From Halomicronema hongdechloris C2206 (GTDB lineage Bacteria > Cyanobacteriota > Cyanobacteriia > Phormidesmidales > Phormidesmidaceae), in the NCBI RefSeq assembly GCF_002075285.3, contig NZ_CP021983.2, forward strand, positions 2,520,001-2,552,000: a DNA stretch of 32,000 nucleotides. The letters run 5' to 3'. The notes under the pieces are model-generated. The model was given only the letters and a program-made list of their open reading frames with translations. It was not told the origin of the DNA and searched no databases. Shown here one piece after another: positions 1-32,000 of this stretch (its first letter is position 1; the number at the start of each line of letters is the position of its first letter). A program made the translations under genes and the position numbers.

Positions 1-3000
1 AACAACGCTTTGGGACAAGCCGCAGCTTTGGGTTGCATAGGACTTGCCCACTTGCAACAAAGTCAATATCAAGAAGGCATTAAGCATCTTGAGGAGGCGT
101 TGCCAATCTTCAAACAAACTAGATACCGATTTGGAGAATGCCAAACTTTAAATGGTTTAGGTAATGCCTATACTCAGTTACAAGACTATCCAAGCGCCAT
201 TGATTATTTCCAGCAAGCACTGAAAATTGCGAAGGAAATTGGTAATTGTGTAGGAGAAGCAACAGCATTAAGTGGATTAGGTGATGCTTATCTACAACAT
301 GGTCAATATCAAGAAGCGATCGATGCTTTGCAGTCAATAATACCGATTTTGCCAGAAATTGGCGATCGCCAGTTGGAGCAGACCATATATATTAATTTGG
401 GCAAAGTCTATACTGAGCTTAAACAATTTAAGGCAGCAATCCAATCCTTTGAGAAAAGCTTAAAAATCACTCGAGAACTTGGTGCTCGGATAGAAGAACT
501 GCTTGCCTTAAGTAGCTTAAGCACTCTAAATTTTGAAGCTAAGAGATTTGAGAGCACAATAAAATATTCTAGGCAGATTTTAACTCTTTTAGACAAGAAG
601 AGCGATACTGAATTAAACCTCGAAAATGAAGTGAAACTCAACATTTTGTCAGAGGCAAAATACAATATCGGCACAGCTCATCTATATAAGCAAAAAGGCA
701 TAAGAACTGACAATTTAGAGTTAGCCATTCGCTATCTTAAAGAAGCCTTACAAGGATATTCTAGAGACAACCTTTCCTCTGAGTGGGCAAAGGCTCATAA
801 TAATCTTTCCATTGCATATTTGGATAGAATTCGAGGTGGTAAAGCAGAAAATATAGAGAATTCAATTAAGCACTCAAAAAACACCTTAGAAGTTTATACA
901 ATAGAGGAGTACCCTGAAGAATGGGCTAGAACTCAACTTAATTTAGGTCATGCTTACTTGGCAAGAATACTTGGTGAGAAAGTAGCTAATCTTCAAGAAT
1001 CAATCGGCTTCTGTCAGCGAGCTTTATCTGTTTTTACTCAGAAGGAATCTCCTGAGTATTGGGCGAAATCACAAAGTAACTTGGGAGCTGCCTATGCTAC
1101 TCTTGCTAAGCAAAGTAGTCTTAAGGTGGGTTTCCTAGATTATGTGAAGCAGGGTAAACCTAAAGTCACCTCAGAAAACTTTTCCAATTTTAGTACTAGC
1201 AACTATGAAGAAGTAAAGCATAAATTTTTAGAAAAAGCAATTGAAAGCTTTACGCTTGCTTTGCAATTTCTAGATGAGACAAACTCTCCCTTTGATTGGG
1301 CACAGGTTCAGATGAATTTAGGAGCTGCTTTCTTAGATAAGTCTGAAATCATAGAATTGAAAGAGAAAGATAGATTGATAGATCTAGCCATTAACTCTTT
1401 TGACTCTGCCCTAAGGGTCTTTACTCCTATTAAGACTCCTGAGAAGTGGGCAGAAGTGAACAATCACATGGCAGTTGCATATATCAAGAGACTGAAAAGT
1501 GAAACAGGAGATAAGGCTGAGATTTTTAGTAATTCAGTTGTTCGTTTCCAAGATACGCTACAAATTTATACGCGCGAGGCTTTTCCTCAAAAATATGCAG
1601 AGGCCCAACACAATCTTGGACGAGCCTATAAGTATGCTGAGAACTACAGTGCGGCATACGATGCATTCTATGAAGTCATTGAAACCTTAGACTATCTGCG
1701 TAGTGAGATAAGTCCCAAATCAGGCATACAAGAAGACAAGCAGAAGCTGACGGAAGCATGGAACCATGTTTACCAGGAGATGGTGCAGCTCTGTTTGAAG
1801 CTTGATAAGCCTATAGAGGCAATTGAATATGTTGAACGGAGTAAAACCAAGAGTCTTGTTGAGCTTCTTACAAATAAAGAAAATTACTACGAACATGAAA
1901 CATCTCTAAGTCGAATCCGTGATGTTGGAAGGATTTCCTTTGCTGATATTCAAGACCTGATTGACGATCAAACTGCGATCATCGAATGGTATATCGCAGA
2001 AAGACAAATTATTGCTTTCCTCATTACTCGCCAAGCTCCTCATCCAATTATCTGGAAATCTTCTTCCGAGAATTGGGCAACCTGGCTAGATGCTTACTTT
2101 ACTTATTCACTTGCTTATCAAATAGGAAAAGAAAAGAAAAAAGTAGAAGAGGGAAAAAGAGAAGCGCAGCTCTTAGGCGAAGGAGAGAAGGAACCTGAAA
2201 GCTTCCTTTATAGTTTTTATTCAGAGTTGGTCAAGCAATATAAGAAAGAGGAACAGTGGTCACCAGAGCTTGAAAACAGGTTTGGAAATTGGAAACAAAC
2301 CTTTGAGCATAAACTTAAAAATATCGCTAAGGCTCTACACATTGATGAGCTTTTAGAAAAAATTCCGCTAAGGTGTGACCAGTTAATCATGATTCCCAAT
2401 CGTTGGTTGCATCTGATTCCACTCCATGCTTTACCTATTTCCAATTCTCCTGAAGAAGATGAGACAGAACTATATCTTTTAGATAAATTCTCAGGTGGAA
2501 TTCGTTATGCACCAAGTTGTCAGTTGCTGAAACTGAGCCAGCATCAAGCTAGGCCTAACTTTGAAAAGTTCTTTGCATTCCATAATCCAGGCAGTGCCCT
2601 AGCTTTTTCCAACTTAGAAGTTGAAAATATCTGCTCATTTTTCTCTTCTTCTCAAGTCAGATTTCGGAAAACATCAACCAAATCTATACTTGACCTACAA
2701 GATGGCCTGCAAGATTCCCAAAAAAATCATGGCATTCATGAAGCTCACTGTGTTCACTTTGCCTGTCATGGCGAATATAATTTGGACTTTCCTTTAGAGT
2801 CAAAACTGATTTTGGCACAGGATGATAAGGCAAATGGAGATTTGACCTTAGAAGAAATCTTTGAGCTTCGCCTTGATCAATGTCGCCTAGTAACCCTTTC
2901 AGCCTGTGAAACAGGTGTTGTGATGGAGTTTTTCAGTAATAGTGATGAATACATTACTCTGGCGAGTGGTTTTTTATGTGCAGGTAGTTCTAGTGTTGTT

Positions 3001-3297
3001 AGTAGTCTTTGGACGGTTGATGATCTCGCAACAGCATTGTTGATGATTCGATTCTATGAAAACTTACAGACAGGTTGTGAAGTACCGTTTGCATTGAACC
3101 AAGCTCAGCAGTGGTTAAGAAACTTAACCATCAAAGATTTAAATAAATTACTGAAAAAATCACAGCAATCTTTGAGTCCAACAATCAGAATGCTTTTGAG
3201 GCAGCAGCAACGACAATGGTCTAATCAGTTTTCGGAGGATTATCGATTATTTCGTTCTCCCTATTATTGGGCAGCATTCTGTGCGATTGGTCAGTAA
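1..3297 (+). CDS. TPR-repeat CHAT-domain protein (caspase-like cysteine protease), 5'-partial
   Basis: The frame is open from nt 1 (track ORF 10-3297 merely starts at an internal TTG), so the N-terminus lies upstream of the window. The N-terminal two thirds carry ~40-aa TPR-type repeats (e.g. LNGLGNAYTQLQDYPSAIDYFQQALKIAKEIG; later units of the W-A-x-x-Q-x-N-L-G-x-A-Y type). The C-terminal ~300 aa carry the CHAT hallmarks HFACHGE (His codon 2767-2769) and LVTLSACETG (Cys codon 2905-2907), and end in the family-typical tail YYWAAFCAIGQ. Confidence 0.9.
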   Translation, partial: NNALGQAAALGCIGLAHLQQSQYQEGIKHLEEALPIFKQTRYRFGECQTLNGLGNAYTQLQDYPSAIDYFQQALKIAKEIGNCVGEATALSGLGDAYLQHGQYQEAIDALQSIIPILPEIGDRQLEQTIYINLGKVYTELKQFKAAIQSFEKSLKITRELGARIEELLALSSLSTLNFEAKRFESTIKYSRQILTLLDKKSDTELNLENEVKLNILSEAKYNIGTAHLYKQKGIRTDNLELAIRYLKEALQGYSRDNLSSEWAKAHNNLSIAYLDRIRGGKAENIENSIKHSKNTLEVYTIEEYPEEWARTQLNLGHAYLARILGEKVANLQESIGFCQRALSVFTQKESPEYWAKSQSNLGAAYATLAKQSSLKVGFLDYVKQGKPKVTSENFSNFSTSNYEEVKHKFLEKAIESFTLALQFLDETNSPFDWAQVQMNLGAAFLDKSEIIELKEKDRLIDLAINSFDSALRVFTPIKTPEKWAEVNNHMAVAYIKRLKSETGDKAEIFSNSVVRFQDTLQIYTREAFPQKYAEAQHNLGRAYKYAENYSAAYDAFYEVIETLDYLRSEISPKSGIQEDKQKLTEAWNHVYQEMVQLCLKLDKPIEAIEYVERSKTKSLVELLTNKENYYEHETSLSRIRDVGRISFADIQDLIDDQTAIIEWYIAERQIIAFLITRQAPHPIIWKSSSENWATWLDAYFTYSLAYQIGKEKKKVEEGKREAQLLGEGEKEPESFLYSFYSELVKQYKKEEQWSPELENRFGNWKQTFEHKLKNIAKALHIDELLEKIPLRCDQLIMIPNRWLHLIPLHALPISNSPEEDETELYLLDKFSGGIRYAPSCQLLKLSQHQARPNFEKFFAFHNPGSALAFSNLEVENICSFFSSSQVRFRKTSTKSILDLQDGLQDSQKNHGIHEAHCVHFACHGEYNLDFPLESKLILAQDDKANGDLTLEEIFELRLDQCRLVTLSACETGVVMEFFSNSDEYITLASGFLCAGSSSVVSSLWTVDDLATALLMIRFYENLQTGCEVPFALNQAQQWLRNLTIKDLNKLLKKSQQSLSPTIRMLLRQQQRQWSNQFSEDYRLFRSPYYWAAFCAIGQ

Positions 3298-3311
3298 GGG
3301 AGGAGATTGTT

Positions 3312-6137
3312 ATGAGCAAGCAACAGGACAATCCCCTCCCTTTTGTTGGTCGTAAGGCTAAAATCAATAAATTCCAGGAAAATCTTGAAAGACTTAACAA
3401 TAATAACCATGGCTGTCTTATTTTTAACATTAGTGGCCAAGCAGGTATAGGGAAGACAGAGTTATTGGAGCAGTTCTACAAACGGACAATAGATCAGAGA
3501 TTACCCTCAGCTAAAACGAATTTTCGACTACTAAATGATTCAATAATAAGTAAATATCCAAGAGAAATGCAAGTGGTGCCAGCGATAATGGCACAGTTAG
3601 CTGAGGAACTAGAAAAAAATAGACCTAATACCTTTCGAGAGTTTCAGAAACGTTATCAGATTTTCTGCAAATGTTTACAAAAACTAGAAGCTTCTCCAAA
3701 TGGAGTTCAATGGGATCAGTTGCTATCTAAAATTGCAATAAATACAGCAATAAGTGCAGCAGCTCAGCAATTTCCGTTTACTGAGTTACCACTTAGGGGA
3801 ATAGATAAGGATGAAATCGCGAAATTGCTAGAGAATTGGATGGGCAATATCCTGTCTAATCAGTATGAAGCACAATTGATGAGGGAACCTTTAAGGCTTC
3901 TATCTCCTTTATTCTTAAAGGGTTTGAATAAACTTTACCGAAATCATCCTATCGCATTATTCTTCGACGACTACGAACAAAATGACTACGGTGGGAATAC
4001 TTTCTCTCCAGATCAGTGGTTGCGAGATTTACTCTTCAAAAATCGCTATGGCCAAAGGCCAAAGAAATTGCTGATAGTAATAGCTGGACGCCAAGCTCTA
4101 AATCCTCTTTATTGGAGAAGTAATCGCGAGTCCAATCTATTACCTTTTACTCTTGAGCCATTTACAGAAGCGGAAGTACGAGAATATCTAAGTTACAAGG
4201 TAAAGGATTTAAGCTATGGAAAGGAAGCTCTTACCAGAAGAATACTGAATTATTCAGACGGTTTCCCTTTAATAGTTAGTATCTTAGCAGACCAAGCGCT
4301 CAATAATCATAATTCTGTTATTGATCCTTGTGAAGATGCAGTTCGCTATATTTTAAGTGATTTAGATCCTGTAAAAGATGACCACAAGAGACAACTTGCC
4401 GTAAGTGCTGCATTATCTCGACGTTTTGATAAAGAAACCATTGAAAAAATCATTGATTTTGACAATAAAATTGATGCATCTAAAGCTGATTTTGATTGGT
4501 TAATAAAGCGTTCTTTTATAGTCAAGATAGGATTATATCGGGGCTATCATCGGTCTGTGCGAAAGTTCATGCTGCGATATTTACAGCAGTTAAACCCGTC
4601 AAAATACTATGATTTGCATGAAAGGCTTGCTTCCCACTATAGTGCATTGATTTTAAGCCTTGATTTGAGTTGTAAAGAACAATACTCACATTCAACTTGG
4701 TGGCTTTATCGTTTAGAGTGGTTTTATCATAGATTTTGTCAAACTGACCAAAACCTTACGGACAAAAATTTTGAGATTTTCGAAGTTGCTTTAGAAGAGT
4801 TCTTTAAGGCATTTGATTTTCGGGTTTCAACAGCCACTCATTTAGCCAAAACCATCCGACAGGCAGGAGAAGAAAATCAAAGTTTAAGACTTAAACAGTT
4901 CGGAGAAGCATTAGTCGAACTTGTCAAACACTATCAAAGAGAGATTAAAATATTAATTCAAAAAAAGCATGAATATCGAAAAATCATACTATCTAGTATT
5001 TTGATCGGTCAGACATTCACTAATCCAGTCGAAATATCTGGTCACTGCAATAGAACAGTTAAGCATATTATAGAGGATTTAGAAGATTCTCAAAAAGTAA
5101 GATCAGTTCTAAGGATCGCTTTATCTAGAAACTTTGATTATGTCGCCTTTAGAGTGATTACTAAAGATAACATAGTTAGAGATGAAGAGGCTGAGTTTAT
5201 TTTTAGATGGTTAACACAACTTCCTTTTGTAACTCTGGTACCATCGATTTCATCATGCTGGGAATATAATCCGCTGATAAGAAAATTCATCCTTCGACGA
5301 TATCGAAAGCAATCCTTTAAAGTTTGCCGTTATTTGCATGCTAATCTTACCTCCCATTATAGTAATTTGGTTCAAGGTTTAGATTGGAATGATATAAATT
5401 CTTGGTCTAATTTGACTTGGCAAAACCATTGTTTAGAATGCCTCTATCATAGATTACACAGCGTGTACAGTACTTCTCAAGAGTTTGCAAATAATGATTT
5501 CGCCTTAGGAGAGTTCGCGAAAGCTTTGAAATTCCAACAATCGAGGGTATTTGAATGGGCTCAGACAATCCAGCAAGTAGGAGAAGAAAACATGGTTTCC
5601 AAGCTTAAAAACTGGGGAGAAAAGCTTGTTGAACTGATAGATTATCCCCAGAACTTAGAGCAGTATCGCAAGTTAGAAAAACTGATTTCCTCTAGTGATT
5701 TAACTAATGAAAATCATGTAAGCAGCATCATTAAAAAACTGAAAGAATACTTGGAACCGAGAAATCCGGACTTGGTTAGTGATATATGCTATGAAAATAA
5801 TATTATAGAAAGCCTTCTTGATGACCTGAGTAGAAATAGTCAAGGAGGAGGCTTTATTACTTCTAACTCTCTCTTAAATTCATCTATAGGTAGTATAGAA
5901 AATCCCATCGATCAGCGTATGATATGGAGATTAGAGTATCTCAAGAAAATACTCTCAAATAACAACCCTAAATCAAAATTGGAATTACAAAAAATTCTAG
6001 AAATAGAGCGAAAGGAATTTGGAAAAATGACGATGGGTTTGGCACAAGATACTTCAAGGGGAGATATTTCTGTATTCATTAGCTCACTTATGCTTGCCAT
6101 TGCCATATTGGCTTCTAATGAAATTGATCAGCATTAA
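3312..6137 (+). CDS. STAND-type P-loop NTPase (AAA_16/NB-ARC-like) with duplicated helical C-terminal region and hydrophobic tail
   Basis: Track ORF 3267-6137. I place the start at ATG 3312 (MSKQQDNPLPFVGR...), which lies 6 nt after a strong SD GGGAGGAG (3298-3305) and avoids overlap with the CHAT stop (3295-3297). Motifs: FVGR, Walker A GQAGIGKT (3435-3458), Walker B IALFFDDYE (3951-3977), IVIAGR, LEPFTEAEVREYL, SDGFPLIV. These are typical of STAND/AAA_16 ATPases. The remaining ~600 aa are helical and I recognise no catalytic effector domain. Confidence 0.8.
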   Translation: MSKQQDNPLPFVGRKAKINKFQENLERLNNNNHGCLIFNISGQAGIGKTELLEQFYKRTIDQRLPSAKTNFRLLNDSIISKYPREMQVVPAIMAQLAEELEKNRPNTFREFQKRYQIFCKCLQKLEASPNGVQWDQLLSKIAINTAISAAAQQFPFTELPLRGIDKDEIAKLLENWMGNILSNQYEAQLMREPLRLLSPLFLKGLNKLYRNHPIALFFDDYEQNDYGGNTFSPDQWLRDLLFKNRYGQRPKKLLIVIAGRQALNPLYWRSNRESNLLPFTLEPFTEAEVREYLSYKVKDLSYGKEALTRRILNYSDGFPLIVSILADQALNNHNSVIDPCEDAVRYILSDLDPVKDDHKRQLAVSAALSRRFDKETIEKIIDFDNKIDASKADFDWLIKRSFIVKIGLYRGYHRSVRKFMLRYLQQLNPSKYYDLHERLASHYSALILSLDLSCKEQYSHSTWWLYRLEWFYHRFCQTDQNLTDKNFEIFEVALEEFFKAFDFRVSTATHLAKTIRQAGEENQSLRLKQFGEALVELVKHYQREIKILIQKKHEYRKIILSSILIGQTFTNPVEISGHCNRTVKHIIEDLEDSQKVRSVLRIALSRNFDYVAFRVITKDNIVRDEEAEFIFRWLTQLPFVTLVPSISSCWEYNPLIRKFILRRYRKQSFKVCRYLHANLTSHYSNLVQGLDWNDINSWSNLTWQNHCLECLYHRLHSVYSTSQEFANNDFALGEFAKALKFQQSRVFEWAQTIQQVGEENMVSKLKNWGEKLVELIDYPQNLEQYRKLEKLISSSDLTNENHVSSIIKKLKEYLEPRNPDLVSDICYENNIIESLLDDLSRNSQGGGFITSNSLLNSSIGSIENPIDQRMIWRLEYLKKILSNNNPKSKLELQKILEIERKEFGKMTMGLAQDTSRGDISVFISSLMLAIAILASNEIDQH

Positions 6138-6336
6138 GCGGGAAGGCTCAATCATTTATAAGATGATGTGGCTTCTTCATAATCGTCAAAAGCCTTGATT
6201 GACAGTGGTTGTAGATACTCTATTCATCTTCAATTTGATTCGTCCCACCTACTTAATAATATGACTCCAAGCAAAATGTCTGGCTGCATTTCTATCTTAG
6301 GAGGAATGCAAGTTTCTGAGGGGAAAGACTTTTATT

Positions 6337-6870
6337 TTGTTTTTTTCATCGCGAAAAGCATTTTTTAAAATCGGCCAACAACTCTCACTACTAGGGTTGA
6401 TCGCAATGCCAATCACAAGCCATTTCTTCAAAACCCTCTTTAACGCCATCCGCGATAGTGACGCCGATCCACAGTTTGTCTATCCCTTCCTACAATCCCA
6501 CCTTGATCAACTCACCAATCAACTCCCACAACACCTGAGAAATTGGGCGATCGCTACCCTTCCCACCTTCGAACCAGAACAACAATGCGACACCGCTAAC
6601 GATATCGCCAACTTTAGCCTCCTCATGCGAGGCTTCCCCCTGGGAGGCAAAGCCACCAATGTCGAAATTGCGATCGCATTAAATCGAGCCCAAAGTTGGT
6701 TGCGGCAAGTGCGAAAAAGGGAGCTAGAAGAATTGCGAGAACGCTTGAGTTCAACAACTAGAATGATCTTGAGAAGACAGTTTTATCATTTGGTAGAGGA
6801 TGAGCCGTTTGTTGAGAGCCATTTTACTGGGCAGCATTTTGTGCGATCGGGCAGTGAGTACAATTTATGA
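6337..6870 (+). pseudogene. Internally deleted, frameshifted remnant of a second TPR-CHAT gene
   Basis: From M at 6406, MPITSHFFKTLFNAIRDSDADPQFVYPFLQSHLDQL...NFSLLMRGFPLGGKATNVEIAI resembles (from memory of the family) the N-terminal module that precedes the TPRs in cyanobacterial TPR/CHAT proteins. It is joined directly to ALNRAQSWLRQV...TRMILRRQ, which aligns with the last ~60 aa of the intact CHAT protein in this window (ALNQAQQWLRNL...TIRMLLRQQ). The tail YWAAFCAIGQ-stop is present but in another frame (TAC 6825 to TGA 6855-6857), so there is a frameshift near 6815-6825. The TPR array and catalytic core are absent. Confidence 0.6.
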
Positions 6871-6992
6871 ACCTTCAAATCCTTTTCAGCGAAAACCTGA
6901 TTGAGATCACTTTCTAGTTTTGTCGGTCGCGAAGCTAGAGCGAGTTTTTTTGAGCCTGATATGTCATTTAGCCAAGGAATATAAGTATAGCA

Positions 6993-7406
6993 ATGTCACC
7001 ATACGAAGAGAATATTTTAGATTTCTATAAAATCTACGAAGAGCAACCTGAACTCTTCACCGACGACGATAGGGCTTCATTTGAGGCTCTCAAAGCAACC
7101 TTTGCCGAAGATGACAGCATTGAAAAAATTTCAGATACGATCGCTCTTTGGTGTGAAGAGCATCCCAACATTCTCAATGCTCTTCTGGAGCTTCCCCCAA
7201 GCGAGACTAGTGAGAGAGGGGCAGGAGGTCGCTCAACTCGCCTGAATCCTAAAGAGGTTCTAGGACTGTTGGATAATATTACTCGCAGTGGGCCAGCAGG
7301 TCGCCCAACTCGCTTGGATCCTGAAGAGACCTCGGAATTGTTAGATAACATCGTTCGAGAAAGTGAAACAGATTCTGGCTCCTCCTCTTCTCCCCCACAA
7401 AAATGA
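6993..7406 (+). CDS. Small acidic protein (137 aa) with two tandem 24-aa repeats; no family recognised
   Basis: ATG-initiated ORF. Acidic N-terminal half, then the repeats GAGGRSTRLNPKEVLGLLDNITRS and GPAGRPTRLDPEETSELLDNIVRE, then a Ser/Pro-rich tail. Its stop overlaps the next start (ATGA at 7403-7406), which argues for a co-translated pair. The antisense ORF 7034-7351 is treated as spurious. Confidence 0.55.
   Translation: MSPYEENILDFYKIYEEQPELFTDDDRASFEALKATFAEDDSIEKISDTIALWCEEHPNILNALLELPPSETSERGAGGRSTRLNPKEVLGLLDNITRSGPAGRPTRLDPEETSELLDNIVRESETDSGSSSSPPQK
7218..7361 (+). repeat. 72-bp tandem duplication inside the 137-aa ORF (2 copies: 7218-7289, 7290-7361)
   Basis: ggggcaggaggtcgctcaactcgcctgaatcctaaagaggttctaggactgttggataatattactcgcagt versus gggccagcaggtcgcccaactcgcttggatcctgaagagacctcggaattgttagataacatcgttcgagaa. 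The copies are in frame and roughly three quarters identical by eye. Confidence 0.9.
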
Positions 7407-8854
7407 GCAAAACTTTCTCAACTCAGAAATTATGTAACTCCAGTCTGACACTTTACGCCTTCCATCTACGTGATAACCTTAGCGAAGGCCTTCGCCAGGT
7501 ATCATCCCAAGCCTCAAGACTATGGGAGAACCTGGTGTGGTTAGGCAGTACACTGAAAATTCCTGAACTGCAGTCTTTGAGACAAAAGCTGATCTGTTAT
7601 CAAGCAGGGCAGTATCAACCGACTGCAGAGGATCAGTTAGCTTTAGGTCAACAAAGCCTTTTGCCTGAAGAAGAAGATCGTATAAACTTTCAGTTAATTG
7701 CACAAGCCGACAGTGCAAGTCTAGAACTTAAGGGATTACTTTGCCCCTTTCGTCTCCACGATGCCTACGCAATCGACCTTACCCTGTTCTCCCCAACTCC
7801 CATCACTTTGGGGCAACTCAACCAGCTTAATCCCCAAGGACTCTTGCTACCTCCACATATCCAGGCATCCTTAGGACAAACCCTATTGTTCTATGCAGAA
7901 GTCGATGCCCTCGAGAAAGATGACCGTTCGATTGCAGATGCTTGCCTAGCTCAGTTGCTTCAAAATCAGGTAATGCCTGAATTCCTCGCTGAAGGTAAAC
8001 TCCTAGGTAGCTCAATCTTTGAATATGGTTCTCTGGTACGTGATCCAGCCCAGCAATACCATATCCTGGTTTGGCTCAACCACAATCAGCTTGCTCCAGA
8101 GGTGGATGAAGTTTCAGAACGATTGCTCTATCTCCTGAACTCTCGCCATAAAATTCTTTACGCTTATGACCAGTCTCGCTGGTGCGATCGCCAGGCTAAA
8201 CAGCTTTACAGCGACCTGGAACTAAACATTGTTCAAAGATTCAACCAGATTGCTCGGTCCCCAGACCACCTACAGCAGTTTCAAACATTACTGCGGAATC
8301 AACTACCCCAAACGGCATTTCAGTATGCTCAATACTTGAGGGACCTATCAGATCACGAGACTACAATTAACACTAATCTCCAAAACTACCGTCAACAACT
8401 GGCAAAACTCGCCCGATTGCCAGGCTGCGACCTAACTTTTTTGCAAGATTTCTTAGACCTCGCTGAAAACAAATATCTCAAACAAATCCAGGTTAACCAA
8501 AGCTACCTTACTCCTGGACAGGCGCTGTTCCAACAACTTACTGAAACTATTCGAGGTTTAGCTGAATTGGAACAGACTGAGAGCGATCGATGTTTAGAGA
8601 GAACCGTTCAAGTTCTAGGTGTTGGTCTTGCGACAGGAACCATTGTTGGGGCTGGCTATAGCTACACTGAGAAGCCTTTCAAGCCTCCTTTTTCGACCAA
8701 CACTATTCATCCGTTTGTTGCTTACTTGCTATGGAGCTTCACTGCTGCCTTTATCGCTGGGGTGATTGCATACTGGCTGACTCAGCTGAATTTGCTGGTA
8801 TGGTGGTCGAATTTACGTAATCGAGGGCAAGACGAGAAAACCTTTGAAGAATGA
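7403..8854 (+). CDS. Hypothetical 483-aa protein: N-terminal globular region, Gln/Leu-rich coiled-coil, two C-terminal TM helices
   Basis: Long ORF with an ATG start that overlaps the upstream stop. Predicted TM1 is VQVLGVGLATGTIVGAGYSY (about 8606-8665). Predicted TM2 is IHPFVAYLLWSFTAAFIAGVIAYWLTQL (about 8705-8790). A short charged tail follows. No catalytic motif or named family recognised. Confidence 0.7.
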   Translation: MSKTFSTQKLCNSSLTLYAFHLRDNLSEGLRQVSSQASRLWENLVWLGSTLKIPELQSLRQKLICYQAGQYQPTAEDQLALGQQSLLPEEEDRINFQLIAQADSASLELKGLLCPFRLHDAYAIDLTLFSPTPITLGQLNQLNPQGLLLPPHIQASLGQTLLFYAEVDALEKDDRSIADACLAQLLQNQVMPEFLAEGKLLGSSIFEYGSLVRDPAQQYHILVWLNHNQLAPEVDEVSERLLYLLNSRHKILYAYDQSRWCDRQAKQLYSDLELNIVQRFNQIARSPDHLQQFQTLLRNQLPQTAFQYAQYLRDLSDHETTINTNLQNYRQQLAKLARLPGCDLTFLQDFLDLAENKYLKQIQVNQSYLTPGQALFQQLTETIRGLAELEQTESDRCLERTVQVLGVGLATGTIVGAGYSYTEKPFKPPFSTNTIHPFVAYLLWSFTAAFIAGVIAYWLTQLNLLVWWSNLRNRGQDEKTFEE

Positions 8855-9081
8855 GCTTTGAAGCTACTATTTCGAGACTTTATCAGGGAGCAATAAGTCG
8901 GAGCATAGACTGGATATTATGTACTTAAGTAAAAATTATACTCTTCGGCCCAAGCGGCTTAAGAGATAGCGCTGCCTACTTATCCCAGCTCAGGATACCG
9001 AATACCTGTCAGAGAACCCTAAGACAATGACGCGTGGCTTCCCTGCTCTGGCTGCTAAGGTGATGGCAAGAATTCCTGCTC

Positions 9082-9615
9082 TTGGCCATGACCGTTTCAG
9101 GCATGACTTACTCTTGGATTGCCATGCTTCTGCTGCTCGGGATGGCTGGATGTGCGCTTGAGCCAGGGCCTAACTCAGCTGAGCCATCCAATACGACTGA
9201 CTCGTCTCCCACCTCAGCGACCACGGCTGAGCCAGCGACGGCGGCGGTGCTCTCCGTCGAGGTCAGCGGTGACCCGGGCGCCTACGAATTTACGGTCACC
9301 GTACGCAGTCCTGACACTGGCTGTGACCAGTATGCCGATTGGTGGGAAGTGCTGAGCGCAGAGGGGGAGTTACTCTACCGGCGCGTCTTACTACACAGCC
9401 ACGTGGATGAGCAACCCTTTACCCGCAGTGGCGGGCCGGTTGCAGTCTCACCGGAGCAAGTGGTGATCGTGCGATCGCACATGCATCCCAGTGGCTATGG
9501 AACCCAGGCCCAGGAAGGATCCGTGGCCACAGGGTTTAGGGCAGTGACCTTGCCCGCCGGGTTTGCCACCACCCTCGCCCAGCAAGACCCCCTACCCGCC
9601 GACTGCGCCTTTTGA
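9082..9615 (+). CDS. Putative lipoprotein, function unknown
   Basis: N-terminal signal peptide with a lipobox-like LLGMAGC, followed by a Ser/Thr/Pro/Ala-rich linker. The start is uncertain (TTG 9082, ATG 9088 or ATG 9103). Composition is GC-rich and host-like. Confidence 0.6.
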   Translation: MAMTVSGMTYSWIAMLLLLGMAGCALEPGPNSAEPSNTTDSSPTSATTAEPATAAVLSVEVSGDPGAYEFTVTVRSPDTGCDQYADWWEVLSAEGELLYRRVLLHSHVDEQPFTRSGGPVAVSPEQVVIVRSHMHPSGYGTQAQEGSVATGFRAVTLPAGFATTLAQQDPLPADCAF

Positions 9616-9687
9616 ATTGTCTGAGTCCTTTGCCGCTTCACACAGTTCTCCATGCCGCCAGAGCTCAGTCTCAAACGGCAGCTCGGT

Positions 9688-10182
9688 TTATAAACCAGCC
9701 CGCTTAAACGCTGGCAGCAGCGAGCGATCGGCCAAATAGGTGTGCAGCTCTTTGGAGCTCATGCGGCATAGATCTTTGGCGACTTCCTGCACGGTGAGCT
9801 GTTGCGGCAGGTTGGATGGCAGCACGTTGCGCAGAATGCCTAGAATTTGCGGTTCTGCAACCAAAATGAGCTGCCTGACTGGGTGCGTCTGACTGAGCTG
9901 AGTAATGCGGCTGGCGACAGACTGGGCGAAACGATATTCAAACGCCATCCTATGCTGTTTGCGATGGTCGTCATAGCTGTGAGCCTGACCCGAACCGCCG
10001 CGATTACGTCCCGCTTTCGTATTGGCCCACAATTCCTGGCCCGGCATTTCCTGTTCAGCATTGTGTAAGCTGTCACGCTCCACGAGATGCGGTCCGGCTT
10101 CGTATTCAGTGACCTCTGTGGGGTTGAGTGTTAAGAAGCGGGCTGTTGTGCCGTCAATAACCGCTACCAGATAGTGACCCAT
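9688..10182 (-). CDS. Host-attachment-protein family protein (PF10116-like)
   Basis: 164 aa. The layout is MGHYLVAVIDGTTARF..., then a central GRNRGGSGQAHSYDDH segment, then FAQSVASRI...LILVAEPQILGILR, then KDL...SSKELHTYL. This matches my recollection of the family. Confidence 0.65.
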   Translation of the reverse strand: MGHYLVAVIDGTTARFLTLNPTEVTEYEAGPHLVERDSLHNAEQEMPGQELWANTKAGRNRGGSGQAHSYDDHRKQHRMAFEYRFAQSVASRITQLSQTHPVRQLILVAEPQILGILRNVLPSNLPQQLTVQEVAKDLCRMSSKELHTYLADRSLLPAFKRAGL

Positions 10183-10399
10183 GAATCCCCTCTCGAAACC
10201 TTGTCTAATCTAATCGTAACGGGGTTGTGTAGGCCACATCACATCAGCGAACAAAGCTTAGGAGTCTAGCATTACCCGTTTATGCCCCCCATGACGCCTC
10301 GCCATCGGGTTGGCAATGACAGTTGGTAACTGGGGGGCAGCCACTCGACCCGTCACCTAAGAGAATAGGATGTGAGGACGTTTCTGGAGGAATCCGATC

Positions 10400-10876
10400 A
10401 TGACTCTTGTCCTGAGGTCACCGGCGTTTGCTGCCGGTGGGGAGATCCCCGTTGAATACACCTGCGAAGGGCGCGACATGTCGCCGCCGTTGACTTGGCA
10501 GGGCATCCCAGCAGGGACCCGCAGTTTAGTCCTGATCGTCGCCGATCCCGATGCTCCTGATCCGACTGCTCCCCAAATGACGTGGGTCCATTGGCTACTG
10601 TACAATTTGCCTCCCGAAACGGAGGGACTATCGGCAGGAATCACATCCCAAAACTTGCCAGCCGGCACCCGAGAAGGCATCAACGACTTCAAGCGCACTC
10701 GCTATGGTGGCCCGTGCCCTCCCATCGGACGTCATCGTTACTTCCACAAGCTCTATGCTCTAGATACAATGCTGGCAGACTTGGGTACGCCGACAAAATC
10801 CCAACTAGAGGCGGCAATGCCAGGACACATCTTGGCCCAGGCTGAACTCATGGGCACCTATGAGAAGACACGCTGA
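10400..10876 (+). CDS. YbhB/YbcL-family PEBP (Raf-kinase-inhibitor-like) protein
   Basis: Motifs: IPVEYTCEGRDMSPPLTW, LIVADPDAPDP, WVHWLLYNLP, GINDFKRTRYGGPCPPIGRHRYFHKLYALD. GGAGGA lies 8 nt upstream of the ATG. Confidence 0.9.
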   Translation: MTLVLRSPAFAAGGEIPVEYTCEGRDMSPPLTWQGIPAGTRSLVLIVADPDAPDPTAPQMTWVHWLLYNLPPETEGLSAGITSQNLPAGTREGINDFKRTRYGGPCPPIGRHRYFHKLYALDTMLADLGTPTKSQLEAAMPGHILAQAELMGTYEKTR

Positions 10877-10977
10877 TGGGGTTGAGCCCAATACCGACCT
10901 CAAACAACACGCTGATCAGGGCGATTGGGTACCCCTCAACCGGCTTCACCCGCAGGTCGAGGGCAACGTGAAAACAT

Positions 10978-11733
10978 TTATGGCCGTGTCAAAGGGGTTA
11001 GGTGCTGTTGCAACTGTTGGGCATTCTTAACAGCGTAACCGCCCCCATCGTTATTGAAATAGACGTAGGCATCGTAACCCAGGCTGAGCCAGTGACACAG
11101 GCGATCGCTCTCCGATTGCAACTGCTCTAACGGATAGCCCTGATCCATTGTGCCACCCGGCCCATGGCGTCGTAGGTAGAGAAAATCTGCCGTCGTCGGT
11201 GCCGCCACGGTTAACTGTGCCCCATCGGCCCAACAAAGCGCCACATTACTCTGCCGCAGCCGATCGAACATGGCCGGTACTAGCCAGGAGGCATGGCGCA
11301 CCTCCAAGACAACTTTGGGGGCAGATACCACGGATTGACTGTTGAGAATGTCTAAAAGCTGGGACAACCGCGGTAAGTCCAGCGCAAAATTGGGTGGCAA
11401 TTGCAACAGCAAAGGACCTAACTTAGACTCCAACAGGGCGACCCGCTGCAGGAAATTCAGCAGCAATTCTTCACAGGCGGCCAGGCGACGAGCATGGGTG
11501 ATCAGACGACTCACTTTCACCGCGAACGTAAAATCTGGGGGGGTCACTGTACGCCAGCGAGTCAGCATTTTTGTGGAGGGCAGGCGATAAAAGGTACTGT
11601 TGAGCTCGACGGTCCGAAACACCTGACTGTAGTGGGCCAACCATTGCCCAGAGGGCACGCCCTTGGGATAAAAGGTGGGATAGCGCCAATGCTTATAGCT
11701 AAAGCCGCTGGTGCCGATGATTGCTGTCGCCAT
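10978..11733 (-). CDS. DUF72 (YecE/UPF0759) family protein
   Basis: IGTSGFSYKHWRYPTFYP...YSQVFRTVELNSTFYRLPS...FAVKVSRLITH...LLQLPPNF are typical DUF72 motifs. Full-length ORF of 251 aa. Confidence 0.9.
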   Translation of the reverse strand: MATAIIGTSGFSYKHWRYPTFYPKGVPSGQWLAHYSQVFRTVELNSTFYRLPSTKMLTRWRTVTPPDFTFAVKVSRLITHARRLAACEELLLNFLQRVALLESKLGPLLLQLPPNFALDLPRLSQLLDILNSQSVVSAPKVVLEVRHASWLVPAMFDRLRQSNVALCWADGAQLTVAAPTTADFLYLRRHGPGGTMDQGYPLEQLQSESDRLCHWLSLGYDAYVYFNNDGGGYAVKNAQQLQQHLTPLTRP

Positions 11734-11845
11734 AGAGAAAAATTGGATGGGATCCAGAAATCAGTATATTTTGCTTATCCATTCAAGTGATTCTCAGACT
11801 CAGATGTCACCCTAAAAGCTAACCAAAGCCACACCTCCAGGTTTT

Positions 11846-14527
11846 ATGACGCCAGAACACGAACGCCTGCAAGCCGCCCAGGTCCCTGCAACCCCCTGGA
11901 AAAAATGGGGGCCTTACTTGAGCGAGCGCCAGTGGGGCACGGTACGAGAAGACTACAGTGCCAGCGGCGAAGCCTGGGACTATTTCTCCCATCAGCAGTC
12001 CCACTCGCGGGCCTATCGCTGGGGCGAAGACGGTATCGGTGGCATCTGCGATGATCAGCAATTGCTTTGTTTGGCTCTGGCCCTGTGGAACGGTCAGGAT
12101 CCGGTGCTAAAAGAGCGACTGTTTGGCCTCACCGGCAGCCAGGGCAACCACGGCGAAGACGTGAAGGAGTACTACTTTTACCTAGATAGCACCCCCACCC
12201 ACAGCTACCTGAAGTGTCTCTACAAGTATCCTCAAGCCGAGTATCCCTATGCTGACCTGGTGGCAGAAAACCAGCGGCGGGGCCGGGGCAGCATGGAATA
12301 TGAGCTGCTGGACACTGGCGTATTTGCTGAGAGCCGCTACTTCGATGTGTTCGTGGAGTATGCCAAAGCGGCCCCAGAGGACATCCTGATTCAGATCGAG
12401 GTGGTTAATCGGGGACCAGAGGCAGCCCCCCTACACCTGCTACCCACCCTGTGGTATCGCAATACCTGGTCTTGGGGCGAGGGCACTGAGAAACCTGTTC
12501 TCAAACTCGGCGATCCCGGCAATTGGGGCAGCACCATTGAAGCTGCCCATCCCCTCCTGGGACGCTACTGGCTCCATTGCGCTACTGCCGGCCCGCTGCC
12601 CCTGTACTTCACCGAGAACGAGACCAACATCGCCAAACTGTTTGAGGCCGAGAACTCGTCTCCCTACGTTAAGGACGGCATCCACGATGCGGTGATTCAC
12701 GGTCAGAAAGACGCCATAAATCCGCAGCAGATAGGGACGAAAGCAGCTGCCCACTATCGGCTGCATGTGGGGGCGGGAGAGGGTCAGACGGTGCGGCTGC
12801 GACTGACCCAAGAAGCTCATTTGCAGGCCCCCTTGGGTGACGACTTTGACACCGTCTTGCAAGCCCGGCGGCGAGAGGCGGATGACTTCTATGCTGCCCT
12901 CACCCCTTTTACTCTGACCGCCGACCAGCGATCGATTCAGCGCCAGGCCTTTGCCGGGATGCTGTGGAGCAAGCAGATGTACCGCTACGGGGTACAAGAT
13001 TGGCTCCGGGGTGATCCGACCATGCCGCCACCGCCCCCAGGCCACCAGCAGGGTCGCAATCGCCAGTGGCGACACCTCGATAGCGCCGACATCATTTCCA
13101 TGCCCGACACCTGGGAATACCCCTGGTTTGCCGCCTGGGATCTGGCTTTTCACTGTATTCCCCTGGCCATGGTCGATGCCGAGTTTGCCAAGCAGCAGCT
13201 CGATATCATGACCCGGGAGTGGTATATGCATCCCAACGGCCAGCTGCCGGCCTACGAGTGGGCCTTTGGGGATGTGAATCCGCCGGTACATGCCTGGGCC
13301 ACTTGGCGGGTCTACAAGATTGAGCAAAAGTTGACAGGCCAGGGAGATCGGATCTTCCTAGAGCGGGTCTTTCAAAAGCTGCTGCTGAACTTCACCTGGT
13401 GGGTAAACCGCAAGGATAGGGAAGGCAATAACGTGTTTGAAGGGGGCTTTTTGGGCCTCGACAACATTGGCGTGTTTGATCGCAGCGCCGAACTACCCAC
13501 GGGCGGCACCCTGGAGCAATCTGACAGCACCAGTTGGATGGCCATGTACTGCCTCAACATGTTGGAGATTGCCTTAGAACTGGCCCGGGACAACCCTGTG
13601 TATGAAGACATGGCCACCAAGTTCTTCGAGCACTTCATCTACATCGCCGATGCCATGAACCACATCGGTAACGACCGCACCCAGCTTTGGGATGAGGAAG
13701 ACGGCTTCTTCTACGATGTGTTGCATCTGCCAAATGGCAAGCGCATCCAGATGACGATTCGCTCCCTAGTGGGGCTGATTCCTCTGTTTGCGGTGATGAC
13801 CATCGAACCGGATTTGCTACGGCGCTTACCTAACTTCGCTGAACGCCTACAGTGGTTCATCCGCAACCGTCCCAACCTGAAGCGCAATGTCGCCTGCATG
13901 GAAACCGAGGGTGTCGGTGCCCGTCGTATGCTGGCCCTCTGCTATGCCACCATGGGTCGAGCCCGGCCTCAAGATAAGCTATGCCGCCTCTTAGAAAAGC
14001 TACTGGATGAATCCGAGTTCCTGAGTGACTACGGCATCCGCGCCCTCTCCAAACACCATGTCGAGCATCCTTATGTGTTCTACGCCAACGGCCAGGAGTA
14101 CCGGATAGACTACGAACCGGCTGAGTCTAGCAGCGGTCTGTTTGGTGGCAATTCTAATTGGCGGGGGCCGATCTGGTTTCCGGTGAATTATCTGATGATC
14201 GAGTCATTGCAGAAGTTTCATCACTACCTGGGCGATGACTATCGGGTGGAATGTCCGACAGGGTCGGGGCAGTGGATGACGCTGTGGCAAGTGGCCAGTG
14301 AGTTATCCCAGCGGCTGATGGCGATTTTTCTCCGCGACGGCAGTGGACGTCGCCCTGTCTATGGGGGCATTGCCCCGTTACAGACTGATCCTCACTGGCG
14401 AGGCTACATTCAGTTTCACGAGTACTTCCATGGTGACAACGGCGCCGGCCTGGGAGCCAGCCATCAAACCGGCTGGACTGGGCTGGTTGCCAAGCTGATT
14501 CAACAGCAGGCGGAATATAGTAGCTAG
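11846..14527 (+). CDS. GH63-like (MGH1-like) glucosidase
   Basis: 893 aa. The N-terminal signature is [32 protein letters not shown]...[15 protein letters not shown]...[44 protein letters not shown]. The C-terminal part looks like an (alpha/alpha)6-type region ([28 protein letters not shown]). Confidence 0.85.
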
Positions 14528-15087
14528 CAGGCAGTGAGCATGGCTTCTGGGGTCACCAACACATCGGTCTGGGATGATCGGCGGACGCTTTGAGGACATC
14601 CTGCTGATTAATCTGATTGCAGCACAGGATAGAGATAGGCCCCAACCTCGCCAACCTGGCCAAGGTGACAGACTGCCCGCTGCCTCGCCTGTTTCCCATG
14701 AAACTCGCTGTGTTAGATCGGACTTTCTCGCCAGCCCTGTCTGCCCCCCGTGACCTACGACCGCTGGATGAGGTGCGATCGCTTGACCGCAAGCTGGGAC
14801 AGCCCTTTCAACACATCTGGAAGACCATCTCAATTCACCCTAATCTCTCGTACTGACAGACTACTCGGACGATCCCGGGACGGTTTCAGGACAGAGGGCT
14901 CATCGGGAGCAGCTCTCTGGTATCCACTGCTAGGGCCGGCAATTGGCCGGCTGGGCTGGCTCTCGTGAGTCTATGGCATCTGCTTTGCCGCTGCCGATGT
15001 CGGCTTAGTGGCTGGCATAGGGGCTTTACCCTTGAGCGATACTGATCGTCTGTCACCCAATTCAGTATGATCATGCTCAAATAGTGC

Positions 15088-16455
15088 GTGGCAATTGATA
15101 TGCAATCCGACGAGGCTCTGGCCCTGCTGGATCACCTACTCCCCCACCATCCCCTGAGTGATCTGCAAGAAACAGTTTTCAGCCAGGTGTGGCAAGGTAA
15201 AACCTATGCTGAAATCGCCGATGCCTATGGCTACGAGCACAGCTACATTCGCGATGTGGGATTTCGTCTGTGGCAGATGATCTCGGAGGCCCTGGGGCAG
15301 AAAGTCTCCAAGAGCACCATCAAAGCCGTGCTCAGGCGCTATGCCCGCAACCATATGGCCCCGATGTCCTCGCCCCAGAGTGTCTCTGCGTCCCTGCCTC
15401 TGGCCTTAGAATTTCCCAATGGTCCGGTGCCCCTGCACTCGCCGTTATACATCGAGCGGCCCCCCATCGAGACCCAGGTGATGGCCGCTGTGCTCAAACC
15501 CGGCAGCCTGATTCGCCTCAAAGCTCCCCGGCAGATGGGGAAAACATCGTTGCTGCGGCGCATATTGGCCCATGCCCAACAGCACCAGCTGCGTTGCGTC
15601 AGCCTCAGTTTTCACCGGGCCGACCGGGCCATCTACACCGATCTAGATCGATTTCTGCGCTGGTTTTGTGCCAATATCAGCTATCAATTGGGGCTAGAGG
15701 CCGATCTGGACAGCTATTGGAACACCGACATCGGCAGTAAGGTCAGCTGCACCGCCTACCTGGAAGACCATGTACTCAGCCAGATCAGCGATGGGCTAGT
15801 GATTGCCCTGGATGAGCTGAATGACCTCTTCCAGTACCCGGAGTTGGCCTCGGAATTTCTACCGCTGCTGCGGTCTTGGTATGAAGACGGCCGCGAGTTG
15901 CCAGCTTGGCAGAAACTGCGGTGGGTGTTGGCCTATGCCACCGATGTGTATGTGCCGTTGCAGTTGAATCAGTCCCCGTTTAATGTGGGGCTTGCGATTA
16001 AGTTACCCTCGTTTTCCCTGGACCAGGTGCAGGAGCTGGCCCAGCGCCACGGTCTCACCTGGGCTGACGGTCAGGGGGGCCAAGAGCAATTGTTAACGTT
16101 GCTGCATATGGTCAGTTGCCGTCCAGGATTGGTGCGATTGGCCCTGTATGCCCTAGCCCAGAATGGCATGGGTGTAGACCAGTTAATCGAGGAAGCCCCT
16201 ACTCAATCGGGTATCTACAGTGATCATCTGCGGCACCTGCTGGCGGCCCTGTCACCGTTTCCAGGGCTGCAGGCCGCCTTTCGTCGGGTGATTCAGGCGG
16301 CGGAGCCGGTGTCTCTAGACCCCATTACCGCCTACCGCTTAGAGAGCCTGGGCCTGATTACGCTCGATAAAAATCAGGCCACTCCCAGCTGCGAGTTATA
16401 TCGCCACTATTTCCTCAATTTCTTGCCGGCAGACCAGCCCTCGACCCATGTATGA
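15088..16455 (+). CDS. AAA-like (PF14516/AAA_35-type) ATPase with N-terminal HTH module
   Basis: The N-terminus, LSDLQETVFSQVWQGKTYAEIADAYGYEHSYIRDVGFRLWQMISEALGQKVSKSTIKAVLRRY, looks like a sigma70-region-4/LuxR-like HTH, as seen at the N-termini of many cyanobacterial AAA-like/WD40 proteins. It is followed by LYIERPPIE, Walker A APRQMGKTS and Walker B LVIALDELNDL. The start is either GTG 15088 or ATG 15100. Confidence 0.8.
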   Translation: MAIDMQSDEALALLDHLLPHHPLSDLQETVFSQVWQGKTYAEIADAYGYEHSYIRDVGFRLWQMISEALGQKVSKSTIKAVLRRYARNHMAPMSSPQSVSASLPLALEFPNGPVPLHSPLYIERPPIETQVMAAVLKPGSLIRLKAPRQMGKTSLLRRILAHAQQHQLRCVSLSFHRADRAIYTDLDRFLRWFCANISYQLGLEADLDSYWNTDIGSKVSCTAYLEDHVLSQISDGLVIALDELNDLFQYPELASEFLPLLRSWYEDGRELPAWQKLRWVLAYATDVYVPLQLNQSPFNVGLAIKLPSFSLDQVQELAQRHGLTWADGQGGQEQLLTLLHMVSCRPGLVRLALYALAQNGMGVDQLIEEAPTQSGIYSDHLRHLLAALSPFPGLQAAFRRVIQAAEPVSLDPITAYRLESLGLITLDKNQATPSCELYRHYFLNFLPADQPSTHV

Positions 16456-17878
16456 GTACCAAGTTGGGGGCAGCCTGGCGGCAGATAATCCCACCTATAT
16501 CGAGCGCAATGCCGATGGGGCCCTCTATCGGGCCCTGGTGCAGGGGCAGTTTTGCTATGTACTGAGCTCCCGACAGATGGGCAAATCCAGCCTGCGGGTG
16601 CAGACTCGCCATCGCCTGGAAGCGTCTGGCCAGGGCCGCTGTGCTGCCATCGATATGACCCGCATCGGCAGTCATCAACTGAGTCGAGAGCAGTGGTACC
16701 AGGGACTGGCTTTCGATCTGCACCGGAAGGTCGGCAGGCGGCCCTCGGTGAATTTGCCTGCTTGGTGGCAAGGGCTAGGGGAACTGCCACCGGTGCAGAA
16801 GCTGAGTCAATTCATCGAGGAGGTGCTGCTGCAGGGTCCGTGCCAAGAGCGACTGTTTATTTTTCTAGATGAGATCGACAGTGTGAAGGGCCTCAGCTTT
16901 GCCGTAGGCGACTTCTTCGGGCTGGTGAGATTTTGCCACAATGCCCAGGCGGAACAGGGGGCCTACCGACGGCTGACCTGGGCGTTATTTGGGGTGGCCA
17001 CGCCCCGGGAGTTGGTGGCCGATGCTGGGCAGACGCCGTTTAACATTGGCCAGGGCATCACCTTGGGGGGCTTTACTCTGGCGGAGGCGGCTCCCTTGCA
17101 GTCGGGGCTTGCTGCCATTGCCCAAGCCCCCGAGGCTGTGTTAGCCCAAGTGTTGCATTGGACCGGGGGACAGCCATTCTTGACCCAGAAGCTCTGTCGG
17201 CTGCTGCAGGAGCACTACCGCCAAGTGCCGATTGCCAGGGGGACAGAGGCGATGGCGGTGGCTAAGTTGGTGCGATCGCATATCGTCCACCATTGGGAAG
17301 CCCAGGATGAGCCAGAACATCTGCGGACGATGTGCGATCGCATCCTAGGCGACGACCAACGCGCTGGCCGCCAGTTGAGCCTCTATCAGCAGCTCCTAAG
17401 CCAGGGCTACCTCAAAGCTGACGGCAGCGACGACCAAGCCCAACTGAGGCTCTCTGGCATTGCCATTGACCGGGACGGCCGGCTGCAGATCACCAATCCC
17501 ATCTACGCCGCCGTCTTCGATAGCGACTGGGTAAGTCAGCGCCTATCCGAACGGCGCCCCTACGCCGCCGCCCTCAATGCCTGGGTAGCCTCCCACTGCC
17601 AGGATGAGTCACGCCTGCTAATGGGCCAAGCCCTGCAAGAAGCCCTGGCTTGGGCCGCTCCCAAACACCTAAGCGAATTAGACTATCGCTACCTCTCTGC
17701 CAGCCAAGAATGGGATACCAAGATGGTGCGAATGGAGTTGGCCGCCCAGGAAAAGGCCAACCAAATGCTAGCCGCCGCCCAGCAAAAAGCCACCCAAATT
17801 ATCTGGTTGGGCTATCTCAGTTTAGGCACCTGTCTGGTCATTTCAGTGATTGCCTTACTCACCAGCCTGCTGAGGTGA
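16448..17878 (+). CDS. AAA-like (PF14516/AAA_35-type) ATPase with C-terminal coiled-coil and TM anchor
   Basis: Paralogous core: TYIERNADGALYRALVQGQFCYVLSSRQMGKSSL (Walker A) and LFIFLDEIDSV (Walker B). The C-terminus is ...ELAAQEKANQMLAAAQQKATQ followed by the hydrophobic IIWLGYLSLGTCLVISVIALLTSLL. The start overlaps the upstream stop (ATGTATGA, 16448-16455). Confidence 0.8.
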   Translation: MYEYQVGGSLAADNPTYIERNADGALYRALVQGQFCYVLSSRQMGKSSLRVQTRHRLEASGQGRCAAIDMTRIGSHQLSREQWYQGLAFDLHRKVGRRPSVNLPAWWQGLGELPPVQKLSQFIEEVLLQGPCQERLFIFLDEIDSVKGLSFAVGDFFGLVRFCHNAQAEQGAYRRLTWALFGVATPRELVADAGQTPFNIGQGITLGGFTLAEAAPLQSGLAAIAQAPEAVLAQVLHWTGGQPFLTQKLCRLLQEHYRQVPIARGTEAMAVAKLVRSHIVHHWEAQDEPEHLRTMCDRILGDDQRAGRQLSLYQQLLSQGYLKADGSDDQAQLRLSGIAIDRDGRLQITNPIYAAVFDSDWVSQRLSERRPYAAALNAWVASHCQDESRLLMGQALQEALAWAAPKHLSELDYRYLSASQEWDTKMVRMELAAQEKANQMLAAAQQKATQIIWLGYLSLGTCLVISVIALLTSLLR

Positions 17879-17986
17879 AGTTCAGCTGCCGCCACAGCTC
17901 GGCTCTAAGCCAACTATCAGCCAATTTTCACCTCAGCCCCGGAAAGTCGAGGGACAATATTAAAAGATAGTTAACCGGAAGTCGTC

Positions 17987-18223
17987 ATGAACTTAACCAA
18001 GTTTGACCTCAATGTCATCCCCGGATATCGTCCTTGGCTAGAAGCGCAGATTCGCCAGCTGAGTATTAAAGCCCTCAGCACCAGTACCCTCACCTGTAAT
18101 GCCTGCGGCGAAATCGCCGGTACCTACATCATCGAATACCAGGGCCAAACTTTTCGCCTACCGGGGGAAGAAGCCTATGCCTTGCTGCAGTTTGTGGTGG
18201 GCAGCACCGCGACGACAGAATAG
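17987..18223 (+). CDS. Hypothetical 78-aa protein
   Basis: ATG ORF on the same strand, 108 nt downstream of the AAA-like pair. The SD is weak (GGAAG) and I recognise no motif. Coding status uncertain. Confidence 0.35.
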   Translation: MNLTKFDLNVIPGYRPWLEAQIRQLSIKALSTSTLTCNACGEIAGTYIIEYQGQTFRLPGEEAYALLQFVVGSTATTE

Positions 18224-18380
18224 TACGCCAAGGCAGACGTAGGAAGGAAGAAGGAAGAAGGAGAAATCCCTATCAATACAACCTTCTGCTCTAAGTAATA
18301 GAGGCGTTATTGCTGCCGTAGGGTCGTTGATCCAGCTGCGGCCAAAGGCCCAATTCGCTGCCGTCTGCCCTCGAGAGATG

Positions 18381-18422
18381 GCTAACAAGACATCGCTAAC
18401 AAGACATCGCTAACAAGACATC
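18381..18422. repeat. Perfect 14-bp tandem repeat x3 (GCTAACAAGACATC)
   Basis: Read directly: copies at 18381-18394, 18395-18408 and 18409-18422. Confidence 0.95.
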
Positions 18423-18460
18423 GGGCAATTGCAGCCGCTGCTACCCAGATGGGAGACCTA

Positions 18461-18613
18461 CTAAAATGTGCCAATCAGGACTAAGAGCGTGACCGAACAG
18501 ATAAACACTAGCCCGATAGCCAAAATAGCTAACCAAGGCTCGCGATTCTTGCGGTCGAGATAGTCATTTACCTGCTTATCGTGGGGCTCAGGTCGCCAAA
18601 TCATCGGTTCCAT
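18461..18613 (-). CDS. Candidate 50-aa single-pass membrane protein (not in ORF track, <60 aa)
   Basis: Hand translation of the minus strand gives MEPMIWRPEPHDKQVNDYLDRKNREPWLAILAIGLVFICSVTLLVLIGTF-stop (TAG 18463-18461). AAGAGGA lies 6 nt upstream of ATG 18613. The layout is a charged N-terminus followed by one ~22-aa hydrophobic helix. Confidence 0.4.
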   Translation of the reverse strand: MEPMIWRPEPHDKQVNDYLDRKNREPWLAILAIGLVFICSVTLLVLIGTF

Positions 18614-19060
18614 GGTGATATCCTCTTGGGATCAGCTACTAGACATAGTGAAAGGCAGACGGAAAAAGTCAGAGGGCAGAATCAGGGTGCTTGCTAGGCA
18701 AAGAATTCGCTGATTTGGAATATCCTCATCTAACTGGCTGTGGCCATATATTCCACAAAAAATATTCAAAGAAACGCTGGTCATTGTCTTGCACGATGTA
18801 ACTATTAGTTTAATTCCCAATAATATCCATGACTGCTAATAGTCGCTGTTTCTTTATTTTTATTAAAAATAATTAGTAGTTTCATGCAGGTTAAGATCGC
18901 AGATAAAGAGCACCAGCTCTAGAAAATAATGGGTTGAGCTCATGCTTTAATCCGAGGAAATTAAGTGATCTGAACATCACAAAAACCTTTTCTGAGAGTA
19001 TACTAAACTAAGTTATGGCTGCTGTCCTAAGTAGCCAAGTAGCCCGATTCTGCCGCCGCT

Positions 19061-19162
19061 AGTCACAGATCTAGTCACAGATTGACAGAGAGTCACAGAT
19101 TGACAGAGAGTCACAGATTGACAGAGAGTCACAGATTGACAGAGAGTCACAGATTGACAGAG
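19061..19162. repeat. 18-bp tandem repeat array (AGTCACAGATTGACAGAG), 5 perfect copies plus a partial leading copy
   Basis: Perfect copies at 19073-19090, 19091-19108, 19109-19126, 19127-19144 and 19145-19162, with a partial copy at 19061-19072. Each unit holds two heptamers, TCACAGA and TGACAGA. Confidence 0.95.
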
Positions 19163-19564
19163 AAACTGAACAGAGAAAGCGCTCGCTTCAGACCCAGACC
19201 CCAGGACTGTTACCGATAGCTGTCGCTGCCTTGATTTGGAGATGGCTCCCATGACATCCAAGCAAGTTACTCCTGAGACGTCTTTATCTCCTACCTCGCT
19301 AGCAGAAATGTATGGCTTCCAACGGCATCAGGTTGCCCTTTACTGTCCGATTCTGCCGCTTGTGGATGTGCCTACTGCCGTCAAGACTCGCCGACATCTC
19401 CAACACCGCCGGTAGCTGCGGTCATTTTCTAAGGGGGCGGATGGCTGTGAGAGAATGGCAACGGACGTTGGCTAGGTAGCCTACGCGTTAGGTCAAGCGT
19501 AGAAATATCTAGCCGCTGACCGGCTAGAGTAGGACGACGTTGCTATGGTGAGGAATCGGGGGTC

Positions 19565-20188
19565 ATGAAAGTTGCCGATATCATGTCCACGCCGGTCGTG
19601 ACAATTCGCAACTCGGCAACGGTGGCTTGTGCGGTAGGACTGATGCGGCAGCAAGGGATTCAGGCCCTGATCGTAGAGCGGGCCCACGATGAGGACGCCT
19701 ATGGCATCTTGACCGCCACCGATATTGTGGCCAAAGTGGTCGCCTCTGGCCGTGATCTGGACGCTGTCCGGGTCTATGAGGTCATGAGCAAGCCTTGCAT
19801 CGTCCTCAATCCCAACCTCGGCATTGAATATGCCGCCCGCTTGCTCACCGACTATAACCTTCACTGTGCCCCGGTGATTCAGTCAACACTGCTGGGCGTC
19901 GTCTCCATTGTCGATATTCTGGAGCGGGGAGATTTTCTACAGCAATCCCTGGAAGGAAGACTCAGCCAGCAACTGCAACAACTGACAGAAACGGCCAAGA
20001 CAGTGTGTCAAACCCAAGGGGCCGATACCCCCGCCTGCAAAGCCGCCTGGGTCGCTGTAGATGCGCTGCAGGCAGAACTGGCCCACCAGCGCCAGGAAAA
20101 GCTAGAGAAAACGGCCTTTGAAGCCTACCGTGAAGTCTATCCCCAGGCCTTTGGGGATGAGGAATACGACACCTGGTGCAGCGGGTAA
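19565..20188 (+). CDS. CBS-CP12 fusion protein (CBS pair plus C-terminal CP12-like domain)
   Basis: The N-terminal ~125 aa are a CBS pair (MKVADIMSTPVVTI...; ...CAPVIQSTLLGVVSIVDIL). The C-terminus has a Cys pair, CQTQGADTPAC, followed by the AWD_VEEL-like KAAWVAVDALQAEL. This architecture is a known cyanobacterial family. Confidence 0.85.
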   Translation: MKVADIMSTPVVTIRNSATVACAVGLMRQQGIQALIVERAHDEDAYGILTATDIVAKVVASGRDLDAVRVYEVMSKPCIVLNPNLGIEYAARLLTDYNLHCAPVIQSTLLGVVSIVDILERGDFLQQSLEGRLSQQLQQLTETAKTVCQTQGADTPACKAAWVAVDALQAELAHQRQEKLEKTAFEAYREVYPQAFGDEEYDTWCSG

Positions 20189-20197
20189 GGCCGGCGA

Positions 20198-20830
20198 TCA
20201 CTGCGATCGCACCCAGGCTCGTAGTTGCTGGTCGGCGTTGACTTCATCTTGTTGGGCCAGGGCTAAAAACTCGTAAAGCTTTGATTTCGGCACGGTTGGA
20301 AAGGTGGGGCTAGCCTCCACCTCTTGGTATTGCCGCCCTTGCAACTGGTAGATTCGCCACTCGCGCCCGTTATAACGCCAAAGCTCTGGCACGCCTAGGC
20401 TGGCATAGAGCTCCAGCTTGTCGATATCGGTATGGGTGATGTCGATCTCTACCACTAGGTCTGGAGGCGGATCATGCTGCAAATCGACCTGACGACCGGC
20501 CACTAGGGGCTGATTTTGGATGTAATAAGCATTGTCCGGTTCGGGACTGCGGTTGAGATCTGCTCGCACCAGGGTAGTAGACCCCAGGGTTTTGATCTTC
20601 AGCCCCAGCTCAATCACCAAAATACGAATAAACAGTTCAATGAGGCGGGTAGCGAATTCGTGATCTTCTAGGGGCATGGTGATTTCGAGAATACCGCGAT
20701 CGTAGGTGATGCGGGCGGCGCGGCTTTGGGGTAGGGCCTGGAGAATCTGCTGGTAGGCCTGCCAGTTGAGGTGGTGAAAGGTGACGCGTTGTTCACCGAT
20801 CGCTTGGGGAGGAGATGTCGACATCACCAT
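20198..20830 (-). CDS. Uma2-family (DUF820) putative endonuclease
   Basis: Motifs: ITYDRGILEITMPLEDHEFATRLI, SPEPDNAYY, PPDLVVEIDITHT, KLELYASLGVPELW. Convergent with the CBS-CP12 gene, with only 9 nt between the stops. Confidence 0.85.
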   Translation of the reverse strand: MVMSTSPPQAIGEQRVTFHHLNWQAYQQILQALPQSRAARITYDRGILEITMPLEDHEFATRLIELFIRILVIELGLKIKTLGSTTLVRADLNRSPEPDNAYYIQNQPLVAGRQVDLQHDPPPDLVVEIDITHTDIDKLELYASLGVPELWRYNGREWRIYQLQGRQYQEVEASPTFPTVPKSKLYEFLALAQQDEVNADQQLRAWVRSQ

Positions 20831-20977
20831 AGGGCTAACTCGTATCGGGAATGGCCGGAGCAGTTGCTTGCTTAGTACTCCGCTTAGTACTCCAATGATA
20901 GAGCGCAGCGATCGTACCGCGAGTCATCTCTGGCCCAGAGGTGCGATCGCACATGCGCAATGACCCACAGGCTAAGG

Positions 20978-21730
20978 TTAAGAGCTGACTCTACCCACCT
21001 CTGACGTCGTCTGAGTCAACGCGTCTAGGGCCTTGACCACCCGTTCCTTGCTGGCCTCCAGATGGGCTTGGATGGCCGCGATGGCGGTGTCGGGGTTGCC
21101 ACTGGCGAGGGCAGCACAAATCTGACGATGCTCGTGGCAAATGTCTAGCACTTTGGGGTCGTGGCGGGTGGTTTGCACCCGCAGCAGCAGCATCTTGTCG
21201 AAGACCTGCTGGAGTAACCCCGTTAGCCAGGGATTACCTGTACTGGCGGCGATTTTGCGATGGAATTGATAGTCCAAACTCAGCAGTTGAAAGGTATTTA
21301 GGGTCGAGGCCTGTCGTTGCACGGCTCGCTCGGCTTGCAGAATCGACTGCTGCAGGTCTTCTAGAATGCTGTGGTCAGAAGCCGCTACTGGCGAGTCATC
21401 ACGCATTTTGAGGCAGGCCTCGCGCACGGCGACCTGCTCCAGGGCGATGCGACAATCGTAGAGGTGAATTGCATCTTCTACGGAGACGCTAATCACCCGC
21501 AAACCACCGCTGGGCTCAACTACGGCTAGCCCTTCCCGCTGCAGCTGGCGAAAGGCCTCCCGAATTGGGGTGCGGCTCACCTGCAATTGCTGGGCCAGTT
21601 GGGTCTCTACCAATCGCTCTGCCGGTGCCAATTCCCCCGAGAGAATACTCGTCCGCAGGGCTTGATAGGTTTGCTCGTATAACGATTCCCGTCGGGGCAG
21701 CGGATTCGAGGATAGGGCCAAGGCGATCAT
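20978..21730 (-). CDS. GntR-family transcriptional regulator (FadR/FCD-type C-terminal domain)
   Basis: Winged-HTH signature: LYEQTYQALRTSILSGELAPAERLVETQLAQQLQVSRTPIREAFRQLQREGL. It is followed by a helical C-terminal domain with His residues (FHRKI, CHEHRQI). Confidence 0.9.
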   Translation of the reverse strand: MIALALSSNPLPRRESLYEQTYQALRTSILSGELAPAERLVETQLAQQLQVSRTPIREAFRQLQREGLAVVEPSGGLRVISVSVEDAIHLYDCRIALEQVAVREACLKMRDDSPVAASDHSILEDLQQSILQAERAVQRQASTLNTFQLLSLDYQFHRKIAASTGNPWLTGLLQQVFDKMLLLRVQTTRHDPKVLDICHEHRQICAALASGNPDTAIAAIQAHLEASKERVVKALDALTQTTSEVGRVSS

Positions 21731-21799
21731 CCTTTGCTGATGCAGCTGATGCTGAGGGGCGTTGCTGATGGTAGTAAGCCAGGTTACGATGCCATCATT

Positions 21800-21812
21800 G
21801 TATACAGTATAC
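21800..21812. promoter_or_regulatory. Candidate GntR operator (GTATAC-A-GTATAC)
   Basis: The sequence gtatacagtatac lies 70-82 nt upstream of the GntR start (21730). GntR-family operators are typically GT-Nx-AC palindromes. No experimental or comparative support. Confidence 0.3.
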
Positions 21813-21913
21813 GCTCCTGACTAAGAATTCCGATGGGGGGCGGGGGCAAGGTTGTGAAGGAGATAGGTCTATGGTTACGCAGCTGGCGTCATCCTTACTT
21901 CCCCATCCCCCCA

Positions 21914-22726
21914 TTACCCCATTACTCCCCTACTCCCCCATCCCCAAAGCACTCCCCCGGTCAGCAGCAATAGCCCCAGGCCCAACCCACCAGTAAGGGG
22001 ATATCCAGGGCGTCCCACTAACCAGGTGGGACCCGTACCACTGGCGATTCCATTGCCTGTGGTATCGAGCCAGGCTAGAGCGGCGACCCAACCGCTGTGC
22101 AACCCCCAGGCCAAGCCTAGGGAGCCGCCATCGGCCCAGCGGGCCAGAATCAAGACGACTCCCATCAGGGTTAAGCCGGGTAGATTGACGATGCCGGCGG
22201 GGCCATCCCAGATCAGGTGCAGCATGGCGAAGAGACCACTTGCGATCGCAACCATTGCCCCAACGCCATAGGCTGGCTGCAGTTGATTGACCACAAAGCC
22301 GCGGAACATTAACTCTTCTACACCCCCTACCACCAGCGCTAACAGCAAGATGCCTCCCTGCAGCGGCCAAGATAAGGACGTCAAGGTCGGTCGTTGCTGC
22401 CAACCCACGCCGATTTGAACGCCATAGATGCCGAGGACTCCTGCCAGCCCCCAGCCCCAGCCCAGCATTAGCGATCGCATCAGCCCCCCCGATAACACCA
22501 AGCCATAGTCGGCAAAAGACTCCCCCCCTACACGCTGTAGCCCCCACAGCAGCAGCGGCGCTAGCCCATAGAGCGGCAACAACAAGGGGAGCCTCTGTTC
22601 AGGCGGAACCGGGTACTGCAGCGGCCAACGCCAGAGACGCCAGCACACCAGCGCTATCGGCAGCCACAGCAAAGCCCAGACCGCTAGCACCAGTAATATA
22701 GTCAGCACAGGAAATGGGGTCAGCAC
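21914..22726 (-). CDS. CPBP-family intramembrane glutamic endopeptidase (CAAX protease/Abi-like)
   Basis: Polytopic membrane protein with the motifs GGVEELMFRGFV (EExxxR) and FAMLHLIW (FxxxH). GTG start at 22726. Confidence 0.85.
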   Translation of the reverse strand: MLTPFPVLTILLVLAVWALLWLPIALVCWRLWRWPLQYPVPPEQRLPLLLPLYGLAPLLLWGLQRVGGESFADYGLVLSGGLMRSLMLGWGWGLAGVLGIYGVQIGVGWQQRPTLTSLSWPLQGGILLLALVVGGVEELMFRGFVVNQLQPAYGVGAMVAIASGLFAMLHLIWDGPAGIVNLPGLTLMGVVLILARWADGGSLGLAWGLHSGWVAALAWLDTTGNGIASGTGPTWLVGRPGYPLTGGLGLGLLLLTGGVLWGWGSRGVMG

Positions 22727-22980
22727 GCTATTAGGAGTGGGGCCTAAGTATCCAAAATCTCATCGCTGGCGGCTAGAAGCCGCGCCTATACAGAGAAAAC
22801 CCAAACCATTGTAGGCTTTCAGTGCCTATGGACCAATTCAACTCAGGGGGTGAACCCTGAGGTTTTTGCGTTGATTGTAGGCATGACGAGAGTATGTTGC
22901 TTATAGGGGTTAACCCGATCACGAACTAGGATCCCGACGACTAGATTGCTACCTCCATCAGAATCCCGAAACCGAAAACC

Positions 22981-23274
22981 CGTCATTCCAGGACAAGCGC
23001 AACGCGACCCGGAATCCAGACAGAGGGGCTATGCCAATTGCCACTATCTGGGATTACTTTCTGAGCCACTGGGGTTCGACTCCACTCACCCAGCTAAATC
23101 TTGATCACCCAGCGACAACCGCTTACCCAGCGACAACCGGTCACCGAGCGGAGTCGAGGTGACACACCACTTACCCAGCACTGCCTGGAATCCAGACAGA
23201 AGTTACGCCGTCAGCAGACAGCCTTAGGCAGAGATCCCCGAAAACTGGATTCCCGCCACCGCGGAAATGACAGG
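22981..23274. repeat. Degenerate inverted/direct repeat cluster (MITE-like scar)
   Basis: CGTCATTCC...GGAATCCAG (22981-23019) is mirrored by CTGGATTCC...GGAAATGAC (23245-23274). GGAATCCAGACAGA occurs twice in direct orientation (23011-23024, 23187-23200). ACCCAGCGACAACCG occurs twice at 18-nt period (23107-23121, 23125-23139). Confidence 0.3.
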
Positions 23275-23714
23275 AGTGAGGTCTACTCAGCAGAGTGCTC
23301 TTCTTCTCCTCCCACCGAGGGGAGCAGGGGAGGTGTCAGGGCTGTCTCATTTTAATAAAGCCCCGTCTCACTCTGAAGGCAATCGTTCTGGGTAAAAGTC
23401 AATTATTTGGGGTCAGCCCCTCATTGATGAGGGTTGAGGGGTGATCAATTGGAGTCTCACCCCCAATTGCCCAGGCTCTGAGGGCGTCAGTTTGCCTACG
23501 GAGCCAACCGTCTATCGTGGCCGATAGCGGCAGCCATCATGGTTAAGACACCGTTGTCGAAGGGCGACCGAAATGCCCTATGCAAATTGATTGCAGCCAT
23601 ATCTGTCGCGGTGGCCGATAAAAAAGTCTCGAGTCTTGAGCCACTTTATGAAATCTTTGCCAGGATCAGGGGAAGACTGATCCCTAATGTGAAGTCCTCA
23701 GCGTCTCGGTCCCT

Positions 23715-25031
23715 ATGTCTGACACGGTCATCCAGGTCGAAAATCTCGGCAAGAAATATATCATCGGTCATCAACAGGCAGGGGCCTATCAGTATACGGC
23801 GCTGCGGGATGTGATCAGTGATGGGGCTAAGGCGCTGCTGCAGCGGCTGCGGCATCCGGGAAAACCGGTCAATCCAGAGGTGCGGGAAGAGTTCTGGGCG
23901 CTGAAGGATGTGTCGTTTGAGGTAAAGCGCGGTGAAGTGGTCGGTATCATTGGCCGCAACGGCGCCGGGAAGTCGACCCTACTGAAGATTTTGAGCCGCA
24001 TCACGGAACCCACCACGGGGCGGGTGCGGATTAAGGGACGGGTAGCCAGCCTGCTGGAGGTGGGTACCGGCTTCCACCCAGAACTCACCGGGCGAGAAAA
24101 TATTTTTCTCAATGGTGCGATTCTCGGCATGAGCAAAACCGAGATCAATCGCAAGTTCGATGAAATTGTCGAATTTGCTGAGATCGCCAGGTTTTTAGAT
24201 ACGCCGGTGAAGCGATATTCGTCGGGGATGTATGTGCGCCTAGCGTTTGCGGTGGCCGCGCATCTAGAGCCGGAGATTTTAGTCGTGGATGAAGTGCTGG
24301 CTGTGGGAGATGCAGCATTTCAGAAAAAGTGTTTAGGGAAGATGGGAGATGTTGCCACAAGAGAAGGGAGAACGGTCTTATTCGTCAGTCATCAAATGGC
24401 TGCCGTAAAAAGTTTATGCTCTAGAGTTCTAGTTTTGGGATCTGGGCAGCTAAAAATTGATGACGACCCTCAATCAGGAATTAATTTTTATGTCAAAGAC
24501 TTAGATATTTCTGCCAACCAGGATGCCATTTGTGAGTTAAGAAGAACTGGGAATGGCAGGATACAAATCGTGGATTTCTGGATCGAAAACCTGCACGGAG
24601 AGAAAGTCAGTACCGCTTTATCAGGCAGCGATATCATCTTAAAATTTAAATACGAAATAAAAACATCTGAGCCCTTAAGGAATATTTCCTTAGGATTCAG
24701 TATACATACCAGCCTAGGAGACTCGTTATCAATTTTATATAGTGATTATATGGGAGCATCATTTTCTGACTTGCCATCAAATGGACAAATCAGTTGCAAA
24801 ATCAAGGATATACAGCTCTCAAAGGGAAGATATTACATAGGTGCTCGAATCCTAGTTAATGATATCGAGGCCGATTGGCCTCGAGGTTACATTGGATTCA
24901 TCGATATAGAAGACGGTTATTTCTATTCCAAAGGGAGATCTCCTCACAGTGGAATAGGACCTATTTTAATTAGAGGAGAATGGAGTGCATTAGAACCAAA
25001 AGGACTCAAGTTTACTGATTCTGTCACATGA
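23715..25031 (+). CDS. wzt: Polysaccharide/O-antigen ABC exporter ATP-binding protein (Wzt/TagH type) with C-terminal Wzt_C-like carbohydrate-binding domain
   Basis: Motifs: FWALKDVSFEVKRGEVVGIIGRNGAGKSTLLKIL (Walker A), SLLEVGTGFHPELTGRENI, YSSGMYVRLAFAVA (signature), ILVVDEVLAVGD (Walker B) and LFVSHQM (H-loop). The ~170-aa beta-rich C-terminal extension (IQIVDFWIENLHGEKV...GRYYIGARI...) is typical of Wzt proteins. Confidence 0.9.
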   Translation: MSDTVIQVENLGKKYIIGHQQAGAYQYTALRDVISDGAKALLQRLRHPGKPVNPEVREEFWALKDVSFEVKRGEVVGIIGRNGAGKSTLLKILSRITEPTTGRVRIKGRVASLLEVGTGFHPELTGRENIFLNGAILGMSKTEINRKFDEIVEFAEIARFLDTPVKRYSSGMYVRLAFAVAAHLEPEILVVDEVLAVGDAAFQKKCLGKMGDVATREGRTVLFVSHQMAAVKSLCSRVLVLGSGQLKIDDDPQSGINFYVKDLDISANQDAICELRRTGNGRIQIVDFWIENLHGEKVSTALSGSDIILKFKYEIKTSEPLRNISLGFSIHTSLGDSLSILYSDYMGASFSDLPSNGQISCKIKDIQLSKGRYYIGARILVNDIEADWPRGYIGFIDIEDGYFYSKGRSPHSGIGPILIRGEWSALEPKGLKFTDSVT

Positions 25032-25774
25032 AAAACAGTTCTATTTTATCAAGAAAAGCCTTAAAGTATCTCCAAATACTGACGTCAGTTGTTCATCCAA
25101 GCGGATATTTTATATACCCCAAAAAATACTATGCTTATCATAAAATATCTTTTTCTCAGGAGGGTGAAGATCTGATTTTAGATAGAATATTTTATTCTCA
25201 AAAAAATGGATTCTACGTAGATGTAGGAGCGCATCATCCACAAAGATTCTCAAACACCTATTACTTTTACTTAAAGGGTTGGCATGGCATTAATATTGAC
25301 GCTATGCCAGGTAGCATGGAGCTTTTCAAAAAGATAAGGCCAAGAGATATAAATATTGAGATTCCAATTTTTAGCAAGTCTCAAGTGTTGACATATTATC
25401 AATTTAATGAACCAGCTCTGAATGGCTTCTCTGAAGAAATATCCACTCAACGTAATAAACATGAAAAATATAAAATCATCTCCACAAAAAAACTAAAAAC
25501 AGAAAGATTGTCTGTCGTTCTTGAGAAGAATATTTTAAATGAATCACAAGTGATTGACTTTATGAATATTGATGTTGAAGGTCTCGACTATGAAGTATTA
25601 AAATCTAATGACTGGAATAGATTCAGACCAAAAGTTTTATTAGTAGAAGATTTATCAAGTCAAAACATCAGGCAATTTGAAAACTCTAAGGTTTACAATT
25701 TTCTATTTAAGGAAGACTATAAAATATATGCAAACCTGGCAAAGACCTCTATTTTTTTAGACTCGAGAACTTAG
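25028..25774 (+). CDS. FkbM-family SAM-dependent methyltransferase
   Basis: GFYVDVGAHHPQRFSNTYYFYLKGWHGINIDAMPGSMELFKKIRPRD fits the FkbM/Methyltransf_21 pattern. The start overlaps the wzt stop (ATGA 25028-25031). Confidence 0.8.
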   Translation: MKNSSILSRKALKYLQILTSVVHPSGYFIYPKKYYAYHKISFSQEGEDLILDRIFYSQKNGFYVDVGAHHPQRFSNTYYFYLKGWHGINIDAMPGSMELFKKIRPRDINIEIPIFSKSQVLTYYQFNEPALNGFSEEISTQRNKHEKYKIISTKKLKTERLSVVLEKNILNESQVIDFMNIDVEGLDYEVLKSNDWNRFRPKVLLVEDLSSQNIRQFENSKVYNFLFKEDYKIYANLAKTSIFLDSRT

Positions 25775-25778
25775 TTAA

Positions 25779-26705
25779 ATGGATCTTGACATACCTGTTG
25801 TTTTGCTAATATTTAATCGGCCTGAATTGACGAAGAAGGTTTTCAATATAGTAGCTAATGTGAAGCCAAGACAATTATTTATTGTGGCAGATGGACCACT
25901 TAAATCAGGAGACATTCGTCTTTGCGAAGAAGCTAGATGTATTGTGAACTTAATAAATTGGGATTGTGAGTTTAAGATTAACTTTTCTGACACCAATCTT
26001 GGCTGTTGTAGGCGGGTATCGAGTGGCTTAGATTGGGTATTCTCTCAAGTTGAAGAAGCGATCATACTAGAAGATGATTGTGTACCAGATCCCTCATTTT
26101 TCAGTTTCTGTCAATCACTTCTCAATTACTATCGCCACGATGAAAGAGTTTGGGTAATCAGTGGCAATAATTTCCAAAATGGGCAATGGAGAGGTGATGG
26201 TAGTTACTATTTCTCTCGATATAATCACTGTTGGGGTTGGGCAACCTGGAGACGAGCATGGCAAAATTTTCAACATGAGCTTGATAGTTGGCCAAAGCTA
26301 AAAGATTCAGGCTTATTAAAATCCGTACTGCTCGATCCTGTGGAATACAAATATTGGTCTAATATATTTGAACGTCTTTACTTAGAGAACAAACCAGATT
26401 CTTGGGCATATCGTTGGACATATTCATGTTGGATCAATAATGCTTTAAGTATTCTTCCCAATGTAAATCTTGTTAGCAATATTGGATTTGGTGAAAATTC
26501 GACTCACACAGCAGATCCGGATAGCCATCTAGCTAATATACCTGCCAAAGAGTTAAGAGGGATAATACATCCCCCTTTTCTAATTAGGGACGAAAAGGCA
26601 GATCAATATACTTTCGATCATACTTTTAATGGAATTGAGCTCAGAAGAAGCAATCGACTTTTCTTCCGCCTTCGAAGAAAAGTGTTAAATTTATTGTCTA
26701 TCTGA
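25779..26705 (+). CDS. Putative GT-A-fold glycosyltransferase
   Basis: The N-terminal IPVVLLIFNRPELTKKVF...LFIVADGP and the DxD-like ILEDDCVPD suggest a GT-A/GnT-I-like fold. Family assignment is tentative. The gene starts 4 nt after the previous gene. Confidence 0.5.
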   Translation: MDLDIPVVLLIFNRPELTKKVFNIVANVKPRQLFIVADGPLKSGDIRLCEEARCIVNLINWDCEFKINFSDTNLGCCRRVSSGLDWVFSQVEEAIILEDDCVPDPSFFSFCQSLLNYYRHDERVWVISGNNFQNGQWRGDGSYYFSRYNHCWGWATWRRAWQNFQHELDSWPKLKDSGLLKSVLLDPVEYKYWSNIFERLYLENKPDSWAYRWTYSCWINNALSILPNVNLVSNIGFGENSTHTADPDSHLANIPAKELRGIIHPPFLIRDEKADQYTFDHTFNGIELRRSNRLFFRLRRKVLNLLSI

Positions 26706-26857
26706 TTTTCTTATATATCACTTTCAATAGCTAATCATCAAAGCAAGAGCATATTCAAGTTAATATCCTATATCCGGTTAGTCTTTACTCTCGATATTAG
26801 AATTTTGGCGTTAAATACTAACCCTCCTTAGTATAAATTTAGACCTAGGCTGCTTAA

Positions 26858-27751
26858 ATGATCGAAACATCATCTTTTCATACGCAAAGAAATCAGCTTG
26901 AATATTTGAACATAGGGTGTGGTCATCGCTTTCATCACGCCTGGCAAAATATTGATTTTATCTCGAGTAATGACAAAGTAAGTCCCTGTGATTTGAGAGA
27001 TGGAATACCATTTAGAGATTCATTCTTTCAAGTCGTTTATCATTCTCATCTATTAGAGCATTTTTCTAAGGAAAGTGCTCTTCGCCTGACAAAAGAATGT
27101 TTTCGAGTCATAAAGCCTAGAGGTATTATCAGGATTGTTGTTCCGGATCTAGAGGCAATTGTCAATGGCTATCTTTTTGCATTAGATCAAGTATTATCTG
27201 GTAACCTATCATGGGATTCAAACTATGAGTGGATGCTTCTTGAATTGTTTGACCAGATGATACGAAATTCACCTGGCGGTGGCATCAAGTCTTACTTTCA
27301 ACGTAAAGATATACCTAATGAAAATTTTGTGGTTGAGCGAATGGGAAGTGAGATAAAAAATATTGCTGAAGAACAAAAGAAAGTATACCTACATAAGAAC
27401 ATGCAAAATCAAAGAATTTGTAGTCCCAAAAAGATTTTACGGTTAGTTCATAGATTTTTCCGATATCCTATCTATAGAAGAGAGTATTTATTAAAACTTA
27501 TTTTAGGCCAGGATTATAAGTTTTTGGAAATTGGTAGATTTCGTCAAAGCGGTGAAATCCATCAATGGATGTATGACAGATATTCACTTCGAAAACTCTT
27601 GAATAACTGTGGATTCATTGGCATAGTTCAGCGCACTGCTAAAGAGAGCTACATTCCTAATTGGGAAAGCTTTAACTTAGACACGGAGCCTGATGGAAGC
27701 ACATATAAACCATATTCCTTATTTATGGAAGCTATTAAGCCTGGCTTGTAA
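26858..27751 (+). CDS. Class I SAM-dependent methyltransferase
   Basis: Motif I is LNIGCGHRF. Post-I/II region: FQVVYHSHLLEHFSKESALRLTKECFRVIKPRGIIRIVVPD. Confidence 0.8.
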   Translation: MIETSSFHTQRNQLEYLNIGCGHRFHHAWQNIDFISSNDKVSPCDLRDGIPFRDSFFQVVYHSHLLEHFSKESALRLTKECFRVIKPRGIIRIVVPDLEAIVNGYLFALDQVLSGNLSWDSNYEWMLLELFDQMIRNSPGGGIKSYFQRKDIPNENFVVERMGSEIKNIAEEQKKVYLHKNMQNQRICSPKKILRLVHRFFRYPIYRREYLLKLILGQDYKFLEIGRFRQSGEIHQWMYDRYSLRKLLNNCGFIGIVQRTAKESYIPNWESFNLDTEPDGSTYKPYSLFMEAIKPGL

Positions 27752-27770
27752 AAATTATATGTTGGCCACC

Positions 27771-29018
27771 ATGAAAATCTTACATATTAATAAGTCTGAT
27801 ATTAAAGGAGGAGGAGCAATTGCAGGATATCGATTACACCAATCTCTACTTCGGAAGAGCACTATTTCAACCTTATTAGTTGATGAAATAAACATTGATG
27901 CCAATAATATTAGCCTAATCAACAGGCGGCGCTATGTTGAGATGATTAGTAGCCGTTTATTCTGGTACCTAGGATTAAATTATATCAATATAACTAGTAC
28001 TAGTCAAATCACTGATCATTCCCTTTACACCCAGGCTGATATTCTAAATTTTCATAACCTTCATGGCAGTTACTTTAATTATTTAGCGATTCCAAAGTTG
28101 ACGGCTAAAAAACCTGCTGTTTATACACTTCATGACATGTGGGGCTTTACCGGTCACTGTGCCTATAGCTTCGATTGCCAACGCTGGAAAATAGGGTGTG
28201 GTAACTGCCCTTACCTCGACACCTATCCCTCAATTGCCCGTGACAATACTCACATTGAGTGGAAACTAAAACAATGGGTCCACAACCGCTCTAACCTCAC
28301 CATTGTGACTCCGAGTCAGTGGCTTGCTAACTTGGTTCAAAAGAGCTTACTCAGTCGGTTTTCCATACATCATATCCCTCATGGTTTAGATATTAATTGT
28401 TACCGACCACTCGAGCCGCAAATTTGTCGTCAAGCACTTAATCTCCCTGACCACAAAACTGTGATATTACTTGTTGCTCAGAATCTAAGAGATCCACGAA
28501 AAGGTTCAGATCTGCTGATAGAAGCATTAAAATATCTCCCAAGCTCTCTAACCCAAGATTTAGTACTTTTAGTAGTAGGTGAGGGAGGTGAAATATTCGA
28601 AGAGATCACGGATATTCAAACGTTGTCCTTAGGCTATATCGGCGGTGATCGTCTTAAAGCACTTGCCTATTCTGCTGCCGATATTTTTATTTTCCCAACT
28701 CGCGCTGATATTTTTGGTTTAGTCCTTCTAGAAAGTATGGCCTGTGGCACTCCTATGGTTTCCTTCGATGTCGGGGGTGTTCCTGAATTGGTACGTCCTG
28801 GCCAAACCGGGCTCTTAGCTCGTCCTGAAGATCCCAAGGATCTCGCCGCTAAGATCGTCAAACTGCTTGAAGATGATGACCTGCGTCAGCGGATGGCGAA
28901 AACCTGTCGCGACGTCGCCGTGGCCGAATATTCCATCGAACTGCAAGCCGATCGCTACATTGCCCTCTACCGCCAAGTCATCGACGAGTTCCACAATCGT
29001 CATACTAAATTCCACTAA
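27771..29018 (+). CDS. GT4-family (group 1) glycosyltransferase
   Basis: Track ORF 27693-29018. I prefer ATG 27771 (MKILHINKSDIKGGGA...), which is the typical GT4 N-terminus and does not overlap the previous gene. The C-terminal domain, FIFPTRADIFGLVLLESMACGTPMVSFDVGGVPELV, carries the E-x7-E-type motif. Confidence 0.9.
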   Translation: MKILHINKSDIKGGGAIAGYRLHQSLLRKSTISTLLVDEINIDANNISLINRRRYVEMISSRLFWYLGLNYINITSTSQITDHSLYTQADILNFHNLHGSYFNYLAIPKLTAKKPAVYTLHDMWGFTGHCAYSFDCQRWKIGCGNCPYLDTYPSIARDNTHIEWKLKQWVHNRSNLTIVTPSQWLANLVQKSLLSRFSIHHIPHGLDINCYRPLEPQICRQALNLPDHKTVILLVAQNLRDPRKGSDLLIEALKYLPSSLTQDLVLLVVGEGGEIFEEITDIQTLSLGYIGGDRLKALAYSAADIFIFPTRADIFGLVLLESMACGTPMVSFDVGGVPELVRPGQTGLLARPEDPKDLAAKIVKLLEDDDLRQRMAKTCRDVAVAEYSIELQADRYIALYRQVIDEFHNRHTKFH

Positions 29019-29152
29019 TTCGCTGACTTAATATAGACAAGATATTCAACTGCCTAAGCTATCTTTGGAGACATACCTGTAAGCTCACCTTTGGGTAACC
29101 ACTCTTCAGTAGGTCTCAATAACTTTGGTAACAAGTAGTTGGAATTAATTAA

Positions 29153-29647
29153 CTATTCATCTGCAGTTTTAAGGACAGCTGCATACAATTGACTGCTTAC
29201 CCGGAATTTAGCTCTCTCAATTAATTGATCCATCATAACTTTAACTGATGGGATAAGACCGTTACCTTTAGCTTGCAATAAAACACCTAACAATCCCGTG
29301 ATACTGAGTCCATAATTTTCAGCTAATACTCTACCACGACGCTCATCCATCAACAGTAAGTCTGCTTTGAGTTCCAGTGCCAGCGCAATCGCCTCAGCTT
29401 CACCCAAATCAATGTCATTTTGCCCCCTTTGCAGATCAATCACACTTTGAGTATTGGCAACCGTTTGAGCTTGAATCCAAGATAAGGATTGTACTGCGAC
29501 TGCACCAGGTACAGCTGGATTCACAGATACCATTTCGTTGTAAACAGCTACTGGAATGATAACCGTCTCATAAAGTTGGTGTAACAGATCTAACTGACCA
29601 ATGGCAGCGAGATTAGTAATAGGTGAAGTATCACTGACAACGATCAC
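29153..29647 (-). CDS. DUF3368 PIN-like nuclease (putative type II toxin)
   Basis: MIVVSDTSPITNLAAIGQLDLLHQLYETVIIPVAVYNEM matches the DUF3368/COG2405 N-terminus. GTG start overlaps the upstream stop (GTGA). Confidence 0.8.
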   Translation of the reverse strand: MIVVSDTSPITNLAAIGQLDLLHQLYETVIIPVAVYNEMVSVNPAVPGAVAVQSLSWIQAQTVANTQSVIDLQRGQNDIDLGEAEAIALALELKADLLLMDERRGRVLAENYGLSITGLLGVLLQAKGNGLIPSVKVMMDQLIERAKFRVSSQLYAAVLKTADE

Positions 29648-29889
29648 AGCAGGTCTAATGACTGTAAAGTTTTAATGTCTGACTGAAAATCTTCTTCATC
29701 ATAGTTAATACACAGTCCTCGTTTTGCCAATTCGTCCTGAAATTGAAGAACCGTCAATCCAGTCCATGCACGGACCTTACCGCTACTAATTTTCTGTTGT
29801 TTATACAACATGATGGCGATTTCTAGCTTCAATTCATCCTCAGTCATTTTGGTTGCTTCGAGGATATTATCAGGGATGACAACGCTCAT
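29644..29889 (-). CDS. UPF0175-family protein (putative antitoxin partner of DUF3368)
   Basis: 81 aa. ...ELKLEIAIMLYKQQKISSGKVRAWTGLTVLQFQDELAKRGL is typical of UPF0175/COG2886. There is a 4-nt overlap with the toxin gene. Confidence 0.8.
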   Translation of the reverse strand: MSVVIPDNILEATKMTEDELKLEIAIMLYKQQKISSGKVRAWTGLTVLQFQDELAKRGLCINYDEEDFQSDIKTLQSLDLL

Positions 29890-29942
29890 GGTTTCTGTTA
29901 TGGGAGATTGGGCTATCCTGATCTAAGGATAAATGATCTTAG

Positions 29943-30098
29943 GTTGTAGCAGCGGCCGCTGATAACACCACCATTCGCCTCGATCTCGACAATGAGCCCC
30001 AGCCCGATGCCTTGCTGCGCATTGAGGATGCCTGCGGTGGGCAGTCTCGTGTCAGTGATGATGACTATGTCGAGGAGGCTCCGGAGCTAATCGTTTGA
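29943..30098 (+). pseudogene. Uma2-family endonuclease fragment (central part)
   Basis: The frame is open after TAG 29940-29942 and reads VVAAAADNTTIRLDLDNEPQPDALLRIEDACGGQSRVSDDDYVEEAPELIV-stop (TGA 30096-30098). This matches the central Uma2 motifs (NEPQPD, APELIVE) but has no N-terminal part or start codon. Confidence 0.6.
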
Positions 30099-30150
30099 GG
30101 ATATCGTCTCGGATGTAGTCAGCAATGTGCATAGGCAGGCAGTAAAAATT

Positions 30151-30456
30151 TTAGCTGGCTTTTTGGTGTTGGCGTTGTTGCAGAAATTCAGCGAAATCGC
30201 GCACTTCTGCGACTAGGTCGGCGGGTAGAGTACTCAGAATTTCTAAAACCCTGGCACGAATGATTTCTTGCTCTAGTTGGATATCTGAGCTTTCAAGGGT
30301 GAGGACTGCGGTAGATTCGCCAATAGTGTCAATGAACTCGACTTCAAAGCCCTGACCATCGGCATAGCAGTGAACCACAGCACCTTGAGTGTTTTTTGAA
30401 AGTCCGTGATCGGGTATGTCGTGGGTGAGGGTAACAACATCTAGCTCTCTAATCAC
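30151..30456 (-). CDS. DUF4926-like protein with DUF2281-like C-terminal tail
   Basis: Track ORF 30151-30525. The likely start is GTG 30456, giving (M)IRELDVVTLTHDIPDHGLSKNTQGAVVHCYADGQGFEVEF, a DUF4926 pattern. The C-terminus ILSTLPADLVAEVRDFAEFLQQRQ resembles the DUF2281 antitoxin motif. Confidence 0.55.
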   Translation of the reverse strand: MIRELDVVTLTHDIPDHGLSKNTQGAVVHCYADGQGFEVEFIDTIGESTAVLTLESSDIQLEQEIIRARVLEILSTLPADLVAEVRDFAEFLQQRQHQKAS

Positions 30457-30835
30457 GATGAACCTCTGAATTGGGCTTAAAGGGGCGAGCAGTAATAAAA
30501 CGAGGGGAATCTGTTCCAATGTCAATGATCCAGACTGTCAGAATAGTGACGGTGCGATCGCTGGGAGTATGCAAATCACCGATGATGACATACTTGGTAC
30601 CGTGAACTGCGTCTTCACCGAGCCAAAACTCGTCGGGCAGCGGATCGTCAAAATCATTGGCTATCCAATATGGGTCATCTTTGTGAAGCCCAGGAATGCG
30701 TGCTCTGGGAGCAGGTTAGGGCGTTTTTTGGTGCAGGAAGGCGGTGAAGTCTAGGACTTCTTGCTGTTGGGCAGGGGTGAGGGCGCGAACTTGCTCTAGT
30801 AGGGCTTGCTCTATGGTGGCCTGCTTCATACTCAT
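30449..30835 (-). pseudogene. Composite TA remnant: DUF2281-like antitoxin interrupted by an in-frame TAA and fused to a DUF6883-like C-terminal fragment
   Basis: Hand translation: ATG 30835 (AGGAGGA 4 nt upstream) gives MSMKQATIEQALLEQVRALTPAQQQEVLDFTAFLHQKTP-TAA (30718-30716). The same frame continues PAPRARIPGLHKDDPYWIANDFDDPLPDEFWLGED (the usual end of such antitoxins), then AVHGTKYVIIGDLHTPSDRTVTILTVWIIDIGTDSPRFITARPF (DUF6883-like), ending at TAG 30451-30449. Confidence 0.45.
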
Positions 30836-31352
30836 GGAATCCTCCTAGAGTGAGGGCTTCGACTCAATTATGGGACAAGTTCAGGGCTATGGATTTGCCA
30901 TGGCTTCATCTTTGTGATTTTAGACATGGCCGGGAGTAGCCTGCCGCGCAGCTAACCCTCTTTACTCGGCTAGGGCTGCCATCGACCTGAAAGCCTTGTA
31001 AGTCAAGCCTCTAGGCGCTCCTTAAAGCCCCAGACCTAGAATATCTTTCACAAGGTTTACTAAAAATCACAAATTCCTCACACGAGAGTTTGGTTCATGC
31101 GTACTATTATTTTGACAGATGCTGAGTCTATAGTATCCGCCATCAGGGAAAATGCTCTATCTGCGTTACTTACGCTTACGACGGCTCTTCTTGAGTTTCT
31201 CTGGCGGGGTTTCGTAGAGCCTACGATCTATATGACAAGAAAAACGCCTAAGTAGCTGGGCTGGATCAAACTTAGAATGAGCGACTGAGGCGTAACCCTT
31301 GATCAGAGGGAGTTTGACGCTTTGTGAAGAGGATACAGTGTTTTACAGATAA

Positions 31353-31625
31353 TTGCGTTCTCCTACTTATCGCCGCAACGGAGTGCAGGAATATATTGTC
31401 TGGCAGGTCGCTGACCGCACCGTGAATTGGTTCAGCCTGCAGGGCGGGCGATATGTACTCCTGACGCCAGATGCCACTGGCATCCTAGAAAGTCGCATCT
31501 TTCCAGGATTGCGGCTGAACAGCACAGCGCTGATTGACGGCAACTTGGCTGATGCGATCGCTGATGTGCAGGCAGCCATGGCAACCGTTGCCCATCAGGA
31601 GTTTGTGCATTACCTGGCCCAGTAA
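31353..31625 (+). pseudogene. Uma2-family endonuclease fragment (C-terminal part)
   Basis: ...TYRRNGVQEYIVWQVADRTVNWFSLQGGRYVLL...ESRIFPGLRL is the typical Uma2 C-terminal half. The frame opens right after TAA 31350-31352 and has no proper start. It complements the fragment at 29943-30098. Confidence 0.6.
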
Positions 31626-31692
31626 CGATCCCCGACCTGATCGCCATTGTCTCTGATCAGGGCATCCTGGTAGTGTTGCCCCGGACCAAACC

Positions 31693-32000
31693 ATGGCTGA
31701 CTCGAGTACTGAAGCCGTCTATATCATCATTCCGGTCCACAACCGCAAGACCACGACACTCACATGCCTGCAACATCTGCAGCAACAGGGCGATCTAGAG
31801 AGATTTCAAGTGGTGGTTGTCGATGATGGCTCAACCGATGGCACTAGCGAAGTCATTCATCTGCAGTATCCTCAGGTGCATCTGCTTCAAGGAGATGGCC
31901 ATCTCTGGTGGGCCGGAGCGACCAAGCTGGGTATGGAATATGCCTATGGGCAGGGGGCGGAGTATTTTGTGTGGTTGAACGACGATACGCTGCCAGAAAG
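31693..32000 (+). CDS. GT2-family glycosyltransferase, 3'-partial (runs off the window)
   Basis: Hand translation from ATG 31693: MADSSTEAVYIIIPVHNRKTTTLTCLQHLQQQGDLERFQVVVVDDGSTDGTSEVIHLQYPQVHLLQGDGHLWWAGATKLGMEYAYGQGAEYFVWLNDDT. This contains the classic GT2 N-terminal motifs (IPVHN, VVDDGSTDGT, LNDD). No stop before nt 32000. Confidence 0.8.
   Translation, partial: MADSSTEAVYIIIPVHNRKTTTLTCLQHLQQQGDLERFQVVVVDDGSTDGTSEVIHLQYPQVHLLQGDGHLWWAGATKLGMEYAYGQGAEYFVWLNDDTLPE

Follow-up and report, generated by a model that had tools for sequence, protein, structure and literature searches.

Multicellular cyanobacteria are rich in caspase-like proteases. Bacterial gasdermins paired with a caspase-like protease, and the type III-E Craspase, in which the TPR-CHAT protein Csx29 is paired with Csx30, are protease-activated systems. 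CATRA systems, which are published and computationally defined, combine a TPR and caspase component, a CATASP component and a CATRA protein carrying an effector. CorA/Mrs2-type proteins, among which CRISPR-associated CorA effectors exist, have an alpha/beta domain, long helices leading into a first transmembrane helix (TM1), a short conserved outer loop, a second transmembrane helix (TM2) and a basic tail.

Exchangeable effectors are also described for GAP1 of the DO-GTPase systems. According to PMC7159879, GAP1 is a constant multi-domain protein whose C-terminal effector can be a calcineurin-type phosphoesterase, a PNPase, a trypsin, a caspase or a 2-TM (SLATT) pore, and systems of this type are nearly absent from cyanobacteria. 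[quoted passage not shown]

We analyzed a gene at 7403-8854 within a 32,000-nucleotide stretch of the Halomicronema hongdechloris C2206 genome, referred to here as the window. With a probability of roughly 55%, its product is the subunit that carries the effector in a three-gene conflict cassette of the caspase type (immunity or programmed death) typical of filamentous cyanobacteria, equipped with a protease-controlled membrane hairpin. The features of the locus are as follows:

10-3297, + strand: TPR-CHAT protease gene, a paralog truncated at the 5' edge of the window (catalytic motifs intact)
3267-6137, + strand: STAND-type NTPase gene (AAA_16/NB-ARC domain match), Walker A motif GQAGIGKT at residue 57
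6337-6870, + strand: what is left of the cognate TPR-CHAT protease gene, a pseudogene with an internal deletion and a frameshift
6993-7406, + strand: gene for the small partner of 137 aa, its stop codon overlapping the target start (ATGA) (tblastn, ORFs, alignment)
7403-8854, + strand: target gene, 483 aa, conserved N-module and C-terminal 2-TM hairpin (ORF, family alignments, AF2 model)
7403-8092, + strand: alpha/beta domain (residues 1-230), where conservation within the family is highest, with W41, T127 and G158 invariant (alignments, AF2 models)
8102-8602, + strand: three long Gln/Leu-rich helices, residues 234-400 (composition, alignment, AF2 models)
8603-8662, + strand: TM1, residues 401-420, a small-residue helix (hydrophobicity, AF2 with low monomer pLDDT, member alignment)
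8663-8710, + strand: conserved Pro-rich loop (residues 421-436) with a predicted periplasmic or lumenal location (member alignment)
8711-8851, + strand: TM2 (residues 437-469) and basic cytoplasmic tail (hydrophobicity, alignment, tail charge)

The open reading frame described earlier from the DNA alone is real and encodes 483 aa on the + strand. Because residues 10-44 are conserved throughout the family alignment, the ATG at 7403 is the correct start, and the 439-aa NCBI model (P0001) is therefore too short. The conserved module extends from residue ~10 to ~395, and family alignments place the point at which relatives exchange their C-terminal domains at about residue 395. The Gln/Leu richness noted earlier for the heptad-like stretch is confirmed: Leu accounts for 17% and Gln for 10% of all residues, with Gln rising to 15% within residues 250-400.

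The preliminary description had called the protein an orphan, and this claim is refuted. A word-indexed search returned at least 364 matches, and an exhaustive profile search recovered 977, 810, and 514 clusters (50% identity) at E ≤ 1e-3, 1e-10, and 1e-30, respectively, so that the protein belongs to a large uncharacterized family found mostly in filamentous cyanobacteria and their plasmids. Comprising ~1,000 clusters at 50% identity, the family offers a concrete and widespread candidate for a substrate or effector partner of caspase-like proteases. No meaningful family emerged when the target, the small protein, over 150 relatives and the consensus sequences were scanned against Pfam, NCBIfam and PADLOC; PADLOC-DB v2 returned only the JetC coiled-coil model for the target (E 0.0027) and nothing for the small protein. 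Because no current domain or defense-system library detects it, the family is invisible to standard annotation.

Behind the shared module, the C-terminus varies: relatives end in a 2-TM hairpin, bDLD1 alone, bDLD1 with Trypsin_2, bDLD1 with Metallophos, bDLD1 with PNP, PNP alone or CHAT. The 2-TM tail thus occupies the same C-terminal position as the trypsin, PNP, metallophosphatase, CHAT and Death-like adaptor domains of relatives. Variants carrying bDLD1 adjoin bDLD1-iSTAND, MoxR and vWA modules, which ties TPR-CHAT cassettes to Death-like-domain and iSTAND systems and bears on the proposed bacterial origins of apoptotic signaling.

The co-occurrence with CHAT genes that had been proposed as a check was found. 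Of the 64 loci with enough flanking sequence, 58 have a same-strand CHAT-domain gene whose end lies less than 1.5 kb upstream, and the His/Cys dyad motifs are kept in 65-66 of 67 linked TPR-CHAT proteases. Between the protease gene and the family gene usually lies a partner gene of 110-137 aa, often overlapping the start codon of the latter; tblastn detected relatives of the small partner in 39 loci, and in ~38 loci an ORF of 100-165 aa stops at the start of the homolog or shortly ahead of it. Alignment of the small proteins shows an invariant W53, an R75-G-P/A-G-G motif and a tail of the form L-x-N-x-I/V-R/Q-Q-S. The R-G-P/A-G-G motif, being conserved, is a candidate point of cleavage by TPR-CHAT. 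Three-gene cassettes that stand alone are found in Nostoc (L079), in Oscillatoria nigro-viridis (L085) and on plasmids at only 27% identity. The three components are not only genetically coupled but occasionally fused. In L085 the small protein is joined to the TPR-CHAT C-terminus (hhalign probability 97%, E 1e-10), P0210 combines TPR-CHAT with the family module and its 2-TM tail, and in P0113 and P0166 the family module is fused to CHAT. The compact cassettes of O. nigro-viridis PCC 7112 and the Nostoc plasmids are suited to direct tests of permeabilization and phage defense. In O. nigro-viridis PCC 7112 the cassette comprises Osc7112_4998 and the two genes upstream of it, and one of the plasmid cassettes is that of Nostoc sp. 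C052.

This organization resembles that of CATRA. In both cases a TPR and caspase-superfamily peptidase gene lies adjacent, here in 58/64 loci and with a conserved dyad; in the window the adjacent peptidase gene is the pseudogene remnant (6337-6870), accompanied by the paralog at 10-3297. The large protein is likewise built from an N-terminal and a helical domain, followed by a C-terminal effector that varies. CATRA, for which we found no experimental characterization, is confined to bacteria with a multicellular habit, as is the family studied here. The CATRA and CATASP models do not detect the family. The position equivalent to CATASP is held by the small gene, and neither 21 of its members nor their consensus matched the Pfam CATASP model. 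CATRA-N was never detected, and CATRA-C reached only E ≥ 0.087 in 3 of 63 members; both HMMs were absent from the 59 divergent members and the consensus sequences, the comparison being one by HMM scan alone. Moreover, the listed CATRA examples are actinobacterial with GT4 effectors, whereas the present family is cyanobacterial and carries 2-TM, bDLD1, trypsin, PNP or metallophosphatase domains. A tentative reading, which we would not put at even odds, is that the ~400-aa N-module has an undescribed fold and forms a protease-gated platform with the small protein and TPR-CHAT, independent of Pfam-defined CATRA and convergent with it in organization.

GAP1 shares with the family its alternative C-terminal effectors and a similar repertoire of them. 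We therefore considered GAP1 identity and rejected it, as GTPases are missing and the phyletic pattern is the opposite: the neighborhoods examined (window, L079, L081, L083-L087) contained no DO-GTPase, GASH or FNIII genes, and no GAP1 Pfam match was found. The bDLD1-iSTAND and MoxR-vWA ternary systems are related to the family through variants that carry bDLD1 and adjoin such genes; the window copy, in contrast, lacks bDLD1, and its neighbors include no iSTAND, MoxR or vWA genes. The portions of the bDLD1-system papers used here (PMC7159879, PMC8195603) give the ~400-aa N-module no name.

The target was predicted by AF2 as a monomer (pLDDT 86.5, pTM 0.79). The model reproduces the layout that had been read from the sequence, with an alpha/beta domain at residues 1-230 followed by helices and a transmembrane hairpin with a Pro-rich loop. 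Helices span residues 234-277, 289-337, and 345-400; then come the TM1 region, modeled with low confidence, and another long helix at 437-479. The region previously termed a coiled coil indeed consists of long Gln/Leu-rich helices; these, however, are three helices packed together, and a canonical intermolecular coiled coil is not supported. Their packing is well defined, as a model of residues 1-340 reached a pTM of 0.90 and a pLDDT of 92.3. In Foldseek searches with this truncated model, the alpha/beta domain had no confident fold match in the PDB. A sequence-profile search of the PDB was equally empty, the best match being spectrin at E 0.078, and the BFVD viral fold library contained nothing significant, with a phage 'Mg2+ transporter' among its top matches. 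A Csx30-like or gasdermin-like fold did not appear among the PDB matches, either by sequence or by fold.

The full-length model gave a different picture: its top 20 Foldseek matches in the PDB were all CorA (E 1.4e-4 to 7e-3, probability up to 1.0). Together with the phage 'Mg2+ transporter' and the shared topology of cytoplasmic domain, long helices, two transmembrane segments and basic tail, this would be expected of a genuine CorA/Mrs2-type divalent cation channel serving housekeeping or regulated Mg2+ transport. The matches, however, have TM-scores of 0.12-0.28 and an rmsd above 21 Å, and the signal collapses once the stalk and transmembrane helices are removed, CorA falling to rank 3 with the 1-340 model (E 8e-3, probability 0.41, TM 0.12-0.13). 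The G[MVI]N signature that CorA proteins carry at the end of TM1 occurs nowhere in the target, in agreement with the absence of a GMN motif reported earlier, and such a triplet occurs incidentally within the last 120 residues of only 4 of 259 relatives. The CorA HMM (PF01544) matched none of 63 members at E ≤ 1, none of 59 divergent members at E ≤ 0.1 and no family consensus at E ≤ 10, and none of the more than 150 members scanned overall (63+59+32). Since the TM-scores are low, the truncated signal collapses and both the GMN motif and an HMM match are lacking, the likeness to CorA is only topological. What stands of the CorA analogy drawn in the preliminary description is therefore the arrangement of cytoplasmic domain, stalk helix, two C-terminal transmembrane segments, N-in/C-in orientation and basic tail; fold, motif and HMM do not follow it. 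Membership in the CorA/MIT superfamily was rejected as the GMN motif, the PF01544 HMM and the fold of the cytoplasmic domain all disagree with it. In addition, relatives replace the hairpin by soluble enzymes, and the soluble ones lack any transmembrane helices, which separates the family from CorA/Mrs2, and a Mg2+ channel would leave the CHAT linkage unexplained. A role as a cation channel is thus largely refuted by these analyses and highly improbable.

The two hydrophobic segments lie where they had been proposed, at residues 401-420 (nt 8603-8662) and 434-469 (nt ~8702-8809), and the loop between them, TEKPFKPPFSTNTIHP, is Pro-rich as claimed. TM1 of the window copy is moderately hydrophobic (Kyte-Doolittle 1.24) and is modeled with low confidence by AF2; it carries a glycine at G406 in 61 of 63 members and G, A or S at positions 408, 410, 412, 413, 416, and 417. 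In the loop, P425 is present in 62/63 members, and P429 and H436-P437-F438 are also conserved, as are S445 and G453 in TM2. The C-terminal tail is net positive in 59 of 63 members, with a mean of +3.3. In these alignments, conservation of TM1, loop and TM2 goes far beyond what hydrophobicity alone demands. SLATT_1-5 HMMs had no match among family members or the consensus TM hairpins. Saf_2TM matched only one divergent member (P0227; E 0.0039, 17.5 bits versus a curated cutoff of 29.5 bits) and none of the consensus hairpins.

The hairpin could simply place the protein at the membrane, e.g., for detecting envelope events, so that the N-module would function as a tethered sensor or scaffold of the CHAT system with the CHAT protease as the true effector. 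The N-module is invariant and is also found with only a bDLD1 adaptor at the C-terminus, and published systems of this class are often membrane-proximal (PMC7159879). A mere anchor, however, would need neither the near-invariant P425 (62/63), the H-P-F motif nor G406 (61/63), and relatives hold enzymes at the position of the hairpin. We therefore consider a tethering role rather unlikely. Since the hairpin replaces the proteases and nucleotide-cleaving enzymes of relatives and is encoded behind a TPR-CHAT gene and a small gene, a protease-controlled membrane-damaging effector is the most likely reading. The earlier idea of a conflict-system membrane effector draws solid support from the 2-TM tail in the effector position and the TPR-CHAT linkage in 58/64 loci, while its pore function is inferred. 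Counting against it are the lack of PADLOC, Pfam and NCBIfam families for the protein, the lack of a significant match to known 2-TM effectors, and the moderate hydrophobicity and low model confidence of TM1.

The cassette would thus comprise a TPR-CHAT protease, a partner of ~110-137 aa and a conserved module of ~400 aa with a swappable C-terminal effector, which in the window copy would be a conserved N-in/C-in two-helix membrane hairpin. As in gasdermin and Craspase systems, a TPR-CHAT or caspase-like protease is encoded beside a protein that may be toxic on release or cleavage; we propose these systems as the mechanistic model for protease control here, by analogy, and with the difference from Craspase that no CRISPR genes lie near the window cassette. 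The cytoplasmic N-module, probably together with the small protein, would keep the hairpin inactive. A trigger sensed via TPR-CHAT would then cause the protease to act on the complex by cleavage or remodeling, and the small-residue TM1 helices may join into an oligomeric pore or a lesion of the membrane, leading to depolarization as in abortive infection. On the tentative platform reading given above, which is less likely than not, the system would be a cyanobacterial counterpart of caspase/gasdermin or Craspase/Csx30 signaling, and a single chassis of sensor and protease could unleash a hairpin that forms pores, adaptors of the Death-like-domain type or enzymes that degrade nucleotides.

Heterocyst formation involves CHAT proteases, HetF among them. 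The cassette could accordingly be a developmental or physiological module for cell death or differentiation in filamentous cyanobacteria and not an anti-phage defense; its phyletic range, limited to filamentous or multicellular bacteria, and a weak match of the CHAT-fused variant to the HetF model agree with this. The genomic setting points elsewhere: the cassette is patchy, multi-copy, plasmid-carried and IS-flanked, its base composition is unlike that of the host flank, and R-M genes, a PLD-like nuclease and IS elements are among its neighbors. A patchy, mobile setting rich in conflict genes is a hallmark of accessory conflict systems, which makes a developmental role improbable and suggests defense as the function.

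In the window, the small gene and the target overlap by ATGA, which suggests that their translation is coupled. Of the protease, the remnant upstream of them keeps just the N-terminal region ahead of the TPRs and the very end of the C-terminus, joined at 'ATNVEIAIALNRAQ', and the canonical protease end YWAAFCAIGQ-stop (6825-6857) is out of frame. The paralogous TPR-CHAT gene 4 kb upstream has intact HFACHG (916) and SACETG (964) motifs; its product shares 36% identity with cognate-type proteases, about as much as these share among themselves, and could substitute for the lost protease. Since the cognate gene has decayed, the window copy would either need this paralog or no longer be triggerable. 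The STAND NTPase pairs with the upstream TPR-CHAT gene and shows synteny only in Elainella (L001), and is therefore probably a separate module. A general linkage to STAND genes, the second co-occurrence proposed earlier, is contradicted by its presence in only 1 of 78 loci.

The damaged protease gene, the unusual internal duplication of a 21-aa unit in the small protein and the fragmented CHAT genes that are common in such arrays would also fit a decaying relic, i.e., a non-functional cassette in H. hongdechloris whose target and small genes persist as harmless without a protease. Both ORFs, however, are full length and keep every family-invariant residue in the alignments, and the intact TPR-CHAT paralog belongs to the same family. 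Decay to a relic is possible but doubtful, and it bears on the state of the window copy, not on the nature of the family. A non-toxic or inactive state explains an intact target ORF beside a dead protease gene no less well than a primed toxin does. At the DNA level the 21-aa duplication escaped detection by TRF, and scans for tRNAs, repeats, promoters and terminators revealed no island boundary and no signals above chance. The remnant has a GC content of 46%, the same as that of the small and target genes.

The gene at window 7403-8854 (+) encodes a 483-aa protein rich in Leu (17%) and Gln (10% overall, 15% across residues 250-400). Its hydropathy profile shows two hydrophobic stretches, residues 401-420 and 434-469, with the Pro-rich loop TEKPFKPPFSTNTIHP between them, which bears out the composition and terminal hairpin given in the preliminary description. 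An AlphaFold2 model of the full protein built on 63 homologs was confident (pLDDT 86.5, pTM 0.79), agrees with the described layout and predicts the following elements:

Residues 1-230: alpha/beta domain
Residues 234-277, 289-337 and 345-400: three long helices
First hydrophobic segment: poorly modelled
Residues 437-479: long helix

Since the model shows three long helices, the Gln/Leu-rich stretch, itself real, is better named in this way than as the coiled-coil proposed before. NCBI's 439-aa model of the identical H. hongdechloris protein (P0001) starts 44 codons late and omits window 7403-7534. It is too short: our alignment shows family-wide conservation of residues 10-44, a stretch that contains the motif NPSLTLYAFHLR, and the true start is the ATG at 7403.

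Far from being an orphan, the protein has at least 364 relatives in a word-indexed search, and an exhaustive profile search covering 1.84 billion representatives yielded 977 clusters at 50% identity (E <= 1e-3), 514 of them with E <= 1e-30. When one genome per species was searched, 185 stretches encoded a relative, nearly all from filamentous cyanobacteria (including Nostoc, Microcoleus, Scytonema, Moorena, Trichodesmium, and Tolypothrix) and a few from Desulfobacteraceae. The family also occurs on 14 cyanobacterial plasmids, 13 of them mobilizable or conjugative, where every copy is annotated as 'hypothetical protein'. A role in developmental death is an alternative reading, favoured by the filamentous hosts but disfavoured by the mobile plasmids.

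The family alignment shows that residues ~10-395 are common to the relatives and that sequences diverge beyond. About half of the best 120 matches carry the 2-TM hairpin, whereas at the same junction others bear the bacterial Death-like domain bDLD1, alone or with Trypsin_2, Metallophos or PNP_UDP_1, or else PNP_UDP_1 or CHAT. Judged from these sequences, the swapping marks a module that stays constant while an 'effector position' varies, an arrangement that PMC7159879 describes for other conflict systems. Relatives with the 2-TM tail share a strongly conserved hairpin: 61/63 have G406, the residues at 408, 410, 412, 413, 416, and 417 are small, and the loop has P425 in 62/63 together with P429 and an H436-P437-F438 motif, followed by conserved S445 and G453. 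The tail is basic (net charge positive in 59/63 members), so an N-in/C-in topology is predicted. The hairpin could alternatively serve as an anchor only, but its conservation exceeds what anchoring requires.

The topology had been likened to CorA. In Foldseek, the best 20 matches to the full model were indeed all CorA chains of T. maritima and M. jannaschii, with E from 1.4e-4 to 7e-3 and probabilities as high as 1.0, but the same alignments had TM-scores of 0.12-0.28 and rmsd of 22-25 A. With a separate model of residues 1-340 (pLDDT 92.3, pTM 0.90) the signal was lost: one CorA chain ranked third (E 8e-3, probability 0.41, TM 0.13), and there was otherwise no confident match. The target lacks a GMN motif, as already stated, and the CorA HMM matched neither family members nor family consensus sequences. 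We therefore reject CorA membership; the likeness is one of overall topology only, and the N-module, as modelled, has no clear relative among solved structures.

Gene context was derived from gene calls on representative contigs and from tblastn searches of 78 loci with pieces of the window. A single cassette recurs, in which a large N-terminal domain-TPR-CHAT gene and a 110-137-aa gene precede the family member. In 58 of the 64 loci with enough flank, the end of a co-oriented CHAT-domain gene lies < 1.5 kb upstream, and 65-66/67 of the proteases share the catalytic motifs H-F-S-C-H-G and L-S-A-C-E-T-G. Alignment A3 unites the small proteins in one family, marked by a Trp found in every member, an R-G-P/A-G-G motif, and a tail of the form L-x-N-x-I/V-R/Q-Q-S. 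In many cases the stop of the small gene and the start of the large one overlap; in the window the overlap is ATGA at 7403-7406. Natural fusions tie all three together. Residues 952-1046, at the C-terminal end of the TPR-CHAT protein of O. nigro-viridis PCC 7112 (locus L085, 4420-7611), correspond to the small protein (hhalign probability 97%, E 1e-10), in P0210 (1200 aa) TPR and CHAT lead straight into the family module with its hairpin, and P0113 and P0166 carry CHAT in the effector position. The family is thus tightly linked, and occasionally fused, to an active-looking caspase-like protease and its small partner. The suggested co-occurrence with CHAT and STAND genes holds for CHAT but not for STAND, which is linked in 1/78 loci, restricted to the Elainella lineage. 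Neighbours at other loci include R-M genes, a PLD-like nuclease, a helicase, and IS elements.

The three-gene cassette is retained at ~27% identity on conjugative or mobilizable plasmids of Tolypothrix PCC 7712 and Nostoc sp. C052 (pC052_C), the latter copy being bordered by IS630 and IS110 transposases. The small protein of the window contains a 21-aa unit twice, AGGRSTRLNPKEVLGLLDNIT (7221-7283) and PAGRPTRLDPEETSELLDNIV (7293-7355), 12/21 identical and not picked up by TRF at the DNA level; the unit covers the conserved R-G-x-G-G and L-L-x-N-I motifs and is single in relatives.

In its organisation the cassette agrees with the 'caspase-dependent CATRA ternary conflict system' in section 15 of PMC8195603. 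The Pfam models CATRA-N, CATRA-C, and CATASP and the NCBIfam models did not detect the family, the sole trace being CATRA-C at E >= 0.087 in 3/63 members, which was not repeated in divergent members or consensus sequences. We therefore treat the family as CATRA's equivalent in organisation, with homology unproven. The effectors of GAP1 systems form a similar set, a 2-TM SLATT domain among them, but these systems need DO-GTPases and are described in PMC7159879 as nearly absent from cyanobacteria. No GTPase genes were found in the neighbourhoods examined, SLATT profiles gave no match, and Saf_2TM gave a single sub-threshold one. The bDLD1 variants adjoin bDLD1-iSTAND, MoxR-type AAA, and vWA genes, the iSTAND ternary systems of PMC7159879, and so link the CHAT cassettes to published systems. 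At L081 (10001-16961) and L084 (8001-12838), iSTAND and MoxR-type AAA genes adjoin relatives with bDLD1+trypsin or bDLD1+metallophosphatase tails; in L081 the iSTAND gene carries bDLD1 and a vWA gene is also present.

We propose that the TPR or N-terminal regions would trigger the protease, which would act on the complex, and that the hairpin would then oligomerise and cause a membrane lesion. The proposed mechanism would resemble that of the protease-activated gasdermins or of Craspase/Csx30. We consider this the best explanation overall, at a little better than even odds (about 0.55), its gene-context part being much firmer than its pore part. CHAT linkage and effector position thus strengthen the earlier idea of a membrane effector in a conflict system, while the pore itself is something we infer. 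The family is common, unannotated, and a variant of a computationally known system type, and in H. hongdechloris it stands beside what is left of its own protease gene:

10-3297 (+): upstream paralogous TPR-CHAT gene, truncated by the window edge
3267-6137 (+): STAND NTPase gene
6337-6870 (+): 177-codon ORF in the cognate protease slot
6993-7406 (+): small partner gene
7403-8854 (+): target gene

In Elainella saxicola, source of the closest relative (69% identity), the CHAT+STAND pair is present too, and an intact 1288-aa TPR-CHAT precedes the small and large genes. When the 6337-6870 ORF is aligned with that Elainella TPR-CHAT, its residues 47-114 fall on the pre-TPR region (129-196) and its residues 86-163 on the extreme C-terminus (1202-1279), joined at 'ATNVEIAIALNRAQ', with nothing else of the protease left; the canonical end YWAAFCAIGQ* lies at 6825-6857 in a different frame. 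The truncated matches and out-of-frame end therefore identify a TPR-CHAT pseudogene remnant, with a ~3.3-kb internal deletion and a frameshift. The window copy specifically may thus be a relic. The upstream TPR-CHAT keeps HFACHG and SACETG. It resembles cognate-type proteases roughly as closely as they resemble one another, and therefore might substitute for the lost protease.

GC content is 46% in the remnant, small gene, and target, 36-39% in the TPR-CHAT/STAND pair, and 56-62% in the host flank. This mosaic composition (window 1-9000 versus 9000-23000) suggests two separately acquired modules; a window scan found no tRNA or flanking repeats marking the island borders. Directly downstream of the island lies a gene for a Host_attach/bacterial eRF1-like protein (baeRF family 12; 9688-10182, -). 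Two neighbouring AAA_35 (PF14516) ATPase-like genes occupy 15088-17878, one match very strong (E 3e-134) and one weaker (E 8e-27). A second low-GC block (23715-29018, 32-45% GC) encodes a Wzt-type ABC ATPase, an FkbM methyltransferase, and glycosyltransferases, one with a weak 'GT4-conflict' match, and probably represents a polysaccharide cluster gained by horizontal transfer.

What the first reader, a model, noticed from the sequence alone, without database searches (positions are those of the whole stretch)
23715..25031. Mosaic wzt: recombination breakpoint inside the gene separates a host-like ATPase core from an AT-rich carbohydrate-binding domain
Seen: GC of sampled lines falls within one gene, from 35/60 (23941-24000) and 34/60 (24241-24300), to 27/60 and 26/60 (24301-24420), to 19/60 (24601-24660). 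The shift begins just after the Walker B region (LVVDEVLAVGD). The H-loop and the whole C-terminal Wzt_C-like domain share the composition of the downstream methyltransferase and glycosyltransferase genes. Established: in E. coli O8/O9a-type systems the Wzt C-terminal domain recognises the chain-terminating (methyl or phospho-methyl) cap added by a dedicated methyltransferase, so the two co-vary. Inference: homologous recombination in the conserved NBD swapped the substrate-recognition domain together with the cap and repeat-unit enzymes. That would be a serotype-like switch, plausibly driven by phage or grazer pressure.
Basis: partly seen in the sequence, partly recalled or inferred. Interest (0 to 1): 0.65.

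Follow-up and report, generated by a model that had tools for sequence, protein, structure and literature searches.

The report
Recombinant glycan-exporter gene in a cyanobacterium
The ATPase gene (wzt) of a surface-polysaccharide exporter in Halomicronema hongdechloris is a natural chimera: its front is native DNA, while its sugar-recognising back end and the neighbouring sugar-modifying genes are an AT-rich cassette that differs in the closest known relative, a familiar kind of serotype-like swap seen here with the junction inside the gene.

Summary
The window is Halomicronema hongdechloris C2206. In wzt (23715-25031), synonymous-site GC (GC3) falls from 0.66 to 0.35. The best change-point is after codon 187 (nt 24276; support 24255-24345; permutation p<=0.0005). 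The low-GC3 part matches the four downstream genes (GC3 0.29-0.39); 11 host-like genes average 0.655.

The decisive evidence comes from an uncultured relative (L001-L003).
- It shares the leader and the 5' part of wzt at 87-96% nt identity, and the ATPase domain (NBD) residues 1-205 are 97% identical.
- Its carbohydrate-binding domain is only 25% identical.
- It has a non-homologous adjacent methyltransferase and diverged glycosyltransferases (60% and 76% aa).
- High identity returns inside the GT4 gene, where GC3 rises again at about nt 28833.

Maximum chi-square tests place breakpoints at codons 170-174 and 218/219 (p<=0.001), inside the invariant signature/Walker B stretch.

The drop is not a general property of the family. 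In 75 other wzt genes the median NBD-to-CBD GC3 drop is 0.05, and only 2 reach 0.31. The binding-domain type co-varies with the adjacent gene.

Cap chemistry, direction, timing and the selective driver remain inferred. It is a new member of a known kind, comparable to E. coli O8/O9a Wzt modularity and the P. syringae TET operon exchange.

The parts
22980..23714 (+). Non-coding leader upstream of wzt. No wzm gene is present. Patches are conserved with the relative L001.
   Evidence: There is no ORF of 90 aa or more on the + strand in frame with a wzm. tblastn with three Wzm proteins finds nothing in the window. Similarity to L001 is 85-91% nt in patches 22980-23027, 23245-23277, 23311-23398, 23444-23533 and from 23608. 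Left-hand synteny with L001 ends at about 22980.
23715..25031 (+). wzt: ABC-transporter ATPase with a C-terminal carbohydrate-binding domain (438 aa). The ORF is intact.
   Evidence: Pfam ABC_tran (8e-24) and Wzt_C (5.9e-12, above the gathering score). The best solved-structure match by sequence is full-length Aquifex aeolicus Wzt 8dku/7k2t, E 2.5e-68. An AlphaFold model (pLDDT 84) matches 7k2t/8dku over 430-438 columns, E 2.5e-38.
23715..24275 (+). Host-like 5' part of wzt: Walker A, Q-loop and signature motif (codons 1-187).
   Evidence: GC3 is 0.66, close to host genes at 0.655. Identity to L001 is 87-96% nt, and 97% aa over residues 1-205.
24224..24370 (+). Breakpoint zone inside the NBD, from the signature motif YSSGM through Walker B and the D-loop to just before the H-loop.
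   Evidence: The GC3 change-point is after codon 187, support 180-210. Maximum chi-square breaks lie at codons 170-174 (W against L001/L085) and 218/219 (W against L001/L004), each p<=0.001. Identical-codon use between W and L001 falls from 116/160 (codons 1-165) to 16/38 (codons 171-210), Fisher p=0.00055. Codons 160-199 are identical in all six aligned sequences and the alignment has no gaps through the zone.
24276..25031 (+). AT-rich 3' part of wzt: H-loop, C-terminal NBD helices and the Wzt_C carbohydrate-binding domain ('type A').
   Evidence: GC3 is 0.35. From codon 230 to the end, identity is 25% aa to L001 but 65% to Leptothoe L004 and 54% to the Leptolyngbya BL0902-type L085. There is no nt similarity to L001 after 24399.
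25028..25774 (+). FkbM-family methyltransferase that overlaps the wzt stop codon. It is the candidate chain-terminating or capping enzyme paired with the type-A CBD.
   Evidence: Pfam Methyltransf_21, 2.2e-18. GC3 is 0.29. Homologues sit directly after wzt in L004 (59%) and L085 (56%). In L001 and L088 the position is taken by a non-homologous Methyltransf_24-like protein, and in L089 by a TylF-like methyltransferase.
25779..26705 (+). Glycosyltransferase-like protein (308 aa, weak GNT-I match), shared but diverged between cassettes.
   Evidence: Pfam GNT-I 6.9e-4, below the cutoff. Identity is 60% aa and 72% nt to the L001 counterpart, against 85-97% in the flanks. GC3 is 0.30.
26858..27751 (+). 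Class I SAM methyltransferase (297 aa), specific to this cassette.
   Evidence: Pfam Methyltransf_11, 1.1e-6. It has no homologue at E<1e-5 in the L001, L085, L087, L088 or L089 cassettes. GC3 is 0.31.
27771..29018 (+). GT4 glycosyltransferase containing the right-hand junction of the cassette at about nt 28700-28850.
   Evidence: Glycos_transf_1, 7e-33. The GC3 change-point is after codon 354 (nt about 28833), 0.35 to 0.63, p<=0.001. Identity to L001 is 57-75% at the 5' end and 86-96% from about 28800. Overall aa identity is 76%. The probable start is 27771, not the ORF's 27693, judging from homology with L001.

Best explanation
wzt of Halomicronema hongdechloris is a recombinant gene at the left edge of an exchangeable cassette of about 4.5 kb for an ABC-transporter-exported surface glycan.

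Homologous recombination with a diverged allele crossed over in two places. One is inside the near-invariant signature/Walker B stretch of the ATPase domain (nt about 24224-24370). The other is inside the conserved C-terminal domain of the GT4 glycosyltransferase (nt about 28700-28850). The recombination replaced:
- the last quarter of the NBD;
- the whole carbohydrate-binding domain;
- the adjacent FkbM methyltransferase;
- a second methyltransferase;
- most of two glycosyltransferases.

The crossover lies where all alleles encode the same amino acids, so any hybrid ATPase stays functional while substrate recognition changes together with the enzymes that build and probably cap the polymer.

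Shown here: the compositional junctions, the discordant ancestry of the two gene halves, replacement of the cassette relative to the closest known relative, and co-variation of CBD type with the neighbouring gene.

Inferred: that the FkbM enzyme methylates the non-reducing end and the CBD reads that cap, as in E. coli O8/O9a; that the product is O-antigen or a related envelope glycan; and that diversifying selection by phage or grazers drives the exchange.
For: Composition:
- GC3 falls from 0.66 to 0.35 after codon 187, p<=0.0005.
- Host genes have GC3 0.655 +/- 0.034 and 0/292 of their windows are <=0.40.
- Cassette genes have GC3 0.29-0.39.
- GC3 returns from 0.35 to 0.63 inside GT4 at about 28833, p<=0.001.

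Ancestry:
- P0096 (L001-L003, three independent metagenome assemblies) has an NBD 97.5% identical and a C-domain 25-29% identical.
- nt identity to L001 is 86.6% over 23608-24399, then nothing until the diverged GT308 (72%) and GT4 (75%), then 85-89% again from 29954.
- Maximum chi-square breakpoints have p<=0.001.
- Synonymous codon identity between W and L001 drops to background in codons 171-210 although the protein is identical there, Fisher p=0.00055.

Homologous rather than illegitimate recombination:
- The alignment is colinear, in frame and gap-free across the junction.
- No IS element, integrase or flanking repeats were found.

Not a property of the family:
- In 75 other wzt genes the median GC3 drop is 0.05, with 2 of 75 at >=0.31.

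Recurrence:
- L001 and L085 have significant GC3 change-points in the same part of the gene, after codons 196 and 214, but carry different CBD types. L089 shows a weaker GC decline with yet another CBD.

Functional coupling:
- Type-A CBD goes with FkbM in W, L004 and L085. Type-B goes with a Methyltransf_24-like protein in L001 and L088. L089 has a TylF-like methyltransferase.
- Over 82 loci, 15 of 22 pairs with similar CBDs have a homologous next gene, against 26 of 2797 pairs with dissimilar CBDs.

Precedent:
- The Wzt CBD binds the terminal modification (PMC7685785; PMC7820976).
- The P. syringae wzt-wbdD-wbdA operon is exchanged by recombination while the wzm side stays conserved.
Against: - Only one close relative is available, so the direction cannot be fixed. 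It could be this genome, the relative, or both, and there could be one event or several. In codons 171-210, L001 rather than W looks like the odd sequence. This suggests at least one of the two mapped breakpoints belongs to the L001 lineage.
- No donor is known. The best C-domain match is only 65% identical.
- nt identity between diverged alleles in the NBD is about 75-80%, with exact runs of at most 23 nt. That is poor substrate for RecA unless the real donor was closer.
- wzm is not adjacent. It is encoded elsewhere in the genome (P0327), so function of this wzt with that Wzm is assumed.
- The co-variation statistic is not corrected for shared ancestry of the loci.
- No chemistry or expression data are available.
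Confidence: 0.8

Rival explanations
1. The mosaic is real but old. The type-A cassette and its junction were already present in the ancestor of this lineage. The type-A CBD is the commonest type among cyanobacterial homologues. On this reading only the L001 lineage swapped recently. The low GC in H. hongdechloris would then be a relic, or be maintained by repeated gene conversion from AT-rich alleles, rather than a recent serotype switch in this strain.
For: Most of the best 120 homologues carry a C-domain 40-65% identical to this one, that is, type A. In codons 171-210, W is closer to L085, L087 and L089 than L001 is to any of them, so the codon 170-174 breakpoint may belong to L001. L085, a different genus, has the same type-A CBD, the FkbM gene and the same kind of GC3 drop.
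Against: A GC3 of 0.33-0.35 in a genome whose genes sit at 0.655 should have ameliorated over the time in which synonymous sites between genera became saturated. The persistence of this low value argues for recent arrival in each high-GC genome. GT308 (60% aa) and GT4 (76% aa) are far more diverged between W and L001 than the flanks. This shows the alleles predate the split, but it does not show which one is resident.
Confidence: 0.25
2. There was no recombination. The gene was inherited vertically, and the C-terminal domain and downstream genes are AT-rich for intrinsic reasons such as amino-acid composition, weak codon selection or regulatory selection for AT-rich DNA.
For: Surface-polysaccharide loci are AT-rich in many bacteria (PMC7685785). 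Significant GC3 change-points are seen in the same part of the gene in L001 and L085, with a weaker decline in L089.
Against: The drop is at third codon positions while GC2 is flat. In 75 other wzt genes the median drop is 0.05, including 50 with NBD GC3 >=0.55, of which only 3 drop by more than 0.25. The relative with a 97% identical NBD has a 25% identical CBD and a non-homologous neighbouring gene, which vertical descent cannot produce.
Confidence: 0.04
3. The feature is an assembly artefact. AT-rich DNA from a contaminant in the non-axenic culture was joined to Halomicronema DNA within the conserved ABC ATPase sequence.
For: The genome paper reports a hybrid 454/Illumina/PacBio assembly, chimeric PacBio reads and manual contig joining (PMC6416890). 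The junction lies in a sequence conserved across phyla.
Against: Two junctions would be needed, since GC3 and identity to L001 return inside GT4. Three independent metagenome assemblies of a relative show the same architecture, with high-GC flanks and a low-GC cassette starting inside wzt. So do the Leptolyngbya BL0902-type contigs from several sequencing runs. The reading frames are intact throughout.
Confidence: 0.02
4. The cassette was inserted by site-specific or illegitimate recombination (an integron-like, transposon or phage-borne element) that happened to fuse a foreign C-terminal domain onto a truncated native wzt.
For: Integron-like shuffling was discussed for the P. syringae CPA locus. 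A toxin-antitoxin pair and a disrupted Uma2 gene lie just downstream of the cassette.
Against: No integrase, IS element, attC-like site or flanking direct or inverted repeats were found. Homology runs colinear and gap-free through the junction. No match to the C-domain was found in viral contigs, and the cassette is not found on known plasmids.
Confidence: 0.04

Closest known systems
E. coli O8/O9a and Klebsiella pneumoniae O12 Wzt: NBD plus a serotype-specific carbohydrate-binding domain that recognises the capped non-reducing end
   Same: The two-domain architecture is the same (ABC_tran plus Wzt_C). The NBD is conserved and the C-domain is highly variable. A methyltransferase gene sits next to wzt. 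The C-domain type co-varies with the neighbouring modifying enzyme.
   Different: No biochemical data exist here. The adjacent enzyme is an FkbM-family methyltransferase, not a WbdD kinase-methyltransferase or a Kdo transferase. The host is a cyanobacterium. wzm is not linked. Here the natural junction between alleles can be mapped inside the NBD.
Pseudomonas syringae CPA locus 'TET operon' (wzt-wbdD-wbdA) exchanged by recombination or HGT (Jayaraman et al. 2020, PMC7820976)
   Same: The variable block begins at wzt and includes the terminating methyltransferase and the elongating glycosyltransferase. Its phylogeny disagrees with that of the flanks. Recombination between related species is proposed.
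   Different: In P. syringae the conserved side runs up to and including wzm, and the whole of wzt is treated as variable. Here wzm is elsewhere and the crossover lies within wzt, leaving three quarters of the NBD native. The right-hand junction lies inside a GT4 gene.
Aquifex aeolicus WzmWzt (PDB 7k2t, 8dku, 6m96)
   Same: This is the best sequence and fold match for both domains: E 2.5e-68 by sequence and E 2.5e-38 by fold, over 430-438 columns.
   Different: Identity is only 30-31% over the full length (42% in the NBD). No evolutionary mosaicism has been described for it.
Enterobacterial O-antigen (rfb) clusters: low-GC cassettes exchanged by recombination in conserved flanking genes (galF/gnd)
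   Same: A low-GC cassette sits in a higher-GC genome (PMC7685785). There are conserved flanks, diverged alleles in close relatives, and a gradient of synonymous divergence towards the cassette. W-L001 third-position identity runs from 0.87 to 0.63 to 0.37 along the NBD.
   Different: Here the flanks are parts of pathway genes themselves (wzt NBD and the GT4 C-terminal domain) rather than housekeeping neighbours.

Membership tests
Wzt (glycan ABC-exporter ATPase with C-terminal carbohydrate-binding domain) | ABC nucleotide-binding domain with Walker A, Q-loop, signature, Walker B and H-loop | tested here: met
   PF00005 at 8.2e-24. Motifs are located at codons 80-88, 113-120, 168-172, 188-199 and 224-228.
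Wzt (glycan ABC-exporter ATPase with C-terminal carbohydrate-binding domain) | C-terminal Wzt_C beta-sandwich domain | tested here: met
   PF14524 scores 46.2 bits against a cutoff of 30.4. The model shows an all-beta region at residues 283-399 with pLDDT mostly 84-97. The fold match to full-length A. aeolicus Wzt covers both domains.
Wzt (glycan ABC-exporter ATPase with C-terminal carbohydrate-binding domain) | Partner permease Wzm (ABC2_membrane) encoded, usually adjacent | tested here: inconclusive
   It is not adjacent and not in the 32-kb window. A Wzm from H. hongdechloris C2206 exists elsewhere in the genome (P0327, 91% identical to the L089 Wzm). The pairing has not been demonstrated.
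Wzt (glycan ABC-exporter ATPase with C-terminal carbohydrate-binding domain) | The CBD binds a chain-terminating modification made by a dedicated enzyme | not testable with these tools
   Only indirect evidence is available: an FkbM methyltransferase overlaps the wzt stop codon, and CBD type co-varies with the adjacent gene.
Intragenic recombinant (mosaic) gene | Significant compositional change-point at synonymous sites | tested here: met
   GC3 0.66 to 0.35 after codon 187, p<=0.0005.
Intragenic recombinant (mosaic) gene | Segments have different nearest relatives, with a statistically supported breakpoint | tested here: met
   The N-terminal half is nearest to P0096 (97.5%) and the C-terminal half to P0002 (64%). 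Maximum chi-square values are 162 and 102, p<=0.001.
Intragenic recombinant (mosaic) gene | Colinear homologous junction (homologous rather than illegitimate recombination) | tested here: met
   The six-sequence alignment is gap-free through codons 1-213, and codons 160-199 are identical in all six sequences. No repeats or mobile-element genes are present.
Intragenic recombinant (mosaic) gene | Parental (donor) sequence identified | tested here: not met
   The best C-domain relative is only 65% identical in aa and 68% in nt. The exhaustive representative search gave at most 42% to cluster representatives.
Serotype-like exchangeable glycan cassette (ABC-transporter-dependent pathway) | Alternative gene sets at the same locus in close relatives, between conserved flanks | tested here: met
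   Comparing W with L001: flanks 85-96% nt, CBD 25% aa, methyltransferases non-homologous, GT308 60% aa, GT4 76% aa. Only one relative is available.
Serotype-like exchangeable glycan cassette (ABC-transporter-dependent pathway) | The product is a surface glycan whose structure differs between alleles | not testable with these tools
   No structural or serological data are available. Whether the product is O-antigen or exopolysaccharide is unknown. In Synechocystis, Wzm/Wzt mutants altered EPS but not O-antigen (PMC4390846).

The most novel reading that the evidence does not exclude
The invariant signature/Walker B/D-loop stretch of Wzt may serve as a recurrent recombination anchor. Through it, filamentous cyanobacteria, and sporadically other phyla, would repeatedly exchange 'reader plus writer' modules: the carbohydrate-binding domain together with the cap-forming methyltransferase and glycosyltransferases. 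The generic transporter core (Wzm and most of the NBD) would stay native and could even be unlinked. Junctions in different lineages fall within the same part of the gene. GC3 change-points lie after codon 187 in W, 196 in L001 and 214 in L085. Similar intragenic GC3 drops occur in a Methylococcaceae MAG (L023) and an Anaerolineae MAG (L039). A second anchor lies inside the GT4 C-terminal domain. If this is right, wzt would be a natural, evolution-tested template for engineering glycan exporters by CBD swapping.
Probability: 0.45. Interest if true: 0.55.

Novelty: new member of a known kind. Interest (0 to 1): 0.45.

Why it matters
It gives a sequence-level picture of how a polysaccharide ABC exporter changes substrate in nature. 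The crossover sits where all alleles encode identical amino acids, so the ATPase stays intact while the recognition domain and the enzymes that make its ligand move together. This supports, from an independent phylum, the model from E. coli and Klebsiella that the Wzt C-domain and the chain-terminating enzyme form a matched pair. It also flags FkbM-type, Methyltransf_24-type and TylF-type methyltransferases as candidate capping enzymes in cyanobacteria. The locus marks a likely surface-antigen polymorphism in Halomicronema and Nodosilinea-like cyanobacteria, which is relevant to phage and grazer interactions. It does not reveal a new mechanism.

Tried and rejected
- A homologue search with the C-domain alone returned a single 130-aa fragment, a limitation of the word index, and was uninformative.
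- The exhaustive search of cluster representatives with the C-domain showed a large, diverse family (1159 hits). The best representatives were only 42% identical, so no donor was found.
It returned only relatives at 79% identity or less and not the source genome. I reused those loci as a control set.
- One metagenome scan with a degenerate lineage-specific pattern gave a single locus, L089.
- Exact-sequence look-ups of this Wzt and of the H. hongdechloris Wzm were not on record. The genomic position of wzm is therefore unknown.
- Neither the longest exact nucleotide matches nor mean pairwise identity peak at the breakpoint zone. I dropped the idea that the junction marks a local maximum of nucleotide identity.
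- Rfam found nothing at 18-32 kb. No repeats or mobile-element genes bound the cassette.
- The C-domain has no match in viral contigs, and the cassette is not on known plasmids.
- I considered assembly chimera, amino-acid composition and site-specific insertion and rejected them. The reasons are given under the rival explanations.
Full report
**Source and anatomy**

The 438-aa product of ORF 23715-25031 (+) is 100% identical to an ABC transporter protein of Halomicronema hongdechloris C2206 (P0001). That genome is a 5.58-Mb, 54.6% GC single circular scaffold from a hybrid assembly (PMC6416890).

The protein has an ABC ATPase domain (residues 63-194) and a Wzt_C carbohydrate-binding domain (residues 276-380, above Pfam's gathering score). 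Its best solved relative by sequence is full-length Aquifex aeolicus Wzt (8dku/7k2t, E 2.5e-68). An AlphaFold model (pLDDT 84) matches those chains over both domains.

Four genes follow on the same strand:
- an FkbM-family methyltransferase (25028-25774, overlapping the wzt stop codon);
- a 308-aa glycosyltransferase-like protein (25779-26705);
- a class I methyltransferase (26858-27751);
- a GT4 glycosyltransferase (27771-29018).

No wzm lies upstream. Region 22727-23714 is non-coding, and tblastn with three Wzm proteins finds nothing in the window. The genome does encode a Wzm elsewhere (P0327).

**The observation**

The shift is at synonymous sites. GC3 goes from 0.6-0.8 to 0.2-0.4 while GC2 stays flat.

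A two-segment likelihood model puts the change after codon 187 (nt 24276). Support is codons 180-210, GC3 goes from 0.66 to 0.35, and 0 of 2000 permutations reach the observed value. Walker B is codons 188-193, so the shift begins at Walker B rather than after it.

Eleven genes at 9-23 kb have GC3 0.655 +/- 0.034, and none of their 292 sixty-codon windows is <=0.40. The four downstream genes have GC3 0.29-0.39.

**Is the drop intrinsic to Wzt?**

No. I reused 75 wzt-with-CBD loci from many phyla, fetched in a genome scan. Their median GC3 drop from NBD to CBD is 0.05. Only 5 exceed 0.25 and only 2 reach 0.31. Of 50 loci with NBD GC3 >=0.55, only 3 drop by more than 0.25.

**Discordant ancestry**

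Among the 120 best homologues, the N-terminal 200 residues are closest to P0096 (97.5%). The C-domain of P0096 is only 25-29% identical. The C-domain is closest to P0002 from Leptothoe sp. PORK10 BA2 (64-65%), whose NBD is 85% identical.

P0096 is encoded on three independently assembled metagenome contigs, L001-L003. These are syntenic with the window:

| Window region | Identity to L001 |
|---|---|
| Leader patches | 85-91% nt |
| 23608-24399 | 86.6% nt |
| 24400-25951 | no similarity |
| GT308 (25952-26497) | 72% nt |
| GT4 (27771-29052) | 75% nt |
| 29954-30094 | 89% nt |
| 31368-31998 | 85% nt |

At the protein level, W compared with L001 gives the following:

| Component | W vs L001 |
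|---|---|
| Wzt residues 1-205 | 97% aa |
| Wzt C-domain | 25% aa |
| Adjacent methyltransferase | not homologous |
| GT308 | 60% aa |
| MT297 | no counterpart |
| GT4 | 76% aa |

L001 also drops in GC inside wzt.

**Breakpoints**

Maximum chi-square on informative sites places a break between codons 218 and 219 for W against L001/L004 (chi-square 162). For W against L001/L085 the break is between codons 170 and 174 (chi-square 102). Both have p<=0.001.

Between W and L001, the fraction of identical-amino-acid codons that use the same codon is 116/160 in codons 1-165. It is 16/38, the background level, in codons 171-210, although the protein is almost identical there (38 of 40 residues; Fisher p=0.00055).

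The alignment is gap-free through the zone and codons 160-199 are identical in all six aligned sequences. No repeats, IS elements or integrases bound the cassette. The exchange is therefore best explained by homologous recombination within nt about 24224-24370. Because the amino acids there are the same in every allele, any crossover yields an unchanged ATPase core.

In codons 171-210, L001 rather than W is the outlier among all sequences. The codon-170 break may therefore belong to the L001 lineage and the codon 190-220 junction to this genome. That would mean at least two events.

**Right-hand edge**

Inside GT4, GC3 rises from 0.35 to 0.63 after codon 354 (nt about 28833, p<=0.001). Identity to L001 climbs from 57-75% to 86-96%. 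An internal patch at about 28113-28290 has both higher GC3 and higher identity. The low-GC cassette is thus about 4.5 kb and is bounded on both sides by junctions inside conserved domains of pathway genes.

**Recurrence and coupling**

L085 (Leptolyngbya sp. BL0902 type) has the same intragenic GC3 change-point pattern as L001 (L085 0.64 to 0.33), but with a different C-domain type. L089 (a Nodosilinea-like contig with wzm adjacent) shows a weaker GC decline across wzt and carries yet another C-domain.

The C-domain type tracks the gene directly after wzt:
- Type A (W, L004, L085; 52-65% identity) goes with an FkbM methyltransferase (56-59%).
- Type B (L001, L088; 35%) goes with a 252-254-aa Methyltransf_24-like protein (43%).
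- L089 carries a TylF-like O-methyltransferase.

Over 82 loci, 15 of 22 pairs with similar CBDs have a homologous next gene, against 26 of 2797 pairs with dissimilar CBDs. This figure is not corrected for relatedness.

The pattern fits the established model that the Wzt CBD reads a terminal modification installed by a dedicated enzyme (PMC7685785; PMC7820976). The chemistry here is inferred.

**Comparison with known systems and verdict**

The closest precedents are the modular Wzt proteins of E. coli O8/O9a and K. pneumoniae O12. The other close precedent is the P. syringae CPA locus, where the wzt-wbdD-wbdA operon is exchanged while the wzm side stays congruent with the core genome. The low GC of O-antigen clusters is well known.

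What is particular here:
- the junction maps inside the NBD;
- wzm is unlinked;
- a matching junction lies inside GT4;
- the pattern recurs in several high-GC filamentous cyanobacteria.

This is a well-supported new example of a known evolutionary process, not a new kind of system.

Rivals:
- Vertical inheritance is contradicted.
- An assembly chimera is very unlikely given two junctions and independent assemblies of relatives.
- Site-specific insertion has no support.
- The live alternative concerns timing and direction. The mosaic in this strain may be old, with the recent swap in the L001 lineage.

Noticed in passing
window 22727-23714; genome-wide: wzt has no adjacent wzm in this genome or in the relative L001. 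In L004, L087 and L089, wzm lies upstream of wzt (directly upstream in L004 and L089; one gene lies between in L087). A Wzm of H. hongdechloris (P0327, 91% identical to the L089 Wzm) is encoded somewhere outside the window. The roughly 1-kb leader has patches conserved with L001, an 18-nt tandem repeat at 23107-23142, and a 75-nt insertion (23533-23607) relative to L001.
   Followed up: partly
window 27771-29018: The GT4 gene is itself mosaic. Patches with higher GC3 (0.55 at about 28131-28370, and 0.63 from about 28833) are broadly the same stretches that are highly identical to L001. The longest ORF starts at 27693, but homology suggests the true start is 27771.
   Followed up: partly
window 30094-31368: About 1.27 kb is present here but absent from L001 (L001 13100-13153). 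It splits a Uma2-family gene, leaving a remnant ORF at 31353-31625. The inserted DNA contains a 124-aa ORF on the minus strand (30151-30525).
   Followed up: no
window 29153-29889 (-): A PIN/DUF3368 protein (29153-29647) and an overlapping 81-aa ORF (29644-29889) look like a toxin-antitoxin pair. L001 has a DUF2442 gene at this position instead.
   Followed up: no
window 1-8900: There are other compositional islands. At 1-6137 the GC is 35-40% (GC3 0.31-0.33), with a 1095-aa and a 956-aa ORF. By reading the translations these look like TPR/CHAT-like and STAND NTPase-like proteins, but I did not run a domain search on them. At 6.3-8.9 kb the GC is about 45%. This part of the chromosome is a patchwork of compositions.
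   Followed up: no
L023 (Methylococcaceae MAG), L039 (Anaerolineae MAG), L058, L007: A few unrelated genomes show the same large intragenic GC3 drop in wzt (0.70 to 0.27, 0.82 to 0.38, 0.51 to 0.20 and 0.52 to 0.25). L023 and L039, and more mildly L007, also have AT-richer DNA downstream. This suggests the same kind of junction arises outside cyanobacteria.
   Followed up: partly
wzt codons 1-55 and 171-210 (window 23715-23879, 24225-24344) compared with L085: Synonymous codon identity between W and the Leptolyngbya BL0902-type allele is unusually high in two short stretches (0.74 and 0.60, against a background of 0.35-0.5). This hints at further small exchanged tracts or shared codon bias. 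The sites are too few to decide.
   Followed up: partly
window 18501-19000: There is a local GC dip to 0.40 in an otherwise 52-58% GC region. I did not examine it.
   Followed up: no
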